This document shows, in pieces, positions 1 through 64,000 of a stretch of DNA of 64,000 bases. Position numbers and translations under genes: made by a program. The first letter of the stretch is position 1, and each line of letters starts with the position of its first letter. This DNA is from Candidatus Bathyarchaeia archaeon (GTDB taxonomy: Archaea; Thermoproteota; Bathyarchaeia; Bathyarchaeales; Bathycorpusculaceae), in NCBI GenBank assembly GCA_038883775.1, contig JAVZLM010000006.1, positions 95,544 through 159,543 on the forward strand, written 5' to 3'. The notes beneath the pieces are model-generated. The model had not been told where the DNA came from and ran no database searches. It saw only the letters and a list, made by a program, of their open reading frames with translations.

Positions 1-8
1 TTAAAAAT

Positions 9-587
9 TTATGGAGAAGCCAACTTTTTTAGGTCTTCCTCGCCCTCCGCATATCCCGAAGCTATCAAGATGTCGTCTACTTGAATTTTGGTTTCAGGCT
101 TCGGTCGTATACATCTGTCTCCCCTTCTTATGGCAAGAACCCACATTCCAGTTTCTTCATGAACCTTAACATCTCGCAAGGTTTTGTTTACCAAGGGAGA
201 GTTTTCTGACACTTTTACGTATGTAACGGTTTCTTTCGCTTCTTCTATCGTCAATTTCAGCACTAGGTGGGGCTCTATTTCTCTCAAAACAACCTCAGCT
301 ATTTCCGCTGCAGCATCGGCTATTTTTTCTGTCGCAACACCCAATCTTATCAGTCCTAAGAAGCCTTTAGCTTCTTCTTTTTTGAAACCACTTGACAAAA
401 CAAGCAATTCAAAATCTGTGTGCAATTTATCCATATACTCTTCTAATTTCTGCACTTCTTCAGCCAACTCCTTACTATTTAATAACAATGATGAATAAGC
501 CAAATCCATCATAAGCTCCGAAGTATCTTTAAGCTCAACAAACTTCTCCACTATTTCCTCAAATCTTTGGCTAGCCTTTACCGACAC
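9..587 (-). CDS. PhoU-like + TrkA-C (RCK_C) domain protein, putative cation-transport regulatory subunit
   Basis: N-terminal 'KDTSELMMDLAYSS' PhoU-like helices; C-terminal 'SPLVNKTLRD...GMWVLAIRRG...P.PETKIQVDDILIASG' RCK_C signature. Confidence 0.85.
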   Translation of the reverse strand: MSVKASQRFEEIVEKFVELKDTSELMMDLAYSSLLLNSKELAEEVQKLEEYMDKLHTDFELLVLSSGFKKEEAKGFLGLIRLGVATEKIADAAAEIAEVVLREIEPHLVLKLTIEEAKETVTYVKVSENSPLVNKTLRDVKVHEETGMWVLAIRRGDRCIRPKPETKIQVDDILIASGYAEGEEDLKKLASP

Positions 588-1198
588 AGGTTAAGCCCCC
601 ATTTAAGCCGTTTTCCCTCGCAAAATTCTCTAAACTCTTTTAAGCCCTCAGGAGCCCCACGGGCTATAATAATATCACCCACCTTGATTTTTTCCATTTC
701 TTTTGGGTCGATTATCCAGTCCTTGTTTCTGTGGATTGCAATTATGTCAACACCCATTTCTGCCGCCAACTTCAATTCGCCTATCGATTTTCCAACAAGT
801 ATGGAGTTGCTCAATACTTCAGCTCTAATTAAGCGTTCTTCAACTTTTTCGAAAATTTCTCCAACTATAGGGTGCACACCAATGTTTTGGGTAACTATGG
901 CTGCTATATCTGCAGCTGCATCGGATATCTTGTCTGCGGCAGCTGCAACTGTTGAAACCCCTGTTAAGGCTTCAGCGTCTTCGGGATCTCTTGCTGCAAG
1001 CATTATTGTCATGTCTAACAAATAAGCTAAGGTGTCAACGCGCTTTTCGAGTTCCAAAACATCTTCTGCAAGGTTCTTATCATTGAACAAAGCTGCAGAA
1101 TACGCCAAATCAATCATCAATTCTGATAGGTTCTTGATTTCAAGGAAAAGTTCTCGAACAGGGATTGGTCGATATTCAATCTTCTCGAAACGGGGCAT
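578..1198 (-). CDS. PhoU-like + TrkA-C (RCK_C) domain protein (paralog of 9..587)
   Basis: 'KNLSELMIDLAYSAA' and 'LVGKSIGELKL..EMGVDIIAIHR...IKVGDIIIARG'; start taken at MPRFEK (ATG 1198). Confidence 0.85.
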   Translation of the reverse strand: MPRFEKIEYRPIPVRELFLEIKNLSELMIDLAYSAALFNDKNLAEDVLELEKRVDTLAYLLDMTIMLAARDPEDAEALTGVSTVAAAADKISDAAADIAAIVTQNIGVHPIVGEIFEKVEERLIRAEVLSNSILVGKSIGELKLAAEMGVDIIAIHRNKDWIIDPKEMEKIKVGDIIIARGAPEGLKEFREFCEGKRLKWGLNLCR

Positions 1199-1259
1199 AT
1201 TGTTAAAGTCGCTCCAACCACTATAATAAAAGTTTTTCATTATTATCTTTTTCTTGAAA

Positions 1260-2450
1260 TTAGCCTACCAAAAATAGGGCTGCAAGTAAAGCTATTGTTG
1301 TGATGCTATCTGCAAGGGAACTTTCAATCGGGATAACAAAGTTGTCTGGGTCTAAGCCCTTCTGAAAGGTTAAGATTGCCACAGCAAAAGATATTATGAT
1401 GATTGCCGACACCGCAATCAAGTTAGCTATGAGCAAGAGGGCTGTGAAATCAAGAAAGGCGGAAAGAGAAAGCATGTTATTTATGGAAAGCGATAAAGCC
1501 GAAAATAAAACAAAGTAAACAACAGCAGAAGCCCAAGCTGCAAAAATTTGTTGAGAATGGTTTCGCATATCAGTAAAGGAGGGCTTAAGCAAACCTAATG
1601 CAAGCTTTGTTGTGGCTGTAGAACCAACAACAGAACCCACATCTCCTACAGTATCAATTAGGGCGGGGTAGACACTATAAATCTCTTTGCGCCCTTCTAC
1701 AATAATGCTTATCCTATTAAGCACAGTTCCGGTGATGTTAACGATAAAAGCCACAATTAGCAGTGTAGCTAAAGATTCTTTCAAAGTTTTAATAAACTCA
1801 TTTGTCTTAAAATCTCGCAAAACAAGATATAATGTCAAAAATATATGGAAAAACATGACGAAAACAACCGCATATTTAGAAAAACCGTATAAAACAAGCA
1901 CGAAAATGTAACACATTGTTATAAATATGTCAGCAACAGTCGACATTATTGGATATTCAATCACATCCGGGTCTAAACCCTTCTTAAACGTTGTAAAACC
2001 AACACCCATGGTAATAAAAGAAAGAAAAAGCCCAAAAGTCATGGTTGAAACCACAGCGGCAAAAATATCAAAGAAAACATCTGAAGATATCCCCCAAAAA
2101 ACGCTGCCAAAAAGCATTGAAACACAACTCATGAAAATGCTAGTTTCCAAAGTTAGAACAATAATCGCATCAAACAAAACATAAAAACTCTTTGTGTTCC
2201 CAAAAAACTTTGGATAAATTGTACCAAGATGCAATGCCGTACCCAAGCGTCCACTGAACAATCCACTTATCATTCCCCGCGCACTCAGGATTGTTGGATA
2301 AACAGCTATAGCCCAAGGATAAGATTGAAAAACGTTAAAGTAATAAGCCACAAGAAAACCAGCGACTATACCGCCAAAATCAAAAGCATAGGCTATCAAA
2401 GTCTCTCTTAAAGCTTTAGAGAAAGCCTTATGGTTTTCATAGCTTGTCAT
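1260..2450 (-). CDS. MgtE/SLC41-like divalent cation transporter (duplicated MgtE membrane domain)
   Basis: ~10 TM helices; two 'GLDPD...P...D' MgtE motifs (GLDPDVIEYPIMSTVAD, GLDPDNFVIPIESSLAD); SD GGAGG upstream. Confidence 0.85.
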   Translation of the reverse strand: MTSYENHKAFSKALRETLIAYAFDFGGIVAGFLVAYYFNVFQSYPWAIAVYPTILSARGMISGLFSGRLGTALHLGTIYPKFFGNTKSFYVLFDAIIVLTLETSIFMSCVSMLFGSVFWGISSDVFFDIFAAVVSTMTFGLFLSFITMGVGFTTFKKGLDPDVIEYPIMSTVADIFITMCYIFVLVLYGFSKYAVVFVMFFHIFLTLYLVLRDFKTNEFIKTLKESLATLLIVAFIVNITGTVLNRISIIVEGRKEIYSVYPALIDTVGDVGSVVGSTATTKLALGLLKPSFTDMRNHSQQIFAAWASAVVYFVLFSALSLSINNMLSLSAFLDFTALLLIANLIAVSAIIIISFAVAILTFQKGLDPDNFVIPIESSLADSITTIALLAALFLVG

Positions 2451-2805
2451 CGGCTAAAAGCCTCCTTTTTCGAACTTTCATCAAGCGGAATGGTTTAGGA
2501 AGAGACGTTATGGGCAAGATTATTTGCCTACTAACAACATGGAGGGCTACCCCTGTTATAGGCTGTTGTGTTGGAAAATAAAAAGCATCCATGAAGATAA
2601 TGTTGGCTTGCCTCATCCTGCACACCTTCTGAATCGCCATGCCCCTCCACTTCAATGCCAACCTCTCATTTGCTCTTAAACCTAAACAATGGCACCATAT
2701 TGCTTAAATAGATTTCCAACAAAACTTATGGAAAATTCATATTCAAAATTCATAACGGTTTTAATTTTTCAAATTCTAACCTTCGCCATATTAAAGGTGA
2801 AAAAA

Positions 2806-2994
2806 GTGTATATAATATGGATAAAAATTGATGAAACCCTGCCAAAAATTGAACTAAAAGGTGAATATCAAACCAGAAAAGAAGCAAAAAAGGCAGCAAA
2901 ACAAATCATAGGAAACATTAAAGTTGAAATCATAAATGCTTCCCAAATGAGAGACTCTATAAAACCGTTAGCAACAGCAAAGGCTATACGCTAA
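2806..2994 (+). CDS. small hypothetical protein (~62 aa)
   Basis: GGTGA SD 5 nt before GTG 2806; 'GEYQTRKEAKKAA' beta-beta-alpha-like pattern. Confidence 0.55.
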   Translation: MYIIWIKIDETLPKIELKGEYQTRKEAKKAAKQIIGNIKVEIINASQMRDSIKPLATAKAIR

Positions 2995-3010
2995 GAAGCA
3001 ATCTTCCGTT

Positions 3011-3400
3011 TCATGAGGGACGTTCACAAATTGAACATTTGCATGTTTTTAATGCTGGTAAATCTTTTTGGTGCAGTTCACAAATAATCTCTTCAGACCT
3101 TATCTTAGTGCATATGTCGCACAATTGTTCCACAACCCCCTCCATTGAAGCCCCACCTTTCGCTAAGGCATCTGCAAGTTTTGAAACCTCTTTCATCACC
3201 TCTTCAGAATGCCCTATCTCCTCTAAAAGTATGGAACCTCTTTCTCCCTTCAAATATTGAGTTATTGCCGCTGGCGTTAACTCCATCCTCGTTGACGCAT
3301 CAATTTTGCGCATATTATACTTTTTCATTAGTTCCTTCATTACAAGCACTCTGATTGCTGGAAGCACATGTTTGACTATGATTACGCATGGTGGTTTCAT
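3011..3400 (-). CDS. HTH transcriptional regulator (COG2522-like) with Cys-rich C-terminus
   Basis: 'KPPC...VLPAIR...LTPAAITQYLKGERG' HTH; C-terminal CDIC/CELH/CKCSIC; divergent from the serK-like/cysM pair. Confidence 0.8.
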   Translation of the reverse strand: MKPPCVIIVKHVLPAIRVLVMKELMKKYNMRKIDASTRMELTPAAITQYLKGERGSILLEEIGHSEEVMKEVSKLADALAKGGASMEGVVEQLCDICTKIRSEEIICELHQKDLPALKTCKCSICERPS

Positions 3401-3484
3401 TTTGTTTCCCTAGTTTATTTAGGCATTAAGCTTATACATGTTTAACGGCGTTAAATTATTTAACACTGTTAAAAAAGGATTGCC

Positions 3485-3907
3485 ATGATACACGCCCAAC
3501 TACAAATAGTCAAACTAACAGAACTAAAACAACACGAAGAAGTTGACCCTACCCACTTAAAAGAGTTAAAAAAAGAAATAGCCTCAGACAAAATCCTAAA
3601 ATTTGCCATAGTAGCCGACAAAAACACGAACATCATTCTCGATGGCCAACATAGGTTCAACGCTATCAAAGAATTAGGGTACAGCCGTATTCCCGTAGTA
3701 TACGTTGACTACAACTTACCAGAAATAGAAGTTCAAAGCTGGAAAGGCAATCCATATTTGACTAAAAAAGAGGTAATAGAAGCTGGCTTAAGCGGAAGAA
3801 AATTTCCGCCAAAAACCTCAAAACACATGATAAGAATTGGCGGCTCGCTACATCACATATCTGCAATTGAGAAGCGTCTCGACATTCCATTAGAAAAGTT
3901 AAGGTGA
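3485..3907 (+). CDS. ParB/sulfiredoxin-fold protein, SerK/SbnI-like free serine kinase (short form)
   Basis: 'QHEE', 'ILDGQHR', 'VDY...V.SW' and 'TKKEV...G..FPPKTSKH' match SerK-type motifs; overlaps cysteine synthase start (GTGA). Confidence 0.7.
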   Translation: MIHAQLQIVKLTELKQHEEVDPTHLKELKKEIASDKILKFAIVADKNTNIILDGQHRFNAIKELGYSRIPVVYVDYNLPEIEVQSWKGNPYLTKKEVIEAGLSGRKFPPKTSKHMIRIGGSLHHISAIEKRLDIPLEKLR

Positions 3908-4830
3908 TCCGGATGATTGTGGCAAAAGACATAACACAACTTATCGGCAAAACTCCAATGGTAAAAATAAACAAGCTCACAGAACCAAACGACGCCACAG
4001 TTTATGCAAAATTAGAATGGTACAACATCGGTGGCTCTGTTAAAGACAGAATGGCACTATACCTAATAGAATATGCAGAAGCAGCGGGCAAAATTACCAA
4101 AGATAAAAAAATATTGGAAGCAACCTCCGGAAACACTGGAATAGCATTGGCTATGATAGCTGCTGCGAAAGGCTATAAAATATGCATTGTAATGCCGGAA
4201 TCTGTAAGTGTTGAAAGAAGAAAAATTTTGGAGGCATATGGAGCTGAATTGATCCTATCGCCGGGCGAAAAGGGAACGGGCGGAGCCATAGAGCTCAAAC
4301 AAAAACTTCTCAAAAATCATCCAAACGAATACATAAACTTAGACCAATTTAAAGACCCGGCAAACATCCTCGCCCACTACCAAACAACAGGCAAAGAAAT
4401 TCTTGAACAAACCAGAGGCAAAGTAGACATGATTGTTGTAGGCGTTGGAACCGCAGGCACAGGCGTTGGAGTCTCCTTACGCGTCAAAAGCTATAATCCA
4501 AACATAAAAATAGTCGGCGTAATGCCAAGCCTGGGCGTAAAAATCCAAGGTTTAAGAAATCCAAAAGAACCTTACCCAACACAGCTTTTCAGACAAGAAT
4601 GCTTTGACGAAATTGACGAAATTACGGAAAGCGAAGTGCCCAAAACCTTTGAAGTGGCACGAAGGGCTGCAAGGGAAGAGGGCCTACTTATTGGTATGAG
4701 TTCAGGAGCAATTCTATATGTTGCATTGAAAAAAGCGAAAGAGCTGGGTAAAGATAAGATGATAGTGGCAGTTCTACCCGATTCAGGAGAAAAATACCTG
4801 AGCACGCAACTATTCACACAAACAACTTAA
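3904..4830 (+). CDS. cysM: PLP-dependent cysteine synthase (CysM / O-phosphoserine sulfhydrylase-like)
   Basis: 'KLEWYNIGGSVKDR' PLP lysine, 'EATSGNTG', 'GVGTAGT', 'PDSGEKYLS'; 'IQGLRN' carries the CysM-type Arg. Confidence 0.9.
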   Translation: MIRMIVAKDITQLIGKTPMVKINKLTEPNDATVYAKLEWYNIGGSVKDRMALYLIEYAEAAGKITKDKKILEATSGNTGIALAMIAAAKGYKICIVMPESVSVERRKILEAYGAELILSPGEKGTGGAIELKQKLLKNHPNEYINLDQFKDPANILAHYQTTGKEILEQTRGKVDMIVVGVGTAGTGVGVSLRVKSYNPNIKIVGVMPSLGVKIQGLRNPKEPYPTQLFRQECFDEIDEITESEVPKTFEVARRAAREEGLLIGMSSGAILYVALKKAKELGKDKMIVAVLPDSGEKYLSTQLFTQTT

Positions 4831-4834
4831 ACAA

Positions 4835-4847
4835 AAGCGCCGGGGAA
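4835..4847. repeat. 13-bp direct repeat AAGCGCCGGGGAA identical to the tRNA-Ser 3' end (9940-9952); putative att site
   Basis: Exact match at 4835-4847 and 9940-9952. Confidence 0.7.
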
Positions 4848-4964
4848 TAGGTTTACATCTTGGTTTGAATTCTCGGCAAATCCTCCTTCCATAGAGCGCC
4901 GATGCAGGTTCTTAGGTTAAATTCCAACCCACCGAGAGCTTGATGCGCCTCCCGCGTAAAAGTT

Positions 4965-5048
4965 CTAGTGCCGTCTTTTCTTTCTTCTAAACTTCCTTTT
5001 TTGCTGCTTCGCAACCTTGGCCTCACGACGCCTCCTAGAACCCACCAA
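4965..5048 (-). CDS. Arg/Lys-rich microprotein M(V)GSRRRREAKVAKQQKRKFRRKKRRH (26-27 aa)
   Basis: Hand translation; TTG 5048 or GTG 5045 start behind GAGTGA SD-like motif; TAG at 4965-4967; starts ~23 nt after RHH gene. Confidence 0.55.
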   Translation of the reverse strand: MVGSRRRREAKVAKQQKRKFRRKKRRH

Positions 5049-5070
5049 CCATCTTCACTCTTCATATATT

Positions 5071-5208
5071 TTATTCGGCGACCCATGCTTTTACGGCTTC
5101 TTCAACAGCTCTAGATAGATCACCCTTTTTCCCGCCGAATCTCTCAATGGCCTTTAATCTGAGCTTCTTTTCCAGTTCATCTGGAATATCCACGCATATC
5201 CGGCCCAT
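5071..5208 (-). CDS. ribbon-helix-helix (CopG/Arc-like) DNA-binding protein, 45 aa
   Basis: MGRICVDIPDELEKKLRLKAIERFGGKKGDLSRAVEEAVKAWVAE; alternating beta strand plus two helices; GGTGA SD 5 nt upstream. Confidence 0.85.
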   Translation of the reverse strand: MGRICVDIPDELEKKLRLKAIERFGGKKGDLSRAVEEAVKAWVAE

Positions 5209-5250
5209 TTCAATCACCAAACTATTAATTTTTGACACGATTCGCACGTG

Positions 5251-5313
5251 CTAGATGTTCTTCCAATAAGCAAATTGCCAGATGCCAAGTACTTCCTTCA
5301 TTTTTGTTATCAT
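5251..5313 (-). CDS. 20-aa micro-ORF MITKMKEVLGIWQFAYWKNI (possible leader peptide)
   Basis: GGTGA SD 5 nt before ATG; first ORF after a TATA-like box; associated with an 11-bp inverted repeat. Confidence 0.4.
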   Translation of the reverse strand: MITKMKEVLGIWQFAYWKNI

Positions 5314-5337
5314 CTTTTTCACCGTAATTTGCTTATC

Positions 5338-5371
5338 CGCATAATACATTATGCGATTACTAAATTATAAA
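5338..5371 (-). promoter_or_regulatory. TATA-like box plus perfect palindromic operator CGCATAAT-AC-ATTATGCG
   Basis: Palindrome at 5338-5355; TTTATAAT on minus strand at 5364-5371, so the palindrome covers the expected TSS. Confidence 0.6.
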
Positions 5372-5389
5372 TGTATCTGATTAAGCATT

Positions 5390-5520
5390 TACGCGCTAAA
5401 GATATAAGTAGCACCATGATTACCATACCCATTGCCAATATCTTCCTCATCTTTTGCCCCTACGTATGCCATGATTCCGCCGATGAGACCGAAGAAGAAC
5501 GATATCAGATACCAAGAAAA
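5390..5520 (-). pseudogene. fragment of a small membrane protein gene
   Basis: Frame reads 'WYLISFFFGLIGGIMAYVGAKDEE' then loses hydrophobicity; no start codon seen; hydrophobic continuation in another frame. Confidence 0.35.
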
Positions 5521-5576
5521 GAACAACTAATTTCACAGTTTTCACGATAAGCACATAAATAGCAGCAATAGTCTTT

Positions 5577-6383
5577 CTAAGCCTTGTTTATTAACGATGG
5601 GCTTTCGGTCTGTGTTGCTGCTTTGTTTTTCTCGAGAGTGTCTATGACCTTATCTACGAGGTTAAAGTAGGTGGGGTCTCTCATGTGTTTTTCTCGTGGC
5701 CTTGGTATGTCTATTTTCACTTCTCTGATGACTTTTCCAGGTCTAGGCGACATGACTATGACTCTGTCTGCCATAAAAACTGCTTCTTCAACGTTGTGGC
5801 TTACCATTATGAAAGTGTTTGTCGGCAGGGTTGGGTCTCGCCATATATCGAGAACAAGTTTGCGGAGGGTTTTTGCTGTAAGCTCATCCAGGGAAGAGAA
5901 GGGTTCATCCATTAAGAGGGCTTCGGGTTTTAGGGCTAGCGCCCTTGCTATTCCGACGCGCTGTTTCATTCCGCCTGAAAGGTCATGGGGATAAGTGTTT
6001 TCGAAGCCTTCAAGCCCAACCATCCTCAAGTATTCTCGGGCTATTTTCCAACGCTCTTCTTTTTCTAAGCCAAGCACTTCTAATGGCAATTCAACATTTT
6101 CCAATGCTGTTTTCCAAGGCAATAATCCGAAAAGCTGGAAGACCATGGCAATTTTTGGAGTTGGCTTGGTTATGGGTTGCCCGCGGAACAGCACCCTGCC
6201 CGAGTCAGCTTTCTCTAAGCCGGCAATTATTCTAAGTAACGTAGATTTTCCGCATCCTGAAGGCCCAACTATGCAGGCGAATTCGTCATTTCCAATGGAG
6301 AAGCTAACATTTTCCAAAACAAGTATTCTTGATTTACCTGTTGTGAACGTTTTGGTTACGTTTTCTACTTCAATCAGTGACAA
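5577..6383 (-). CDS. NitT/TauT-family ABC transporter ATP-binding protein
   Basis: Walker A GPSGCGKS, signature LSGGMKQR, Walker B LLMDEPF, SsuB/TauB-like C-terminus. Confidence 0.92.
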   Translation of the reverse strand: MSLIEVENVTKTFTTGKSRILVLENVSFSIGNDEFACIVGPSGCGKSTLLRIIAGLEKADSGRVLFRGQPITKPTPKIAMVFQLFGLLPWKTALENVELPLEVLGLEKEERWKIAREYLRMVGLEGFENTYPHDLSGGMKQRVGIARALALKPEALLMDEPFSSLDELTAKTLRKLVLDIWRDPTLPTNTFIMVSHNVEEAVFMADRVIVMSPRPGKVIREVKIDIPRPREKHMRDPTYFNLVDKVIDTLEKNKAATQTESPSLINKA

Positions 6384-6385
6384 GG

Positions 6386-8050
6386 TTATACCTCCACATG
6401 GTATTTTTCAAATTTTCTAAGTAGTCGTCTCCAAACAAACACCTCCATAGAAAGCACAATCGCCGCCACTATGCCGAGGATGAAAATGAGTAACACGGTG
6501 TTTCCATACTCGTATCCAGCCTTATCCAACAGCGAACCCAAACCTGGAACAGAAAGTGGTGGAATCGATGGTTGTGTTGAAGGCATATATTCTGCAAATA
6601 TAATAGTGTTCCAGCCTGTTCCCCATGAAAGTATGCTTCCAGTAACTATTGAAGGCAGGATGGACGGAATAACTATATGCGTTATTCTCTTCAAGCCCTT
6701 AAATCCGAACAGTTGACCAACCTCCCTTATCTCTGTTGGAATGTTTTTCACGGCGCTTACAATGTTTAGGAACATATACCAAATCATATCCAGAACAAGC
6801 ATTATTATGCAAGTAAGTTCAAGGGCAACTCTGGGAATCCCAATAAGCTGATTTAATCCAAGAAAAAGCACAGGAAACAACGCCAATATCGGCACTCCCT
6901 GCCCAATATCGTAAAGAGGATAGAAGATAGCCGCAACTTTCTTGTGCTCCGCAGCGAGAACCCCCATGCCAATAGCCACAACGAGAGAAACTCCATAAGC
7001 TATTGCAAGTCTTCCCATGGTAAAGGCAATTAAAATTGGGAGATAGCCTAGTTGTTCCGCTGGCGGTTCGCTGAATCCTCCACGAATTATTCCCAACGTT
7101 GGAAATTGACCAAGCATCACATACAAGACGAAGAATACAGCTGAAAAAGCGAGGACAACTGCAATAATCTTTTCGATGCGTGCATATTTTCGCAAGCGTT
7201 GAGAAGCTACAGAGAAAGCTTTCGGCCAATGAAACCTTCCAAAATGCAACAACCTTCTGGCTCGGGCAACCTCAATTTTTCCAACTCCAGACAAGTCCAC
7301 TGAAAAGACGGGTTTAAACGTGCCTGTGCTAGCCTTCTCCACCAGCCGGTGCCATGTCAAAGTGTTAAAGTAAACAACAATGAAAGTTATGAATAGGAGA
7401 AGGATTATTGCAACGTTCATGTCCTGCCACTCGTAGGCTGCCTTTGCCAAGAGAGAACCCAACCCGCCTGAAGGCGGCGTCACGACCCCTCCCTTGTATT
7501 GGATGTATTCCGCGGCTATCATAAAGAACCAGCCGTCGCACCACGCAAGGTTTGCTCCAGAAATCACAGCAGGAGTAATGGCAGGCAGAATCACATGTCT
7601 AACATATTTCCATCCCACTAAACCGAAGCTTCGAGCTGACTCTACAACGTTTGTTGGTATACCTTTTATGGCTCCCAGCACTCCGAAGAATATGCTCCAA
7701 GCCATAGATGTAAAGAGTAAAACGATTACTGAAAGTTCGATTCCTATAGGGCCTAAAGCGAATAAAAAGCCAATCACCATTGGGAAATATCCAAGTATAG
7801 GAATCGACTGCAAAAGGTCTATGAAAGGTGTAAGAATAAACGAAGCATACTTGTTTGTGGCGGCTAATATGCCGAATGAAACTCCCCAAACAACAGAAAT
7901 TAAAAGAGTAATTATGATTCTTGAAACTGTGCTAAAAGTATAAAGTGGAAGATTTTTTATCTCCGGATAACCCACGAAGGTTACAATTAGCCAAGCCATA
8001 ACACAGAGAGTTAACAACCCGCCAAAGAAGCTTACTAAGTATTTTCGCAA
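6386..8050 (-). CDS. NitT/TauT-family ABC transporter permease (two fused permease domains)
   Basis: Two EAA-like loops ('ESARSFG', 'EVGQLFG') and two 'W...I.AEY' motifs. Confidence 0.9.
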   Translation of the reverse strand: MRKYLVSFFGGLLTLCVMAWLIVTFVGYPEIKNLPLYTFSTVSRIIITLLISVVWGVSFGILAATNKYASFILTPFIDLLQSIPILGYFPMVIGFLFALGPIGIELSVIVLLFTSMAWSIFFGVLGAIKGIPTNVVESARSFGLVGWKYVRHVILPAITPAVISGANLAWCDGWFFMIAAEYIQYKGGVVTPPSGGLGSLLAKAAYEWQDMNVAIILLLFITFIVVYFNTLTWHRLVEKASTGTFKPVFSVDLSGVGKIEVARARRLLHFGRFHWPKAFSVASQRLRKYARIEKIIAVVLAFSAVFFVLYVMLGQFPTLGIIRGGFSEPPAEQLGYLPILIAFTMGRLAIAYGVSLVVAIGMGVLAAEHKKVAAIFYPLYDIGQGVPILALFPVLFLGLNQLIGIPRVALELTCIIMLVLDMIWYMFLNIVSAVKNIPTEIREVGQLFGFKGLKRITHIVIPSILPSIVTGSILSWGTGWNTIIFAEYMPSTQPSIPPLSVPGLGSLLDKAGYEYGNTVLLIFILGIVAAIVLSMEVFVWRRLLRKFEKYHVEV

Positions 8051-8260
8051 GTTTCATGCGCCTTCTAAACCTCAACTATAATAGGCGAAAATACAAGGAC
8101 GATTTAAGAATATCGCATGCTTAACAACAGCTTACTAATGCTGCCCTAATATCAAACTACCTTAAAAAAGAGTTAAACATCTTAAAACCTTTCATTGTTG
8201 CGCTTAATTACATGTGTGCCTGAAATAAGTTTAAATGTGTTTGAAATGTTAGGATTTATT

Positions 8261-8668
8261 ATGAGCAAATTGACTGCGGCTGAGGTGAAAGTTAGCAGAG
8301 TTATGACTAAAAATCTGATTACTGTTTTCCTTGGCAGTATGGTGGAAGAAGCTGTGAGGAAGATGATTGATTTTGATGTCGAATGTCTTCCAGTCGTTGA
8401 TTCAAAAGGAACATTACATGGCTTACTCACTTTTAGAGACATAGTGACGAAAGTTATTTACTCACAAGCTGATGTAAGAAAGCTTAAAGTTGAAGACATA
8501 ATGGCTAAAGACTTAGTGACTTGTAATCTTAGTTGCACGGTTCTTGACGTTGTAAAATTAATGAAGAACAAACATCTTAGGCGGATTCCAGTCGTAAACG
8601 CCAAAAACAAACTTATGGGACTAGTTACAGATTTTGACTTGGCATTGTTTGAATGGGACTTCAAATAA
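8261..8668 (+). CDS. CBS-domain pair protein
   Basis: 'CLPVVD..G.L.GLLT..DI' and 'RRIPVV....LMGLVTD.DL'. Confidence 0.9.
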   Translation: MSKLTAAEVKVSRVMTKNLITVFLGSMVEEAVRKMIDFDVECLPVVDSKGTLHGLLTFRDIVTKVIYSQADVRKLKVEDIMAKDLVTCNLSCTVLDVVKLMKNKHLRRIPVVNAKNKLMGLVTDFDLALFEWDFK

Positions 8669-8683
8669 GTTTTGCACCGAGGG

Positions 8684-9649
8684 CTAAAAAGCTTCAACTT
8701 TATTCTTGAAAGGTGCGACTCTTTTTGCAACTTTAAACATTCTAAGCCATTCCGTATCAGATAAAAACAATCCTGTGTATGCTCCGGCGTTGCAGGCTAT
8801 TCCACATCTTTCACATATAGGTTTGATTCCATTCTCATCTGTGTTAGATATGACACAAGATTGTTTTGTTTTGCCGTTGCTATCCAAATTTACAAAAAAC
8901 CAGTTTGGACAATTTGCAGTCCATTTTCCATCTCTGAATAGGTTTAGTTGTTTCGATGTGTTAGCAATAAAATCCGGATATTTTTCTTTTATTTTCAGTA
9001 ATTTGTCTATGATGTTGTTTCTTAGTTTTCCATAAGGCAACCATAATTTATCGTTGTAAGAGAAAGGTGTATGAAATTGAAATGTGAAAGCTCTGGCGAA
9101 ACTGTACCATTCATCGACAACATCCTCGACGCATCCATAGTTTAAACTGTTTATCGTCATGTTAATGACCACATCCACTTCTGGATGGTCAAGAACGTTT
9201 TGTTTCACCTTCCTATATATTTTCTCGCCTCTAATTGCGTCGTGAATACTTTCTATTCCATCTATTGAAATGAAATATCCTGCACCAAAATCGACCAATG
9301 GCAATGTCCCATTTGTCACTATAGTGACATAGCGCCATTTCATCTCGCTTAGAATAGCCTCAATAACGTCTGGTCTAAGAAGTGGTTCGCCGCCTGTTAG
9401 ACTAACGGACATTACATCGTTTTTTATGAATTTTTCCCTTACGATATTTCTCCATTCATCGGCACTTAATTCTTTGCGCGGCTTCATGTTCAGCCACCAG
9501 TAGCAATGTTTGCATTTTAGATTGCAAGAATTTGTAATGTCGGCGGAACCAAATATGGGCAATTTTTTCTTTAAATATTTTATTTGAATTATTTTATAAG
9601 CAACTTTTGTAACGCCAACTAGTTTTTTCAAGTTAGAAGACCCGCGCAT
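8684..9649 (-). CDS. radical SAM protein with C-terminal Cys cluster (SPASM/twitch-like)
   Basis: CNLKCKHC, 'GGEPLL', 'TNG', 'ISIDG...HDAIRG'; C-terminal CPN...C...CERC...C. Confidence 0.9.
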   Translation of the reverse strand: MRGSSNLKKLVGVTKVAYKIIQIKYLKKKLPIFGSADITNSCNLKCKHCYWWLNMKPRKELSADEWRNIVREKFIKNDVMSVSLTGGEPLLRPDVIEAILSEMKWRYVTIVTNGTLPLVDFGAGYFISIDGIESIHDAIRGEKIYRKVKQNVLDHPEVDVVINMTINSLNYGCVEDVVDEWYSFARAFTFQFHTPFSYNDKLWLPYGKLRNNIIDKLLKIKEKYPDFIANTSKQLNLFRDGKWTANCPNWFFVNLDSNGKTKQSCVISNTDENGIKPICERCGIACNAGAYTGLFLSDTEWLRMFKVAKRVAPFKNKVEAF

Positions 9650-9712
9650 GATTAATTATTTTATTGCCCTTTTTATTTTAGAATTTCTGGTAAATGTTTT
9701 CAAGCAGTATAT

Positions 9713-9826
9713 TTACCTTCTCTTCTGTTTCTTTCCACCACGAGCTCTTCTAGTTTGATGCCCCCTCGCTTTGTCACGGCGAGCGCTCTCTTTGGCTTTT
9801 CTACGGGAATCCTGTTCTCTACTCAT
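9713..9826 (-). CDS. Arg/Lys-rich microprotein, 37 aa (MSREQDSRRKAKESARRDKARGHQTRRARGGKKQKRR)
   Basis: Hand translation; GAGGTGA SD upstream; 17 of 37 residues are R/K. Confidence 0.5.
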   Translation of the reverse strand: MSREQDSRRKAKESARRDKARGHQTRRARGGKKQKRR

Positions 9827-9942
9827 GCTAGTTCACTTCACCTCTCAAATATCAACAGCGCCCTCTCCAAAAAACCTTCTGTTAAAAATACAAGTCTGCT
9901 TTTTCTTACTAGTACCAAATTACATTAATGATTCAGCATAAG

Positions 9943-10062
9943 CGCCGGGGAAGGGATTCGAACCCTTGCGAGCCCGAAGGCTCACTGGCTCACTTGCCTT
10001 ATTCTAGCCCTTCTTCTTTTTTGATCTCGAGGCCAGCGCGTTAACCGCTCCGCCACCCCGGC
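9943..10062 (-). tRNA. tRNA-Ser(CGA) with 35-nt intron at canonical position 37/38 (9991-10025)
   Basis: Acceptor GCCGGGG/CCCCGGC, discriminator G, anticodon stem CTGGC/GCCAG, long variable arm GAGCC-TTCG-GGCTC, T-arm GGTTCGAATCC; CCA not encoded. Confidence 0.95.
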
Positions 10063-10099
10063 AAATGGAATTAGGTTGTTTATCTTCTAAAAAGGGTTT

Positions 10100-10924
10100 T
10101 TATTTGGTTAATAGGGATGGGAAGATCCATTTTTTCTTCTTTTCTTGTTTTTTCTTGTCCCATTGGTATAGTATTTTTGTGGCTTCGTTTGCGATTTTTA
10201 TGGCGTTTTCTTCGCCTGCTCCGGGCTTAAATTCGTTTTTGCATCTATTTGCGTAGACAGCGCAAATTGCTCCTGCCCTTAGTCCGTAAAGGTTTGCTAA
10301 AGTGTAAAGGGTGGCTGTTTCCATTTCAAGGTTTAACACTTTTGCCTTTTGCAACATTGAAAGCAAGTTTTCCATGTGCGGCGAATAGTCTTTGATTGTT
10401 GGGCGGTTTTGTCCAGCGTAAAAGTCTGCTGTTGTTGCAGTTATGCCCACATGATAATTGCTTATTTTAAGGCTTTCAGCCGCCTCAATCAAGGCTAACA
10501 AAACTTCATAGTTTGCCACGGCTGGATACTCGGGTATAACGTAACAATTGCTTGTATAATCCAAGCGAACGGCAGCAGACGAAATAATTACATCGCCACA
10601 GTTTATGTCAGCTTGTATGGCACCGGTGCTGCCCACTCGAATAAAAGTATGAACCCCAACACGCGAAGCCTCATTAACAACAATAGCCATACAAGCCGGA
10701 CCTATACCACTTGAGAGAGCAGAAATTGGAACACTCTTATATTTTCCTGTGAAACTTCGAAACTCGCGGTGGCAAGACACTTCCCTTCCAGAATCCCAGA
10801 AAGAGGCAATTTTTGGAACACGGTCCGGGTCTCCTGGCACAAGCAAATACTCAGCTAAATCGCCTTTTTTGCATGCGATGTGGTATTGTTTGTCGGATAA
10901 TGTTGTATGCATTCTGTTCACCAA
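10100..10924 (-). CDS. udp: uridine/nucleoside phosphorylase
   Basis: 'YHI...LLVPGDPDR', 'HREF', 'IRVGSTG', 'FYAGQ.R', 'EME.A'. Confidence 0.9.
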   Translation of the reverse strand: MVNRMHTTLSDKQYHIACKKGDLAEYLLVPGDPDRVPKIASFWDSGREVSCHREFRSFTGKYKSVPISALSSGIGPACMAIVVNEASRVGVHTFIRVGSTGAIQADINCGDVIISSAAVRLDYTSNCYVIPEYPAVANYEVLLALIEAAESLKISNYHVGITATTADFYAGQNRPTIKDYSPHMENLLSMLQKAKVLNLEMETATLYTLANLYGLRAGAICAVYANRCKNEFKPGAGEENAIKIANEATKILYQWDKKKQEKKKKWIFPSLLTK

Positions 10925-10932
10925 AGCTAGAG

Positions 10933-11925
10933 TTAACCTTTTCGAGGCATCGCTAAATCCGCTATGTCTACGCTGTGCTCATAGATCTGTCTTAACATTG
11001 AGGCTGCCGCTAGAATGTGAGGCATAATATCTAAAGGCTGTTCCTTGGCAACCTTTTCTAGGCTTGTAAATATTTTTTCAACCATTTCTCGCTCACCACG
11101 CACTTTCTCTGCCACGCCCACATCACCTGCCAGAAAAGCCTTCAAGGCATCTTCATGCGCTTGAAAACAAGCAAGGTGAAGGTCAACGAAGATTTTTTTA
11201 AAGTTTTCAGCTAAAGTTTTGCCCTTCAACTCGACTGTTTTCAATGCTATTCGAACACATTCATCGCCTATTGCTTCCACCAAACTTGCTACGAGGCGAT
11301 AGTCTAGGCATTCAATGGGACGCACACCAAGTTTTTCGCTTAAGCTTGGGTTTTGAATTATGGTTCGAAGAATGCGCACTAAAAGGAAATAAAGCCTATT
11401 CACCTCATCATCGCGGGCTATAACCGCCTTTGCTAAGTGCATGTCTCCATCCACCAACGCATTAACAACATCCCTATGCATACCAGCAGCAATTGTGTAG
11501 CCTCTTCGAAGAATTTTTTCAGGTGGAAAACCAGAAGGCTCTAGCAAACATTGTAAGACTATACGAGAGTAATCTTCTTCCACAATTTCTAATCCAATAA
11601 GTCGACTAACGGCATTCTTAACTATGTCACGAACCTCAAAGCTAATACGCTCTTTTGTCTCAATAGTGATAATGTCAAATCCTAAGAGATACTTCGCTAT
11701 GATTTCACGACTCAAATAGGGGCTAGGCCCCAAAGTAATGGTTCGCGGAGAAAGCTCAGCTCCATATTCAGGATCGATTAGAAGCTTGCCCTCGCTAGTT
11801 TCGCTGACCGCCACCACAGAGCCTGGTTTAAACCCGTGACGTTCAGCCCAGCGCTTAGGCAAACAAACGAAAAATGTGCCGCTTGGAGTACGTTGGACTT
11901 TACGCAATTCGCTCATTTCAATCAC
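10933..11925 (-). CDS. AbrB-PhoU phosphate uptake regulator
   Basis: N-terminal 'RKVQRT..GTFFVCLPKRWA' AbrB domain followed by PhoU repeats ('DDEVNRLY'). Confidence 0.88.
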   Translation of the reverse strand: MIEMSELRKVQRTPSGTFFVCLPKRWAERHGFKPGSVVAVSETSEGKLLIDPEYGAELSPRTITLGPSPYLSREIIAKYLLGFDIITIETKERISFEVRDIVKNAVSRLIGLEIVEEDYSRIVLQCLLEPSGFPPEKILRRGYTIAAGMHRDVVNALVDGDMHLAKAVIARDDEVNRLYFLLVRILRTIIQNPSLSEKLGVRPIECLDYRLVASLVEAIGDECVRIALKTVELKGKTLAENFKKIFVDLHLACFQAHEDALKAFLAGDVGVAEKVRGEREMVEKIFTSLEKVAKEQPLDIMPHILAAASMLRQIYEHSVDIADLAMPRKG

Positions 11926-11998
11926 TAACCGTAAATTTGCTTATCCCTATAATATAAATGCATCTAAATAAAAAATTAAAATACAAACGTAAATGTGA

Positions 11999-12595
11999 GT
12001 GTTAGAATTGGAAAATTCAATTATAATAGGTATAGATTTGGCAGGAAGCTCCAAAAATCCAACAGGATGGGCTTTATGGAAGAACAAAATAGTGAAAGCA
12101 AATTTGGTTTATACCGACGAGGAAATTCTTAAGGGCATTTTAAGCCATAGCCCATCCATTGTTGCGATTGATGCTCCCTTAAGGCTGCCGAAAGAAGGAA
12201 TTTTAAGAAAGGCAGATAAAGAAATGATAAAAAGGGGATACAGAGTCTTTCCGCCAGGTCTTCCAGCAATGGAAAAGCTAACATTGCGGGCTATAAAAAT
12301 AAACAAGTTAATACTAGAAAAAAAGTATAAAACGGTAGAAGTACACCCAACATCAACAAGAAAAGCTTTAAACATGCCTTTAAAAGAGTGGAAACCCATT
12401 CAAACAATCCTAGAGAGTATGGGAATAAAAGGAGACATTAAAACTCGCACCTTGACATCTCATGAAATCGATGCCATAACAGCAGCCCTAACAGCCTATC
12501 TCCACCTACAAAAACAAACCGAAGCGATAGGAGATGAGGAAGAAGGCTTCATAATAGTTCCTAAAAAAATGGATTGGAGAACCCTAAAAATATGA
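11999..12595 (+). CDS. DUF429 family predicted RNase H-like nuclease
   Basis: 'GIDLAG', 'IDAPL', 'EVHP', 'HEIDA...A'. Confidence 0.8.
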   Translation: MLELENSIIIGIDLAGSSKNPTGWALWKNKIVKANLVYTDEEILKGILSHSPSIVAIDAPLRLPKEGILRKADKEMIKRGYRVFPPGLPAMEKLTLRAIKINKLILEKKYKTVEVHPTSTRKALNMPLKEWKPIQTILESMGIKGDIKTRTLTSHEIDAITAALTAYLHLQKQTEAIGDEEEGFIIVPKKMDWRTLKI

Positions 12596-14145
12596 GCCAA
12601 AATGAAAAGTTGCACAAAGCTGTAGAATTAACAATTGAGGCAGGATACCAACTTGACAAAGAAGCCTTCGAATTTCTAAGCAGTTTGGCAACCACAGAAG
12701 ATCCTACAGAAATCATAAGCAAAGCCCTACAAAAAATTGGAATGCTAACGGAAAAGCCGCTTTTTATTGGCAAAACGTTTCTAGAGCAATTGATAAAAGA
12801 ACAGAAGCTAGTAGAAGAGGCATTTCCCCAACAAGTAGAACAAGTTCAAACATTACCAGAAACCTCCCCCCCTCTTGGAAGAGGAAAATTCCGCCCATTT
12901 GCAAAGGACATTGAAGCCCGCATTAAAATAATTGATAATCCAGCGGAAAAGTTAAGCTCAGGCGGAACGATGGAGGATTACCTACAATATTTCCAAGATA
13001 GGTTCAAGCGCATAGAAAAATTGTTAAGACAGCGAATGGATGTTAAAAGCGCAACTTCAATTATTGAAGCCCTAAAATCTCCTCCAAACACACGTTTAAA
13101 AGTAATTGGCATGGTCACAGAAAAAAGAGAGGCAAAACAAAAAATCTTGCTAACGGTAGAGGATTTGAATGCAAGTACCACAATGCTAGTGCCTCAAAAC
13201 GCTTCAGCAGAAGTTTTGAAGAAAGCGCAATGTCTCCTCCTTGATCAGGTGGTTTGTTTTAGTGTTGTAAAAACAAGAAGCAACCTATTACTTGTCGAAG
13301 ACATAATTTTACCAGACGTGGCGCAGAAAACGCCCCATAAAGCATCAATTCCAGTTTACGCTGTGCTCACGTCGGATATGCATGTGGGCAGCACAAAATT
13401 TCAAGAGAAGGCTTTTGACCGCTTCCTTTCATGGCTTAAGGGCGAATATGGAAATGAAAAAATGAGAGAGATAGCAAGCCATGTCAAATATGTTTTGGTG
13501 GCAGGCGATATAGTAGACGGTATAGGCGTTTATCCAAACCAAGTTAAAGAACTGGCAATAAAAAATATTGATGAGCAGTATAGGCTTGCTCGAGAATATT
13601 TAGAAAACATTCCAGATTATATAGAAGTGGTGATTATACCGGGAAATCATGATGCCCCCAGAAAAGCGCTGCCCCAACCACCTATATCCAACACTTTCTT
13701 TGAAACACTACAAGAAACCCGAAAATTTTATTCCCTTGGAAACCCCTGCACTCTAAGCCTCCATGACGTAGAAGTTCTGCTCTATCACGGTCGCAGCTTA
13801 GACGATGTCATCCCCACAGTTCCTGAAATGGATTCTAACCAGCCAGAAAAAGCAATGAAACTATTACTGCAGAGTCGCCACTTAGCGCCAGTCTATGGTG
13901 AAAAAACGCCAATTTCTCCTGAAAATAGAGACTGCCTCGTCATTGAGCGAATTCCAGACATTTTCCATGCCGGACACATACATGCATTAGGTTATACAAC
14001 CTATCGTGGAGTTTTAATTGTAAACTCAGGAGGGTGGCAAGAACAAACAGAGTATATGAGAAGAATGGGTTTTGTTCCAACCCCTGGAAAAGTCCCGGTG
14101 ATTAATCTTCAAACATTAGAAGTCAACATCCTCTCTTTCTCTTAA
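12592..14145 (+). CDS. polB: DNA polymerase D small (proofreading) subunit DP1
   Basis: OB fold plus calcineurin-like motifs 'SDMHVGS', 'AGDIVDG', 'PGNHD', 'YHG', 'HAGHIH'; ATGA overlap with DUF429. Confidence 0.95.
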   Translation: MSQNEKLHKAVELTIEAGYQLDKEAFEFLSSLATTEDPTEIISKALQKIGMLTEKPLFIGKTFLEQLIKEQKLVEEAFPQQVEQVQTLPETSPPLGRGKFRPFAKDIEARIKIIDNPAEKLSSGGTMEDYLQYFQDRFKRIEKLLRQRMDVKSATSIIEALKSPPNTRLKVIGMVTEKREAKQKILLTVEDLNASTTMLVPQNASAEVLKKAQCLLLDQVVCFSVVKTRSNLLLVEDIILPDVAQKTPHKASIPVYAVLTSDMHVGSTKFQEKAFDRFLSWLKGEYGNEKMREIASHVKYVLVAGDIVDGIGVYPNQVKELAIKNIDEQYRLAREYLENIPDYIEVVIIPGNHDAPRKALPQPPISNTFFETLQETRKFYSLGNPCTLSLHDVEVLLYHGRSLDDVIPTVPEMDSNQPEKAMKLLLQSRHLAPVYGEKTPISPENRDCLVIERIPDIFHAGHIHALGYTTYRGVLIVNSGGWQEQTEYMRRMGFVPTPGKVPVINLQTLEVNILSFS

Positions 14146-14699
14146 GATAAACCACGTGCAATCAATCGCGCAGCCCGAAGGGGTTCTGGAATTCTGCCAC
14201 AAAAGCACAAAAAGCGCACAAGGCTGGAGGCCCACCTAACATTTGCGCCTACCGTTTCCATATACAATGGAGCTTCGTCACTTTTGATGTGGATTTTATG
14301 AACTGGGCCAAGCCTTTGAAAAACTTTCCAACGGATTTCCCAATCTTCAAAGTGCCTTTTTAGGGCGCGCCTTACTGCTTTATTGTTTGGTTTTGTTTGC
14401 GCTATTATGATGATTGGTTTTTTGAATCTTTCATGAATTAGCATGGGGTTGATAAGGTTAAAGCCACCATAAGATACGCCCGCCAACAGAACGACATCAA
14501 ATTCCCAATTTTCCAAGATTTTGGCAAGTTTTTCTGTTGCATCTAATCCATCAACCGTTATTTTTGTGACTTTCACATTTTTAATGGTGGCTTGCCTTAG
14601 CAAAACTATGGCAAGAAGTGCTTCACGAGTTATTCCTTTTTGGAAACTTCCGTCTTCAACCCCCACGATTAGCATGTTTTGAAAGGCTTTTCGCCTCAT
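14142..14699 (-). CDS. DUF99 family (endonuclease V-like / endonuclease dU) protein
   Basis: 'GVEDG', 'VDGLDAT', 'GGFN.I', 'IPEPLR.A.LIA'; overlaps the cdc6 3' end. Confidence 0.85.
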   Translation of the reverse strand: MRRKAFQNMLIVGVEDGSFQKGITREALLAIVLLRQATIKNVKVTKITVDGLDATEKLAKILENWEFDVVLLAGVSYGGFNLINPMLIHERFKKPIIIIAQTKPNNKAVRRALKRHFEDWEIRWKVFQRLGPVHKIHIKSDEAPLYMETVGANVRWASSLVRFLCFCGRIPEPLRAARLIARGLS

Positions 14700-15900
14700 A
14701 TTCCACCAGACGCCCAAGTCTAGTGTCATTAGCAAAAACGTCTCTAATAAGAGTGCGAGCTATTTCCAGCCTAATTTTTTTCGTTCTTCCATACCTTCCC
14801 ATACTTATAACCTTAGCATTCACAAGCCCCATAGAATCAAGCTCATTCACCAACGTGCTTAATCGGCGTTGCGTCAAAGGAGTGACGCTCACTTCTCCAC
14901 AAAGCTCCGCATATACATCATATATCTCGCCTGTGATGGCACTATGAATGTTTGCCCTATTCAAATGGTACACGCTTAAAATCACAAGTTTTGAATGCAA
15001 AGTTAAGTTCCGCAGAGCCTCCACAACCCTATTATGTTCAATATGTTTTTCAGCTTCTCGAACATGCTCTTCAGTTACAAAACTCGCCCCTTTCCGTTCG
15101 GCAACTTCTCCAGCAACCCGTAACAAATCTAAGGCCCGTCTAGCATCACCATGTTCCGCAGCTGCCAAAGCAGCGCAAAGGCTTATAGCTGCTTCAGACA
15201 AGGCGCCTTCATAAAATGCTAATTTTGCCCGTTCAAGCAAGATATTGCCCAATTCATTAGCATCATAAGGCCTAAAAACGATCTCCTCTTCGCTTAAAGA
15301 ACTAAAAACTCTTGGGTCCAGAAACTCTTTCAAACGAAGGTCATTAGATATGCCTACAATAGACGCTTTACTACTGCGTAAAGTTTCATTTATTCTTGTT
15401 AGCTCATAAAGGAGGCTGTCTCCGCGCACCTTCACCAAAGCATCAATTTCATCCAAAGCAACAATAAAAATAATTTTTAAAGTATCTAAACCAACTCTGA
15501 ACCTATCAAAAACTTCGCCAACAGACAAACCAGTAAAAGGAACCTGCACGCCTATACTTTGGCATAACCCAGAAAAAACGCGGTATTCAGAGCCAGCCAT
15601 GCGGCAGTTTACGTAACAGAATTTGACAGGAGCGTTAAACTCCTTCGCTTTAGTTTCTAAATGACTTAAAACATATTTTGTTACAGCCGTTTTGCCTGTG
15701 CCAGTTTTTCCATATATAAAAACATTGGAGCTTCTGGATCCTTTTAAAACTGGGGCAACGGTTTCTCCAAGCCTCGTAATTTGTTCTTCTCGATGAGGCA
15801 GTTTATCAGGTAAGTAATCATGCCGCAAGACCTCTCGGTTTCTGAAAATCCTATTGTTGGAAACAAATTTCTTGAACACTTCGTCGAGAATGCTATTCAA
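14656..15900 (-). CDS. cdc6: Orc1/Cdc6 replication initiator
   Basis: 'LPHREEQI', Walker A GKTGTGKT, Walker B LDEID, 'GDARRALDLLR', C-terminal wHTH 'GRYGRTK'. Confidence 0.97.
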   Translation of the reverse strand: MNSILDEVFKKFVSNNRIFRNREVLRHDYLPDKLPHREEQITRLGETVAPVLKGSRSSNVFIYGKTGTGKTAVTKYVLSHLETKAKEFNAPVKFCYVNCRMAGSEYRVFSGLCQSIGVQVPFTGLSVGEVFDRFRVGLDTLKIIFIVALDEIDALVKVRGDSLLYELTRINETLRSSKASIVGISNDLRLKEFLDPRVFSSLSEEEIVFRPYDANELGNILLERAKLAFYEGALSEAAISLCAALAAAEHGDARRALDLLRVAGEVAERKGASFVTEEHVREAEKHIEHNRVVEALRNLTLHSKLVILSVYHLNRANIHSAITGEIYDVYAELCGEVSVTPLTQRRLSTLVNELDSMGLVNAKVISMGRYGRTKKIRLEIARTLIRDVFANDTRLGRLVEYEAKSLSKHANRGG

Positions 15901-16046
15901 ATTGGTCCCTCAGTAAATTTTAGTGGTAAAACCACTCTTTCTGGTAGAAAAAATAAGCTCTGCCATACAGAAAACTAAATGTTCAACACAAAAATCCTAA
16001 AACAAAACTTTCGCACATTACTTCTCTTTATGATTAAGGAAAGGCA

Positions 16047-16070
16047 CACCCCACAATTTCTTCTGGAACT
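16047..16070 (-). promoter_or_regulatory. ORB1 origin recognition box AGTTCCAGAAGAAATTGTGGGGTG
   Basis: Matches archaeal ORB TTCCAnnGGAAA-n-GGGG consensus (one mismatch). Confidence 0.8.
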
Positions 16071-16232
16071 CTGTAAGTTTTAATAATAATTCTTTTAGAT
16101 TTTTGTTTATTTAGAAAGAAAGAAATATACTCTGAAAGGTTAAAAATCACAAAAGTTACTATAATACTTGCTGTAAAAGTTTTTTGATAAATAACTAAAA
16201 AGGCAAACTAAAACACAAGTGAAAAGGAAAAA

Positions 16233-16255
16233 TTTCCAAAGGAAATGAAGGGGTG
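16233..16255 (+). promoter_or_regulatory. ORB2 origin recognition box TTTCCAAAGGAAATGAAGGGGTG
   Basis: ORB consensus with G-string pointing into the AT-rich tract 16256-16475. Confidence 0.88.
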
Positions 16256-16361
16256 CCACTAAAATATAATTAAACATTATAGTATGCTATTATTATTTCA
16301 TTTTATTTTTCTTCTTTATTTTTTCCTGCATATCTCCGTCTAAGAAAATTCTGTTGAATAT

Positions 16362-16671
16362 TTCACAGCAATTCACAAAATGTAAAGACCTTGTGAAATT
16401 AACTTAATAGCGCCTCTTTTAAACCTTCTTAATTCGGATTATTAACTTTTTCTTGTCTCTTTTTTGTGAATTAGTCACCCCTCCGCTTCCAATGGAAATA
16501 AACATTATTCAAGGCTTCTTTTTCTTTTTAAAATTTGGAGAAAATGTGAAGCCTGTAAACTCAAAAACATTAAGAAATTTCCTTCTTTTTCATTTTTCTC
16601 CATTTAATCCGCTTTCTTCTTTTTTCTTTTTTACCATAACAGCTATAACTTGTGAAGTGTAAAATTGTGAA
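16362..16671. repeat. seven TGTGAA/TTCACA hexamers in the right half of oriC
   Basis: At 16362, 16372 (TTCACA) and 16392, 16465, 16545, 16651, 16666 (TGTGAA). Confidence 0.7.
16476..16498 (-). promoter_or_regulatory. ORB3 origin recognition box TTTCCATTGGAAGCGGAGGGGTG
   Basis: Inverted relative to ORB2; the pair flanks the AT-rich unwinding region. Confidence 0.85.
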
Positions 16672-16696
16672 ACACCTACAATGGGTGCTTCCGCTA

Positions 16697-17128
16697 ATGC
16701 CAGCTAAAAAAATGCGCGTAGAACTCTACGATAGTGAGGGCAACAAGTATACCGTGTCCTTTGAAGGTCAGATAACTAGAGAAAAGGCTCTTCGCTTATT
16801 AGACATGGTGGAGCTTTTGGGCGGGGTATCAGCAAGCGAAGGAAATCCGGGAACACCGGTCCCTGTGACGCTCGATCAGCCAAATAAGTATAGCAAAGTT
16901 CGTATGATAATTCAGAAACATTTTCCACTGGTTTGGTTTTCTTCTAGGGATGTTCAGTTAGTTTATGAGCAGGAATTTAAGGAGCCTATAAGTCTTAGCA
17001 CGGTTGCCACATACCTTTATAGAATGGCAAGCAAGGGATTACTTGCTAAAGCTGGGGCTTCTAACCGTTTGAAATACAGGCTGATGCCTACTTATCCACA
17101 AATATTGCCTAAACAACAGATGTCATGA
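16697..17128 (+). CDS. uncharacterised origin-adjacent protein: small N-terminal beta domain, linker, C-terminal winged helix
   Basis: 'KKMRVELYDSEGNKYTVSFEGQITREK' then 'FSSRDVQLVYEQEF.EPISLSTVATYLYRMASKGLL......KYRL' wHTH; GGGTG SD before ATG 16697. Confidence 0.8.
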   Translation: MPAKKMRVELYDSEGNKYTVSFEGQITREKALRLLDMVELLGGVSASEGNPGTPVPVTLDQPNKYSKVRMIIQKHFPLVWFSSRDVQLVYEQEFKEPISLSTVATYLYRMASKGLLAKAGASNRLKYRLMPTYPQILPKQQMS

Positions 17129-17136
17129 TCCCTTTT

Positions 17137-17847
17137 TTATTGGGCTTCTGTTTCCTTCTTTTTTAGAATGTTTTCCATTTCTTTCTTCACATTATATTTG
17201 AATGGGATTTTGCTTGTATCCCTCTCCAGATAACCTCCTTCGTAAAGTTTCTTCATCAACCGCGCTGTGTGCTCTCGGCTGAGTTTGATTCGCTCTTTTA
17301 TTTCTGGTGCGGTTTTAGGGCCTTCAGAAGCCAACATTTCCAGAACCGCCAATTCTGTTTCTGTGAGGGGGGCTAGGGCTTTTTCTCTTTTTATGGGTAT
17401 TGCCGCCTCAATTTTTGCCTCGGGAACAATAGAAAGCCGCCGACTTTGCTCTTCAACTTCCGAAACCTTTAAATTTAACTTTTCAAATGCCGCAGAAAGA
17501 TCACTTACTTTTTCATCAACTTCAACAAATCTTTTTGAAATTTCCTCTTTGTGCTCCAGAACTTTACTTACCTTTTCCTCTAAAGACTGAACCCTCTTAT
17601 GAGTTTCTTCTGCCTTGTTTAGTGCTCTTTCACTTTTTGTGGAAATGGCTTCAACTTTATAAATCACACGCTCCGTCCTTTCGGCTTCCTGCTTTAACTC
17701 TCTATTAAAACTCACCAAAATGTCGCCGATGATTTCTCTTGCCTTTTCATATTCTCTCCGCACCTTTTGCAACTGCCTGTAATACTCGACAGCAGCCCAG
17801 ACGGTTATGACAAGCAAACTTCCAAAAAGAATCAAGAGCGCATCCAT
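17137..17847 (-). CDS. membrane-anchored coiled-coil protein with C-terminal MarR/TrmB-like winged helix
   Basis: N-terminal TM (LLILFGSLLVITVWAAV), ~110-aa heptad-rich helix, wHTH 'LTETELAVLEML..EGPKTAPEI....KLSREHTARLMKKLYEGGYLER'. Confidence 0.85.
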   Translation of the reverse strand: MDALLILFGSLLVITVWAAVEYYRQLQKVRREYEKAREIIGDILVSFNRELKQEAERTERVIYKVEAISTKSERALNKAEETHKRVQSLEEKVSKVLEHKEEISKRFVEVDEKVSDLSAAFEKLNLKVSEVEEQSRRLSIVPEAKIEAAIPIKREKALAPLTETELAVLEMLASEGPKTAPEIKERIKLSREHTARLMKKLYEGGYLERDTSKIPFKYNVKKEMENILKKKETEAQ

Positions 17848-17862
17848 ATAGAGTACCCCACT

Positions 17863-18136
17863 TGTGATTTATATGTGATTACGCCCAATTCAGACATGTT
17901 ACATCACACATCACAGTTTTAACATAGAAGATTTAAAGATTACGGTAAAAAGGAAGCTGTGAAAGTTTCGATGACATCACACATCACAGCTAATAGAGAC
18001 AAATGCTTGCAATCACAAAAATGCACTAAAAGGTCAGCTTTTTTGGTTTTTTGCTTTTTGCGCCTTAATTTGCACTTCAAATTAGCATAGCTGATTAAAG
18101 GTATTTCTCCTTTCTTGTATGTGACTTGTGATGTCA
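17863..18136. repeat. TGTGA(T) repeat array including two identical 16-mers ACATCACACATCACAG and an inverted variant
   Basis: 16-mers at 17901-17916 and 17974-17989; inverted TGTGACTTGTGATGTCA at 18120-18136; singles at 17863, 17874, 17958, 18012. Confidence 0.85.
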
Positions 18137-18613
18137 CGTAAAGCCCTCGGTGGGATTTGAAAGCTTTTTTAGGCTTGTTTCAAGCTCTTCTCTAACCATT
18201 TTGATGAGTTTTAAATGTTCATCAAGTTCGCTGTCCTTGTTTGGTATATCCTTGTATGCTTCCATGAACTCGTGTAATTTATTTGCTATTTCGAGATAGG
18301 GGTCAAGTGTCGTGTCTTCAAACACTCCCAAGTATCCTAAGAGCAATACTGTGTAAATTGATTTTATGACGTTTTCTTTTGCCTGTTTTAAAGTTCTGTT
18401 GAAGGCTCCGCGGCTTATTTTTGCCTTTGATAGTCTTAATCTGGCTTTTTCGTCGTATTTTAGTTGTTTTTCTGAAAAATTTTCAGCCAATATGTCAATA
18501 AGTAACGTTTCAAGCTGAATTTTTGTTAAATGACTATTTTTAGCGAGCATTTTCACAATAGGGTCGTTTAATGCGTTTGTTAACCAGGCTTGGATGTTTT
18601 CTTTAAGCTTCAC
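18134..18613 (-). CDS. uncharacterised helical protein with HTH-like segment
   Basis: 'SHLTKIQLETL...YDEKARLR....ISRGAFNRTLKQAKENV' HTH-like, followed by 'SIYTVLLLGYLG' and a helical tail. Confidence 0.75.
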   Translation of the reverse strand: MKLKENIQAWLTNALNDPIVKMLAKNSHLTKIQLETLLIDILAENFSEKQLKYDEKARLRLSKAKISRGAFNRTLKQAKENVIKSIYTVLLLGYLGVFEDTTLDPYLEIANKLHEFMEAYKDIPNKDSELDEHLKLIKMVREELETSLKKLSNPTEGFT

Positions 18614-18742
18614 ACTTTTCTCTCCACAAACTTGCTGGATGGATACACTTTTGTATACAGGACTATTTTAAATTATTGAGTGCTATGATGAAAAGCATGC
18701 TTTGCTAACACAAACATTTTATGTTAAAGAAAACAGTGTAAG

Positions 18743-19927
18743 ATGAGGGTCCCTTTGGATTCGGACTTTAAGCCCGCAGATCGCCTAAAAGGCATAAAAT
18801 ATTCTGGAATACGCCGCTTTTTCGATATAGCTCAAAAAACGCCGAATGTTATCAATTTAAGCGTCGGAGAACCCGATTTTGTGCCGCCGAAACATGCTTT
18901 GGAGGCTGGATGGCAAGCCATGAAAGAAGGTAAAACCCATTATACACCAACTAATGGCATTCCTGAACTTAGAGAGGCTTTAGCACAGAAAGCCTACCAA
19001 GACTATGGCCTCCACTACGATCCAAACGCTGAAATCCTTGTTACCGCCGGCGGGACTGAAGCTATTTTCTTAGCCATTGCTGGATTAGTGAATCCCGGCG
19101 ATGAAGTGCTTATTCCAAATCCTGGATTTGTTTGTTATGAACCAAGTGTTCTTTTGGCAGGCGGTGTTCCTGTTTCTGTTCCTTTGCGGGAGGAAAATTC
19201 ATTCAAACCTTCTGTTGAGGATGTGATATCGCGTATCACGAAAAAGTCACGTGTGATGATACTTAACTATCCTAACAATCCCACAGGTGCCGTTCTTTCC
19301 CATGATGAGGCAGCTTCTTTAGCAAAAGTTGCTGTAGAACATGATGTGATTGTGATTTCAGATGAGGTTTATGAAAAAATAGTTTACGATGACGCTAAAC
19401 ACTGTTGTTTTGCGGCTTTCCCAGGAATGTGGGAGCGCACCCTAGTGATTAATTCTTTCTCTAAAACTTATGCCATGACTGGTTTGCGTGTTGGATGCAT
19501 TTATGGACCCAAAGAGCTTATGTCTTTTCTTTGGCTTGTCCACCAGTATACGGTTGCCTGCGTAGATAGTCTTGCACAGCATATTGCCTTAGCAGCATTG
19601 AAAGGGCCACAAGATTTTGTTAAGAATATGGTGTGCGAGTTTGACAGGCGAAGGCACTTGGTTCATAAAAGGCTTATGGAAATTGAGGGTTTTAATTGTA
19701 GCCTCCCAAAAGGCGCTTTCTATATGTTCCCAGACATAAAAGCTTTTGGCATGCGTTCAGAGGAGTTTGCTGAGTTCCTTGTGAGAGAGGCGGGAGTTGT
19801 GACCGTTCCAGGGTCTGCTTTCGGCGTTCAGGGTGAAGGTCACATAAGAATGTCTTATGCTGCGACTTACGAAAAATTGGAAGAGGCATTAAACCGCATA
19901 GAAAGGGCTGTTAAAAAGATTAGGTAA
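18743..19927 (+). CDS. class I/II PLP-dependent (aspartate-type) aminotransferase
   Basis: 'GEPDF', 'NYPNNPTG', 'SDEVY', 'SFSKTYAMTGLRVG'. Confidence 0.93.
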   Translation: MRVPLDSDFKPADRLKGIKYSGIRRFFDIAQKTPNVINLSVGEPDFVPPKHALEAGWQAMKEGKTHYTPTNGIPELREALAQKAYQDYGLHYDPNAEILVTAGGTEAIFLAIAGLVNPGDEVLIPNPGFVCYEPSVLLAGGVPVSVPLREENSFKPSVEDVISRITKKSRVMILNYPNNPTGAVLSHDEAASLAKVAVEHDVIVISDEVYEKIVYDDAKHCCFAAFPGMWERTLVINSFSKTYAMTGLRVGCIYGPKELMSFLWLVHQYTVACVDSLAQHIALAALKGPQDFVKNMVCEFDRRRHLVHKRLMEIEGFNCSLPKGAFYMFPDIKAFGMRSEEFAEFLVREAGVVTVPGSAFGVQGEGHIRMSYAATYEKLEEALNRIERAVKKIR

Positions 19928-19933
19928 GTTATT

Positions 19934-20767
19934 TTATAACTCCTCTGCACGCCTTTTAAGTTCGTCGAAGAGTTCTGGGCGCAAATCCCTTAATGTAGGA
20001 ACGAAAGTTTCCACAGGCTTTATGTCCGCATAATCCACATCACACATCACAAGGTCCTCTTCGTCATATTTTGCTTGAGCTAAAACTTTTCCATTAGGCC
20101 CCACAAGTCGACTTCCTCCCCAAAACTGTAAACCGTCTTCTATGCCTACAAGGTTAACATAAGCCAAAAAAGCCGTGTTTTCTATAGCCCTTGCTATGGT
20201 TAATGTCTCAAAAAATTTTTTTCTAATTGCTGGGGATGCAGAAATGCAAACTATTAATTGTGCCCCTTTAAGCCGTGTTAGGCGGCTTACTTCTGGGAAA
20301 AATATGTCATAACATATGATTAAGCCTATTTTTCCAATTTTTGTTTCAAAAACTGCTGTGCTATATCCTGCGCGGAAATATCTTTTTTCTTCAAAAACGC
20401 TGTGAGTTGGGAGATATATTTTTCGGTATTTTCCTATGAAGCCTTCTGGGCCTATGAGAACTGCTGTGTTATAAAGGGTTGCTTTAGTTTTTTCGCTTAA
20501 TTCTGGCATGCCAAAAATAATATGAGCATTTGTTTTTCTGGCTATGTTCTCTAAAGCTTTGACTGAAGGGCCTGGTATTGTTTCTGCTAACTCATATAGT
20601 TCGTCTCTGACCGTATAGCCTGTCAGTGAAAGTTCTGGAAAAATTACGAGATTTGCGTCTTGTTTCTTGGCTTTATTTACAAATTTTTCCATTTTCTTTA
20701 TGTTTGCCTTTTTGTCTCCACGTTTGCAACTGATTTGCGCCAATGCTATCTTAATTTTATTTTCCAT
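19934..20767 (-). CDS. carbon-nitrogen hydrolase (nitrilase family), likely glutaminase partner of NadE
   Basis: Triad motifs 'FPELSLTGY', 'YRKIYLP', 'ICYD'; immediately downstream of nadE. Confidence 0.88.
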   Translation of the reverse strand: MENKIKIALAQISCKRGDKKANIKKMEKFVNKAKKQDANLVIFPELSLTGYTVRDELYELAETIPGPSVKALENIARKTNAHIIFGMPELSEKTKATLYNTAVLIGPEGFIGKYRKIYLPTHSVFEEKRYFRAGYSTAVFETKIGKIGLIICYDIFFPEVSRLTRLKGAQLIVCISASPAIRKKFFETLTIARAIENTAFLAYVNLVGIEDGLQFWGGSRLVGPNGKVLAQAKYDEEDLVMCDVDYADIKPVETFVPTLRDLRPELFDELKRRAEEL

Positions 20768-20785
20768 TTTTATTACGCCCCATTA

Positions 20786-21625
20786 TCAGTAACTTCGGGG
20801 AAGTCTGAAATCCGCTCCCACAGTGCGATACTCAAGCTTAGTTGTTAATAACATTCTCCTTTTATGTTCCGTGGAAAGCCACCGATTTTTTATTCTATCC
20901 ACAAGATTCTTTTCTACACCCAATTGTTGGGCTATGTCTTTTGTTTCCATAAAATGTTCAAGTCCGTAAAGGATAAGGTCTAAAAGGTCATATTTTATGC
21001 CAAGTTCCGTTTCTGCCAGCTGTCCAGGCCATAGGGCGGGGGATGGTGGTTTTGTCAAGATTTCTTTTGGAATCCCTATGTGTTGTGCGAGTTTTCGAAC
21101 TTGTGTTTTGTATAAGTCCATTATTGGCGATATGTCGGCGGCCACGTCGCCCCATTTTGTGAAGTAACCCATCATGGTTTCTGATTTGTCTGAGCTTCCG
21201 CAAACGAGCATATTGTGCCTATTGGCGAAGTAATAAAGGTAAATCATTCGGGTTCTCGCCTTTATATTGCCCTTACACACTTTATCGTTTGGGTCAAAAT
21301 TTGGTATTGACTTATATAGTGTTTCCAAAGTGGGGGTAATATCTATCATTTTTGTTTTGAACCCAAACTTTTCAGCCACAAGTTTCGCGTGTTCAACATC
21401 CTTTTTGCTGTAGGTTTCCTTTTCTGGTAATATGAGCCCTAAAACTTTTTCGCCGCCAATGGCTAGAGTAGAAAGAGCAGCTACTGTGGAGCTGTCTAGA
21501 CCTCCAGATAATCCTAAAACTACGCCCTTCACTTTGGATTTTTCCACATAATCTCTTATGAAACGCCTTATTTTCATCTCTACTTCTTGAAAGTCCAAAT
21601 CTAGAACTGAAGGTTTTAATTCCAA
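20786..21625 (-). CDS. nadE: NAD+ synthetase
   Basis: 'GLSGGLDS', 'NIKARTRM', 'GYFTKWGD', 'KPPSPAL', 'HKR'. Confidence 0.95.
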   Translation of the reverse strand: MELKPSVLDLDFQEVEMKIRRFIRDYVEKSKVKGVVLGLSGGLDSSTVAALSTLAIGGEKVLGLILPEKETYSKKDVEHAKLVAEKFGFKTKMIDITPTLETLYKSIPNFDPNDKVCKGNIKARTRMIYLYYFANRHNMLVCGSSDKSETMMGYFTKWGDVAADISPIMDLYKTQVRKLAQHIGIPKEILTKPPSPALWPGQLAETELGIKYDLLDLILYGLEHFMETKDIAQQLGVEKNLVDRIKNRWLSTEHKRRMLLTTKLEYRTVGADFRLPRSY

Positions 21626-21724
21626 ATAGGTGCATCCTCATTATTTTTGTGGTTATAAGCGTATTTAAGGACAAAAATAAAATAGTGGAGTGATGTAAGC
21701 TTTACGGTATAGAAGGATTGGAGT

Positions 21725-21991
21725 ATGGGGCGAAGAAGGAGGAAAGTTGTTCGTATTCCTAAGAAACGTTTGCCTAAATTCTTCTCTTGCCCAAGATGTG
21801 GAAAGGAAGCGGTAAGGGTTGAAATTCTTCGTGAGGAAGGGCGTGCAATTGTTGGTTGTGGAAGTTGTGGTTTAAAGGAAGAGTTTAATGTTAAACCAGC
21901 GCAAAGTGAGGTTGATGTTTACTGCCTGTTTACAGACAAACTTTATGGAGGTTCTAAGAAAGGCGTAACCCCTCAAGTTCAAGGATTTTAA
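21725..21991 (+). CDS. elf1: transcription elongation factor Elf1 (Zn ribbon)
   Basis: 'MGRRRRK...LPK.F.CPRC...CGSC...VDVY..F.D'. Confidence 0.9.
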
Positions 21992-21997
21992 GGATGA

Positions 21998-22759
21998 GTG
22001 GTCTCAATGGTAGGACGTGTTGAGAAATATCTTCTTGAAAAAATCGAGGCGGAAGGTGCAATTCACATAACCCTTATAGACCCTGAAAAGGTCACCCCGC
22101 CTCAAGCTTCTAGAATTGTTACTAAGGCAACTTTAAGTGGGACATCAGCTATAATGGTTGGTGGCTCCACGTTCGTTTCTACAACCCATCTGGACAGTAT
22201 TGTTAAGGCGGTTAAACGCACCGTAAAGATTCCAGTAATCCTTTTCCCTAACAATATCACTGGAATAAGCCGCCATGCAGACGCCATATGGTTCATGTCA
22301 CTATTAAATTCTGTTGACCCCTACTTCTTGATAGGCGCCCAAGTTTTAGGTGCCCCCCTCGTTAAGAAATACCATTTAGAACCTATCCCAATGGGCTACA
22401 TCATTATTGGCGATGGCGGAACCGCTGGCATTGTTGGAAAAGCCGTTCCAGTTCCATACAACAAATACGAGCTTGCTGCAGCGCATGCCTTAGCAGGGCA
22501 ATATTTAGGCATGCGCTTCATATATTTAGAGGCGGGGTCTGGCGCTAAAAAGCCTGTTCCCCCAGAAATGATTCGAGTTGTTAAAAGTTACGTTGATGTT
22601 CCCTTGATTGTTGGAGGAGGCATAAAAACAAGAGAACAAGCTTTGGCAGCTGCATCTGCAGGGGCAAACATTATAGTGACTGGTAATATTGTTGAGAATA
22701 CCGAGGTTAAAGAGAAAGTGTCTGAAATTATTGAAGGTATAAAAGGACATAGGTCGTAA
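21998..22759 (+). CDS. geranylgeranylglyceryl phosphate synthase (group II)
   Basis: 'TLIDPEK', 'MVGGS', 'ILFP', 'YLEAGSGA', 'VGGGI'. Confidence 0.93.
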   Translation: MVSMVGRVEKYLLEKIEAEGAIHITLIDPEKVTPPQASRIVTKATLSGTSAIMVGGSTFVSTTHLDSIVKAVKRTVKIPVILFPNNITGISRHADAIWFMSLLNSVDPYFLIGAQVLGAPLVKKYHLEPIPMGYIIIGDGGTAGIVGKAVPVPYNKYELAAAHALAGQYLGMRFIYLEAGSGAKKPVPPEMIRVVKSYVDVPLIVGGGIKTREQALAAASAGANIIVTGNIVENTEVKEKVSEIIEGIKGHRS

Positions 22760-22765
22760 AAGCCT

Positions 22766-23077
22766 TTGACATCCTTTGAAAACTATTTTAACGCTTTAAA
22801 GAAGATTTTAGGAAATGAGAATGCTTATGAAATTTGGCCGAATTTTGAGCCCCAGTACGATGAGCATGAATATGCGTGGACCGCGCTGAGAGGTTTAGGC
22901 GAAGTATTGCTACTGAATTGTGGAGTTTGTGATGGCCCATCTGATTTGCGTCACATGAACTGTAAAGAATGCGTTGAAAAACGAAGCAAAATTGCAAAGA
23001 ATGCTTATGAAAAAGCCACTGGACGTTCTAAAGAAAAGTGGGCTACTATATTTTTGTGTAGAATTCACACGGAATAA
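22766..23077 (+). CDS. hypothetical Cys-motif (putative Zn-binding) protein
   Basis: 'LNCGVCDGPSDLRHMNCKEC' CxxC...CxxC. Confidence 0.7.
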   Translation: MTSFENYFNALKKILGNENAYEIWPNFEPQYDEHEYAWTALRGLGEVLLLNCGVCDGPSDLRHMNCKECVEKRSKIAKNAYEKATGRSKEKWATIFLCRIHTE

Positions 23078-23164
23078 AAGCGCCTCGCAGCCTTTATTTT
23101 TGATTTTTCTGTGTCACAAAACCAAAATAAACTGTTGACAACACAAGAAAGTGCGTGTTGCGGT

Positions 23165-26100
23165 ATGAACGGTCCCATGAGCGAATCCTATAAGCAATAT
23201 GTGGAAGCTTTAGAAGACCACCTTCAGCAATTATACATTTTAAGCCAGAAGGCAAGAGAAGAAGGCTTTGACCCAGCACTAAAACCTGAATGCAAAATTG
23301 CCAAGGATTTAGCCGACTTGGTAGAAGGGCTCGTGGGGCCAAAGGGCGTTGCTGAAAGCATAAGAGAATTAAGCAAGAAACTTTCAAGGGAAGAGTTAGC
23401 CTTTAAAATTGCTGAAGAAATTGTCTATGGCAAATTTGGGCACATGGAAGCTGAAGCAGCAGCCGAACAAGCAGTGCGCACTGCCCTCGCAATTTTAACA
23501 GAAGGGCTTACAGCAGCACCTTTACAAGGCGTGGCAAAAGTGAAAATCAAAACAAATCATGATAGGACACGTTATCTCGCCGTCTATTTTGCTGGTCCAA
23601 TACGCTCCGCTGGCGGAACAGATCAAGCCTTAACATTAGTTGTGGCTGATTTTGTGCGCCGTTTGCTTGGGCTTGATCGTTACAAACCTACGGAAGATGA
23701 AATTTCGCGATTTGTTGAGGAGATGAGGCTTTATGAACGTTCTGTGGGTCGTTTTCAATATCATGTTTCAGATGATGAGCTTAGGAAGGCGCTCCATTGG
23801 CTTCCAGTGGAAGTGACTGGTACAGAATCTAACCCTATTGAAGTTTCTTCTTTCCGTAATCTTCCACGTATTGAAACTAATCGTGTGCGGGGTGGAGCAC
23901 TTAGGGTTGTGAATGATGGTGTTGTGGGGAGGGCGTCTAAAGTTTTGGCTATTGTTGAGAAGCTTGGCATTGGTGGGTGGGATTGGCTAAAGGATTTTCG
24001 TAAAAAGTCGGAGAAAAAATCTGCAGGGTTTATGGATGAAGTAATTGCTGGACGCCCAATCTTCTCGTTTCCATCCACCCGCGGCGGCTTTCGTCTCAGG
24101 TATGGAAGAGCACGCAATACTGGTTTGGCTGCTGTTGGAGTACATCCGGCGACTATGCTTGTGCTTCAAGGATTTCTGGCTGCTGGCACACAACTCCGTT
24201 TGGAGCTTCCTGGAAAAGGGGGCATTGCTGTTCCGGTTGACGGCATAGAACCACCCATTGTTTTGTTAAAAGATGGGTCAGTTGTTCGTGTGTCTATAGA
24301 AAATTTTAATCGTGTGAAAGATGAAATTTCCAAGATTCTTTTTTTGGGCGACCTTCTGATTAGCTTTGGAGATTTCTTGTATAATAGTAAGTCTCTTGCA
24401 CCTTCTGGTTATGTGGAGGAGTGGTGGGCTAAAGATTTACAAAAGGCTATTATAGAAAAGTTTAATGGGAACGTTCAAAGCTTAGCGGAAGCCACTAAAA
24501 TTCCCTTTGAAAGGCTTAAGGATTTTTTAGAAAATCCCTTCGCCAATAAACCAACAATCCAAGAAGCAATCACTCTATCACTAGTGCTAAATGTGCCCCT
24601 CCATCCATCTTTCACATTCTTCTGGTCAAATCTTCGCTCGATTGAGGCGCTTGAACAACTGCGAAGTTGGCTTCTTAACTCCAAAGTACAGAAAGACGGC
24701 GGTCTAGTTTGTGAAATTGTTGGAGATAAGCACGCAAACGTTAAACAAGCTTTGGAGACGATATGCTTACCTCACAAAGTTTTGGAAGGCAAAATCGTTA
24801 TCGAAGGGGTAGATGCACATGTCTTTGCCTTCTCCCTTGGTTACGAATCTACAAATGCCATAGACTTTTCTTCTGCCAAAACCATTAAGGAGGCGGTCAG
24901 CCAACTTGCTGGCGTAGAAATTCGAGAAAAGGCTGCGACGTTTGTTGGAGCCCGTATGGGAAGACCCGAAAAGGCAAAAAGGCGTGAGATGAAACCGCTT
25001 GTGCATTTTCTTTTTCCAGTAGGTTTAGCTGGCGGAGCTCAGCGGGATATTGTGGAAGCGGCTGAAAAAGAGCGGGTTTTTGTGGATATTGTTAAGCGTA
25101 AATGTCGGGTTTGCGGTACTTCTACTTTTAGGGTTAAATGTCCAAATTGTGGCTCTGAAACAGTGATTGAAAAAAGCTGTCCTCGATGTGGTAAAGTTTT
25201 GAATGGGAACGAGTGTCCCGTCTGTAAGGTGCGCACTAATCCCTATCAAAAACAGCGCATCAATTTTAGGGAGTTGCTTGAAACTGCTTGTGAGCGTTTA
25301 GGTGTGTCTATTCCAAAAATTTTGAAAGGCGTTAAAGGCTTATCTAATGAGAGTAAAACTCCTGAAATTATTGAGAAAGGGATTTTGCGGGCTAAGTATG
25401 ATTTATCAGTTTATAAAGATGGAACGGTGCGCTTTGATGCCACAAATGCTCCTTTAACCCACTTTAAACCCTCAGAGATAGGGGGTTCCGTGGAAAGGCT
25501 CAAACAGCTCGGTTATAGCCATGATATTTATGGTGCACTGTTAACAGATGCAAACCAAATATGCGAACTAAAAATTCAAGACGTCATCATCCCCACAAAA
25601 TGCGCAGAATATTTCGTACGAGTTGCAAACTTTTTGGATGAACTTTTAACGAAAGTCTACAAGCTTTCACCCTATTATAATGTTAAGCGAATAGAAGACT
25701 TGGTTGGGCACCTTGTTGTGGGTTTGGCTCCCCACACTTCTGTAGGCATTCTTGGACGTATAATTGGCTTTACAAATCTAAACGTCTGTTATGCTCATCC
25801 AATTTGGCATTCAGCCAAACGTAGAGATTGTGACGGTGACGAAGATGCGTTAATGCTTGCTTTGGACACTTTGCTTAACTTTTCTCGTGAATATTTGCCA
25901 GCCCAAATTGGTGGAATAATGGATGCCCCCTTGCTTCTGATTCCAATTGTTAACACTCAAGAGGTGCAGAGGCAAGCATACGATTTCGACGTTGCTACCG
26001 CATATCCTCTAGAATTTTATGAGAGAACACTGGAAAACGTAGACGCCAAGAACGTGAGCCGCATCATAGACCTCGTTGGTCATCGATTGGGCACTGAAGC

Positions 26101-26581
26101 ACAGTTTGAAGGCTTCCGGTTTACAACTCCAGTTTCCAACATTAATATGGGGAATGCTGAAAGCGCATATAAACGGTTCAAAACAATGATTGAGAAGTTA
26201 ACATGCCAACTTGATCTGGCTGAAAAAATAGAAGCAGTAAATGCAAGAAAAGTGGCTTTTAAAGTTTTGACAAAACATTTTATGCGTGACATTGCTGGAA
26301 ACCTACGAGCATTTTCCATGCAAAGATTCAGGTGTAAATCATGTAGCAAACGTTTCAGACGTTTGCCTTTACGCGGCAAATGCCCCATATGTGGCGGAGA
26401 ATTAACCTTAACCGTTTACCGTGGTGGAATTGAAAAGTACTTGGAGGCTGCGCAGCATTTAGTTAAAAAGTATGGTTTGCCCCAGTATTATTCCCAGAGA
26501 ATTTTGCTTATGAAAGAGGAAATTGACTCCCTGTTTGTGGGGAAAAAGCCCAAACAAATTAGCCTAACGGATTTTGCTTGA
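23165..26581 (+). CDS. polC: DNA polymerase D large catalytic subunit DP2
   Basis: 'AGPIRSAGGT', 'RMGRPEK', Zn fingers, catalytic 'KRRDCDGDED', C-terminal PIP-like 'QISLTDF'; no intein. Confidence 0.97.
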   Translation: MNGPMSESYKQYVEALEDHLQQLYILSQKAREEGFDPALKPECKIAKDLADLVEGLVGPKGVAESIRELSKKLSREELAFKIAEEIVYGKFGHMEAEAAAEQAVRTALAILTEGLTAAPLQGVAKVKIKTNHDRTRYLAVYFAGPIRSAGGTDQALTLVVADFVRRLLGLDRYKPTEDEISRFVEEMRLYERSVGRFQYHVSDDELRKALHWLPVEVTGTESNPIEVSSFRNLPRIETNRVRGGALRVVNDGVVGRASKVLAIVEKLGIGGWDWLKDFRKKSEKKSAGFMDEVIAGRPIFSFPSTRGGFRLRYGRARNTGLAAVGVHPATMLVLQGFLAAGTQLRLELPGKGGIAVPVDGIEPPIVLLKDGSVVRVSIENFNRVKDEISKILFLGDLLISFGDFLYNSKSLAPSGYVEEWWAKDLQKAIIEKFNGNVQSLAEATKIPFERLKDFLENPFANKPTIQEAITLSLVLNVPLHPSFTFFWSNLRSIEALEQLRSWLLNSKVQKDGGLVCEIVGDKHANVKQALETICLPHKVLEGKIVIEGVDAHVFAFSLGYESTNAIDFSSAKTIKEAVSQLAGVEIREKAATFVGARMGRPEKAKRREMKPLVHFLFPVGLAGGAQRDIVEAAEKERVFVDIVKRKCRVCGTSTFRVKCPNCGSETVIEKSCPRCGKVLNGNECPVCKVRTNPYQKQRINFRELLETACERLGVSIPKILKGVKGLSNESKTPEIIEKGILRAKYDLSVYKDGTVRFDATNAPLTHFKPSEIGGSVERLKQLGYSHDIYGALLTDANQICELKIQDVIIPTKCAEYFVRVANFLDELLTKVYKLSPYYNVKRIEDLVGHLVVGLAPHTSVGILGRIIGFTNLNVCYAHPIWHSAKRRDCDGDEDALMLALDTLLNFSREYLPAQIGGIMDAPLLLIPIVNTQEVQRQAYDFDVATAYPLEFYERTLENVDAKNVSRIIDLVGHRLGTEAQFEGFRFTTPVSNINMGNAESAYKRFKTMIEKLTCQLDLAEKIEAVNARKVAFKVLTKHFMRDIAGNLRAFSMQRFRCKSCSKRFRRLPLRGKCPICGGELTLTVYRGGIEKYLEAAQHLVKKYGLPQYYSQRILLMKEEIDSLFVGKKPKQISLTDFA

Positions 26582-26624
26582 GAAAACTTTTCTACATCAA
26601 TGACAATAATTGTTTTTGGTGGGT

Positions 26625-26897
26625 ATGTTAAAAGAGGCTTATCACCCTAACGCTTACTTGTCAAATATCAAAAATATTAAGCTTGGGCTTCGGACGCGAA
26701 CCAAAATATTGGGTGTTTTGGATAAAGGCTCAGCAGACACAAAAACAATCGCAAAAGAAACCGAATTGCATTACAACGTTATAATGCATCATTTAAGGCT
26801 TTTGGAAGCTGAGGGAATCGTAGAGCGTAAAGGCAGTAGACCACACACTTGGGCTCTAACTGGTTTGGGTCAGCGGCGTTTAGTTAACCTTGGCTAA
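26625..26897 (+). CDS. ArsR-like winged-helix protein
   Basis: 'RTKILGVL.....TKTIAKETELHYNVIMHHLRLLEAEGIV'. Confidence 0.8.
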   Translation: MLKEAYHPNAYLSNIKNIKLGLRTRTKILGVLDKGSADTKTIAKETELHYNVIMHHLRLLEAEGIVERKGSRPHTWALTGLGQRRLVNLG

Positions 26898-27181
26898 AAG
26901 GGGCATTGGCATGGAGAACTCTTACACTTTGGACATATATTTTCGTATTTGTTAAAGGCTGCTTTTTCAAGATCCACATTTGTGACATTGGCAAGTGAAG
27001 CCAACCACGCAATTGCATCTGCAAACTCGTCTTCCAAAGCCTTTTTATTGTTTGTTTTTAATGCTTCTCCTAACTCCTTTACTTCGTCTACAAGCCAATT
27101 ATACGTTTCAAGAGCCCCTCGTTTGGAGTCTTTATGAAAGTATAGGCGATGCATCATTTTCTGAAACTCATGAATATGCAA
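26894..27181 (-). CDS. MazG-like nucleotide pyrophosphohydrolase
   Basis: 'DEVKELGEA...EDEFADAIAWLASLAN', C-terminal CPKC..PC.C; TTG start after GGTGA SD. Confidence 0.88.
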   Translation of the reverse strand: MHIHEFQKMMHRLYFHKDSKRGALETYNWLVDEVKELGEALKTNNKKALEDEFADAIAWLASLANVTNVDLEKAAFNKYENICPKCKSSPCQCPF

Positions 27182-27257
27182 GGTATTTTCACCTTTTTCT
27201 CTATGAATCGAGTAGTTTTTAAGATAAAAATGCATCTAACGTTTCAGTTTGGATGTG

Positions 27258-27762
27258 ATGCTTTACGCGTGTTGTTGTTAGAAATTATAGAGAAGAGGAT
27301 AGAGAAAATTGCCGTTCGCTGTGGCGGGAACTAACGGAGTGGCACCGAAAAATCTACAAAGACCCAAAAATTGGCGGAGAACATTCAGAAGAATACTTTG
27401 ACAAGCATTTGGCTAAAGTTGGACCCGACAAACTATGGGTTGCCGTACACAACTCTAAAGTTGTAGGGCTTGTGGGCCTAATTGTTGAAGGAAATGAGGC
27501 TGAAATAGAACCTCTTATAGTCAGCAAAACCTACCGTGGTAAAGGAGTAGGAAAACAACTCCTAAAAACCGTTATTTCCGAAGCCCAGAAAATGGAAATA
27601 AGGTTTCTCTGCATAAAACCCGTAGCCCGAAACACTAAAACCATAAAATTCCTATGTGCTCAAGGTTTCAAAACGCTGGGGGAAATCGAACTTTTCATGG
27701 ACTTTTCAAATTACAAGTGGAAGCGTGGACCCCAGCTTTTCGGATGCAAATTTAACTATTAG
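27258..27762 (+). CDS. GNAT acetyltransferase with out-of-frame or non-canonical start
   Basis: Frame open from 27259 encodes 'VVRNYREEDRENCRSLW' (GNAT beta1-alpha1) and 'YRGKGVGKQL'; ATG 27258 is 1 nt out of frame. Confidence 0.7.
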
Positions 27763-28180
27763 ATAAAACCTTTTGCCCCTTCTCAATTATATGGTGGACT
27801 TTGACGCCTTTTCTTTCTAAATGTGCTGAGATAAACCGTCTATGACAGCATTTTGGGCTCACTTCCATACACATGATGCATACGCGATTGTTTTGTGCAA
27901 TTTCCAAAAGCCTTCTTATTCCTTCTCTGAAAATTTTGGTTCGCATATGCCTTTTGTATCCGCCTCGCCTGTAACCTCCCAATTCTTTGCCAAGCCAAAC
28001 ATATTCTATGCCATTTTGAGGAAGCCATTTTTCCATTTGTTCTTTTTTGAAATGTTCAATTTTTGACGTTGGAAAACTACGAATGTCCACGAGAACTTGA
28101 ATTTTATGCTCATTCAATAACTTTAAGAATTTTTCTATGGAACGATTGCTATGTCCAATAGTCCATAGTGTAGTTTGCAA
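27752..28180 (-). CDS. DUF488 domain protein
   Basis: 'WTIGHSNRS', 'LVDIRSFP.S', 'LGG', 'MCME....CHR'. Confidence 0.88.
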   Translation of the reverse strand: MQTTLWTIGHSNRSIEKFLKLLNEHKIQVLVDIRSFPTSKIEHFKKEQMEKWLPQNGIEYVWLGKELGGYRRGGYKRHMRTKIFREGIRRLLEIAQNNRVCIMCMEVSPKCCHRRFISAHLERKGVKVHHIIEKGQKVLSNS

Positions 28181-28182
28181 TT

Positions 28183-28784
28183 TTACCGCTTGCTTTCTAA
28201 ATCTTTAAGGATTAACTTCACCAAATTGTCCAGTCGGTCTCTAACTTTTTCATCTTCAAGAAGGTCTCCATAAATGGAGCCTCTGTCGTATTCAACCGAT
28301 TGAAGTAAGATTGATGGGGGTGGATTTTTGCACTCATAATGGTCGAGAATTATGCTATGATATGTGAGGTCGCCGCCCGCGGGTACGTTTCCGATAACTA
28401 TTAGGGCTATAATCTTGTTTAGAATGGTGTTTTTGAATTCGTCGTAACCTTTAAAGACGCCTTGTGTTCTCTCCGTGAAGGCACTATAAAGTCCTGCGGG
28501 TTTGCCTCCGTATGTTGGAACTGCAAGTATGATGATGTCTGCTTCTTTCATTTTTCTGTAAATCTTTGGAACATCATCCCTTATTGGGCATTCCTCTTTT
28601 TTACTTCTAAGCTTAACACCAAAACACTCGTAATTGCAATGGCTGCAAGGTTTTACGTCATAGTCGTAGATGTTGATTATTTCTGTTTCGAATTTTGAGC
28701 TTTTAACTTCTCAAGGACGTATTCCAGAGAGTTTAGGCAGTTGCCTCTTTTCCTTGCACTAAATGCGATACCTAAGGCTTTCAT
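28183..28784 (-). pseudogene. frameshifted iron-sulfur flavoprotein / flavodoxin-like (Isf/WrbA family)
   Basis: ATG 28784 'MKALGIAFSARKRGNC...' stops early; shifted frame continues 'FETEIINIYDYDVKPCSHCNYEC...CPIRDD...ADIIILAVPTYGG'; 1-nt deletion near 28693. Confidence 0.8.
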
Positions 28785-28793
28785 GGTTTTGCT

Positions 28794-30119
28794 CTACCGA
28801 ATTTTTACGTATTTGTAGGCTTCTGTCGAGTTTTCAAAGCAGTAATGCACTTTTTGATAGTCCTTTCGGAACTCTGCCACATCCGCCCTTACCTTTTCTG
28901 GCGGTTCCTTGTCTATTATTACTCGTTTGATGAGCTCTGCTATGTCAGTCATCTCTGACTCTTTCATTCCAAGCCTTGTGACCTCTGAAACTCCAAGCCT
29001 TATTCCGCCCGGGTGCTGGAAATGTCTCCCTTCCTTAATGTCCCATGGCAACAAATTCCTATTTATTATTATGTTTGCCTTCTCTAAGGTTTCTTCGATT
29101 GTCCCGCCGTCGCCATATTTTGTAATGTCTATTATCATCACGTGGGATTCTGTGAACCCTTTATGCTCTGCTAAAACGTTAAATCCTCTTTCATAAAGGG
29201 CTTGGGCTAAGGCTTTAGCGTTCTTCACGATTTGGTTTGCATATTCTCTTCCAAACTCAAGCATTTCAGCGCAAGCAATAGTTACGCCGGCAACCGCATG
29301 CAAGTGGTGATTGCTAACCATTCCTGGAAATGTTGCCCTTTTTATTTTTTCAGCGTATTTTTCCCATGATAGGACTCCGCCATGTTGGGGTCCAAAGAAA
29401 GTTTTATGCGTGCTTAGGCTTACTACGTCTGCTCCTTCTCTAAGCGGGTCTTGGAATTTTCCTCCAGCAATTAAGCCAGCCACATGGGCAGCGTCATACC
29501 CTACAGTTCCTCCCACCGAACGAATTGTATCTGCAAGCTCTTTGACTGGATGGGGGAACGGGAAAACGCTTGCGCCAAACATGACAAGTTTTGGCGGTTT
29601 TCCCTCAGTTGCTAACTTTTCAATTCTCTGCTTTGCCTTGTCCACATCTATGTTCAACTCCTTGTAATCTAAAGGAAGGTATTCAACAATTAAACCATGA
29701 ACGGCGCCCGCTGTGCCTCCCAACTCTTTTTTGCCCATTGTTATGTGTCCACCGCATGGAATGGATAATGCCATCATGGTGTCGCCTGGTTCTGTAAATG
29801 CTGTGTAAACAACTAGGTTTGCCACAACTCCTGAAATTGGTCTGACATCCACAAATTCTGCCTTGAAAAGTTTTTTCATGAGTTCAATGCATTTGTTTTC
29901 CACTTGGTCTATGAAACGGCAACCAGCATAGACACGTTCTCCAGGCCACCCTTCAGCATAGCGGTTTCCAAAGTCTGTTGTGAGAGCTTCGCGAACAGCT
30001 GGGCTTGGAATGTTTTCGCTCGCTATTAGCGGAATGTTTTCTTGAAACCACTTGTGATGTTGCTCGAGGAGACCAAGCACATAATTATACTCTTCTCGTG
30101 AACTTGACATTTTATACAC
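28794..30119 (-). CDS. glyA: serine hydroxymethyltransferase
   Basis: 'LIASEN', 'YAEG.PGERVYAG', 'STHKTFFGPQ'. Confidence 0.96.
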   Translation of the reverse strand: MYKMSSSREEYNYVLGLLEQHHKWFQENIPLIASENIPSPAVREALTTDFGNRYAEGWPGERVYAGCRFIDQVENKCIELMKKLFKAEFVDVRPISGVVANLVVYTAFTEPGDTMMALSIPCGGHITMGKKELGGTAGAVHGLIVEYLPLDYKELNIDVDKAKQRIEKLATEGKPPKLVMFGASVFPFPHPVKELADTIRSVGGTVGYDAAHVAGLIAGGKFQDPLREGADVVSLSTHKTFFGPQHGGVLSWEKYAEKIKRATFPGMVSNHHLHAVAGVTIACAEMLEFGREYANQIVKNAKALAQALYERGFNVLAEHKGFTESHVMIIDITKYGDGGTIEETLEKANIIINRNLLPWDIKEGRHFQHPGGIRLGVSEVTRLGMKESEMTDIAELIKRVIIDKEPPEKVRADVAEFRKDYQKVHYCFENSTEAYKYVKIR

Positions 30120-30224
30120 CCTTTTTTTGCATCAAACTATCACCCATCCACAAATAAAAACTCTTTCGAAAGGGCACAACATTAATAATGGAGATTAATT
30201 ATCATACTAAAAGGAGAACGCCAA

Positions 30225-30398
30225 ATGAGCAAGAAAAAGAAAGAGAAAGCAGCGCCAATGCCTGCTGCCAGCGCTGGGCTTCTAAGATTCTTTGAGGAAG
30301 AAACAGAAGGGGTAAAAGTTCGCCCAGAAATCCTTGTGGGTTTGGCAATAGCCCTGATAGTAGTGGTTGTTTTAGCTCGTATTTTCTTTCCCACGTGA
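30225..30398 (+). CDS. secG: preprotein translocase subunit Sec61beta (SecG-like), 57 aa, absent from ORF track
   Basis: MSKKKKEKAAPMPAASAGLLRFFEEETEGVKVRPEILVGLAIALIVVVVLARIFFPT; 'AGL.RFF.EE...K..P' signature plus C-terminal TM. Confidence 0.93.
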   Translation: MSKKKKEKAAPMPAASAGLLRFFEEETEGVKVRPEILVGLAIALIVVVVLARIFFPT

Positions 30399-30403
30399 TA
30401 TTT

Positions 30404-30691
30404 TTATCGACGAGAAGATGCATGCAAAACTTCTATTCGCTGCACAGAATTTAAGTGGATAAATATTTCGCTTCTTTCTTCTCTTCCAGCAACTTGCGGT
30501 ATTGGTTGGGCTATAGTTGCCCGCAATATGACAGCCTCAGCTTCTGAAAGCCAAATTCCCGCTGGTTCTCGGGTTACTGCCGCCAAGGTTCCTTCAAAAC
30601 CGTAGGAGGGGTCTAGAATTACTCTTAGTTTCTTGCCTAAATTTTTTTCAAGCATGTGAAATATTGTTGGAGGGATAGACTGATCTGGCAT
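30404..30691 (-). CDS. divergent Sm/Lsm-like fold protein
   Basis: 'L...LGKKLRVIL....FEGTL.......IWLSEAE' Sm1-like and 'IFIH...VQRIE' Sm2-like. Confidence 0.55.
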   Translation of the reverse strand: MPDQSIPPTIFHMLEKNLGKKLRVILDPSYGFEGTLAAVTREPAGIWLSEAEAVILRATIAQPIPQVAGREERSEIFIHLNSVQRIEVLHASSRR

Positions 30692-30945
30692 TGGATTCGC
30701 AAAGTGTATAATCAGCAGTTTACAAATAAAACAGTTACCCTCCTAAAACATTGTATACTTAATGTTGCTGTATTTTAGGGCGCCTTCTTTTCAGTTTATC
30801 TTTTTTCATGTTTCATGTCAAAACTAATTTAGCGTAATATGAAATAATTACGCAAATAATGTCTTAACTTTCCATAGGGACGCAACGTTAACTCTCGACA
30901 CTTTAATATGTCTGTTAAACTTTCATAGAAAATTCGCCGAGAAAG

Positions 30946-32775
30946 ATGGATATGGAAAAGGAAAATTCGCTAAAAATTTCTATGGATGAGGCGGTCAAAC
31001 ATTATTCCGCCCTCTTTAAGCTCCCATCATACAAAAAAGTAATTCTGTTTTTGGCATTGATTTGCATAAGCTTAGGGCTTGTTTTTGCAGGCTTTTTCTT
31101 CTCTGGTTTAGAAGGGTTAGCTCTCGGCTTGTTGTTGGGGGCTTCAATATTTTCCATAAATTGCATTGTAGATTATTTTACAACTACTAGACTTTTAAGA
31201 CATGAACCCATTTATGATGTGCGAAGAACAGCAGCGCTTTCTCTTTACTGTTGGGTTTTTTGGTTTCTTTTTATTGCTGGAGGCGCTTTCATTACAATAT
31301 TTACAAGCCTAGTATGGTTAGTTAGGCTTTTGTTTCTGGGTTTTTCTGCTGTGCTAATCTTACGTTTAGTAGTGTTAAATTCGACATCCTTCGCTAGCTA
31401 TAAACGCCTTTTTACAGCCTCGATTCTTCAACCCATTTTATGCGTCATTCCATTTTTGTTTATCTTAACAAAGGCTGCTTATCCCCTCGATTTTTATTAC
31501 GCACTTTTGTTCTTTGTTTCCTCAATTATCGTGAGCATAGCCTCAAGTTCCCTTTTCATTTCAGCCTTAAATAATGTTGGCAAACAGATACTAGGGTTTC
31601 CTTCCATATCGCTTTTCAAGGCTTTTCTGCTTAACTGGATAGCTGACTTAAATGCTCCCTTTGAGGAGTTTCTTGAAAAGTTAGGTGAAAAGCAGACAGT
31701 GGAAGTTTCGTTAATAAAATTCAACTCTTCCAAACCCAAAGCATTCATAGTCACGCCTTCCATACATCCAGGCCCCTTCAAAAATATTGGAAGCAGTCTT
31801 CTTCCCTCCCAGCTTAAAACCACTTTGGAAAAGAAACTAAACTGTATTGTATGTGTTCCTCATGGGTTGTTTGGACACGAATTTGATTTAGCTTCTCAAA
31901 TCCAAAGCCAAAAAGTAATCGACAGGGTTCTTGAAAATGCGAATTTTGAGGTTCAAGAAGCAAGAGCTACCTCTCTTGTTAAAATCCATAATGGTCTAGC
32001 CACTGTGTGCTGCCAAATTTTCGGTAGTTGCGCCTTTCTCTCTTTCACCCTAGCTCCTAAGACAACTGAAGATTTTCCACATGAGCTGGGAATGTTTATT
32101 CGCCAAGAAGCCGAAAGGTATGGGTTGAATTGTTGTGTTATTGTTAACGCTCATAACAGCATTAACGGAGCAGTGAATATGCAAGAGGCGTTAGATGCTC
32201 TAAAAGATGCTGCTGTAGCGTGCCTACAAAAGGCGTTTTCTCAAGAGAAATTGCCTTTTAATGTTGGCGCTGCTACGGTTATTCCTAAGGAATTTGGTCT
32301 TAAGGATGGTATGGGCCCCGGCGGCGTCACAGTTGTCGTGGTTAAGGTTGGGGTTCAAAAAACTGCTTATGTTGTGGTTGATGGGAATAATATGGTTGCT
32401 GGATTGCGTGAAAAAATCCTTTCTGCCCTTCATCTCATAGAAATTGATGATGGTGAAGTTTTCACAACGGATACTCATTCAGTTAATGCTGTTGTTTTGA
32501 ATAGGCGTGGTTATCATCCTGTTGGCGAAGTTATTAACCATGAAAGTTTAATTGACTGTATCAAGGAAGCAGCAATTGCTGCATTGTCTGATATGGAGCA
32601 AGTTAAAGTTGCGTGTCGAAGAATAATGGTTTCTGATGTAACGGTAATTGGGGAAAACTTGCTTGAAAAACTCTGTATTCTTATTTGCAGAACTATTCAG
32701 AGGGCAAAGAAAATCGTTGTTCCCCTATTCGCAGCTAGCGGGCTTCTTTTGATGTTGATTTTTCTTCATGTTTAA
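30946..32775 (+). CDS. DUF2070 family membrane protein
   Basis: N-terminal TMs; 'HPGPF..IGSS.LP', 'NAHN', 'DGNNM', 'TTDTH'. Confidence 0.88.
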   Translation: MDMEKENSLKISMDEAVKHYSALFKLPSYKKVILFLALICISLGLVFAGFFFSGLEGLALGLLLGASIFSINCIVDYFTTTRLLRHEPIYDVRRTAALSLYCWVFWFLFIAGGAFITIFTSLVWLVRLLFLGFSAVLILRLVVLNSTSFASYKRLFTASILQPILCVIPFLFILTKAAYPLDFYYALLFFVSSIIVSIASSSLFISALNNVGKQILGFPSISLFKAFLLNWIADLNAPFEEFLEKLGEKQTVEVSLIKFNSSKPKAFIVTPSIHPGPFKNIGSSLLPSQLKTTLEKKLNCIVCVPHGLFGHEFDLASQIQSQKVIDRVLENANFEVQEARATSLVKIHNGLATVCCQIFGSCAFLSFTLAPKTTEDFPHELGMFIRQEAERYGLNCCVIVNAHNSINGAVNMQEALDALKDAAVACLQKAFSQEKLPFNVGAATVIPKEFGLKDGMGPGGVTVVVVKVGVQKTAYVVVDGNNMVAGLREKILSALHLIEIDDGEVFTTDTHSVNAVVLNRRGYHPVGEVINHESLIDCIKEAAIAALSDMEQVKVACRRIMVSDVTVIGENLLEKLCILICRTIQRAKKIVVPLFAASGLLLMLIFLHV

Positions 32776-32832
32776 GCTAACACTAATAAAGATGAAGCGT
32801 TCACCATTTCATTTCCAATGGAAGGATAAATA

Positions 32833-33390
32833 TTGTTAAAGGAAATTAGAATCCATGGTCGCGGTGGTCAAGGCAGTGTCACAGCCGCTGAACTTTTGGC
32901 TTACGCCGCTTTTCTTGAAGGCAAATGGGTTCAAGCAATCCCATATTTTGGCGCTGAACGCCGAGGTGCTCCAGTCAAAGCCTTTGCAAGAATAAGCGAT
33001 GAACCCATTCTTGTGCACAGCCAAATTTACAATCCAGACTATGTCATAGTGCTTGATCCAGTCATTTACAAGTTTGTGGACGTTACTGAAGGTTTAAAGA
33101 AAAATGGCGTAATCATAATGAATACGACAAAGAAACCAGAAGAAATAGGCCTAGAGGGTTGGCGGATTGCCACAGTTGATGCAACTGGAATTGCCATTGA
33201 ACTAAACCTTCTTGTAGCTGGATTGCCAGTTGTTAACACTGCTATCATAGGTGCTTTTGCTAAGGCAACTGAAGAGGTTAGATTAGAAAGTGTTTTGAAA
33301 GCTATCAAAGAAACATGGGTGGGAGTTGCAGGTGAGAAAAATGCGATGGCAGCGGGACTCGCCTATGAACGTTTGATAAAGGTATGGTGA
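32833..33390 (+). CDS. porG: 2-oxoacid:ferredoxin oxidoreductase gamma subunit
   Basis: '[11 protein letters not shown]', '[10 protein letters not shown]'. Confidence 0.92.
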
Positions 33391-33397
33391 GAATAAT

Positions 33398-33682
33398 ATG
33401 AAAGGGGTCCCTAAAACTCGTAAAGAAATGCCCCTAACTCCGCTCTCCTATCCAACTTTTGGGAGTATGGGAAAAACAGGGTCGTGGAGAACTTTCCGTC
33501 CAAAAATTGATTATTCAAAATGCACCCGATGCACTATATGCTGGGTTTACTGTCCAGACGCGGCCATAACACGGCAAGAAGATGACACTCCACAAATAGA
33601 CTATGAATACTGTAAGGGGTGTGGAATATGCACCAACGAATGTCCTGTTAAGGCAATCACAATGCACAGGGAGGAAGAATAA
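33398..33682 (+). CDS. porD: 2-oxoacid:ferredoxin oxidoreductase delta subunit (2x[4Fe-4S])
   Basis: 'TGSWRTFRP', CTRCTICWVYCPD, CKGCGICTNECP. Confidence 0.92.
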   Translation: MKGVPKTRKEMPLTPLSYPTFGSMGKTGSWRTFRPKIDYSKCTRCTICWVYCPDAAITRQEDDTPQIDYEYCKGCGICTNECPVKAITMHREEE

Positions 33683-34861
33683 ATGGCGCAAATAATAATT
33701 GACACGGCAAACCACATTGCTGGTTACGCTGCAAAAGCAGCTCGAGTTAAGGTTGTCGCCGCCTATCCCATAACTCCTCAAACAACTATCGTGGAAAAAA
33801 TCGCAGAGTTTGTTGAAAAGGGTGAAATGAACAGCGAATACATCCGGGTAGAATCAGAACATAGCGCCATGGTAGCATGCATAGCTGCAGCAGCAACAGG
33901 CGTAAGAACCTTTACAGCAACATCAGCACAAGGTTTAGCCCTCATGCACGAAGCCCTACACTGGGCTTCTGGTTCACGATTACCCATTGTAATGGCGGTT
34001 GTCAACCGTGCTATGGGCGCGCCTTGGAGTATATGGCCTGACCTTAGCGATTCTCTTTCTCAGAGGGATACTGGCTGGATTCAGTTTTATTGTGCTGATA
34101 ACCAAGAGGTTTTTGACACGATAATCCAAGCTTATAAACTCTGTGAGGATGAACGGGTGTTTTTGCCAGCCATGGTTTGCCTTGAAGGCTTCATCTTGTC
34201 CCACACATATATGCCAGCGAAAATTCCAAGTCAAGAAGAAATTGATGCCTTTCTACCGCCATACAAGTCTGGCTGGATCTTAGATGTTAATAATCCCTTT
34301 TCCCACGCGAATCTTGTCTCGCCAGAATGGTATATGGAATTTCGTTACATGATACAAGAAGCCATGGAAAACGCCAAACGACTAATTCCACAAATTGATA
34401 AGGAATATGGAAAGCGTTTCGGCTTTGAATATGGCGGACTTGTTGAGAAATACAAGTGTGAAGATGCAGATTTAATATTGTTGACTATGGGAACCATGGG
34501 CAGCGAAGCCAAAATAACCGTAAACAACTTGCGCAAAGAAGGAATAAAAGTTGGATCAGCACGCGTCAGAGTTTACCGCCCATTCCCAGTGGAAGAGATA
34601 AGAAACCTTGCAGCGCAAGCAAAGATGTTTGCAACAATAGATCGCCACATATCCTTTGGAATGGAGGGATTTCTAGCCACAGAAGTTAAGGCTTCACTTA
34701 TAAGTGAAGAAGAACCGCCTTTAGTTGCCGGATTTATTGCAGGCTTAGGAGGAAGAGATGTAACATCGAAAACTATTGAGAAAATTGCTAAAAAAGCGCT
34801 TAGGTGGATGCGCATAGGAAAGGTTGAAAAAGAAACTGAATGGGTTGATTTGAGGGAGTGA
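33683..34861 (+). CDS. porA: 2-oxoacid:ferredoxin oxidoreductase alpha subunit
   Basis: 'AYPITPQT', 'ESEHSA', 'TATSAQG', 'GLGGRD'. Confidence 0.93.
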   Translation: MAQIIIDTANHIAGYAAKAARVKVVAAYPITPQTTIVEKIAEFVEKGEMNSEYIRVESEHSAMVACIAAAATGVRTFTATSAQGLALMHEALHWASGSRLPIVMAVVNRAMGAPWSIWPDLSDSLSQRDTGWIQFYCADNQEVFDTIIQAYKLCEDERVFLPAMVCLEGFILSHTYMPAKIPSQEEIDAFLPPYKSGWILDVNNPFSHANLVSPEWYMEFRYMIQEAMENAKRLIPQIDKEYGKRFGFEYGGLVEKYKCEDADLILLTMGTMGSEAKITVNNLRKEGIKVGSARVRVYRPFPVEEIRNLAAQAKMFATIDRHISFGMEGFLATEVKASLISEEEPPLVAGFIAGLGGRDVTSKTIEKIAKKALRWMRIGKVEKETEWVDLRE

Positions 34862-35757
34862 AAAGAATGGTGACAATAAAAGAACTTCCAAAAGAAGAAT
34901 ATTTACTTAAAGGTCACGCAGCTTGTGCTGGTTGCGGTTCCTCTCTTGCTTTGCGGCTACTTTTTAAAGCTTTAGGCAACAAAATAATCTTGGTGGTTCC
35001 AGCGTGTTGCACCACAGTTATTCAAGGACCCTACCCCTATACTTCTTCCGCGGTTCCACTTCTAAACATACTTTTTGAATCCACTGCAGCAGCCGCGTCA
35101 GGAATAGTTGCTGCTTTACGCCAAAGAAAAATGGAAGAAATAACCGTGGTCGGTTGGGCGGGTGACGGTGGAACTGTTGACATAGGCATCCAAGCCTTAT
35201 CCGGGGCAGCTGAAAGAGAAACCAACTTCATCTACATTTGCTATGACAATGAAGCTTACGGCAACACAGGAATGCAGCGGAGCGGAGCAACCCCATATGG
35301 CACATGGACAACCACAACCCCCTCTGGAAAACGAGAACGCAAGAAGGATATGCCCTTAATCATGGCTGCCCATCGCATACCCTATGTTGCCACAGCTTGT
35401 CCATCTTATCCTATAGACTTAGTGAACAAGCTTAGAAAGGCTAAGGAAATTAAGGGCACAAAGTACATTCACATTTTGGCGCCATGTCCCACTGGATGGC
35501 GTTATGATACTAGCAAAACAGTTGAGTTGGGACGGCTTGCTGTGCAGACTGGTTTGTGGGCGCTTTATGAAATTGAGTATGGAAAGTTTAAGCTTAATCC
35601 TCCCAGTGACCGATTAGTTGAGAAAGCTAAGCGCAAACCCATCAAGGAATATTTTGCTTTGCAGGGAAGATTTCGCAATTTAACCGATGAAGACCTTGAA
35701 AAAATCCAAAGATGGGTCGATGAAGATTGGGAACAATATCGTAAACTAGCTTCATAA
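34858..35757 (+). CDS. porB: 2-oxoacid:ferredoxin oxidoreductase beta subunit (TPP-binding)
   Basis: 'GHAACAGCG', 'GDGGT.DIG', 'DNEAYGNTG.QRS', 'PCPTGW'. Confidence 0.93.
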   Translation: MKRMVTIKELPKEEYLLKGHAACAGCGSSLALRLLFKALGNKIILVVPACCTTVIQGPYPYTSSAVPLLNILFESTAAAASGIVAALRQRKMEEITVVGWAGDGGTVDIGIQALSGAAERETNFIYICYDNEAYGNTGMQRSGATPYGTWTTTTPSGKRERKKDMPLIMAAHRIPYVATACPSYPIDLVNKLRKAKEIKGTKYIHILAPCPTGWRYDTSKTVELGRLAVQTGLWALYEIEYGKFKLNPPSDRLVEKAKRKPIKEYFALQGRFRNLTDEDLEKIQRWVDEDWEQYRKLAS

Positions 35758-35864
35758 TTGTATGTCTGGCGCTTTACTGCACGGAAAAATATAAGAAGCT
35801 CAAAATCAATCATATAGTCTGCTTGCTGCTATCCTACAACAACAATGAAAAAGGAGGCAATAAT

Positions 35865-36221
35865 ATGGCAGAAGAAAAACAGAAAAAAGAAAGCGCAGAA
35901 AAACCAACAAAAACCACGCGACCCTCAAGAACCGCGCCGACCACCCAAAGCAACGAAAACATTGTTTTAATAGGCAAAAAACCATTGATGAATTACGTAG
36001 TTGCCTGCCTAACATTCTTTAACTCCGGCTCAAAGAAGGTTGTTGTTAAAGCCAGAGGGCGGGCAATCAGCAGAGCTGTAGACACGGTTGAGTTGTTAAG
36101 GCGTGCCTTCATGAAAGATGTGCAATTGGAAGGCATCAACATAAGTACTGAGGAAGTTGTTAGAGGCGAAGGTCAAAAAGCAAACGTTTCCGCCGTCGAA
36201 ATAACATTGACAAGACCTTAG
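35865..36221 (+). CDS. albA: chromatin protein Alba with ~30-aa N-terminal extension
   Basis: 'VLIGKKPLMNYV', 'KARGRAISRAVD', 'VSAVEI'; GGAGG SD before ATG 35865. Confidence 0.93.
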   Translation: MAEEKQKKESAEKPTKTTRPSRTAPTTQSNENIVLIGKKPLMNYVVACLTFFNSGSKKVVVKARGRAISRAVDTVELLRRAFMKDVQLEGINISTEEVVRGEGQKANVSAVEITLTRP

Positions 36222-36367
36222 CGCGCTTTTAAAAGTCCTTTACAGCTAAAGTTGTGACAACACGTTACTGTAGATTATTAATATTTTCCATAAAATCTTA
36301 CAGAGCAGCATCGGTAATTATATAAAACCGTCTTTCTAAAACTCTTAATCCTTACCGGTGATGTAAT

Positions 36368-37705
36368 ATGAGTGTGTATCCAAAAATAATTGTAACTCCG
36401 CCAGGACCAAAAGCAAGGGAACTAGTTAAAAAGGACGAAAGCCTCATCTCCCCATCCTATGTGCGCTTTTATCCTCTCGTGATTGACTCTGGAAAAGGTT
36501 GTATAATAAAGGACGTAGATGGCAATGAGTACATAGACTTCAACTCCGGTTTAGTGTGCTTAAACGTAGGTCATAATCATCCTAAGGTTATTGCAGCCAT
36601 AAAAAATCAGTGCGACCGATTCTTGCATTACTCTAACACGGACTTTTATTACCGCGAGGTTGTCGACCTTGCCGAAAAGCTTTCAGGAATTACCCCTGGA
36701 AATTTTGAGAAGAAAGTATATTTTGGTAATAGTGGAACAGAAGCTATTGAAGCGGCAATTAAGCTTGCAAAGTGGCATACACGCAGGCAATTATTTATCG
36801 GGTTCATTGGTGCTTTTCATGGACGTACAATAGGGGCTCTGTCTTTTACAGCTAGTAAACCTACACAAAGACGCTATTTCTTCCCATTAATGCCAGGCGT
36901 TACCCATGTTCCATATCCATACTGTTACAGGTGTCCCTTTAAATTGACACATCCAGAATGCCATTATTGGTGTGTTGACTTCATTGATGAGTTAGTCCTA
37001 CAGAAATATGTGCCACCGGAGGATGTTGCTGCCATATTATTTGAGCCAATCCAAGGAGAAGGCGGCTATGTTGTAGCTCCACCTGAATATTTCGCACGTT
37101 TGAAAAAACTTGCCGACAAGTATGGCATATTGCTCATAGACGATGAGGTTCAATCTGGCATAGGCAGAACTGGAAAATGGTTTGCCATTGAGCACTGGAA
37201 TGTTGAGCCTGACATCATCTGCAGTGCAAAAGCGTTAGCTTCGGGACTGCCATTAGGTGCAGCGATTGCCAAAGCAAAAATTATGGACTGGGTTGGTGGT
37301 TCTCATGCAAGCACCTTCGGCGGCAATCCCCTAGCATGCGTTGCTGCAAACGCCGTAATCGACGTAATTAATGAGGAGAGGCTATTAGAAAATGCCACCA
37401 AGCAAGGCGCTTACATATTGAAGAGAGTCGAGGAGTTAAAAGAGCAAAGCCGAATAGTTGGTGACGTAAGGGGCAAGGGCTTGATGATAGGTATGGAAAT
37501 TGTGGATGATAAAGAAAGCAAGAAGCCTGCCTCAACGAAAGCTACTGAGATTATGATGCGTTCTTGGAAGCGTGGAGTTGCTGTTATCACTTGTGGAGTT
37601 TCAACAGTCAGAATAGCACCGCCACTTAACATCACGAGAGACCTTGTAGACGCTGCAATGGAAATAATTGAAGATGTTGTAAAAGAGGTTGAAAAAGAAG
37701 CCTAA
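36368..37705 (+). CDS. class III PLP aminotransferase (ornithine/4-aminobutyrate type)
   Basis: 'DVDGNEYIDF', 'FHGRT', 'EPIQGEGG', 'DEVQSG.GRTG', 'AKALASG'. Confidence 0.92.
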   Translation: MSVYPKIIVTPPGPKARELVKKDESLISPSYVRFYPLVIDSGKGCIIKDVDGNEYIDFNSGLVCLNVGHNHPKVIAAIKNQCDRFLHYSNTDFYYREVVDLAEKLSGITPGNFEKKVYFGNSGTEAIEAAIKLAKWHTRRQLFIGFIGAFHGRTIGALSFTASKPTQRRYFFPLMPGVTHVPYPYCYRCPFKLTHPECHYWCVDFIDELVLQKYVPPEDVAAILFEPIQGEGGYVVAPPEYFARLKKLADKYGILLIDDEVQSGIGRTGKWFAIEHWNVEPDIICSAKALASGLPLGAAIAKAKIMDWVGGSHASTFGGNPLACVAANAVIDVINEERLLENATKQGAYILKRVEELKEQSRIVGDVRGKGLMIGMEIVDDKESKKPASTKATEIMMRSWKRGVAVITCGVSTVRIAPPLNITRDLVDAAMEIIEDVVKEVEKEA

Positions 37706-37722
37706 ACCTAAAGCGTGTTTTT

Positions 37723-38151
37723 ATGGAAATTCGAAACCTAACAATAGACGACTACGAAGCCATGATTAGCCTCTGGTCTAAGGCGAAACTACCTTTCAAA
37801 CCAAAAGGAAGAGACAGCAAAGAAGCCATTTCGGCGCAAATGAAGGCGAACCCAGATTTTTTCCTAGGAGCCTTCGACGGTAACCGTCTTATCGGCACCG
37901 TTGTTGTGAGCTGTGATATGCGGAAGGGGTGGATAAACCGTTTAGCTGTTGACCCAGAGTATAGGTTTCGTGGGGTTGCAAAAGCTTTGATTATTGAATC
38001 TGAGAAGATACTTTGGAAGCATGGAATCCGAATTGTTTGCGCCTTGATTGAAGATTATAATGTTGCATCAAAAAGGCTTTTTAAGAAACTTGGCTATGTG
38101 GAGCATCGTGACATAATATATTTCAGTAAGAGAGAAAGCGAAGAAATCTGA
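37723..38151 (+). CDS. GNAT acetyltransferase
   Basis: 'LAVDPEYRFRGVAKAL', 'N..S..LFKKLGY'. Confidence 0.88.
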   Translation: MEIRNLTIDDYEAMISLWSKAKLPFKPKGRDSKEAISAQMKANPDFFLGAFDGNRLIGTVVVSCDMRKGWINRLAVDPEYRFRGVAKALIIESEKILWKHGIRIVCALIEDYNVASKRLFKKLGYVEHRDIIYFSKRESEEI

Positions 38152-38165
38152 TGCGGTTCACAATG

Positions 38166-39473
38166 CTACGCTTCTCTTTCTTCTGGTTTTGGTTCGCGTA
38201 CACCGAATATGATTAATGCTGCGGTTGGAATGGCAAGAACAGCCACGAGGATAAAGGGAAGCATTGGAGAGACTGAATCATACAAAAATCCTCCCACTGC
38301 TCCACCAACTGCCATGAATATGTAAGCGAAAAAGTTCATTGAACCAGTAACTTTTCCACGCTGGGCTTGCGGGACGAGGTCGGCAAACATTGCTTGGTAG
38401 GATGAAAAGCCAAGAAGCATTGAAAATCCCATTAGAGGCATTGTTATAAAGAGGGTTAAGTAGTTCCCAAAAGTGAAAAGTAAGATTGCTGGAATCATTA
38501 AGAGGCTTGATATAATTAATGGAATTTTTCTGCCAACTCTATCGATAAGTTTCCCAACAGGAAAAGATAGGATAATGTTGCAGATGAATAGCGCAATCAT
38601 CACGTATCCCCACATAATGCGTGCTTGTTTAAGGGCTGGATCTTCTTGGGGACGATAGAGAGTTGGGTTTGGTGTTCCTCCTATTTTGAGTACATAAAAA
38701 GCGTAGACTAGGAAAAGAACTTGAATCATAGAAAATGAAAACCGCATAGTGAGTTCTGAAAGAAATAAAAAGAACATTGAACGTGACACATTTTTCCAGA
38801 CCATTATTCCTTCCTTCAAAGCTTTAGGATAAGAGCGGAGGGCTTCTTTGAATTTTATCTTCTCCGTGTTTACCATACTCTCCTTAAGCTTTAATCGAAC
38901 CATTGCTGCTGCAAAATAAAATGTTACAACAATAACGTATGCTATTCTCATACCCATCATGGAACCATAAGTTGCCACAAGGAAAAGGGCAATTGCTGGA
39001 CCTGGAGTTGTGGACACACTCATTATTAGGTTAAGTATGGAAAAGCCAATTCCTCTTTTTTCTGGCGGCAAGGAGTCAGCCATCATGGCGTTTAATGCTG
39101 GTTGGTAAAGCAAGCAAAGGTTTTGTATTGTTGCTCCAATTAGAATGAACTCCCAGCTCGGGGCTACAGCGTAGAAGATGAAGGAGAGCGCTACTCCGAA
39201 GGTTAAACTTGAAATCAGCCATCGTCTTCCATACTTATCCGCTAGGTAACCTCCCAAAAATTGAACAGAAGCCAAAGCAAGAAGCGAAACTAACATAATA
39301 ATGCCTAATATTGTTGCGTTTCCGCCCAGTTGGATGACATAGTCTGAATAGTACGTCCCTGGAATTTCATTAACAAAGTCCATAAGAATCCAACTTATGA
39401 TGAGTATAAGATAGTTTCCGCTAAAGAAGGAGAACTCTTTCTTCAGCCTTTCCGCAAATTTCAATTTAACCAT
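38166..39473 (-). CDS. MFS transporter
   Basis: ~12 TMs; motif A 'GYLADKYGRR' and 'GKLIDRVGRK'. Confidence 0.92.
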   Translation of the reverse strand: MVKLKFAERLKKEFSFFSGNYLILIISWILMDFVNEIPGTYYSDYVIQLGGNATILGIIMLVSLLALASVQFLGGYLADKYGRRWLISSLTFGVALSFIFYAVAPSWEFILIGATIQNLCLLYQPALNAMMADSLPPEKRGIGFSILNLIMSVSTTPGPAIALFLVATYGSMMGMRIAYVIVVTFYFAAAMVRLKLKESMVNTEKIKFKEALRSYPKALKEGIMVWKNVSRSMFFLFLSELTMRFSFSMIQVLFLVYAFYVLKIGGTPNPTLYRPQEDPALKQARIMWGYVMIALFICNIILSFPVGKLIDRVGRKIPLIISSLLMIPAILLFTFGNYLTLFITMPLMGFSMLLGFSSYQAMFADLVPQAQRGKVTGSMNFFAYIFMAVGGAVGGFLYDSVSPMLPFILVAVLAIPTAALIIFGVREPKPEEREA

Positions 39474-39549
39474 CCTTTAAATGGGGTTTTTCTTAAACAA
39501 GTCTTTCTAATAAACACTATTTGGAGAATTTCTCTTTTAGCGGTTTGTG

Positions 39550-40125
39550 TTAAAAACCATGAGGTTTCGCTATAATCTCTTTTATCTTTAAATCAAAGAA
39601 TCTTGCAGTATTTGCAGGTTGTATCCTTAAGGCGGTATCTGCGCCACTTCCTGTTCCAGCAATGGCAACGACATCTTTATCAACGGGAAGTAAGCCGGCG
39701 TCAGCAGCCATCAATGTTATTTCTACGCATACTTTGGTTCCTTCTCCCATTAGCCTAAGCACATTGGCTATCAGCTCTAAGGATTGAATTGTTCCAAAAT
39801 CCTTGCGGATTGCCCGCTCAACGCTACTTAGGGCGTGGACTCCTGTGAAAATTTTTGCTCCATTCTTCAAAATCTCTTTCCTAGATTCTTCGTGTAACTC
39901 TGTTTTTCCAGGCTCCTTGAAGCCGAAACAGTGTGTAACTACAACCACGTTGTAGCCTTTGAAAATTTTGGAGACTTTTGCTCCGGTTTTTCCGGTTGTT
40001 GAAGCAATAACTATGTCTCTTATTCCTTCCTTCTTCACATAATCTTTAACAAATTCTAAAAGTTTATCCGTATTTTGTGCGCCTGGTTTGCTGAAATAAA
40101 GTGTTTTCTTTTCGGTTGCGTCCAT
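39550..40125 (-). CDS. pyruvate-kinase C-terminal-like domain protein (COG1751/DUF1867)
   Basis: 'YFSKPG.QNT', 'IASTTGKT', 'GTKVCVEI..MAADAG', 'G.GADTA'. Confidence 0.85.
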   Translation of the reverse strand: MDATEKKTLYFSKPGAQNTDKLLEFVKDYVKKEGIRDIVIASTTGKTGAKVSKIFKGYNVVVVTHCFGFKEPGKTELHEESRKEILKNGAKIFTGVHALSSVERAIRKDFGTIQSLELIANVLRLMGEGTKVCVEITLMAADAGLLPVDKDVVAIAGTGSGADTALRIQPANTARFFDLKIKEIIAKPHGF

Positions 40126-40209
40126 GGACTATGCCTCAACATATAAATTGTAAGCAATTAACTTTTATTAATTATTATCGAGAGCTTAGCAAAGGAAAGG
40201 TGTAATGGT

Positions 40210-40767
40210 ATGAATGAAACCATAAAGGTCATAAAAAACAGGAGAAGTATAAGGAGGTTCAAAACGGAACAAATACCTGATTCAAAACTTCAAGAGATAT
40301 TGGAGTGTGCTTTGCTTGCGCCTAATGCTCGAAACCAGCAGAAATGGCATTTCACAGTAATCCAAAACAAAGATGTGCTCACCAAAATGGTTAACATTTT
40401 GAAGGAAAACATGCTAAATTCTGGAATAGAATTTTTGGCGGAAAGGGCAAAAGACCCAGCCTTTAATCCTTTTGGAAACGCTCCCACAGTAATTCTAATC
40501 ACAACGGATAAAACAGTCCGTTTCGCAGAAATTGACTGCGCCCTAGCCGCCGAAAACATTCTAATTGCCGCCGAATCATTAGGCTTGGGTTCACATATAA
40601 TGGCCATGACCGAACTGCTCTTCACATCGGAAGAGGGTAAGAAACTGAAACAAGATTTAGGGGTTCCAGAAGGATATGAGCATGTTTGCACAATAGCGTT
40701 AGGATACAAAGGCGAAAGCCCACAAGCAAAACCGCGAAGAAAAGACGTGATAAATTACATAAAATAG
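40210..40767 (+). CDS. nitroreductase family protein
   Basis: 'RRSIRRF', 'APNARNQQKW', 'AAESLGLGS'. Confidence 0.92.
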   Translation: MNETIKVIKNRRSIRRFKTEQIPDSKLQEILECALLAPNARNQQKWHFTVIQNKDVLTKMVNILKENMLNSGIEFLAERAKDPAFNPFGNAPTVILITTDKTVRFAEIDCALAAENILIAAESLGLGSHIMAMTELLFTSEEGKKLKQDLGVPEGYEHVCTIALGYKGESPQAKPRRKDVINYIK

Positions 40768-40772
40768 GTTTA

Positions 40773-41516
40773 TTAAAATAATATTTCATGCGGAATTTTT
40801 TCTTTCTTAAGATTTTCAGAAATTTCCAGTGCATTTTGTTTGAAGAAACCGTCACTCTTGGCGTATTCTAACCCAAACTTCACGTAGACCCAATCCGCAT
40901 AATGGTAATTCATTTTATCAATTAGCACCCGATCCACTTTTCCAACAATCTCTTTAACTAAGCCTTCAGCCTTTGGCAATAAAGGAGCAATCATTACGCT
41001 AGTTTTTATGCCAGCAGAATGCAGTTTTTCTAAAGTTTGTAGGCGTTCTTTGATGGATGGTGCTTTTGGTTCGAAAATTTGCTTAATTTCTTCGTCGGCG
41101 GTGGTAATGGTAAGTGTTACTTCAATGTTTTTGTGTTTCTGTAATAAGTCTATGTCTCGCAATATGAGAGTAGATTTTGTTTGTATGGTCACTGGCCAAT
41201 TCTTTCTTGACAGAATTTCAAGGCAGCTCCTAGTTATTCCATATTTTCTTTCCAATGGCTGGTAGGGGTCGCATAATCCGCTAATCCAAACTCTTCCAAC
41301 ATTTTTCTTATGCATTTCACGCTGAAGTAGGATTGGGGCATTAAGTTTTACGTCAACGAACTCTCCCCACTTTTCCTTGTGGTGGGTAAACCTTTTAATG
41401 AAGCGGGCATAGCAGTAAGTGCACCCGTGCTCGCAGCCAACATACGGATTAATTGTGTAATCAAGAACTTTTGATTTTGATAAGATGCCTTTTGCATAAA
41501 TTTCTTTAATAATCAT
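40773..41516 (-). CDS. SPL-like (Rv2578c-type) radical SAM protein
   Basis: 'NPYVGCEHGCTYCYA', 'DPYQP.E', 'TKS', 'FEP.AP...RL'; start at MIIKEI. Confidence 0.9.
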   Translation of the reverse strand: MIIKEIYAKGILSKSKVLDYTINPYVGCEHGCTYCYARFIKRFTHHKEKWGEFVDVKLNAPILLQREMHKKNVGRVWISGLCDPYQPLERKYGITRSCLEILSRKNWPVTIQTKSTLILRDIDLLQKHKNIEVTLTITTADEEIKQIFEPKAPSIKERLQTLEKLHSAGIKTSVMIAPLLPKAEGLVKEIVGKVDRVLIDKMNYHYADWVYVKFGLEYAKSDGFFKQNALEISENLKKEKIPHEILF

Positions 41517-41542
41517 AAATTTTCCTTTACGCATATTTCGCT

Positions 41543-42076
41543 TTAATTTATGTGGATTTTGTTTAGCGGTTTCCTTTTCAGTTCTGTGCCGCAAACTTTG
41601 CATTTCTTTGATTTGTAGTCTGTTGGGTATTTTCTGTGACATGCTGGGCAATATCTTATCCATTTTAATTGGAAGCGAATGCCGAAAGTAGCTAGGGATG
41701 TGAATTCTATACCCATCAAGTTTGCAACGTTTTGTATTGAATAGTCATCTGTGGCAATCAACGGTGAATAACCACTCATCTTGAGTTGTAGGGCTAAGGC
41801 TAAAACTTGCTGGTCTGTTTCTGATAGATAAAAGGTTTCTCCAGCGGTTGCTGCTGTTGTCTTAACTTTTTCGAGGTACGCCTTGTCTGGCTTTCTAACT
41901 TTTAGTTTTCCGCTTTCTATGGCTGTTTTGAATCTAACCCAAGGCATAGTTCCTTCTATTATTTCCTCTCTAACCATTGGAACTGTATATTGCTTTTCGC
42001 TTATGGAGGATGGATCTAAGCCAACCACAAAGGCTGAAGTGTCCAATACTATGACTCTTCTGTTTGCCCACTTCGT
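41543..42076 (-). CDS. nob1: Nob1-family PIN endonuclease with Zn ribbon (start uncertain)
   Basis: 'VIVLDTSAF', 'LSETD', 'TDDYSIQNVA', 'CPAC...CKVCG'; first canonical in-frame start TTG 42046 lies inside the first PIN strand. Confidence 0.88.
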   Translation of the reverse strand, partial: TKWANRRVIVLDTSAFVVGLDPSSISEKQYTVPMVREEIIEGTMPWVRFKTAIESGKLKVRKPDKAYLEKVKTTAATAGETFYLSETDQQVLALALQLKMSGYSPLIATDDYSIQNVANLMGIEFTSLATFGIRFQLKWIRYCPACHRKYPTDYKSKKCKVCGTELKRKPLNKIHIN

Positions 42077-42924
42077 TAGAGTTTGCCTCCCAATCCCTTA
42101 AAAATAAGCCTGTTTTTTAATCGCGTGTAGAAGTTTTCCTTAAAGCGTATGAAAGAGGTTTCATATTTTGAGCGTGTTATGGTTAGGGTTGGAAGTTTAG
42201 ACCTCAAAAGTTGGCGATATTGCCCATCAATTAACACAAGCACTTTTCGCGGTCTTAAAACTTTAACCATTAGATTTGAATTTGCCGGAAAAACTATTGA
42301 ACGAAAAACGCTTAAAGAGCATATAGGCGTCAAAACAAAAGCCTCCACGTTTGGGTCTAAAACTGGTCCTCCAGCCGAAAGCGAATATCCAGTGGAGCCT
42401 GTTTGTGTGGATACCATTAAGCCGTCTGATTGAGCGTTTAGAATGGGTTTTTTATCCTTGAATATTCTTGTGTAGATTATTTTTGCTGGTTCATCAGCCA
42501 ATATCAATACTTCATTTAAGGCGTCTGGAAATTTTATGCCGTTTGCTTCTGTTGATAGTTTCATGCATTTTTCAATGGTGAATTCTCCCTTCAAGCACTT
42601 GTCTACCGCTGTTAAGGCTTGTTTTGGCTCAACCTCTGTTAGGAATCCTCTGACACCCATATTTATTGCGAGGATTGGCGGTTCTGGTTTTGGTATGGAA
42701 ACACATGTTCTTAGAAGGGTTCCGTCTCCACCGATGGTTATTATGAAGTCTGTTTTCATTTTCTCTAAGGGAATGCCCTTTTCTTCTGTTTTCATTTTCT
42801 TTACTAACGTGTCCTCTATGTAAACTTCTAATCCCTTCCCTCGCAAGTATTTTGCCAAATCTTCGGCAAGTTTTATGGCTTTTATTTTGTCAAAGCGAGC
42901 GACTAAACCGACGCTTCTAAACAA
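42076..42924 (-). CDS. nadK: NAD kinase
   Basis: 'GGDGT', 'GFLT', 'LNE', 'DG..VST.TGSTGYSLSAGGP'. Confidence 0.95.
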   Translation of the reverse strand: MFRSVGLVARFDKIKAIKLAEDLAKYLRGKGLEVYIEDTLVKKMKTEEKGIPLEKMKTDFIITIGGDGTLLRTCVSIPKPEPPILAINMGVRGFLTEVEPKQALTAVDKCLKGEFTIEKCMKLSTEANGIKFPDALNEVLILADEPAKIIYTRIFKDKKPILNAQSDGLMVSTQTGSTGYSLSAGGPVLDPNVEAFVLTPICSLSVFRSIVFPANSNLMVKVLRPRKVLVLIDGQYRQLLRSKLPTLTITRSKYETSFIRFKENFYTRLKNRLIFKGLGGKL

Positions 42925-43020
42925 TTATTTTCACCTTTTAGTATTAGCGACACCTTAATCTATATATGAGTGTTGTTTAAAATTGCTGTGGATAAAAGAG
43001 TGTAATAAGTTGGTGGGTGA

Positions 43021-43413
43021 ATGAGCAAACCCGTAGATGTTGGAAGTCTCCGTGTGGGCGGTTACATAATTGTTGACGGCGAACCTTGCCGCATAGTGGA
43101 TATAACAAAATCAAAACCTGGAAAACATGGCTCAGCCAAAGCCCGCATTGTAGCAGTGGGCATTTTTGACGGCGCAAAAAGAAGCCTAGTTAAGCCAGTT
43201 GATGCCACAGCAGACGTGCCCATAATCGAGAAGAGAAGCGGTCAAGTATTTGCTGTATCGCCCTCAAGTCTCCAAATAATGGATTTGGAAACTTACGAGT
43301 ATTTAGATGCTCCGTATCCAAAAGAGGAGGATTTGAAAGCAAAACTTGCTCCAGGCGTTGAAGTTGAATATTGGCGAATTCTAGGCAAAGTAAAAATTGT
43401 TAGGACGAAATAA
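43021..43413 (+). CDS. eif5a: translation factor aIF5A
   Basis: 'SKPGKHGSAK' hypusine motif. Confidence 0.97.
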   Translation: MSKPVDVGSLRVGGYIIVDGEPCRIVDITKSKPGKHGSAKARIVAVGIFDGAKRSLVKPVDATADVPIIEKRSGQVFAVSPSSLQIMDLETYEYLDAPYPKEEDLKAKLAPGVEVEYWRILGKVKIVRTK

Positions 43414-43458
43414 ACTGAGTTAAATATCAAATCTTTCACTTTTTCTGAGGTTTCAAGT

Positions 43459-44001
43459 TTGGAGGCTATAAAAGCTAAGTTGAAGGATGGTAGAATTGTT
43501 CAAATTAGAAAATTTCAGATTGAAGATAAAGAGAAACTTGTTGAGATGTATGAGTCTCTTTCTGAGGATGCTGTGCGTTGGGGTTTGCCTCCTTATAATA
43601 GAGAAAGGCTTGAAAGAGGCTGGCTAAGCAATCTACAAAATCTAATAGCTATTGTGGCTTTTCATGAAGATAAGATAGTTGGGCATGCTCAAATTTTCAA
43701 ATTTCCTCATCCCCGAAGGAAAGGCACGGGTGACCTTCTCATCTATCTTCACCAAGATTTCCATAACGTGGGATTAGGCACGGTGATGCTTGCTAAACTG
43801 ATAGAACTTGCGAAAAAGGAAGGAATGCATAGAATAGGCTTGGATGTTATAGCAGATAACAAACCAGCTATTCATCTTTATCAAAAATTTGGTTTCAAAA
43901 TTGAAGGTGTGAAAAAAGAGGCATATTTTGGTGGAGATGGAAAATACCATGACGAGCTTGTTATGGGTTTAATCCTCGCTAACTCCACCAATCCCAATTA
44001 A
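43459..44001 (+). CDS. GNAT (RimJ/RimL-like) acetyltransferase
   Basis: 'FHNVGLGT', 'N..AIHLYQKFGF.IEG'. Confidence 0.88.
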   Translation: MEAIKAKLKDGRIVQIRKFQIEDKEKLVEMYESLSEDAVRWGLPPYNRERLERGWLSNLQNLIAIVAFHEDKIVGHAQIFKFPHPRRKGTGDLLIYLHQDFHNVGLGTVMLAKLIELAKKEGMHRIGLDVIADNKPAIHLYQKFGFKIEGVKKEAYFGGDGKYHDELVMGLILANSTNPN

Positions 44002-44179
44002 GCCTTTTGAAACCTACGTAAAGGACTAATAGGATTACTCCCCAGCTTAATGCTATGCCAGCGACCTCTAATATTAACTCTTGGCGGAGATAAGTGTAGC
44101 TTGACCATGCGCTTATTCCACATAAACCAACTAAGAGCAGAAGAAACATTGCGAAGTGAATTGCCTTTTCCGTCGCCAT
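43979..44179 (-). CDS. small two-TM membrane protein
   Basis: Two hydrophobic segments; GAGGGAG SD-like motif upstream. Confidence 0.6.
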   Translation of the reverse strand: MATEKAIHFAMFLLLLVGLCGISAWSSYTYLRQELILEVAGIALSWGVILLVLYVGFKRLNWDWWS

Positions 44180-44278
44180 TCTAACTCCCTCATTAAGCTA
44201 TTTTACGAGTTTAACGTGGTTTATGGTTAAAATAATTTTCCATCAAAGTTTTTATTTCCGGTTTGCTGTAATATTTTT

Positions 44279-44345
44279 GGAGCCGATGATGCAAGAAGAG
44301 CCGTCGGATTTGTGACGACGCTTGTAAACCCAGCGCTGAGGCTTC
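44279..44345 (+). ncRNA. C/D box small RNA (2'-O-methylation guide)
   Basis: Terminal stem GGAGCC/GGCTTC; box C ATGATGC 44286, D' CGGA 44305, C' GTGACGA 44312, D CTGA 44336; TATA-like TTTTATT ~25 nt upstream; both guides antisense to conserved 23S sequence. Confidence 0.85.
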
Positions 44346-44350
44346 AGCTT

Positions 44351-44794
44351 CTATTCTACTGGAATAAGGTATCCATGTTTTCTTGGTAAGCGAATTTCTA
44401 AGATTCCTTTCTTGAAGCGAACTTCCATCTTATCCATGTCTACTGATACTGGAATGCGGGTACTACAGTGGAATGTCTGGAATTCCCCTTTATAGTGGGT
44501 TATGCCGAAATCGTCAAAACGTATTTTCCTTTTCAGTTTTGCAGTTATCTCTATTGTATTTCTGTCTAAAGGTTTAACCTGTATTGTGTTTTCCTCGGTG
44601 TAGGGCAAGTCAACAGTCACTATAACCTCCGTAGGAGTTACCATTATGTCTCGGAGCGGTTCAATAGCACAAGTCTTTTGATTCCAACTCGGTCTCTCAA
44701 GCAGTCTCTCGCTTAACTCTTCAGCCCATTCTTCCAAATTTTCAAAGTATTCATCAATAATGTCAAAGAATGAACGTCTCTTTTTGGTTGCCAT
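44351..44794 (-). CDS. Hsp20/alpha-crystallin small heat-shock protein
   Basis: 'EPL.DI......V.VDLP', 'FKKGILEIRLPR'. Confidence 0.88.
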   Translation of the reverse strand: MATKKRRSFFDIIDEYFENLEEWAEELSERLLERPSWNQKTCAIEPLRDIMVTPTEVIVTVDLPYTEENTIQVKPLDRNTIEITAKLKRKIRFDDFGITHYKGEFQTFHCSTRIPVSVDMDKMEVRFKKGILEIRLPRKHGYLIPVE

Positions 44795-44808
44795 TGCCTT
44801 TTTCCTCC

Positions 44809-45558
44809 TTAAGAAATGTATAATGGAATGTCATACTCTTGGGCTTTCTTCATTTTGGACATCTCCTGTTGGGTTCGCTTCATAACATCTCTCGCCCTTA
44901 AACGAATCTCCTCGCCCTTCTCTAATAGTTTTGAAACGTCAACTTTTATTCCCGTTATATTTGCCAATCCCTTTAGCACTTCCGCTGCAGCCTCGGGGTC
45001 TGGATAATTTAGGAAGCATTGAGCAAGCAATGTTATAGCTGGCAAACCCATGGTGGCACAGCGCTGAAGCATAATCGCCTGCGGACCAACCATGTATCCT
45101 TCTTGCAAAATTTCTATTTCCTTCTCCTGAAGCATTTTCAGCATTTCTGGGCTTGAAGCGGCAGCAAAAACCTTCAACTCTTTTAAGTCTTGTCTTTCTT
45201 GTGTTGGGATGCCGCTTAATGAAATCATCATTTTAACATTCTTGTTCTTTCCCCAATCGATTAAAGTGTCCATTATTGGATAGATTACGTCTGCAGGTAT
45301 TGCGGTTTCAGAAACAGCCAAAAGAATATTGCGGTTTCCAAAAATCCTTATGGGCGAATGTGGCAACCCATCATGCAAAACAATGAGAGGTGGCAGCAGT
45401 TTTGAATCCATGTAGGCTAATTCCTCTATATCCTCAAGCTCTGATATTAAATGTGAAGCAGCTATGACGCCAACTAATCCCACGTCTGGAAAACCAAAAA
45501 GCATAACAGCGCCTGATGGAATTTCTTTCTTTTCTATAATCTTAACTTCTCCACTCAC
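44809..45558 (-). CDS. PAC2-family proteasome assembly chaperone
   Basis: 'GFPDVGLVG.IA', 'PDPEAA', C-terminal 'LYIS' HbYX-like tail. Confidence 0.88.
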   Translation of the reverse strand: MSGEVKIIEKKEIPSGAVMLFGFPDVGLVGVIAASHLISELEDIEELAYMDSKLLPPLIVLHDGLPHSPIRIFGNRNILLAVSETAIPADVIYPIMDTLIDWGKNKNVKMMISLSGIPTQERQDLKELKVFAAASSPEMLKMLQEKEIEILQEGYMVGPQAIMLQRCATMGLPAITLLAQCFLNYPDPEAAAEVLKGLANITGIKVDVSKLLEKGEEIRLRARDVMKRTQQEMSKMKKAQEYDIPLYIS

Positions 45559-45673
45559 ACCAATTCCTCACAACATCCTCATTTAGCTGGGAGTGTAAAA
45601 AGTTTATGGAACTTTGCCATGAAGAGCAGAATACCTATTTAAGGATGTAGTTTGTTTTTAAATCTGGAGAAAA

Positions 45674-47008
45674 ATGGCTTTAGAACGTTTAGGCTCCACG
45701 CTTTACGAAGCCCTAAGAAAGATTTTTAGGGCATCCGTTGTAGATGAGGCTGCTGTTAAAGAGTTAGTCCGTGATGTGCAGCGGGCTTTGCTTCAGGCAG
45801 ACGTTAACGTCCAGCTTGTCCTTGACATTTCCAAGCGCATAGAAGAAAGGGCATTAAAAGAGCAACTTCCGCCTGGCATCTCAAGAAGGGAGCATGTGAT
45901 AAAGGTTGTTTATGAAGAATTAACCCGTTTCTTAGGCGAAAAGCCAATCCCAATAAAAGTGGAGCCTGGAAAAAAGTTTACCATAATGCTTGTCGGCATT
46001 CAGGGCTCTGGAAAAACAACTGCCGCGGCAAAACTTGCCAGATACTTCCAGAAAAGAGGACTCAAACCAGCGCTAATCTGTGCAGACACCTATCGCCCGG
46101 GAGCCTATGCACAACTTCAGCAATTAGCAAATAGGATAAACGTGCCGTTATATGGGGACTTAAAAGCCAAAGATCCAGTTAAAATAGCGCTTGAGGGAAT
46201 AAGGCAGTTTAATGATAAAGAAGTGATAATTATTGACACTGCGGGACGCCACAAAGAAGAGCAAGAACTTATTAAAGAAATGAAAATGCTTGAGAAAAAC
46301 ATAAAACCCGACGAGGTTATGTTAGTGATTGATGGAACCATAGGTCAACAAGCCATGGTTCAAGCTAAAGCCTTCAACGAAGCCACACCAATAGGCTCCA
46401 TAATCGTAACAAAACTTGACGGTTCAGCAAGAGGCGGCGGAGCCCTCTCAGCAGTTGCAGCCACCGGCGCACCAATAAAATTCATCAGCACTGGCGAAAA
46501 AGTTGAGGACATAGAACCTTTTGTTCCATCCCGCTTTGTTGGAAGACTTTTGGGCATGGGCGATTTGGAAACCCTTCTTGAAAAGGTTCGTGAAGCGGAA
46601 ATAAGGGTTCCAGAAAAGAAGGCCAAGGCGATTTTAAGTGGAAAATTCACATTAACAGACATGTATGAGCAGTTTGAAGCCGTGAAAGGCATGGGTCCCT
46701 TCAGAAAACTTTTGAAAATGCTTCCAGGCATGTCCTACGATATCCCGGAAGACGCCCTAAACATGGCTGAAGACCGCCTAGAAAAATGGCGGGTAATGAT
46801 TCAATCAATGACGCCCGAAGAAAGGGATGACCCCAAAAAATTAAACGCCTCAAGAGTTAGACGGGTGGCAAGGGGTTCGGGGACAAGCGAAAAAGAAGTG
46901 AAAGAGCTCATAAAACAATATTTTCTTATGCGTCGCATGCTGAAGAGTTTGCGCAGGAAAAAGAAGCTGCCCTTTTTGGGAAAAAAGTTGCCCCTTGACA
47001 TAAGTTGA
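45674..47008 (+). CDS. srp54: signal recognition particle protein SRP54
   Basis: 'GIQGSGKTT', 'DTAGR', 'TKLDGSARGGG', M domain 'SMT.EER'. Confidence 0.97.
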   Translation: MALERLGSTLYEALRKIFRASVVDEAAVKELVRDVQRALLQADVNVQLVLDISKRIEERALKEQLPPGISRREHVIKVVYEELTRFLGEKPIPIKVEPGKKFTIMLVGIQGSGKTTAAAKLARYFQKRGLKPALICADTYRPGAYAQLQQLANRINVPLYGDLKAKDPVKIALEGIRQFNDKEVIIIDTAGRHKEEQELIKEMKMLEKNIKPDEVMLVIDGTIGQQAMVQAKAFNEATPIGSIIVTKLDGSARGGGALSAVAATGAPIKFISTGEKVEDIEPFVPSRFVGRLLGMGDLETLLEKVREAEIRVPEKKAKAILSGKFTLTDMYEQFEAVKGMGPFRKLLKMLPGMSYDIPEDALNMAEDRLEKWRVMIQSMTPEERDDPKKLNASRVRRVARGSGTSEKEVKELIKQYFLMRRMLKSLRRKKKLPFLGKKLPLDIS

Positions 47009-47021
47009 ACTGTACGAGAAT

Positions 47022-48371
47022 TTGAAGGATTGGCTTATGGAACTTTTGCAAAAAGCGTTAGAAATGCTTGAAAAATATCCATTATGCGACCACTGCTTGG
47101 GAAGACAGTTTGCCCTCCTTGGGCATAACATTGAAAATGATGAACGGGGAAGAGCACTAAAACTAAGCTTAACTCTACAAGCGCATATGTTGGCTCTCTC
47201 AAAGAAAAAAGAAGGCGCGAAGATTCTGAAGATTCTAGCAACCAACGGTTTCTCTGAAACAGCAGCGGAATTACTGCAAAAAATGAAAAAACACGTGACA
47301 GCGAAAAGTGTTCCGAAAATGTGCTTTTTATGCGAAGACAAATTCAAATCTCTCGACGAAATAGCGGAAAAGGCTCTTAAAGAGCTTGATGGTTATGAAT
47401 GTGGCAGTTTTTTGGTTGGGATAGAATTACCCGTTGCTGTAGAAGAGCGGGAAGATGAATTTAGGGCTGAGTTTGATGTTTTTTATGGCGAAAACATGCG
47501 AAACGAATTTGGCAGAGCTTTGGGGAAGAAAATTGCTGAGCAGAGTGGAAAAACCGTTGATTATAGGAAACCAGACATGGTCTTGCTCATAAACCCTTTC
47601 ACTGAGAAGATAAAGCTTCAACCGAACCCACTCTACATTGCTGGAAGCTACAAAAAACTTGTAAGGGGAATCCCCCAGTCCAAATGGTTCTGCTCCAACT
47701 GTCATGGAAAAGGGTGCGAAAAGTGCAATTGGACAGGAAAAATGTACCCAGAATCAGTGGAAGAGATAATTGCAAAACCCTTTTTAGACGCCACAGAAGG
47801 CACTAAAGCATCCTTCCACGCCAGTGGAAGAGAAGACATTGACGCCCGCATGCTTGGTAAAGGCAGACCCTTCATAATCCAACTCACAAAACCCAAAAAA
47901 CGTTTCATAGACCTTAAAAAAATAGAAGAAATCGTTAATTCTTACGCTAAAGGTAAGGTTGAAATATCCAACCTGCGTTTTGCAGACAAAGCTGCTGTCC
48001 GAAGGCTGAAAAAAGCGGAGTCTACACAGAAAGAATATCGCGTGATTGTGAAGTTTGAAGACAAAGTTTCAAGCGATGATGTTCGCCTTCTTGAAGAAAA
48101 GTTAACAAATGTCGTGGTTAAGCAAAGAACTCCATTGCGTGTTTTGCATAGACGGGCGGACTTGACACGGGAAAAGTACATATACGAGGTTAAAGTAAAG
48201 AAGTTGTCGCCTAAAAAGGTTGAAATGAGAATACGTTGTCAAGGAGGGCTGTATGTTAAAGAATTGGTGACTGGAGATGATGGAAGAACAACCCCCAGCG
48301 TTTCAGGAATTCTCAAAAACAAAGCGAAGCCCATAAAGCTTGATGTTTTAAATGTTATTATGGAAGAGTGA
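47022..48371 (+). CDS. pus10: tRNA pseudouridine(54/55) synthase Pus10
   Basis: 'LCDHCLGRQF', 'GREDIDARMLG.GRPF', 'QRTP.RV.HRR', 'GGLYVKELV.GD.GRT.PS'. Confidence 0.95.
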   Translation: MKDWLMELLQKALEMLEKYPLCDHCLGRQFALLGHNIENDERGRALKLSLTLQAHMLALSKKKEGAKILKILATNGFSETAAELLQKMKKHVTAKSVPKMCFLCEDKFKSLDEIAEKALKELDGYECGSFLVGIELPVAVEEREDEFRAEFDVFYGENMRNEFGRALGKKIAEQSGKTVDYRKPDMVLLINPFTEKIKLQPNPLYIAGSYKKLVRGIPQSKWFCSNCHGKGCEKCNWTGKMYPESVEEIIAKPFLDATEGTKASFHASGREDIDARMLGKGRPFIIQLTKPKKRFIDLKKIEEIVNSYAKGKVEISNLRFADKAAVRRLKKAESTQKEYRVIVKFEDKVSSDDVRLLEEKLTNVVVKQRTPLRVLHRRADLTREKYIYEVKVKKLSPKKVEMRIRCQGGLYVKELVTGDDGRTTPSVSGILKNKAKPIKLDVLNVIMEE

Positions 48372-48382
48372 ATGGTGAGAAA

Positions 48383-48679
48383 ATGAAAAAATCAAAGGGA
48401 TATCGCACGAGAACACGGCGTCTTTTAAAAAAGAACCCGCGAGAGCGGGGCAAAATAAGAATAAGCAAACTTCTACACGAATATGCGCCTGGAAGCTCTG
48501 TTGTCATCAAAATAGACCCCAGCGTACATAAGGGTATGCCCCACAAACGTTATCATGGTAAAATCGGCAAGGTAGTTGAAAAGAGGGGAAGAAGCTACAT
48601 TGTGAGCGTCACTCAAGGAGATGCCGTTAAAGAAATTATTGTTAGACCCGAACATTTAGAACCATATAAAAGTGATTGA
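48383..48679 (+). CDS. rpl21e: 50S ribosomal protein L21e
   Basis: 'SKGYR.RTR', 'GMPHKRYHGKIG', 'VRPEHL'. Confidence 0.97.
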   Translation: MKKSKGYRTRTRRLLKKNPRERGKIRISKLLHEYAPGSSVVIKIDPSVHKGMPHKRYHGKIGKVVEKRGRSYIVSVTQGDAVKEIIVRPEHLEPYKSD

Positions 48680-48680
48680 A

Positions 48681-49019
48681 ATGCCAAAAAGCGATACAAC
48701 AGAAAAGAAACTTACTCTTCCAGAAGTCAAAAAAATATTAGAGTCCATAGGCGAAGAAAAATTGGACCAGTTTCAACGCCGCACCTTTGATTATGTATCC
48801 AAATTCTCCAAAGTTGACGCTGAAGCGGCTGAAAAACTTGTAGAAAAGCTTGCGAAAGAATTTGGTTTAGACGAGGAAGAAGCTGTTTCGGTGGTTAATT
48901 GCATGCCAAAAAGTGTTGAAGAATTGAGGGTTTTTCTTGCTGGTGGCCGCAAAATTATTGAAGCCTCGAAATTGGAAGCCATAGTTAACCTGTTAAATAA
49001 ATATAGAAAATTGAAATAA
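48681..49019 (+). CDS. rpoF: RNA polymerase subunit F (Rpo4)
   Basis: 'LTLPEVK.IL', 'Q.RT.DY..KFSK', 'VNCMPKSVEELR'; conserved rpl21e-rpoF-DUF655-ksgA order. Confidence 0.92.
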   Translation: MPKSDTTEKKLTLPEVKKILESIGEEKLDQFQRRTFDYVSKFSKVDAEAAEKLVEKLAKEFGLDEEEAVSVVNCMPKSVEELRVFLAGGRKIIEASKLEAIVNLLNKYRKLK

Positions 49020-49065
49020 CGGTTTACCATAATTTTTAAACAGCCAAAACAAAATAAAGGCGAAT

Positions 49066-49635
49066 ATGATGGAGAAGCGCTACGAAGAGTACGCCTATGT
49101 TCTAGATTTTCTCCCCCATGGCAGACCAGGGGTGAGGGTTTCTGGTAGGGCTGGCTATCGAACTGGAGCCTTAGTTCAGCTGGTTGGTGAGGAGTTTTTT
49201 ACTCTTTTAGAGGCGCTTGTAAAGGAAGGCGTGACACTTAAGCCATACGACCGTGTTTATGTTGGTAAGGATGCCCGCGAAGAAATCACATATATTATTG
49301 GGCGAGTGAGCTATGAGGAGTTGACTGCGGCGGCGAAAATGGAGCTTCCTTCTGTGATTAGTCGAATAGTTTTAAATCGTGAACAATGGTTCATAAACTT
49401 CTTTAACACGGCACGCGCTGTGACACCGCGGATGCACGCTTTAGAGTTGATTCCCGGAATTGGTAAAAAGTATATGTGGCAAGTTATAAACGAACGTGAG
49501 AAAAAGCCTTTCGAAAGCTTTGATGATTTGCAAAAGCGAACCGAACTGCCGAATCCCGTTAAGCTGATTACGAAAAGGATTTTGGAAGAGTTGGCTGGAG
49601 AGAGCAAATATCGCCTTTTTACGAGGGCACAATAA
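49066..49635 (+). CDS. DUF655 putative RNA-binding protein
   Basis: 'EEYAYVLDFLP.G', 'FTLLE', 'LELIPGIGKK' HhH. Confidence 0.92.
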   Translation: MMEKRYEEYAYVLDFLPHGRPGVRVSGRAGYRTGALVQLVGEEFFTLLEALVKEGVTLKPYDRVYVGKDAREEITYIIGRVSYEELTAAAKMELPSVISRIVLNREQWFINFFNTARAVTPRMHALELIPGIGKKYMWQVINEREKKPFESFDDLQKRTELPNPVKLITKRILEELAGESKYRLFTRAQ

Positions 49636-49663
49636 CATAAAGTGAGTGTGTTAACAAAATAAA

Positions 49664-50485
49664 ATGAATCTTTTAGAAAGAACGAAGTTTCTGCTTCGAA
49701 AATATCGAATATATCCGAAGAAGAGTTTGGGACAAAACTTTCTAATCGACTCTTCAATTTTTCAGCTTTTGGCTGAATATTGTTCGCTGAATTCTAAGGA
49801 TGTGGTATTAGACATTGGTGCGGGATTTGGCTTTCTAACTCGTTTTTTGGCTGGCTTGTGCGGCGAAGTTTTGGCTGTGGAATCTGACAAGAGGCTTGTG
49901 AAGGTTTTGCTGGAACAGCTCAAGGGTTTGTCTAATGTGAAAATAATTTGGGGTAATGTGCTGAAGGTGGGGCTTCCGCATTTTAATAAAATTGTTTCAA
50001 TTCCGCCTTACCATATTTCTTCACCTCTGCTCTTATGGCTTTTCGGCAAGAATTTTGATTGTGCAGTTTTCATTTTTCAAAAGGAGTTTGCACATCGTCT
50101 TTCTGCATCCGTTGCAAGTGAAGATTATGGGTGGTTGGCTGTTGTTGCTTATTATTATGTAGATATTGAAGTTTTTGATGATGTACCCAAATGGATGTTT
50201 TATCCGCAGCCAGAAGTTGACTCTGTTATTGTACGTTTAAAACCGAAAAAGCCAAAACCTTTCAATTTGAAAAGCGAAGACTTCTTCATTCGTTTGACAC
50301 AATCACTTTTTACACATCGCAACAGAAAGGCGAGAAACGCTATTTTGCCATTCCTAAAAGGGCTGCGTGGCATAAGCGTTGATGAAGTGATTAAGAAAAT
50401 TGAGCATCTCCCATTCTATAATAAACGAGTGAGAGAGTTGGCGCCTGAAGATTTTGGAGCGTTAGCAAATGCCCTTGTCGAATAA
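49664..50485 (+). CDS. rsmA: 16S rRNA adenine dimethyltransferase KsgA/RsmA
   Basis: 'KSLGQNFL', 'DIGAG.G.LT', 'PYHISS', 'F.P.PEVDS'. Confidence 0.93.
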   Translation: MNLLERTKFLLRKYRIYPKKSLGQNFLIDSSIFQLLAEYCSLNSKDVVLDIGAGFGFLTRFLAGLCGEVLAVESDKRLVKVLLEQLKGLSNVKIIWGNVLKVGLPHFNKIVSIPPYHISSPLLLWLFGKNFDCAVFIFQKEFAHRLSASVASEDYGWLAVVAYYYVDIEVFDDVPKWMFYPQPEVDSVIVRLKPKKPKPFNLKSEDFFIRLTQSLFTHRNRKARNAILPFLKGLRGISVDEVIKKIEHLPFYNKRVRELAPEDFGALANALVE

Positions 50486-51083
50486 GAAAGTGTTCTTTAA
50501 AAATTATGTTTTCTATGTGTCGGAAAATGTTTACGAGCCAGCTGAGGATTCGTTTCTATTTGCTGAGAATTTTAGGGTTAGGGAGGGCGATTTTGTTCTT
50601 GACATGGGTACTGGCTGTGGCATATTGGGCATAATTGCTGCAGAGAAAGCGTTTCATGTGGTTGCTGTTGACGTAAACCCTTACGCTGTGCGCTGTGCAA
50701 AGGAAAATGCAAAACTGAATCATGTTTTGGATAAAATGTCCTTTATACAAGGTGATTTGTTCTCTCCGCTAAGGGAAGAGGAAATGTTTGATTTAATCCT
50801 TTTTAATGCGCCTTATTTGCCTACAAAATGTAGAAAGGCTGATTTTTGGCTTGAACGAGCTTGGGCTGGAGGACGACGGGGCAGAGAAGTTATTGACTTT
50901 TTCATAAATGAAGCGCCAATCCATCTTAAACCTAAAGGGCGTATTCTTTTAATGCAGTCATCGCTTTCTAATGTTAACGAAACATTACAAAAGTTTGAAA
51001 GGAATGGTTTAAAGGCAAATGTAATCGCTAAGAAGGCTTTGCCCTTTTTTGAGGCATTATTTCTCGTAGAGGCGGAGCGGTAA
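50469..51083 (+). CDS. HemK2/PrmC-like methyltransferase
   Basis: 'VYEPAEDSFL', 'DMGTGCG', 'FNAPYLP', 'GG..G..VI'. Confidence 0.9.
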   Translation: MPLSNKKVFFKNYVFYVSENVYEPAEDSFLFAENFRVREGDFVLDMGTGCGILGIIAAEKAFHVVAVDVNPYAVRCAKENAKLNHVLDKMSFIQGDLFSPLREEEMFDLILFNAPYLPTKCRKADFWLERAWAGGRRGREVIDFFINEAPIHLKPKGRILLMQSSLSNVNETLQKFERNGLKANVIAKKALPFFEALFLVEAER

Positions 51084-51121
51084 ATTAATCTACTTATGAG
51101 TTAAGTTCAAGATGCTCTTTT

Positions 51122-51736
51122 TCATAAGATTTGTTTCTGTAACCTTAACTCATCTCTGATTGGTAGTCCGCCTATCCCTTTTAAGACCATGCCATGTTTC
51201 TCCGCTATAACGTTTTGTTTTATTTCGTAAATCTGAAAGCCTATGCTTTGGTAAAATGCTAAGGCTGGCAAATCATCATTTGATGTTGAAACAAGCAATT
51301 TTTTCTTGCATAATCGTTTAGCTTCCTCTTCAACTTTTTCTACTAGGCTTTTGCCTATGTTTAAATTTTGGTATTGTGGAAGCACCCCCAGAGCCACGAT
51401 TAAGACGGCGTCTTCTATTTCAGCGAAAGCAACAAAACCAACTGTTTGCCCTTTTACTTTTGCAACGTATGCTGGAAGCTCTGCAACAAGAAATTTTTTG
51501 TCGAAGGTTAACTGCTCCTGTTCTTGCCAAAAACGTTCAACAAACTGTCTAATTTTGTTTTTCTCTTCTTTTGTTTTCGCCTTTATAACCGTGTATTTCA
51601 GCGTAGTTTTTCTGAGGCAGAAAGTGCATATGGTTCGAATTTTTGTATGTGCACCACAAAGCAATTTGCCGCAAACAGCGCACTTGTAAATTGCGGGATT
51701 GTCACAAAATTTGCAACTCATAATGCTTTGCTCCAA
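51122..51736 (-). CDS. GNAT acetyltransferase with N-terminal Zn-finger-like domain
   Basis: 'CKFC...CAVC...C..H...CTFC' then 'STSNDDLPALAFYQ..GF...G..GLPIRDE'. Confidence 0.85.
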   Translation of the reverse strand: MEQSIMSCKFCDNPAIYKCAVCGKLLCGAHTKIRTICTFCLRKTTLKYTVIKAKTKEEKNKIRQFVERFWQEQEQLTFDKKFLVAELPAYVAKVKGQTVGFVAFAEIEDAVLIVALGVLPQYQNLNIGKSLVEKVEEEAKRLCKKKLLVSTSNDDLPALAFYQSIGFQIYEIKQNVIAEKHGMVLKGIGGLPIRDELRLQKQIL

Positions 51737-51980
51737 TGCAAGTTTTAGACTGTTATATGTTGTAACATAATTTTATGTTTGCTGTTTTGCTATAATTGGA
51801 TAGTTTTTTCATGTTGGTTTGGTTGTTTTCTTTTGCAATAGTGACTACCCTCTCTAGGTTTTTGTGCTTTGAGCTTTGTTAGGATTGAATTATGCCTTTT
51901 GCAACAGACAAAATTGTGTTAAAAAGCTATATAACGAGAAAGTTTCAGTATTGCTAGAAAAGTTTGAGGTGTTCGTAGCG

Positions 51981-52502
51981 ATGTGCGTTTTGGGTAAGGA
52001 TAGGCTTAAGGAACTTATTGAGAAGTATAAGTGCATATACCCATACGACTATAATTTGCTTGATGGAGACAGCTATGTGTTAACAGTGAAGGAGGAGACG
52101 ACGCTTAACTATTTGGAGCATAAAAACTTAATAACTTATGAAATTGTTTTCGTTCCACCAGATTTTGTGGCGCATTTGACGGCTAAAAGCAAATACGGCA
52201 GAATGGGCTTGTCCTTTTTGAATGCGGCAAAGGTTCACAGCGGCTTTGTTGGAAGACTTGCTTTGGAACTTGTAAACTTGAGCAATGAACGCTGTCCAAT
52301 CACGATTAAGCGTGGAGACCCCTTTATGCATATAGAATTTGTAACCCGCGAGGGTACCCCTTCTCCGTATACTGGAGAGTATCAATTTCAGTATTTAACT
52401 GATGAGGAAGTGCACATGTATATTCCAATTTTGAGGGGCGTATTTCCAAATTATGACGAACTTGCAAAAATATGGTTCAGAAACAAGCGACTACAACCCT
52501 AA
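51981..52502 (+). CDS. dcd: dCTP deaminase/dUTPase family protein
   Basis: 'KSKYGRMGL', 'VHSGFVGRLALELVN', 'Y.G.YQ.Q'; GAGGTG SD. Confidence 0.8.
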   Translation: MCVLGKDRLKELIEKYKCIYPYDYNLLDGDSYVLTVKEETTLNYLEHKNLITYEIVFVPPDFVAHLTAKSKYGRMGLSFLNAAKVHSGFVGRLALELVNLSNERCPITIKRGDPFMHIEFVTREGTPSPYTGEYQFQYLTDEEVHMYIPILRGVFPNYDELAKIWFRNKRLQP

Positions 52503-52630
52503 AAGTGAAGTTTTAAAAGCCAATTTTTGATTTTTAAAATTGATTCTGGATTCATAACTTTAATCAAAAAGGGTGCTCAACAAATCGTTTAAATACCGCG
52601 GTTATGGTATGCAAAAGGAGAGGATTTAAA

Positions 52631-53149
52631 ATGCGTGCACGCAATTACAGAGCCTCTAAAGGGCAACCCTACACTAGAAAAGAGTTTGTGAAGGGGTTTC
52701 CGCCGCCTAAAATAACCAAGTTCACTATGGGAGATACTAAAGCAAAATTTGAGTATGAAGCCAAACTTATAGCCTTACAAAGGGCTCAAATCCGCCACAA
52801 CGCCCTAGAAGCGGCTCGGGTGGCGATAAACCGTGTTTTAATGGATAAACTTGCAAACAATTATCGCTTACATATTCATCCTTACCCCCATGTTATTCTT
52901 AGAGAAAACAAAATGATTTTTGGCGCCCATGCAGACCGCCTTCAAGATGGTATGAGAAGGGCTTTTGGAAAACCCATCGGAACGGCAGCCCGAATAGAGC
53001 CAAACCAAACAATTGTTACAGTAAATGTGAATGCAGATGGCATTGACGCTGCCAAAGAAGCCTTGAGGCGTGGAAGCGCCAAACTTCCTATTCCATGCAG
53101 AATAATAATTGAAAAATCACCAATAGAAGAGGTGAAAACCCTTGAGTGA
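52631..53149 (+). CDS. rpl10e: 50S ribosomal protein L10e (uL16)
   Basis: 'QIRHNALEAAR', 'GAHADRLQDGMRRAFGKP.G.AAR'. Confidence 0.97.
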   Translation: MRARNYRASKGQPYTRKEFVKGFPPPKITKFTMGDTKAKFEYEAKLIALQRAQIRHNALEAARVAINRVLMDKLANNYRLHIHPYPHVILRENKMIFGAHADRLQDGMRRAFGKPIGTAARIEPNQTIVTVNVNADGIDAAKEALRRGSAKLPIPCRIIIEKSPIEEVKTLE

Positions 53150-55610
53150 AATGCGAAAAGATTTAGTCATATGGTTTGAAAACCTAAGAAGAACAGATAT
53201 TCCTCTTGTGGGCGGCAAAAATGCAAACCTTGGCGAAATGACAAGTGCGGGCATACCAGTTCCGCCGGGTTTTGCCATAACTGCTTATTCGTACAAAAAA
53301 TTCATTGAAGAAACTGGGATAGCCTCAAAAATTTATGAGATTATAGGAAAAACCGTTACAAATCCAAGCGACCCGGCGCAGTATGAGATAGCTTCTAAAA
53401 AGATTCGTGAACTCATAGAATCAACTCCAATGCCAAAAGAGATTGAGAATGCCATAAAATCCGCTTATGAAGAATTATGCAAAAAACTTGGAGTAAAAGA
53501 GGTTTTTGTGGCTGTGCGCTCAAGTGCCACTGCAGAAGACCTTCCAGACGCTTCCTTTGCTGGGCAACAAGAGACATACTTGAATGTTAAGGGCGTTGGT
53601 GAGGTTCTTGAGAAGACTGTTAAGTGTTGGTCAAGCCTCTTCACACCAAGAGCAATTTTCTACAGGACCGAAAAAGGCTTCGCTCATGAAAGGGTTCTGA
53701 TAAGTGTTGGAGTTCAAAAAATGGTTAATTCTAAGGCTGCAGGCGTAATTTTCACCATAAACCCCGTCACGGGCGACCCCAACCAGATAGTCATTGAGGG
53801 CAATTATGGTTTGGGGGAGGCTGTTGTTTCTGGGGCTGTAACGCCTGACGATTTTATTGTTGATAAGAATACTATGAGGATAATTGAGAAGCGTATATCA
53901 AAGAAAAAAGTTCAGTATGTTCGTGACCCAACCACTGGCAAAACAGTTCATGTGGAAGTGCCGTTAGAAAAGCAAGCGCAGCCTTGTTTAACGGATGAGG
54001 AAATTCTTAAACTTGCGGAATTGGCAAGGCGCATCGAAAAGCATTATGGGAAACCCCAAGACATTGAATGGGCAATTGACAATGATTTACCCTTCCCAAA
54101 CAACGTTTTCATAGTGCAATCCAGACCCGAAACTGTTTGGAGCCTAAAAATGGCAGAAACCCCCAAAGTTGAAGCTGCAATTAAGCCTACTGAAGAGTTA
54201 AAAGTGGTTGTTAAGGGAATCGCTGCTGGCAAAAGAGGCTTCGGCTTAGGCAAGGCAAAAGTTGTTCTAAACCCGCAAGAGGCTGCAAAAGTCATGCAGA
54301 AAGGCGACATCCTCGTCACAGACATGACTAACCCCGATTATGTGCCTTTCATGAAACTTGCAAGCGCCATAGTCACAGACAAGGGTGGAGTAACATGCCA
54401 CGCAGCCATCGTAAGCCGAGAACTTGGCATACCATGTGTTGTGGGAACAGAAAACGCTACAAAACTTATGGTTAGCGGCAAGGAATACACTGTGGATTCG
54501 CGGAGCGGTGTTGTTTATGAAGGAATAATTCCAACCCTAACAGAACAACTTTCTTCAGCCTCTGGAGTTTCTTCTTCATCGCAAACTGTTGTCGCTGGAA
54601 CCTTCCAATCTGTACCAGTAACAGCTACGAAGATTTACATGAATTTGGGCGTGCCAGAAAAAATTGAAGAATACAAGGATTTGCCTTTTGAGGGAATAGG
54701 GCTTATGCGCATCGAGTTCATTCTAGCCAGCTACATAGGCGAACACCCACTATACCTTATCGAAACTGGGCAATCTCAGAAATTCGTGGACAAGCTTGCT
54801 GAAGGAATAGCAACCGTTGCAAGGGCTATCCAACCCCGTCCCGTAGTTGTGCGCTTCAGTGACTTTAAAACAAACGAATATAGAGAGTTGAAGGGCGGCG
54901 AGAAATACGAAATTGTGGAAGCCAACCCCATGCTTGGTTGGAGAGGATGCAGCCGCTACATAAGTCCATGGTATGAAAAAGCGTTTAGGCTTGAGTGTCA
55001 AGCAATAGTGAAATGCCGCAAAGAATGGGGACTCAAAAACGTCTGGGTTATGCTGCCCGTGGTGCGCACTGTTTGGGAAGCCAAAAAAGTCTTAGAAATC
55101 ATGCGAGAAGAAGGACTGGAAAGGTCAAAAGACTTTAAAGTTTGGTTTATGGCTGAAACCCCATCAATCGCCATACTCGCTGATGAGTTTTCAAAACTTT
55201 GCGATGGCTTTTCCATAGGTTCAAACGACATGACTCAAGGCATATTAATGATTGACAGGGACTCCGAACGACTTGGACAAATGGGATACTTCGATGAAAG
55301 AGACCCTGCCGTTAAAAGGATAATTGCTCACTTAATCAAGGTGGCTCATGAAAATGGCGCTACAGTTTCCATATGCGGTGAAGGTCCATCAAATCTGCCC
55401 GACTTTGCAGAGTTTCTTGTTAGAGCGGGAATTGACAGCATATCAGTAAACAACGATGCTGTAGTTGCAACGAAAAAGCTTGTTGCGAGCATAGAACAGA
55501 AGATAATCTTGGAGCAGCTCGCCGAACAGAAAGAAAGAGCTTTTGGGCGTGCGGTTCGAAAACCAAAAGAAGATTGGGAATGGTCGCCTCAGTGGGGCGA
55601 AACAGAATAG
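53142..55610 (+). CDS. ppsA: phosphoenolpyruvate synthase
   Basis: 'VGGKNANLGEM', 'RSSATAEDL..ASFAGQQ', 'GGVTCHAAIVSRELG', 'GSND'. Confidence 0.96.
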   Translation: MSEMRKDLVIWFENLRRTDIPLVGGKNANLGEMTSAGIPVPPGFAITAYSYKKFIEETGIASKIYEIIGKTVTNPSDPAQYEIASKKIRELIESTPMPKEIENAIKSAYEELCKKLGVKEVFVAVRSSATAEDLPDASFAGQQETYLNVKGVGEVLEKTVKCWSSLFTPRAIFYRTEKGFAHERVLISVGVQKMVNSKAAGVIFTINPVTGDPNQIVIEGNYGLGEAVVSGAVTPDDFIVDKNTMRIIEKRISKKKVQYVRDPTTGKTVHVEVPLEKQAQPCLTDEEILKLAELARRIEKHYGKPQDIEWAIDNDLPFPNNVFIVQSRPETVWSLKMAETPKVEAAIKPTEELKVVVKGIAAGKRGFGLGKAKVVLNPQEAAKVMQKGDILVTDMTNPDYVPFMKLASAIVTDKGGVTCHAAIVSRELGIPCVVGTENATKLMVSGKEYTVDSRSGVVYEGIIPTLTEQLSSASGVSSSSQTVVAGTFQSVPVTATKIYMNLGVPEKIEEYKDLPFEGIGLMRIEFILASYIGEHPLYLIETGQSQKFVDKLAEGIATVARAIQPRPVVVRFSDFKTNEYRELKGGEKYEIVEANPMLGWRGCSRYISPWYEKAFRLECQAIVKCRKEWGLKNVWVMLPVVRTVWEAKKVLEIMREEGLERSKDFKVWFMAETPSIAILADEFSKLCDGFSIGSNDMTQGILMIDRDSERLGQMGYFDERDPAVKRIIAHLIKVAHENGATVSICGEGPSNLPDFAEFLVRAGIDSISVNNDAVVATKKLVASIEQKIILEQLAEQKERAFGRAVRKPKEDWEWSPQWGETE

Positions 55611-55673
55611 TTAACTTTCCATATTCTCTCTTTAAAGCGTTTTAAATTTTTAGTGTCTTTGGGTGTTGTGTAA

Positions 55674-56675
55674 ATGAAGCATTTTGATTTAGAGGAAGAA
55701 AGAGTTAAACAGGAAATCCTCAAACTTGGTGCAAAACGGGTTCTGATTCAACTACCCGAAGGCTTGAAACCAGAAGCGCCATACCTATCCAAAATTGTTG
55801 AAAAGGCTGGCGCATTACCAATAGTTTCTGCAGACCCATGCTATGGCGCCTGCGACCTTGCAGCAGCGGATGCTGAAGCCTTAGGCGTTGACTTAATAGT
55901 TCATTATGGGCATTCGAAAATGTTGAAGTATGAAAAGGTTCCCACAGTTTACATCGAAGCAAGGGCTACGCTAAATGTGGAAGACGTTGTAGAAAAATCA
56001 TTGCCTATGCTGGAAAAATGGCGCAAAATAGGTTTAACAACAACAGTTCAGCACGTACAAACCTTTGACGTTGTTAGGGAAATGCTATTGCGGGCGGGAA
56101 AAGTTGTGGCAATTGGCGATGCTGGACGCTTAAATTATGCTGGACAAGTTGTCGGCTGCGATTATAGCAACGCAAAATCCATAGCAGATGGTGTTGAAGC
56201 CTTCCTTTTTATCGGAGGCGGGCGTTTTCATGCCTTAGGTGTTGCTCTTTCCACTTCAAAACCAACAATAGCTGCTGACCCCTATGAAAAGAGAGTTTTT
56301 TCTGTTAATGAGGATGCAGAGAAGATAGTTAAGCAGCGTTGGGCATGCATTCAAGAGGCTGAAAAGGCGAAAAGTTTTGCTGTTTTGGTTGGATTAAAAC
56401 CAGGGCAAAGGAGACTTGAAGAAGCCTTTATGATTAAACGGAAACTTGAAGATAAAGGGAAAACAGTTTGCCTTTTAACAGCTAAAGAGATTTGTCCAGA
56501 GGCGTTAATGGAGTTTCCTTCGGTTGATGTTTTTGTAAACACTGCTTGTCCAAGGGTTTCTATTGATGATTCTACAAGATTTAAGAAGCCATTGTTAACA
56601 ATTAATGAGGCTTTGGTGGTTGTCGGAGAATTGTCATGGGAAGAGTTATGCAAAAAAGGCTGGTTCGAAAACTAG
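55674..56675 (+). CDS. dph2: diphthamide biosynthesis protein Dph2
   Basis: 'QLPEGLK', 'CYGACD', 'GQVVGC', 'ACPR'. Confidence 0.95.
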   Translation: MKHFDLEEERVKQEILKLGAKRVLIQLPEGLKPEAPYLSKIVEKAGALPIVSADPCYGACDLAAADAEALGVDLIVHYGHSKMLKYEKVPTVYIEARATLNVEDVVEKSLPMLEKWRKIGLTTTVQHVQTFDVVREMLLRAGKVVAIGDAGRLNYAGQVVGCDYSNAKSIADGVEAFLFIGGGRFHALGVALSTSKPTIAADPYEKRVFSVNEDAEKIVKQRWACIQEAEKAKSFAVLVGLKPGQRRLEEAFMIKRKLEDKGKTVCLLTAKEICPEALMEFPSVDVFVNTACPRVSIDDSTRFKKPLLTINEALVVVGELSWEELCKKGWFEN

Positions 56676-57331
56676 ACTTGGAGCTATTCCTTTCACAGAT
56701 TACGCCACCTCCAACCCCTAAACCAAGTCTTGAGCAGTATACGATTCCAGCCGATGTTGCAGCAACGATGCTTTACATGGCGGCTTACACATACAATGAT
56801 ATTATTAACAAAACAGTTTTGGATTTGGGATGTGGCACTGGAAGGCTTGCTCTCGGCGCTGCTTTCTTGGGTGCAAAACATGTTGTAGGCGTGGATATAG
56901 ACAAAAGTGCGGTGAAGATGGCTTTTGAAAATTCTTTGAAAACAAATTTGAAAGGAAAAGTGGAGTGGATTGTTGGAGACATAGATGTTATGCATGGAAA
57001 GTTTGACACCGTTTTGCAAAATCCGCCTTTTGGTGTGCAAAAGCCAAAGGCTGACCGAAAATTTCTCAAGAAAGCTTTGGAAACGGGCAAAGTTGTTTAT
57101 TCACTTCACAAAAGCCCATATAAAGATAAGGCATTTGTCAAAAAATTAAAAGCCAGAAAAAACGGTATCATACTAGCCGCTCCCTCCCCCTTCTTTGAAA
57201 AGTTTATAGAAACGCATGGTGGGAAAATTAGGGCTGTTTACGTCACAGTTATGACGATTCCGCACATATTTCCTTTTCATACAAAAAAGAAGCACGAGTT
57301 TGTGGCTGAATTATATGTTATAGAAAGTTAG
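56648..57331 (+). CDS. METTL5-like (COG2263) RNA methyltransferase
   Basis: 'LEQY.IP', 'DLGCGTG.L', 'NPPFG', 'FHTK'. Confidence 0.9.
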   Translation: MQKRLVRKLDLELFLSQITPPPTPKPSLEQYTIPADVAATMLYMAAYTYNDIINKTVLDLGCGTGRLALGAAFLGAKHVVGVDIDKSAVKMAFENSLKTNLKGKVEWIVGDIDVMHGKFDTVLQNPPFGVQKPKADRKFLKKALETGKVVYSLHKSPYKDKAFVKKLKARKNGIILAAPSPFFEKFIETHGGKIRAVYVTVMTIPHIFPFHTKKKHEFVAELYVIES

Positions 57332-57383
57332 AGAATCAAAAGGTTTATTGAGGTGGCATAGAAAAGTAGAGTGCTGGTTTAAA

Positions 57384-57965
57384 ATGAATGCAATGTCATC
57401 TGAAAGGGAAAGCGGAAAATTTGTGTTGCCCGGCGAACGTTTAGGTGTTATTGAAGAGTTTATTCCAGACGCTGGAACCTATGTTTTGGATGGAGTTATC
57501 CACTCCAAAATTGTCGGACGGGCTTTACTTGACTTTTTGAATAAACGTGTTTCCGTTTACCCCTTGATTCGCGGAGCTAGAATCCCAAAGGTTGGAAGCA
57601 TAGTGATGGCTCAAGTTTCAACTGTCCAAACCGAAAATGCTGGCGTGCGGATTTTTAAGATAGGCAATAACTCTCTATCGGGCTTTTTCTCTGGCGTCCT
57701 TCACATTTCTGACGTGCAGCAAACCTATGTTAAGTCAATGTTTGATGTATGCAAACCTGGTGACATCCTTAGAGCTAAAGTTATCAGCGAAAAAAACCGC
57801 GTTTACCATCTTTCCACTAAAGACAAGGAGTTAGGTGTGGTTTATGCCTTTTGTTCCCAGTGCGGTTACATGTTAGAATTGAAACGTCATGTTATGCGTT
57901 GTCTTAGGTGCGGAAAAATTGAAAAGCGCAAAATTGCTTTAGATTACGGAAAGGGAATAGTGTAA
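57384..57965 (+). CDS. csl4: exosome RNA-binding protein Csl4
   Basis: 'VLPGE.LGVIEEF.P..GTY', S1 domain, 'GDILRAKV', Zn ribbon CSQC...CLRC..EKRK. Confidence 0.93.
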   Translation: MNAMSSERESGKFVLPGERLGVIEEFIPDAGTYVLDGVIHSKIVGRALLDFLNKRVSVYPLIRGARIPKVGSIVMAQVSTVQTENAGVRIFKIGNNSLSGFFSGVLHISDVQQTYVKSMFDVCKPGDILRAKVISEKNRVYHLSTKDKELGVVYAFCSQCGYMLELKRHVMRCLRCGKIEKRKIALDYGKGIV

Positions 57966-57986
57966 AAGCAAAAGGAGAAATACAAT

Positions 57987-58271
57987 TTGAAAATCAAAAC
58001 TTTGAAAAAAACCTCCAATGAGCTTAAAATAGAGGTTGAAGGTGTTGGGCATACCCTCTGCAACCTGTTGCAAAAACGCCTTTTAGAAGATGAAAATGTT
58101 GATTTGGCTGGGTATGATATACCCCACCCTTTAGCCTCAAACTCTATAATTTATGTTCGAACAAAGGGAAACGTGAAACCTGAAGAGGCTTTGCTGAAGG
58201 CTTTGGAAAAGGCTCGTGAAATGAACGAGAAATTTAGGAAGGAAGTTGAAAAAGCGTTTAAGAAAATTTAA
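57987..58271 (+). CDS. rpoL: RNA polymerase subunit L (Rpo11)
   Basis: 'GHTLCNLL', 'AGYDIPHPL'. Confidence 0.95.
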   Translation: MKIKTLKKTSNELKIEVEGVGHTLCNLLQKRLLEDENVDLAGYDIPHPLASNSIIYVRTKGNVKPEEALLKALEKAREMNEKFRKEVEKAFKKI

Positions 58272-58668
58272 CTCTCTTCTTTATCATCATTAATAGTTGA
58301 GTTAAGGCATCAACCAAATCAGCATTCTTCTCCAAGATTGCAACATTTTCTTCCCATGTAATGCAGTTACAAAGCCAAGCATAAACGATTAGCGCTTCTG
58401 CTGCATCCGCCAGCAAATGCCTCGTCATCCTTGAAGGTAAATACCTTCTTAATCCAGCCTTCCTAAGCGCTTCAGAAAGCACCGTTCCTTTAACTCTTTC
58501 CCCAGAAGGTTTTCCCTTTCTTTTTGACAAAGCTAATGAATAAACAAAGTTTATGTATGCATCTCCAAGCGACGCCAAATCATGGTCCACAAGCACCTCT
58601 TTTAGGCTTCCATAAGATTTTGTGAACAAAAGTGCTCTTTTGTTTTCTTTCAAACTAAACGCATCCAA
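58258..58668 (-). CDS. archaeal ribonuclease III-like family protein
   Basis: 'LASLGDAYINF.YSLA', 'ADAAEALI.YAW' RNase III signature. Confidence 0.8.
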   Translation of the reverse strand: MDAFSLKENKRALLFTKSYGSLKEVLVDHDLASLGDAYINFVYSLALSKRKGKPSGERVKGTVLSEALRKAGLRRYLPSRMTRHLLADAAEALIVYAWLCNCITWEENVAILEKNADLVDALTQLLMMIKKRVKFS

Positions 58669-58752
58669 GCTGCTTTAACTCTTTTATTAGATTTTCACTA
58701 AACTTATAATGTTTCTCTCCTATAATTTTGTTTTAAACAGAGTGGAAAGGTT

Positions 58753-59340
58753 TTGGCTGTTAAAAAATTTCGCATAATCAAACCCGAAATCCGCGTGTTA
58801 GGAGTGGACGACGGAGTATTCGCTCCCCGTTCAAAGGGTTTGGTGCCAATTGTGGGAGTGGTTTTTAGAGGCGGTTACTGGCTTGACGGAGTAATGCACG
58901 CCAACGTGAAAGTAGATGGTTTAGATGCTACAAAAAAGATAACGTCTATGATAATCAGTTCGTCACATTATAAGCAATTGCGGGTTATAATGCTTAATGG
59001 AATAACTTTTGCAGGCTTTAACGTTGTAGACATAAAAGAACTTAATGCCAAAACAAAACTTCCAGTCATAGCCGTAACACGAGAAAAACCAAACTTTGAA
59101 GAAATCCGTGAAGCCTTGAAAAATCTGCCGAAAAGCGAAGAACGCTGGAAAGCGGTAGAAAATGCTGGAGAAGTGTATGAAGTGTTCACTAGAAATGAAA
59201 AAGAGAAAATCTACATGCAAATTTCTGGAATACTCGAAGAAGACGCTAAGAAAATTTTGCAGCTAACCTCCACAAGAAGCAATATTCCCGAAGCCTTACG
59301 TGTAGCCCACTTAATCGCTTCTGGAATAACCGCCATTTAG
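58753..59340 (+). CDS. DUF99 family (endonuclease dU) protein
   Basis: 'IKPEIRVLGVDDG', 'VDGLDAT', 'GFNVVD', 'IPEALRVAHLIASG'. Confidence 0.9.
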   Translation: MAVKKFRIIKPEIRVLGVDDGVFAPRSKGLVPIVGVVFRGGYWLDGVMHANVKVDGLDATKKITSMIISSSHYKQLRVIMLNGITFAGFNVVDIKELNAKTKLPVIAVTREKPNFEEIREALKNLPKSEERWKAVENAGEVYEVFTRNEKEKIYMQISGILEEDAKKILQLTSTRSNIPEALRVAHLIASGITAI

Positions 59341-59420
59341 CCTCAATCCTTATTATTACAAGAAAAGGTTTAAAAGGGACAATGTTAAGGGAAAACAAAC
59401 GGACAACGGAGTAAAAAAGC

Positions 59421-59774
59421 ATGGAATTTTGTCCAAAATGCGGTTCGCGTTTGGTGCCTAAAAAGAAGAAAACAGGTAAAGAATCATCTTTGGCGCTGGT
59501 TTGCCCCAAGTGTGGTTATAGAAAAAAGGAATCGAGCGAAAAAGTTGAGCCGAAAGTTGCAAAGGTTATACAGCATAAGCCGCAAGAACTTGTGGCAGTA
59601 ATAAGCAAGGAAGAACAGAAACTGCGAACATTACCAACCGTTAGAGTTGAATGTCCAAAATGCGGAAACAATTTAGCCTACGTCTGGCAAGTTCAAACGA
59701 GAGGAGCCGATGAATCATCGACACAGTTTCTGCGTTGCACAAAATGCGGCTACACCTTCAGAGAATACAGCTAA
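59421..59774 (+). CDS. tfs: transcription factor S (TFS/RpoM)
   Basis: Two Zn ribbons; 'QTRGADE..T.F..C..C'. Confidence 0.95.
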   Translation: MEFCPKCGSRLVPKKKKTGKESSLALVCPKCGYRKKESSEKVEPKVAKVIQHKPQELVAVISKEEQKLRTLPTVRVECPKCGNNLAYVWQVQTRGADESSTQFLRCTKCGYTFREYS

Positions 59775-59841
59775 ACATTGTGCATTTAGGTGAAAATATT
59801 AACACGTAAACTTAATTATAACAGAATTAAAGGGAATATAA

Positions 59842-60157
59842 TTGAATGTTGGAGCTTGCGTGTTTATTGTGGTTTTTGTCAAGCTTTTAGACTGGACCAA
59901 AACAGATGCCTAGGATGCGAGTGGGCTAACAAACTGCTGAGAAAAACAAGAGAAAACAAGAAGGGTTGCATCTTCTTTGAGTCGCTCAAGGCAGAGGTGT
60001 TAAGTGCTATTTTCAATGCAAAGATTTTCCATGCGAAACACATTATGACCCAGAGGAAGCAGTTTACACAAAACGAGCCTTAGACATGTGGAAAGAATTG
60101 GAAAAAGCTGGACTAATTTTTGGTGGAAAAAGAAGAAACTTGAAGCTGAAAGTTTAA
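59842..60157 (+). pseudogene. DUF3795-like Cys-rich protein with two frameshifts
   Basis: Reconstructed 'MNVGAC[G]VYCGFC...CLGC...CIFFE[C]AQGRGVKCYFQCKDFPC...'; single-base losses near 59860 and 59981. Confidence 0.75.
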
Positions 60158-60210
60158 TATGTAAAGTCTTTTATTAGCAACTAAACATAACATCTAAAAG
60201 GAGACCAGTC

Positions 60211-60966
60211 ATGTTCAAAATCAAAATGGCTGATGCCAAACTTCTAAGAGACATGATAACAGCAATCTCCATCCTCGTAGACGAAGCCACATTCAAAATA
60301 GACCCCGAAGGCATAAAACTTCGAGCAATGGACCCATCCCGCGTTGCTATGGTTGATTTTGAATGGCCCAAAACAGTTTTTGATGAGTACGCAGTCACGG
60401 AACCAACAAAAATGTGCATAAACATAAGCGAACTTTTAAAACTGCTCAAAAGAGCAGGCAAAGATGAAGTTGTGGAACTTTCCCTCGACGAAAAAACTGG
60501 CAAACTACAAGTAAAAATTTCTGGGAAATACGCTCGGAACTTTACTATGCCAACCCTTGAGGCCTCTGAGGAAGAGGTTCCAACACCAAAAATACCTTTC
60601 AATGTTAAAGCAAAAGCCACAACCCAAGGATTAAGCCAAGCCATTGAAGATGCCCAACTTGTAAGCGACCATGTCAGAATCGAAGCGGACAATGAAAAAC
60701 TTGTTTTAAATGCCGCGGGCGACCTTATGGGTGCAACCATAACCCTTCAAAAGGGAAGCGACGCCCTCCTCGATTTAGAAGCAAAAGAACCTTCAAAGGC
60801 AACCTTCAGCCTAAGTTACCTTTCCGAAATTATAAAAGAGGCATCTGCAACATCCGACATTGCAACATTAGAATTTTCCACAGATATGCCAATAAAATTA
60901 GATTTCCAACAAGCCAAAGAAGGAAAACTAACCTTCTATCTGGCGCCGAGAATCGAAACCGAATAA
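60211..60966 (+). CDS. pcn: DNA polymerase sliding clamp PCNA
   Basis: 'LRAMDPSRVAMVD', 'FSLSYL', 'FYLAPRIE'. Confidence 0.97.
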   Translation: MFKIKMADAKLLRDMITAISILVDEATFKIDPEGIKLRAMDPSRVAMVDFEWPKTVFDEYAVTEPTKMCINISELLKLLKRAGKDEVVELSLDEKTGKLQVKISGKYARNFTMPTLEASEEEVPTPKIPFNVKAKATTQGLSQAIEDAQLVSDHVRIEADNEKLVLNAAGDLMGATITLQKGSDALLDLEAKEPSKATFSLSYLSEIIKEASATSDIATLEFSTDMPIKLDFQQAKEGKLTFYLAPRIETE

Positions 60967-60967
60967 T

Positions 60968-62020
60968 GTGAAAAAGATGCAAATTGCCACAGTTCACTTC
61001 ACCAAAAATGATTTAGCAAAATACCCATTCCTCAAAGAAACAGCAGAATACGTTAAGAAATTAGATTTAAAAATTGAAGACTTAACAAACCCAGAATTCT
61101 CTACCATTCTTGAACGTGCGAAAGAAAGGGTTGAAGAAGCAATATTATATGCTCTAGTGAGCAGAAAACTCCGCAATGAAGAAATCGAAATACTATCCTT
61201 TCCAGTTGCAATCATGCTGACAATTGCGACAGAAAACTCTTTCATCAAAAAGAGATACGCCCTAGCAGAAGCAAAACAAGCCTACAATGACATAAAAACA
61301 GAAACAAAAGAAAGAATTCTGGCCATAGCACAAAATTTCAACTGGAAATTTGCTTTAAACCTAGATGCTAACATTCCTTACGAATTTAAGCTTCACTTTA
61401 CAGACTACCTAAAGAACACAACGCAGCTTCGAGACAAGAAATGGAAACTCGTAAACCGTCTTCTAACAAACGGCTATGTTTACCTAACCAAAACCGAAAC
61501 TGCAAGACTCCTAAGCGAAGAAGTCAGAAGACAAATTGAAAAAAGACTAAACGTAAAAGAGCTACACGAATTTCCACCAACCATAACGAATATTGCAGAA
61601 AAAATAAAGAGCTTGTCCGTTGAAAAGATAGGCAAAGCAGAAATGGAAGGTTTCCCAAAAACAATAGTCCAACCAGCCTTTCCGCCGTGCATAAAAAACC
61701 TTTACCAATCCGTCTCATCTGGACGGCATCTCCCCCACATAGGAAGATTCACCCTCACAGCTTTTCTCATAAACATCGGAATGCCACCGGAAAACGTCAT
61801 AGACCTATTCAAAAACTTCTCTGACTACGACCAGAGAATGACCAGTTACCAAGTAGAACACATAGCAGGCGAAAGGGGCTCCAGAACCCGCTACATTCCA
61901 CCAAAATGCGACACGCTAAGAACTCATGGGGTATGCGTAAATTCAGATGAAATTTGTCAAAAAATACGTCACCCATTAGCCTACTATCGAAGGAAAATAA
62001 AAAACCCAAGTATCTCTTAA
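60968..62020 (+). CDS. priL: DNA primase large subunit PriL
   Basis: 'KYPFL', 'FPPCI', 'H.GRF', 'YQVEHI.G', 'Y.PP.C..L...G.C...C...HPL.YY'. Confidence 0.95.
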   Translation: MKKMQIATVHFTKNDLAKYPFLKETAEYVKKLDLKIEDLTNPEFSTILERAKERVEEAILYALVSRKLRNEEIEILSFPVAIMLTIATENSFIKKRYALAEAKQAYNDIKTETKERILAIAQNFNWKFALNLDANIPYEFKLHFTDYLKNTTQLRDKKWKLVNRLLTNGYVYLTKTETARLLSEEVRRQIEKRLNVKELHEFPPTITNIAEKIKSLSVEKIGKAEMEGFPKTIVQPAFPPCIKNLYQSVSSGRHLPHIGRFTLTAFLINIGMPPENVIDLFKNFSDYDQRMTSYQVEHIAGERGSRTRYIPPKCDTLRTHGVCVNSDEICQKIRHPLAYYRRKIKNPSIS

Positions 62021-62094
62021 AGTAATAGTGGAACGTGGTAGCTTTTATATACGCATGCGAATTTAATAAAAATATTTACGAGGAGAACGTGTAA

Positions 62095-62841
62095 TTGATT
62101 TTTCAACGAGTGGAAGGAAACGTTAATATAAATGCCAAAGTGGGAATAATCCTCCCCACTTATTGTGAAGCGCAAAACATTGGAAAGCTGATTCACGAAA
62201 TCGAATTTCTAAACTTGGATACTGTTATATTAGTTATAGATGACTCGAGTAATGATGGAACGGCAGAAATTGTAAGGGGTCTTCAAAAAAAGTACAATAA
62301 CATCTTACTTTTTGTTAGACCTAAAAAATCGGGTCTTGGGACGGCTATAACGGATGGGTTTAAAATATTTATGTCGCTTATGAATCATCCTGAATATGTG
62401 ATTACCATGGATGCTGATTATTCGCATAATCCTCAAGAGATTCCAAAGCTGATTGAATCGATGATGCATTCAGACCTTGTTGTTGGAAGTCGATACTGTT
62501 CAGGTGGTGTCACAGTGAACTGGAGTATAATTAGGTTAGCGATAAGTAAAATAGCTAATTTAATCGCAAAATTTAGGATTAAAGCAAAAATATCCGACTA
62601 CACAAGTGGAATGCGCTGTTACTCAATGAGGCTTCTTCAAAGTATAACCAAAGACCTGCACAGCCAAACATATGAGATACAGATAGAAACCATTAGACAA
62701 GCAGTACTTCGAGGGTTTAAGATAAAAGAAGCGCCAATAACCTTCATAAATCGTAAAAAGGGAAAATCAAAGTTAACCATTAACGAGATAAAAGAATTTC
62801 TCTCCTACATTTTATTCTTTAATCGGAAACATTCAAATTAA
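62095..62841 (+). CDS. GT2 polyprenol-phosphate mannosyltransferase (DPM1-like)
   Basis: 'PTY.E..NI', 'IDDSS.DGT', 'MDADYSH.P', 'GSRY', 'D.TSG.R'. Confidence 0.9.
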   Translation: MIFQRVEGNVNINAKVGIILPTYCEAQNIGKLIHEIEFLNLDTVILVIDDSSNDGTAEIVRGLQKKYNNILLFVRPKKSGLGTAITDGFKIFMSLMNHPEYVITMDADYSHNPQEIPKLIESMMHSDLVVGSRYCSGGVTVNWSIIRLAISKIANLIAKFRIKAKISDYTSGMRCYSMRLLQSITKDLHSQTYEIQIETIRQAVLRGFKIKEAPITFINRKKGKSKLTINEIKEFLSYILFFNRKHSN

Positions 62842-62903
62842 CTAAATTTGTGCTTCATTTTATATTTTCAAAATATTTATTTTAAGGAGTATGTGATGAT
62901 AAG

Positions 62904-64000
62904 ATGAGAGCTCTGAAAATTACCATAGAAGAACTGGAGACATGGCTTAGTATTAAAATCGGTGGCATAGAGCGCAGTTATATTTTTTTGGTAGTTCTTA
63001 TAATAATATATGGCATCATTTTTTCTAATTTGACCATACTCAGGTATTACGCTTTTAAGACACGCGCATGGGACCTAGGCATTTTTACACAGTCCCTATG
63101 GACTACCTTATACGCCGATCGGTTCTTCTATCATACATGCGAAATTTTCGTCAATCCAAGCGGCAGTTTCTTTGGGGTTCATTTTAGTCCAATTTTATTT
63201 CTGATATTGCCTTTTTATAGAGTCTATACTGCTCCGGAAACCTTGCTAGTGCTTCAATCGTTTGTTATCGCCTTGGCGGCTTTGCCTATTTACAAGCTCG
63301 CAAAAGATTATAACCGTAGCAAACTTGCTGGTTTAACTTTTGCTTTTGCGTATTTAATGTATCCCGCTATACAATGGGTGAACTGGTATGACTTTCATGT
63401 GCAAGCGTTTCTACCCCTTTTTTTTACCTTTGCCATTTACTATGCAACAAAGGAGAACTGGGGCAAATACTTCCTATTCTTGATTTTTTCTTTGATGTGC
63501 GAAGAACATGTTGCATTCATTACATTTTTTATCGGTTTGTACATAGCATGGAAGTATAGAAGGAATATTATTTTGGCGGTTAAAAAGAAAAAGTTTTCAA
63601 GGGAAATAAAGGTTACCTTACTCACAATGGTAATAAGCGTTGTCTGGTACTGGTTTACTCTTTGGCAACGTGACACATTTTTCCCGATCAATCCAATTGC
63701 CGCCTCTGAATTTTTTGGGGCGGCAAATTTCACAATTTTGGGGGCAGGGGATCCCTTAGAAATACCCTTAATGATTATACTAAGACCACTAAATGCTATC
63801 CATGCTTTAATATATAATGGGCATATGAAGCTACTCTTTATTTTTCTGACTTTTAGTCCTCTCTCATTTTATTCATTCAAAAGAATTTCAGCTTTAATAC
63901 CTACGATTCCTTGGTTTGTCTTTTCTTTAATGTCACAAACGACGGTTCATTATATTCTCGGTAATCAATATCCCGCGTATATTACTGCTTTCATTTTTAT
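62904..64000 (+). CDS. DUF2079 family multi-TM protein (GT-C-like), runs off window end
   Basis: Hand translation: 'AWDLGIFTQSLW', 'GVHFSPILF', 'PETLLVLQS', 'YDFH'; absent from the ORF track, consistent with no stop in the window. Confidence 0.85.
   Translation, partial: MRALKITIEELETWLSIKIGGIERSYIFLVVLIIIYGIIFSNLTILRYYAFKTRAWDLGIFTQSLWTTLYADRFFYHTCEIFVNPSGSFFGVHFSPILFLILPFYRVYTAPETLLVLQSFVIALAALPIYKLAKDYNRSKLAGLTFAFAYLMYPAIQWVNWYDFHVQAFLPLFFTFAIYYATKENWGKYFLFLIFSLMCEEHVAFITFFIGLYIAWKYRRNIILAVKKKKFSREIKVTLLTMVISVVWYWFTLWQRDTFFPINPIAASEFFGAANFTILGAGDPLEIPLMIILRPLNAIHALIYNGHMKLLFIFLTFSPLSFYSFKRISALIPTIPWFVFSLMSQTTVHYILGNQYPAYITAFIF

Follow-up and report, generated by a model that had tools for sequence, protein, structure and literature searches.

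A conserved trio of predicted DNA-binding proteins and TGTGA arrays at an ORB-type origin in Bathyarchaeia: a candidate membrane tether

In a genome of the Bathyarchaeia, three genes for predicted DNA-binding proteins lie directly beside a replication origin, in the order cdc6 - ORB-type origin - ORF1 - ORF2 - ORF3, and this order is kept in Bathyarchaeia and in several other classes of Thermoproteota. We tentatively regard the locus as an ancient module, in which the cis-elements are kept together with the genes of the trio. In our best reading, to which we give a probability of roughly 0.4, ORF2 is a membrane tether that regulates its own gene and holds DNA near the origin.

Results and discussion

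Positions are those of the window, the whole 64,000-nt stretch of DNA that was analysed. ORF1 (143 aa; 16697..17128, plus strand) is a soluble protein with a beta-hairpin/helix domain, a linker and a C-terminal winged helix. ORF2 (236 aa; 17137..17847, minus strand) has a predicted signal-anchor helix (residues 3-21), a coiled-coil stalk (approximately residues 25-145) and a winged helix (residues 161-220). ORF3 (159 aa; 18134..18613, minus strand) is all-helical: four helices make up an HTH-like domain at the N-terminus, and a helical hairpin forms the C-terminus. All three are genuine conserved genes, each single-copy, and their families carry only the annotation "hypothetical". The architectures and coordinates given for the three ORFs in a preliminary description of this DNA were borne out by sequence, profiles and structural models; that description had left out the strand, and ORF2 and ORF3 both lie on the minus strand.

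An ORB-type origin between cdc6 and ORF1

The orc1/cdc6 initiator gene (14656..15900, minus strand), recognised by its Pfam Cdc6_C (E 6.8e-27), Cdc6_lid (E 1.3e-26) and AAA domains, is divergent from ORF1, with the origin between them. In the available part of the source, an ORB-type origin is defined by inverted, repeated ORB elements (a dyad plus a G-string) around AT-rich DNA beside an initiator gene (PMC4010727). Inverted ORBs, AT-rich DNA and an adjacent initiator gene are all found here and, judged from its sequence, the cdc6-ORF1 gap is an ORB-type replication origin. ORB1 (C-string plus dyad, ggcacaccccacaatttcttctggaac; 16043..16069), identified by reading the sequence, is kept in the cdc6-ORF1 gaps of 20 relatives, as is the layout of the origin as a whole. 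ORB2 (atttccaaaggaaatgaaggggtg; 16232..16255) is conserved and inverted relative to ORB1 and ORB3, and forms part of the inverted repeat I2, in which the 24 nt at 16232-16255 are 79% complementary to 16476-16499. The AT-rich stretch in the ORB2-ORB3 interval (16259..16345) is the likely unwinding element; the 1-kb bin 16001-17000 has the lowest GC content of the window (0.331), and the cumulative GC skew of the window reaches its minimum at 17-18 kb, an indirect sign that replication may start here.

Three TGTGA/TCACA boxes (tTCACAgcaatTCACAaaatgtaaagaccTTGTGAAatt; 16363..16396) lie in the origin core, where a TCACA...TTGTGAAATT block is kept across relatives. A conserved TGTGAA box stands immediately 5′ of ORB3 (cacccctccgcttccaatggaaat; 16465..16499, with ORB3 itself at 16476-16499), and a TGTGAA box adjoining an ORB is also present in other classes. 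Further along the plus strand are a conserved TGTGAAgcctgtaaa box (16545..16559), assigned by position and alignment of relatives, and the presumed promoter region of ORF1, accataacagctataac then TTGTGAAgtgtaaaatTGTGAA (16636..16675), which is nearly identical letter by letter among relatives of the same taxonomic order. The TGTGAA boxes in the origin could be part of the ORF1 promoter or of an extended ORB.

ORF2, a predicted membrane-anchored winged-helix protein

The hydrophobic helix at residues 3-21 of ORF2 is present in 32/32 homologues, where it starts at residue 1-6, with 0-1 K/R before the helix and 3-7 in the 15 residues after it. From this distribution, the anchor should be N-out and the winged helix cytoplasmic in all 32; a winged helix facing outside the cytoplasm would have spoken against the idea put forward in the preliminary description, and the K/R pattern predicts the domain to be inside. 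Only 0-5 residues of ORF2 would remain outside the membrane, and there is no extracellular or ligand-binding domain. The stalk region (residues 25-145) contains one Pro and one Gly, and 47% of its residues are charged or Gln. The C-terminal region (residues 161-220) matches Pfam MarR (PF01047; E 2.3e-7, 31.0 bits against a cut-off of 24.6) and TrmB (PF01978; E 2.5e-6, 27.7 bits against a cut-off of 25.6), making the DNA-binding domain one of the MarR/TrmB/Lrs14 type, whose families are annotated as regulators. MarR/TrmB regulators are soluble dimers of ~140-150 aa that build their dimer interface from helices on either side of the wHTH. ORF2 shares the domain but not this architecture, having a TM helix and a ~120-residue stalk before the wHTH and ~15 residues after it.

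Searches for the three families covered the phylum Thermoproteota; the ORF2 family was found in 213/401 genomes (E<=1e-6), and 35 of 41 same-order genomes have ORF2. The N-terminal hydrophobic helix is missing from the reading frames called for the homologues in families f25, f32, f23 and f26. Complex prediction for ORF2 (residues 24-236) with ORF3 gave a score of 0.00 ("no answer"), which is uninformative either way. The recognition helix SREHTAR is invariant and, in the form SREH(T/V)(A/S)R, kept throughout the phylum; its retention parallels that of the TGTGA half-site.

TGTGA half-sites are concentrated at the origin and the ORF2 promoter

TGTGA/TCACA occurs 10 times in the 286-nt gap between ORF2 and ORF3 (17848-18133), against a window mean of 0.64 per 300 nt, and eight times in the 796-nt origin gap. 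The two gaps hold the densest and the second-densest 300-nt TGTGA windows of the 1.69 Mb genome, so the enrichment reported for both in the preliminary description is real. Genome-wide, none of the three densest TGTGA clusters is more than 4 kb away from the origin. With up to two mismatches, ATCACACATCACA has five matches in the window, a number reached by 0/100 shuffles, and the 1.69 Mb genome has three copies of TGTGAYGTGTGA, all at this locus.

Four repeat sites, all on the minus strand, are arranged around a TATA-like box of ORF2 (ctttaaat in accgtaatctttaaat; 17931..17938, minus strand), a presumed promoter element kept in same-order gaps. Site 1 (TCACAagTCACA; 18120..18137) abuts the ORF3 stop codon, includes the inverted repeats I14 and I15, and is conserved. 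Site 2 (cTGTGAtgTGTGAtgtcat; 17974..17989), upstream of the TATA-like box, and site 3 (cTGTGAtgTGTGAtgt; 17901..17916), downstream of it and containing the exact 16-nt direct repeat D16, are likewise conserved. Site 4, TCACA-n6-TCACA when read with ORF2 (17861..17880), immediately precedes the ribosome-binding site and start of ORF2. TGTGAtgTGTGA is a putative DNA target of an ORF2 dimer.

The repeat layout around the ORF2 TATA box is kept in the window and in 30 other loci, with 4-11 boxes each. Dense arrays upstream of ORF2 are also found in f13, f64 and f21, with a looser arrangement in other classes. A strict three-box pattern matches the region upstream of ORF2 in 4/5 complete f21 genomes, and in two of those four this is the sole match in the genome. 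The array is absent where ORF2 comes directly after another gene. A pairing of the TM helix with an upstream array across lineages was considered and dropped, as TM-bearing ORF2 proteins are also encoded behind another gene without an array.

Other features of the region were set aside. A third exact copy of ATCACACATCACA (20039-20051) lies in the CN-hydrolase coding sequence (V-M-C), is shared by only some relatives and is probably coincidental. A 65-aa ORF in the repeat gap (17940-18137) was rejected because the stretch is not conserved between relatives. An Rfam scan of 15800-18800 gave no match at E<=1, and a known RNA family therefore does not account for the repeats. Sigma-70 promoter and terminator predictions were disregarded as inapplicable to an archaeon.

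ORF3 and its upstream motif

The ORF3 model has seven helices, and the family is present in 176/401 genomes. ORF3 has no Pfam match at E<=1 and no NCBIfam family, a profile search of PDB sequences gave 0 matches at E<=10, and a Foldseek search of the PDB with the model gave nothing at E<=0.001. VIA-align matched the model to 7vim (Z 6.7, 64 aligned, rmsd 2.9), 4ldz (Z 6.2, 53 aligned, rmsd 1.7), 1rp3 and 3hug (both 6.2), all of them tied with unrelated helical structures and at background level for helical models. Pfam Sigma70_r4 was matched in one distant ORF3 homologue only (L175), at 23.4 bits (E 4.2e-5), below the cut-off of 24.1. The assignment of the N-terminal domain as sigma-region-4/LuxR-like is weak. 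A GTATACAAAAGTGTATCC motif, conserved within the order, lies 30 nt upstream of the ORF3 start (18641..18658, minus strand). Motifs of this type occur 15-31 nt from the ORF3 start in 33/33 same-order sequences (24/33 in the strict form TACA-N4-6-TGTA) and also precede ORF3 in other classes.

A membrane tether or a local transcription circuit

As we picture the tether, the N-terminal signal-anchor helix would place ORF2 in the membrane and the ~120-residue stalk would make it a dimer, displaying two winged helices in the cytoplasm; with almost no extracellular part, ORF2 is not expected to be a sensor. The winged helices would bind paired TGTGA(Y) half-sites bracketing the gene's own TATA box, with two pairs on each side of the box and 8-10 half-sites within the 286 nt, and binding would repress the ORF2 promoter. 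The array is ~1.4 kb from the ORB-flanked unwinding region, so that bound ORF2 would also keep origin-proximal DNA at the membrane. Through the TGTGAA boxes in the origin core and the ORF1 promoter, the same interaction or a sister interaction, made by ORF1 or ORF2, could extend to the origin itself. ORF3 would regulate its own promoter through GTATAC-N6-GTATCC; in two other families its gene and that of ORF2 form an overlapping operon, which suggests that the two are coupled in function.

Nearly as likely is a plain local transcription circuit, in which the trio are three autoregulated transcription factors with TGTGA and GTATAC elements as their operators. Most TGTGA boxes surround the ORF2 TATA box, and simple autoregulation would thus suffice without a tether. 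The TATA-like box stands between sites 2 and 3, site 4 lies over the ribosome-binding region, the composite motif occurs nowhere else in the genome, as a local operator predicts, ORF1 and ORF3 likewise have conserved motifs at their own promoters, and the DNA-binding domain of ORF2 is of a regulator type. The anchor could then possibly serve the regulated sequestration or release of ORF2, any effect on the origin being incidental or exerted through expression of the cdc6 region. However, ORF2 has no domain with which to sense a signal, the ORB2-ORB3 interval of the origin core contains three TGTGA boxes that are remote from start codons, and a cdc6-adjacent position kept across classes is unusual for ordinary regulators.

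The tether admits a bolder form that we consider rather doubtful, in which ORF2 and the TGTGA arrays are a centromere-like membrane anchor of the origin, with ORF1 as a co-factor in the origin core and ORF3 as a regulator, operating independently of a motor in Bathyarchaeia, Nitrosopumilaceae and allied Thermoproteota. The CbiA, ParA and AAA_31 families were not found among the 75 ORFs of the window (scanned at E<=1e-5 for 69 of them and at E<=1 for the six that make up the locus), in agreement with the earlier remark that the window holds no ParA/MinD ATPase; the nine CbiA-family matches above cut-off are all elsewhere in the genome. ORF1, ORF2 and ORF3 gave no match to ParBc or related Pfam and NCBIfam families at E<=1.

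Segregation systems and membrane regulators offer partial parallels. In ParR/parC, and in SegB upstream of segAB in Sulfolobus, short iterated repeats overlap the promoter of the binder itself. The repeats at ORF2 share this position, and one array could therefore be both operator and segregation site. ParR and SegB are built on the ribbon-helix-helix or another fold and act together with a neighbouring motor of the ParM or ParA type, whereas ORF2 is membrane-anchored by prediction and no such ATPase is encoded in the window. RacA of Bacillus subtilis uses a DNA-binding domain and a coiled coil on ram repeats around the origin to bring the origin region to the envelope. Its DNA-binding domain is N-terminal, it reaches the membrane via DivIVA, and the inverted repeats that it binds are GC-rich and scattered across a large region; the sites proposed for ORF2, in contrast, are TGTGA half-sites within 286 nt at its own promoter. 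ToxR and CadC are single-pass membrane regulators with an N-terminal, OmpR-type cytoplasmic winged helix and a periplasmic sensor domain. ORF2 is similarly predicted to be single-pass with a cytoplasmic winged helix, but has the reverse domain order and lacks an extracytoplasmic sensor domain (32/32 homologues). RicO of Staphylococcus aureus, as far as the available text of its description goes, binds DNA through an N-terminal domain and carries an amphipathic helix at the C-terminus, with its function shown experimentally (bioRxiv 10.64898/2026.03.06.710092). RicO is bacterial. Compared by description, it lacks the predicted plan of ORF2, in which a TM anchor at the N-terminus is followed by a coiled-coil stalk and, at the C-terminus, the winged helix.

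A tether of this kind would be an archaeal origin-positioning system unrelated in sequence to ParB, SegB, RacA and RicO. To our knowledge, next to nothing is known of origin positioning or segregation in archaea outside Sulfolobales and Halobacteria. The trio, hypothetical proteins without Pfam families of their own, is found beside the origin in genomes that range from Bathyarchaeia to near relatives of cultivated Nitrosopumilus, and an array unique in the genome with a predicted membrane-anchored binder provides defined proteins, defined sites and a cultivable host. Should the tether fail, there would still be a replication-linked regulatory circuit, defined by the operator arrays and by the conserved arrangement of cdc6, origin and ORF1; literature searches, in which no paper on cdc6 and the replication origin of Bathyarchaeota came up, gave no description of such a circuit or of a protein of this kind.

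ORF1 at the origin

The start codon of ORF1 is marked by M1 and P2, near-invariant in 33 homologues. In the AlphaFold model, residues 1-40 form a beta-hairpin and a helix, residues 44-61 are a disordered linker, and residues 64-129 fold into the winged helix, which Foldseek matched to the DNA-binding domains of Fur, MecI and RosR (probability 1.0, E ~3e-3). No NCBIfam family matched ORF1. In the ESM Atlas it falls solely in "hypothetical protein" clusters, from Bathyarchaeota, with Penicillinase_R on 11-18% of the members in two of them.

It is improbable, in our judgement, that ORF1 is an accessory origin-binding or initiation factor acting with Orc1/Cdc6 in the manner of WhiP, with ORF2 and ORF3 as mere neighbours. 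ORF1 is the member of the trio with the tightest and widest linkage to cdc6, single-copy in 258/401 Thermoproteota genomes, and has TGTGAA boxes by ORB3 and within the origin core. Within the window's order it is divergent from cdc6 over a ~0.5-0.8 kb gap with ORB elements (30/34 loci), an arrangement found again in f14, f20, f39, f33, f43, f25, f32, f46, f21 (5/5), f28 and f65. However, ORF1 is missing from 4/4 f13 genomes searched, which keep cdc6-ORF2-ORF3, it is distant from cdc6 in four further families, and the promoter of any gene divergent from cdc6 necessarily falls in the origin gap. Nor was any sequence similarity of ORF1 to solved initiators found, the best match in a profile search of PDB sequences being the generic regulator 2k4b (E 0.024). 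WhiP itself, in the available part of the source, is a Cdt1-like winged-helix initiator beside Sulfolobus oriC3, an origin without ORB elements (PMC4010727). ORF1 is also a winged-helix protein encoded directly at an archaeal origin, but it faces cdc6 at a classic ORB origin and its model has a small beta-hairpin domain and one winged helix, where tandem winged-helix domains homologous to Cdt1 characterise WhiP/Cdt1-like initiators, as far as the two can be compared by description.

Conservation of the gene order

The order PolD-small, cdc6, ORF1, ORF2, ORF3 is kept in 30 of the 34 same-order loci fetched; in the remaining four the locus is cut off by a contig edge. Outside the order to which the window belongs, 20 families were examined, and in 14 of them ORF1 is next to cdc6 and divergent from it, no more than 3.3 kb away; ORF3 lies within 9.5 kb of cdc6 in 11/20 distant loci. 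The family loci show the cdc6 linkage of similar hypothetical proteins in Thaumarchaeota that the preliminary description had mentioned. Linkage to cdc6 is kept in those 14 families and broken in four, in which ORF1 is 504 kb (f29), 190 kb (f27), at least 145 kb (f48) and 92 kb (f41) from cdc6; the distance is 18-22 kb in f34 and f44. Origin linkage of the trio is common but not universal.

Inheritance of an old gene order may account for part of the synteny, since GGGP synthase and Elf1, unrelated genes with no link to replication, are common to the conserved block. As a full account, that unrelated small regulators simply sit near the origin in a block seldom rearranged has little likelihood: GGGP synthase, Elf1, NAD synthase and CN-hydrolase are kept in the same block across the order, GGGPS immediately follows ORF3 in f21, and linkage is lost in four to six of the 20 families, but the cdc6-ORF1 and ORF2-ORF3 pairs persist where the remainder is rearranged (L162, L163, L180), f29 and f34 have ORF3 and ORF2 joined in one operon, the arrays of cis-elements are kept along with the genes in different classes, and the three densest TGTGA clusters of the genome are all here.

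ORF3 and ORF2 abut or overlap on the same strand in L168-L170. In f21, ORF1 lies ~500 nt from cdc6 in 5/5 complete genomes, ORF1 and ORF2 converge, with less than 1 kb between them, in 25/25 genomes with both coordinates listed, and three loci have the order PolD-small, cdc6, ORF1, ORF2, ORF3, GGGPS. In one family outside the Bathyarchaeia in which the order recurs, the ORF1 proteins are 83-99% identical to Nitrosopumilus proteins.

Gene order and the replication origin

Three small genes, ORF1 (16697-17128, + strand), ORF2 (17137-17847, - strand) and ORF3 (18134-18613, - strand), lie beside the orc1/cdc6 initiator gene (cdc6; 14656-15900, - strand), with a 796 nt gap between cdc6 and ORF1 and a 286 nt gap (17848-18133) between ORF2 and ORF3. 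An Endo_dU-family gene (14142-14735, - strand; PF01949, E 2.7e-45) and the PolD small subunit gene (12574-14145, + strand) are located on the other side of cdc6. Beyond ORF3 are genes for an aminotransferase, CN-hydrolase, NAD synthase, Elf1 and GGGP synthase and, farther along, the PolD large subunit (23111-26581). Replication genes are plentiful in the window: the two PolD genes flank the origin locus 9 kb apart, and PCNA and the primase large subunit are encoded at 60-62 kb (60211-62020). An Alba gene is present at 35823-36221. The Endo_dU gene overlaps the cdc6 3′ end by ~80 nt on the same strand, as in relatives, and is one of two paralogues in the window (the second at 58753-59340; PF01949, E 6.7e-64).

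The cdc6-ORF1 gap is built like an archaeal ORB origin and fits the ORB-origin definition in the abstract of PMC4010727. A 24-nt inverted pair, ORB2 (16232-16255) and ORB3 (16476-16499), brackets an AT-rich stretch, ORB1 is at ~16043-16069, and the minimum of cumulative GC skew falls at 17-18 kb. In 20 relatives from the same order, the elements of the cdc6-ORF1 gap follow one another in the same way. We infer that replication starts in this gap. TGTGAA boxes occupy conserved positions between ORB2 and ORB3 and directly 5′ of ORB3, and two more follow accataacagctataac just upstream of ORF1, also at conserved positions. The stretch between the cdc6 start and ORB1 (15935-15960 region) carries tttctggtagaaaa, a short dyad resembling an ORB, and the conserved block ataagctctgccatacagaaaactaaat; both are kept in relatives and could be a promoter of cdc6 that includes a site for autoregulation by Orc1/Cdc6.

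Conservation of the three genes and linkage to cdc6

ORF2 is present in 35 of 41 genomes of the same order. Of 401 sampled Thermoproteota genomes, 258 contained ORF1, 213 contained ORF2 (E<=1e-6) and 176 contained ORF3, nearly always as single copies. Five families of genomes (f22, f30, f31, f35 and f36) each gave zero matches, or at most 1-2 summed over the three proteins. All named relatives are annotated "hypothetical protein" and have no Pfam domain.

The order PolD small subunit, cdc6, ORF1, ORF2, ORF3 is found in 30/34 loci of the same order, and in the remaining four (L022, L042, L043 and L044) a contig edge falls where cdc6 is expected. Outside the order, cdc6 is located within 9.5 kb of ORF3 in 11/20 loci. 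Of 20 families surveyed through one ORF1-carrying genome each (five in the case of f21), 14 have cdc6 and ORF1 as divergent neighbours separated by no more than 3.3 kb (f14, f15, f17, f20, f39, f33, f43, f25, f32, f46, f21, f28, f65 and f64, the last with an adjacency that spans the ends of a single-contig genome). The distance is 18-22 kb in f34 and f44, and 92-504 kb in f41, f48, f27 and f29. ORF1 lies about 500 nt from cdc6 in all five complete f21 genomes, ORF1 and ORF2 are convergent within 1 kb in 25/25 f21 genomes with both coordinates listed, and three f21 loci have the order PolD small subunit, cdc6, ORF1, ORF2, ORF3, GGGPS. The ORF1 protein from one of these genomes shares 83-99% identity with Nitrosopumilus and Nitrosarchaeum proteins, including those of cultivated species; together with the f21 linkage, this bears out the preliminary description, which had placed similar hypothetical proteins near cdc6 in Thaumarchaeota.

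ORF2 is a predicted membrane-anchored winged-helix protein

Residues 161-220 of ORF2 score over the Pfam cut-offs for MarR and TrmB, the protein also resembles Lrs14 and Sta1, and its recognition-helix motif SREH(T/V)(A/S)R is kept phylum-wide. A hydrophobic helix begins at residue 1-6 in all 32 aligned homologues, with 0-1 K/R ahead of it and 3-7 within the next 15 residues. This helix is predicted to be a signal anchor that places the winged helix inside and nothing outside the cell. Residues 25-145 contain almost no Pro or Gly, and charged residues and Gln together make up 47% of them, a composition that fits a coiled coil. Homologues in L172, L173, L175 and L167 (loci from f25, f32, f23 and f26) have the coiled coil and winged helix, show no N-terminal hydrophobic helix in the reading frames as called, and carry SRTLK in place of ARLMK in the recognition helix; the missing anchor reflects either loss in those lineages or mis-set starts. 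ORF3 shares a strand with a short TM-plus-winged-helix ORF2 in f29 and f34, where the two genes overlap or abut and so form an operon.

TGTGA repeats are specific to the locus

The TGTGA/TCACA repeats (boxes) are real and locus-specific. There are 10 in the 286 nt ORF3-ORF2 gap and 8 in the 796 nt origin gap, set against means of 0.64 per 300 nt in the window and 0.45 per 300 nt in the whole 1.69 Mb assembly, where the ORF3-ORF2 gap is the densest 300-nt window (10 boxes) and the origin core the second densest (6 boxes). The third densest (5 boxes) is coding sequence 2 kb beyond the array, formed by nearby boxes and ATCACACATCACA (20039-20051, within the CN-hydrolase gene, encoding V-M-C), the third exact copy of TGTGAYGTGTGA. 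All three genome-wide copies of TGTGAYGTGTGA fall within the origin/ORF locus, and the CN-hydrolase copy is probably due to chance.

Read from ORF3 to ORF2, the gap consists of TCACAaaTCACA, which adjoins the ORF3 stop codon, a variable stretch of about 150 bases, TGTGAtgTGTGAcgtcat, the conserved TATA-like box accataatctttaaat, TGTGAtgTGTGAtg, and TCACA-n5/6-TCACA immediately ahead of GAGG and the start codon. This six-element arrangement is kept in the window and 30 loci of the same order, with 4-11 boxes each. The arrays also accompany ORF2 elsewhere: dense TGTGA(T) arrays lie upstream of it in f64, f21 and f13, the last of which gave no ORF1 match. A strict three-box pattern matches the region upstream of ORF2 in four of five complete f21 genomes, in two of which it is the sole match genome-wide; one f21 genome has extra matches in a tandem-repeat gene, where a control pattern matches equally.

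ORF1 and ORF3 proteins

The ORF1 start is fixed by the nearly invariant M1 and P2 (33 sequences). Its model (pLDDT 72.9) comprises a beta-hairpin plus helix (1-40), a disordered linker (44-61) and a winged helix (64-129) similar to the DNA-binding domains of Fur, MecI, BlaI and RosR (Foldseek, probability 1.0, E about 3e-3). ORF3 matched no Pfam or NCBIfam family, no PDB sequence and no structure in Foldseek. Its model (pLDDT 74.7) has seven helices, and residues 17-101 align to LuxR/GerE and sigma region 4 domains with Z 6.2-6.7 (VIA-align), scores that unrelated helical hairpins equal. With 23.4 bits, one distant homologue falls just short of the 24.1-bit cut-off for Sigma70_r4, and ORF3 is, with low certainty, HTH-like. 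The motif GTATACAAAAnnGTATCC (18641-18658) precedes the ORF3 start by 15-31 nt in 33/33 sequences of the same order, recurs upstream of homologues in other classes (L157-L179), from Bathyarchaeia through a Nitrosopumilus-like family, and is probably an ORF3 operator or core promoter element.

A possible membrane tether near the origin

The three genes are conserved, origin-flanking genes for DNA-binding proteins with co-conserved, locus-specific cis-elements, and the product of one, ORF2, is predicted to be held in the membrane with its DNA-binding domain intracellular. ORF2 is the putative binder of the TGTGA array. From geometry alone, binding there would repress its own promoter, since sites lie on either side of the TATA box and over the ribosome-binding site, and would pin to the membrane DNA located ~1.4 kb from the unwinding region. 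ORF2 has no sensor domain, which favours a structural role over ToxR-like signalling. We give an autoregulated tether for origin-proximal DNA a probability of about 40%.

Several points count against a tether. Plain autoregulation explains the main array, and some ORF2 homologues seem to lack the anchor. The TGTGAA boxes in the origin may belong to the ORF1 promoter or to an extended ORB. Linkage to cdc6 is lost in some families, and the block also contains unrelated genes. Among the other readings, a purely transcriptional circuit is the strongest competitor, if itself somewhat unlikely, whereas a role in initiation centred on the winged-helix protein ORF1 is improbable, and synteny inertia is just as doubtful.

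The protein folds of the trio are common. The closest described analogue of an ORF2 tether in logic is RicO of S. aureus, which is not homologous. RacA/ram and autoregulating centromere binders, also not homologous, share this logic. The literature searched, with subscription journals largely outside it, held no description of the ORF2 domain order, the phylum-wide origin linkage or the arrays, and no papers combining Bathyarchaeota, origin of replication and cdc6. The passages of PMC4010727 and PMC11188069 do not mention the trio or arrays.

Variation between ORF1 and ORF2

In 14/34 loci of the same order, ORF1 and ORF2 are separated by a HerA-like (DUF87) gene and the gene for a 336-aa partner. 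In L016 (6577-9118), the HerA-like ATPase matches Pfam DUF87 (E 4.3e-9) and, weakly, a HAS-barrel, and the overlapping partner gene belongs to no Pfam family. A remnant is present in L020, and tblastn found no match to either gene anywhere in the window's own genome; the pair is a variable origin-proximal cassette. In five loci from other classes (L159, L163, L165, L173 and L174), ORF2 lacks its own TGTGA array and is directly preceded by a gene with a product ending in ...GIITKIDV..., CBS-domain-like in appearance.

What the first reader, a model, noticed from the sequence alone, without database searches (positions are those of the whole stretch)
19222..20051. The same repeat recurs inside neighbouring coding sequences
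Seen: a perfect 15-mer ACATCACACATCACA at 20037-20051 inside the nitrilase gene (encoding VMCDV), and four TGTGAT at 19222, 19252, 19345 and 19351 (last two tandem) inside the aminotransferase gene. Inference: like parS or ram sites, binding sites may be embedded in ORFs within a few kb of oriC. The hexamers alone could reflect Asp/Val/Ile codon usage, but the exact 15-mer is harder to explain by chance.
Basis: partly seen in the sequence, partly recalled or inferred. Interest (0 to 1): 0.55.

Follow-up and report, generated by a model that had tools for sequence, protein, structure and literature searches.

The report
Binding-site array embedded in aminotransferase gene
In this uncultured archaeon the short repeats inside the aminotransferase gene belong to a conserved DNA-binding-site array that evolution keeps even where the gene itself has been lost, whereas the perfect 15-base copy inside the neighbouring nitrilase gene shows no sign of being selected.

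Summary
The exact 15-mer occurs 3 times in the 1.69-Mb genome, all within 2.15 kb.

The window is from a Bathyarchaeia genome. Its real oriC, with three ORB-like boxes, lies at 16048-16497 next to cdc6.

The four TGTGAT in the aminotransferase gene (aat) belong to a conserved array of GTGAY/RTCAC pentamers, here called module 2.
- It exceeds the codon-shuffled expectation (P=0.008 and 0.0024).
- It covers two of the three most synonymously constrained places in aat.
- After at least 3 independent losses of aat, the same pieces persist as non-coding DNA.
- In another family the array sits inside a different gene, nadE.

Module 2 and a larger intergenic array (17863-18137) flank a conserved gene of unknown function, p159. 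The arrays co-occur with the neighbouring membrane-anchored winged-helix protein, the inferred binder.

The nitrilase 15-mer is the weaker case. It has no synonymous constraint (z=-0.15, rank 145 of 273) and is present in only 13 of 90 orthologues.

Function, whether looping operator or origin tether, is inferred only.

The parts
19223..19257 (+). Core of module 2, embedded in aat codons 161-172. It has three elements: a P1-like GTGATATCGC (19223-19232, a degenerate form of the family consensus GTGAYRTCAC), ATCAC (19235-19239), and the near-palindrome P2 GTCACGTGTGAT (19246-19257).
   Evidence: This is the only match in the genome to a strict 35-nt pattern. The same pattern occurs at the homologous aat position in 23 of 31 aat-bearing loci, and in non-coding DNA in 10 of 60 aat-lacking loci. 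The two 5-codon windows over it rank 2 and 3 for synonymous conservation (z=3.59 and 3.02).
19345..19356 (+). In most relatives it takes the form GTGAY-N6-GTGAY with an 11-bp period.
   Evidence: It aligns with the 11-bp-spaced GTGAT repeats of the non-coding module. The GTGAY-N6-GTGAY form is found in 60 of 60 aat-lacking loci and 16 of 31 aat-bearing loci, against 0 in 541 kb of flanking control DNA. Synonymous constraint here is weak (z=0.6-0.8).
20037..20051 (+). Exact copy of the tandem-heptad site ACATCACACATCACA, inside the nitrilase-family gene (codons L-V-M-C-D-V on the minus strand).
   Evidence: There is no synonymous constraint (z=-0.15, rank 145 of 273, n=90). A heptad pair is kept at this position in 13 of 90 loci. 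The nit gene shows no pentamer enrichment in 89 tested loci (0 at P<=0.01).
17863..18137 (.). Primary intergenic array (IG1) between the winged-helix gene and p159. Its elements are: TGTGAT-N5-TGTGAT (17863-17879); site A (17901-17915); a TATA-like box GATTTAAAGATTACGGT (17930-17946); site B (17974-17988); ATCACA (18012-18017); and the inverted site C, TGTGACTTGTGATGTCAC (18120-18137), which overlaps the p159 stop codon.
   Evidence: In 89 of 90 loci there are exactly two tandem heptad pairs (A to B spacing 67-74 bp) plus one inverted pair at the p159 stop.
17137..17847 (-). Gene for a 236-aa protein with an N-terminal hydrophobic helix, a coiled coil and a C-terminal winged helix (called MarR236 here). 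It is the inferred binder of the GTGAY sites.
   Evidence: Pfam MarR 31.0 bits and TrmB 27.7 bits, both above cut-off. NCBIfam Lrs14 and Sta1 hits are below cut-off. The N-terminal hydrophobic window is present in 71 of 71 orthologues. It co-occurs with the sites across the class.
18134..18613 (-). p159, a conserved 159-aa helical protein of unknown function, flanked by IG1 and module 2.
   Evidence: No Pfam or NCBIfam family. Found in 120 of 151 Bathyarchaeia genomes sampled. The AlphaFold model has low confidence (pLDDT 58).
18743..19927 (+). Class I/II aminotransferase gene (aat), host of module 2.
   Evidence: It is present between p159 and nit in 31 of 91 loci and absent in 60.
19934..20767 (-). 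Carbon-nitrogen hydrolase (nitrilase-family) gene, host of the 15-mer.
16048..16497 (.). Probable oriC: three ORB-like boxes of the form TTCCA-N3-GAA-N4-6-GGGGT, at 16048-16068 (-), 16234-16254 (+) and 16477-16497 (-), between orc1/cdc6 (14656..15900, -) and p158 (16652..17128, +).
   Evidence: These are the only 3 matches in the genome. In relatives every match lies in the cdc6-p158 spacer, and 17 of 19 loci have at least one. The GC-skew minimum is near 17-18 kb.

Best explanation
SHOWN. The four TGTGAT hexamers in the aminotransferase gene are part of a real cis-acting DNA element, module 2. It is about 135 bp of GTGAY/RTCAC pentamers in a fixed grammar: a 10-bp palindrome, a pentamer, a 10-12-bp palindrome, then 11-bp-spaced direct repeats. 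It is written into the reading frame of aat through unusual synonymous codons. Selection keeps it independently of the protein.

Module 2 is the distal partner of a larger intergenic array (IG1, 17863-18137). Together the two arrays flank the conserved gene p159. The first composite site of module 2 is roughly an inverted copy of IG1 site C.

INFERRED.
- The sites are bound by the adjacent membrane-anchored coiled-coil/winged-helix protein (MarR236). I put this at about 0.6.
- Site A sits about where the transcription start of that protein's own gene should be, downstream of a conserved TATA-like box. IG1 would then act as an autoregulatory operator array.
- Module 2 would act as an auxiliary operator that joins IG1 by protein-mediated looping around p159, in the manner of an operator lying inside a structural gene. 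I put the operator/looping reading at about 0.45, against 0.2 for an origin-tether or segregation reading.

The exact 15-mer in the nitrilase gene is most likely an unselected coincidence (about 0.8). It is produced by an old V-[I/M/T]-C-D-V peptide and its codons. It might still be bound in the cell simply because it is identical to sites A and B.
For: (1) Codon-shuffle excess in aat. TGTGAT: 4 against 1.06+-0.91 (P=0.008) and against 0.63 (P=0.0024). GTGAY/RTCAC pentamers are enriched at P<=0.01 in 18 of 21 aat genes tested. My script dropped 10 of the 31 because the extracted CDS held a non-sense codon. The control gene nit gave 0 of 89 at P<=0.01.

(2) Synonymous constraint. With 31 aat orthologues and 433 distant pairs, windows 19241-19255 (z=3.59) and 19214-19228 (z=3.02) rank 2nd and 3rd of the non-overlapping 5-codon windows, behind only the first 5 codons. 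The window-centred test agrees (z=4.6 for 19244-19258).

(3) A natural experiment.
- 60 of 91 loci lack aat. On a nit+p159+nadE tree these fall into 3 separate groups (supports 0.94, 0.94 and 0.996; 3 Fitch changes).
- In all three groups the 281-645-bp gap keeps the motif pieces next to the nit 3' end. These pieces align with aat 19220-19262 and 19340-19362, while the rest of aat is gone.
- Element counts in aat-lacking, aat-bearing and 541 kb of control DNA: palindrome 1 in 55/60, 22/31 and 21 hits (14 of them one nadE peptide site); palindrome 2 in 46/60, 28/31 and 3 hits; 11-bp repeat in 60/60, 16/31 and 0 hits.
- The gap module is not coding. Element spacings vary by 1-2 nt in all classes mod 3, and 31 of 60 have stops in all six frames.

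(4) Independent embedding. In another order (family f24) nadE lies upstream of p159 and carries the palindromes inside its CDS in 16 of 18 loci. Of 9 of the 19 f24-type loci I tested, 1 was skipped and 6 of 8 had pentamer excess at P<=0.01 in codons 51-140.

(5) Binder.
- Among 20 distant loci, 14 have GTGAYRTCAC-type sites at the p159 3' end. A MarR236 homologue was found in 13 of those 14: 12 in the locus and 1 about 7 kb away on the same contig.
- Of the 6 loci without sites, 5 genomes (94-98% complete) gave no homologue at E<=0.01 and no composite site genome-wide. The sixth gave only a 14.9-bit hit.
- Its winged helix matches Pfam TrmB. The TrmB-family regulator TrmBL1 binds TATCAC-N5-GTGATA (passages of PMC4706686), which shares the pentamer.

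(6) The 15-mer. It has no constraint. It is lost by amino-acid change or by TGT>TGC in most relatives, including a same-genus genome.
Against: No binding, transcription or looping data exist. The binder, the promoter and the looping are all inferences.

The phyletic co-occurrence counts related genomes that are not independent. One site-bearing genome (G116, 86% complete, with a withheld stretch beside p159) gave no MarR236 match.

In the window's own genus the first palindrome of module 2 is degenerate (GTGATATCGC). The direct-repeat part shows only weak synonymous constraint (z=0.6-0.8).

Module 2 is 0.5-0.6 kb from the p159 promoter and inside a gene that it does not obviously regulate. That fits an architectural role as well as a regulatory one.

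Against calling the 15-mer chance:
- It is identical to sites A and B and otherwise unique in the genome.
- Only 8 loose heptad pairs lie elsewhere in 1.69 Mb, so one landing in nit has P of about 0.004.
- Given the peptide, the codon-shuffle probability is about 0.01.
- It is kept at the same position in 13 of 90 loci from several genera.
Confidence: 0.55

Rival explanations
1. The arrays are chromosome-organising sites rather than operators. The membrane-anchored winged-helix protein binds IG1 and module 2 and tethers the origin-proximal region to the membrane, or marks it for segregation.
For: The arrays lie 1.4-3.3 kb from the only ORB-like boxes of the genome. The gene order cdc6 - oriC - p158 - [MarR236] - p159 recurs across the class. 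The candidate binder has an N-terminal hydrophobic helix in 71 of 71 orthologues and a long coiled coil. The composite sites are essentially confined to this one locus in the genome. Module 2 is kept wherever it falls, in aat, in nadE or in non-coding DNA, which fits a role not tied to a particular promoter.
Against: Site A and the 11-bp repeats sit between a conserved TATA-like box and the start codon of the MarR236 gene. That is the usual place of an archaeal repressor site. There are only two clusters about 1.2 kb apart, not a dispersed set around the origin. No ParB_N protein above the Pfam cut-off was found in the genome (23.6 against 26.3 bits). Lineages with p159, p158 and cdc6 but without MarR236 or sites exist, so the system is dispensable for the origin.
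Confidence: 0.2
2. The nitrilase 15-mer is also a selected, functional fourth high-affinity site in this genus and some other lineages.
For: It is identical to sites A and B and otherwise unique in 1.69 Mb. P is about 0.01 under codon shuffling. A heptad pair is kept at the same codon positions in 13 of 90 loci from several genera, sometimes through different codons (ATG, ATA, ACA).
Against: Synonymous conservation is average (z=-0.15, rank 145 of 273 with 90 sequences; z=2.2, rank 28 of 273 in the window-centred test on 20 relatives). It is lost in 77 of 90 loci, one of them a same-genus genome through a synonymous TGT>TGC change. It is absent from all 53 members of the large aat-lacking clade. 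The nit gene has no pentamer enrichment. All copies sit at one homologous position, so a single ancestral coincidence suffices.
Confidence: 0.17
3. All the in-gene motifs, in aat as well as nit, are by-products of amino-acid sequence and codon usage and have no function.
For: Conserved peptides can create such motifs. One nadE peptide gives GTGATGTCAC at the same place in 14 loci. TGTGAT is not enriched in the window as a whole.
Against: The aat motifs exceed the codon-shuffle expectation. They are synonymously constrained. They persist in non-coding DNA after 3 independent aat losses. They recur inside an unrelated gene in another family.
Confidence: 0.04
4. The conserved pieces act as RNA (a structure in the aat mRNA or a small RNA) or encode a small peptide, not as protein-binding DNA.
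For: In two aat-lacking loci (L036, L038) a 52-residue open frame runs across the module. No transcript data exist to exclude an RNA.
Against: The palindromes have 0-2-nt centres and so cannot form hairpins. Spacings shift by 1-2 nt, and 31 of 60 modules have stops in all six frames. Pentamers occur in both orientations with 7- and 11-bp periods, as expected for sites on duplex DNA. Rfam found nothing in 15800-20900.
Confidence: 0.03

Closest known systems
Auxiliary operators inside structural genes (for example the second lac operator within lacZ, or the internal gal operator); recalled from general knowledge, not from a call
   Same: A copy of the operator motif lies inside the coding sequence of a neighbouring gene. 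It sits some hundreds of bp to about 1.3 kb from a primary operator cluster at a promoter. This arrangement is classically used for repression by DNA looping.
   Different: Here it is an array of at least 5 pentamers about 135 bp long, not one site. The host gene is not the regulated gene. The array is kept after the host gene is lost and can sit in different genes. The organism is an archaeon, and the regulator is a putative membrane-anchored protein. Neither binding nor looping has been shown.
Thermococcales glycolytic motif bound by TrmBL1 (TATCAC-N5-GTGATA; passages of PMC4706686)
   Same: It shares the ATCAC/GTGAT half-site. The neighbouring regulator's winged helix matches Pfam TrmB (27.7 bits, cut-off 25.6). 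Sites placed downstream of the TATA box act as repressor sites in that system.
   Different: The spacing and grammar differ: 0-2-nt spacers, plus 7- and 11-bp direct repeats. The protein has no sugar-binding domain; it has a hydrophobic helix and a coiled coil in front of the winged helix. There is no regulon, because the composite sites are confined to one locus.
   Same: The sites are near the origin, are tolerated inside ORFs, and the candidate binder could link DNA to the membrane.
   Different: There is no ParB_N protein above cut-off. There are only two clusters, both around one gene. The pentamer arrays are not a single long palindrome. One cluster overlaps a likely promoter.
Archaeal origin recognition boxes (ORB) bound by Orc1/Cdc6
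   Same: Repeated elements within a few kb of cdc6.
   Different: The ORB-like boxes of this genome are a different sequence and lie at 16048-16497. The GTGAY arrays are separate. They are absent from some lineages that keep cdc6 and the ORB region.

Membership tests
ORF-embedded auxiliary operator | Sequence related to a primary operator cluster at a nearby promoter | tested here: met
   The same GTGAY/RTCAC pentamers occur in both arrays. The first composite site of module 2 (GTGAYRTCAC-NN-RTCAC) is about the reverse complement of IG1 site C.
ORF-embedded auxiliary operator | Lies inside the coding sequence of a neighbouring gene | tested here: met
   19223-19257 and 19345-19356 lie inside the aat ORF 18743..19927.
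ORF-embedded auxiliary operator | Maintained by selection independent of the encoded protein | tested here: met
   Synonymous constraint. Retention after 3 independent aat losses in non-coding form.
ORF-embedded auxiliary operator | Bound by the same regulator as the primary operator, and contributes to repression by looping | not testable with these tools
   No binding or expression data are available. No RNA holder was listed for the locus.
parS/ParB centromere | A ParB (ParB_N domain) protein is encoded, usually near the sites | tested here: not met
   The only match in the genome is 23.6 bits against a cut-off of 26.3. It is a 140-aa ORF at window 3485-3907, 14 kb away.
parS/ParB centromere | Sites match the parS palindrome | not tested
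   I know the parS consensus only from memory and did not compare it. The elements here are 10-12-bp palindromes and direct repeats of a pentamer.
parS/ParB centromere | Origin-proximal location | tested here: met
   The ORB-like boxes at 16048-16497 are 1.4-3.6 kb from the arrays and the 15-mer.
TrmB-family operator (TGM type) | Regulator with a TrmB-type winged helix | tested here: met
   PF01978 scores 27.7 bits (cut-off 25.6). PF01047 MarR scores higher at 31.0 bits.
TrmB-family operator (TGM type) | Palindrome TATCAC-N5-GTGATA | tested here: not met
   The half-site pentamer is shared, but spacers are 0-2 nt and there are 7- and 11-bp direct repeats.
TrmB-family operator (TGM type) | C-terminal sugar-sensing domain in the regulator | tested here: not met
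   The only domains found are a hydrophobic N-terminal helix, a coiled coil and a C-terminal winged helix.
Archaeal ORB (Orc1/Cdc6 boxes) | Matches the ORB-type repeat beside cdc6 | tested here: not met
   The ORB-like pattern has 3 hits in the genome, all at 16048-16497 and none in the arrays.

The most novel reading that the evidence does not exclude
Bathyarchaeia carry an origin-linked DNA-tethering module. A membrane-anchored coiled-coil/winged-helix protein clamps two pentamer arrays that flank the conserved gene p159, about 1.5-3 kb from oriC. This would fix the origin region to the cell envelope or mark it for segregation. It would be an archaeal counterpart of RacA/ram or ParB/parS that uses unrelated parts. 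Its sites would be important enough to be written into whichever enzyme gene lies there (aat or nadE) and to outlive that gene.
Probability: 0.15. Interest if true: 0.85.

Novelty: new variant of a known kind. Interest (0 to 1): 0.62.

Why it matters
This is an unusually clean natural demonstration of dual coding in an archaeon. One stretch of DNA serves both as protein code and as a binding-site array. Evolution has tested this directly: the gene was deleted at least three times and the sites were kept, and the same array was written into a different gene in another lineage.

It also defines a conserved, uncharacterised gene set beside the replication origin (p158, a membrane-anchored winged-helix protein, and p159) in Bathyarchaeia, an abundant uncultured class. 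For that set there is now a specific, testable DNA target.

For genome annotation it shows that an exact repeat copy, the 15-mer, can be weaker evidence of function than degenerate hexamers once orthologues are consulted.

Tried and rejected
- Rfam scan of 15800-20900 at E<=1: no match.
- A small ORF starting at the ATG of site B is 39 codons here but is cut short in the closest relative. I read this by eye and dropped it.
- p159 structure: the AlphaFold2 model from 32 sequences has mean pLDDT 58.4, so I did no fold search.
- Profile search of p159 against PDB sequences: one irrelevant hit at E=0.15.
- Pfam and NCBIfam: nothing for p159 or p158.
- ESM Atlas: only 'hypothetical protein' clusters of Bathyarchaeota. 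A Sigma70_r4-bearing cluster scored 0.78, which is a lead only.
- Literature: 'Bathyarchaeota' + 'origin of replication' + 'Cdc6' gave 0 papers. 'Bathyarchaeia' + 'replication origin' gave 3 papers that looked unrelated from their titles and abstract openings. I therefore found nothing in print on this locus with these two searches.
- Expression: no RNA holder listed. Two coded runs hold 7% of the sampled words, and I did not lay them.
- Earlier findings of this scan: none.
- I looked for a link between the nit 15-mer and degeneration of palindrome 1 in this genus. The 15-mer position also carries the motif in loci with an intact palindrome, so no link is apparent.
- The idea that the intergenic array is itself the origin is rejected, because the ORB-like boxes are elsewhere.
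Full report
**1. What is there**

The window comes from a Candidatus Bathyarchaeia genome, according to the record titles of close relatives. The assembly has 28 contigs and 1.69 Mb.

Around the finding the genes are as follows:

| Gene | Coordinates | Strand | Note |
|---|---|---|---|
| orc1/cdc6 | 14656..15900 | - | |
| AT-rich spacer | 15901..16651 | | 750 bp |
| p158 | 16652..17128 | + | no family |
| MarR236 | 17137..17847 | - | 236 aa: N-terminal hydrophobic helix, coiled coil, C-terminal winged helix (MarR 31 bits, TrmB 27.7 bits) |
| IG1 spacer | 17848..18133 | | 286 bp |
| p159 | 18134..18613 | - | no family |
| aat | 18743..19927 | + | class I/II aminotransferase |
| nit | 19934..20767 | - | carbon-nitrogen hydrolase |
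| nadE | 20786..21625 | - | NAD synthase |

This gene order is kept in 19 of 19 family loci that reach far enough; a 20th locus, L027, is cut at a contig end.

The spacer beside cdc6 holds the only three ORB-like boxes of the genome, at 16048, 16234 and 16477. In relatives every match to the same pattern lies in that spacer. That spacer is therefore the probable oriC, and the finding lies 2.7-3.6 kb from it.

**2. The observation**

- The exact 15-mer occurs three times in the whole genome: twice in IG1 (17901, 17974) and once in nit.
- Given the protein sequences, synonymous codon shuffles give the 15-mer in nit with P=0.010-0.011. They give at least 4 TGTGAT in aat with P=0.008 (within-gene permutation) or 0.0024 (genome codon usage). 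GTG is a minority valine codon, at 20%.
- The densest 150-bp cluster of the hexamer in the genome is IG1 (7 hits). The second densest is aat 19222-19356 (4 hits). Nothing else exceeds 3.

**3. The intergenic array (IG1)**

IG1 is a deeply conserved set of sites built from the pentamer GTGAY/RTCAC. In 89 of 90 loci it has:

- exactly two tandem heptad pairs on one strand (A and B, 67-74 bp apart);
- one inverted pair fused to the palindrome GTGAYGTCAC, overlapping the p159 stop codon (site C);
- 11-bp-spaced GTGAT repeats next to the MarR236 start codon;
- a conserved TATA-like box between A and B.

Read on the minus strand, the box lies about 20-30 nt upstream of site A. From this I infer that site A covers the transcription start of the MarR236 gene. 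No transcript data support that inference.

**4. The aminotransferase hexamers are part of a second, selected array (module 2)**

*(a) Density and position in relatives.* In 20 relatives the hexamer density is 2.30 per kb in aat, against 0.46 per kb in other flanking DNA. The hits fall at homologous positions.

*(b) A shared 35-nt pattern.* The pattern is GTGAYRTCRC, 1-3 nt, a pentamer, 5-9 nt, then TCACRYGTGAT. It is found once in the genome, at 19223-19257. It occurs at the same place in 23 of 31 aat-bearing loci.

*(c) Synonymous constraint.* I used 31 aat orthologues and only pairs with less than 60% synonymous codon identity (433 pairs). The two windows over the module (19241-19255, z=3.59; 19214-19228, z=3.02) rank second and third of all non-overlapping 5-codon windows, behind only the first five codons. 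A window-centred version of the test gave z=4.6. The 19345/19351 pair is only weakly constrained (z=0.6-0.8).

*(d) The decisive evidence: gene loss with site retention.*
- 60 of 91 distinct loci have no aat between p159 and nit. They have a gap of 281-645 bp instead.
- On a tree of nit+p159+nadE these loci form three separate groups. One is a clade of 53 whose sister (L048) has aat. One is L049/L119, sister to the window's genus. One is L034/L040, sister to L035. Supports are 0.996, 0.94 and 0.94, and parsimony needs three changes.
- In all three groups the gap keeps the motif-bearing pieces next to the nit 3' end. MAFFT aligns them to aat 19220-19262 and 19340-19362, with the 50-83 nt between them deleted and no other aat sequence left.
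- Element counts:

| Element | aat-lacking loci | aat-bearing loci | 541 kb control flanks |
|---|---|---|---|
| palindrome 1 | 55 of 60 | 22 of 31 | 21 hits (14 from one conserved nadE peptide) |
| palindrome 2 | 46 of 60 | 28 of 31 | 3 hits |
| 11-bp repeat | 60 of 60 | 16 of 31 | 0 hits |

- The gap module is not a gene. Its spacings vary by 1-2 nt over all classes mod 3, and 31 of 60 have stops in all six frames.

*(e) A second host gene.* In a different order (family f24) nadE lies divergently upstream of p159. It carries the palindromes inside its coding sequence in 16 of 18 loci that have it, encoded as PERDVTPERDIMDVM and variants. I tested 9 of the 19 f24-type loci; one was skipped for a stop or N. 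In 6 of the remaining 8, the pentamer count in codons 51-140 exceeds synonymous permutation at P<=0.01.

*(f) Whole-gene permutation test.* The same test is positive at P<=0.01 in 18 of 21 aat genes. Ten of the 31 were dropped by my script because the extracted CDS contained a non-sense codon. It is positive in 0 of 89 nit genes, which serve as a control.

**5. The nitrilase 15-mer**

In 20 relatives the peptide here varies: V-[M/I/T/V/F]-[C/G/A]-[D/E/T]-[V/I]. The exact 15-mer is kept in only two relatives. A same-genus genome breaks it by a synonymous TGT>TGC change.

Over 90 loci a heptad pair survives at this one position in 13. All 13 are in the aat-bearing part of the tree plus L119, and none is in the 53-member clade.

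Synonymous conservation is average: z=-0.15, rank 145 of 273. The window-centred test on 20 relatives gave z=2.2, rank 28 of 273, with an sd of z of 1.9.

A residual oddity remains. Only 8 loose heptad pairs lie outside this locus in 1.69 Mb. One falling in an 0.83-kb gene next to the arrays therefore has P of about 0.004, and here the copy is exact. I read it as an old coincidence of a beta-strand peptide with its codons. I give about 0.17 to its being a selected site. It may still be occupied in vivo.

**6. Who binds, and what for (inference)**

p159 homologues occur in 120 of 151 sampled Bathyarchaeia genomes. I inspected 20 distant loci.

- 14 have GTGAYRTCAC-type sites at the p159 3' end. 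A MarR236 homologue was found in 13 of these genomes: 12 within the locus and 1 about 7 kb away on the same contig. The exception is G116, which is 86% complete and has a withheld stretch beside p159.
- Of the 6 loci without sites, 5 genomes (94-98% complete) gave no homologue at E<=0.01 and no composite site anywhere. The sixth gave only a 14.9-bit hit.
- The same query found the protein in 5 of 5 site-bearing positive-control genomes.

These genomes are related, so the counts overstate independence. p159 and p158 are present with or without sites, so they are not sufficient as binders.

The winged helix of MarR236 matches the TrmB family. The TrmB-family regulator TrmBL1 recognises TATCAC-N5-GTGATA (passages of PMC4706686), which shares the pentamer.

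In G000 the composite sites are almost confined to this locus. The factor therefore looks dedicated to this locus rather than global.

My preferred mechanism has three parts. MarR236 oligomers bind IG1 and repress the protein's own promoter. Module 2, whose first composite site is roughly an inverted copy of site C, joins IG1 by looping across p159. The 7- and 11-bp periods place the sites on one face of the helix.

The main rival is an architectural role: tethering or marking the origin-proximal DNA. That reading fits the membrane anchor and the indifference of module 2 to its host gene.

**7. Comparison and novelty**

Operators and centromere sites inside ORFs are known in bacteria; I recall this from general knowledge, not from a call. 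The kind of thing is therefore not new.

What is new:
- the pentamer-array grammar;
- its persistence through three gene losses, and its embedding in two unrelated enzyme genes;
- the association with a membrane-anchored winged-helix protein and two uncharacterised conserved genes beside oriC in an uncultured archaeal class.

My two literature searches found nothing on it. I rate it a new variant of a known kind, with interest 0.62.

Noticed in passing
window 16048-16068 (-), 16234-16254 (+), 16477-16497 (-): Three ORB-like boxes (TTCCA-N3-GAA-N4-6-GGGGT) lie between cdc6 and p158. They are the only three in the 1.69-Mb genome. In relatives every match to the pattern is in the same spacer (17 of 19 loci have at least one). 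This is the probable oriC.
   Followed up: partly
window 18641-18658: A separate palindrome, GGATACACTTTTGTATAC, lies just upstream of the p159 start codon. It recurs almost unchanged in front of p159 in distant Bathyarchaeia, including lineages without the GTGAY arrays (seen in the sequences). It is probably the operator of another factor, perhaps p159 or p158 itself.
   Followed up: no
window 18743-18838: The first ~30 codons of aat show the strongest synonymous conservation in the gene: z=4.66 for codons 1-5, plus windows at 18776-18790 and 18800-18814. This could reflect a translation-start constraint or a further embedded element facing the p159 promoter.
   Followed up: no
window 20108-20128: The strongest synonymous conservation in the nitrilase gene is at QFWGGSR (z=4.3-5.6). 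It is unrelated to the 15-mer and unexplained.
   Followed up: no
window 3485-3907 (+): A 140-aa ORF has a sub-threshold ParB_N match (23.6 bits, cut-off 26.3) and a DGQHR motif. It is the only ParB_N-like hit in the genome.
   Followed up: partly
nadE orthologues in loci L031, L032, L038, L046, L048, L055, L066, L067, L069, L077, L079, L082, L103, L104 (offset 538-544 from the gene's 3' end): A conserved peptide in nadE yields GTGATGTCAC (or a variant) at one homologous position in 14 loci. This is a caution that conserved peptides alone can mimic the palindrome.
   Followed up: partly
window 16652-17128 (+): p158, directly beside the ORB-like boxes, has no Pfam or NCBIfam family. Its C-terminal third looks like a winged helix by eye. 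It keeps its place next to cdc6 across the class.
   Followed up: no
loci L153 and L165: In two distant lineages a ~775-aa gene sits between the MarR236-like gene and p159. I read it from its first residues as carbamoyltransferase HypF-like and did not test this. GTGAY sites are then found at its 3' end, next to the p159 stop.
   Followed up: no
G000 contig C16 around 1372: The third densest TGTGAT/ATCACA cluster of the genome (3 hits in 150 bp). Not examined.
   Followed up: no
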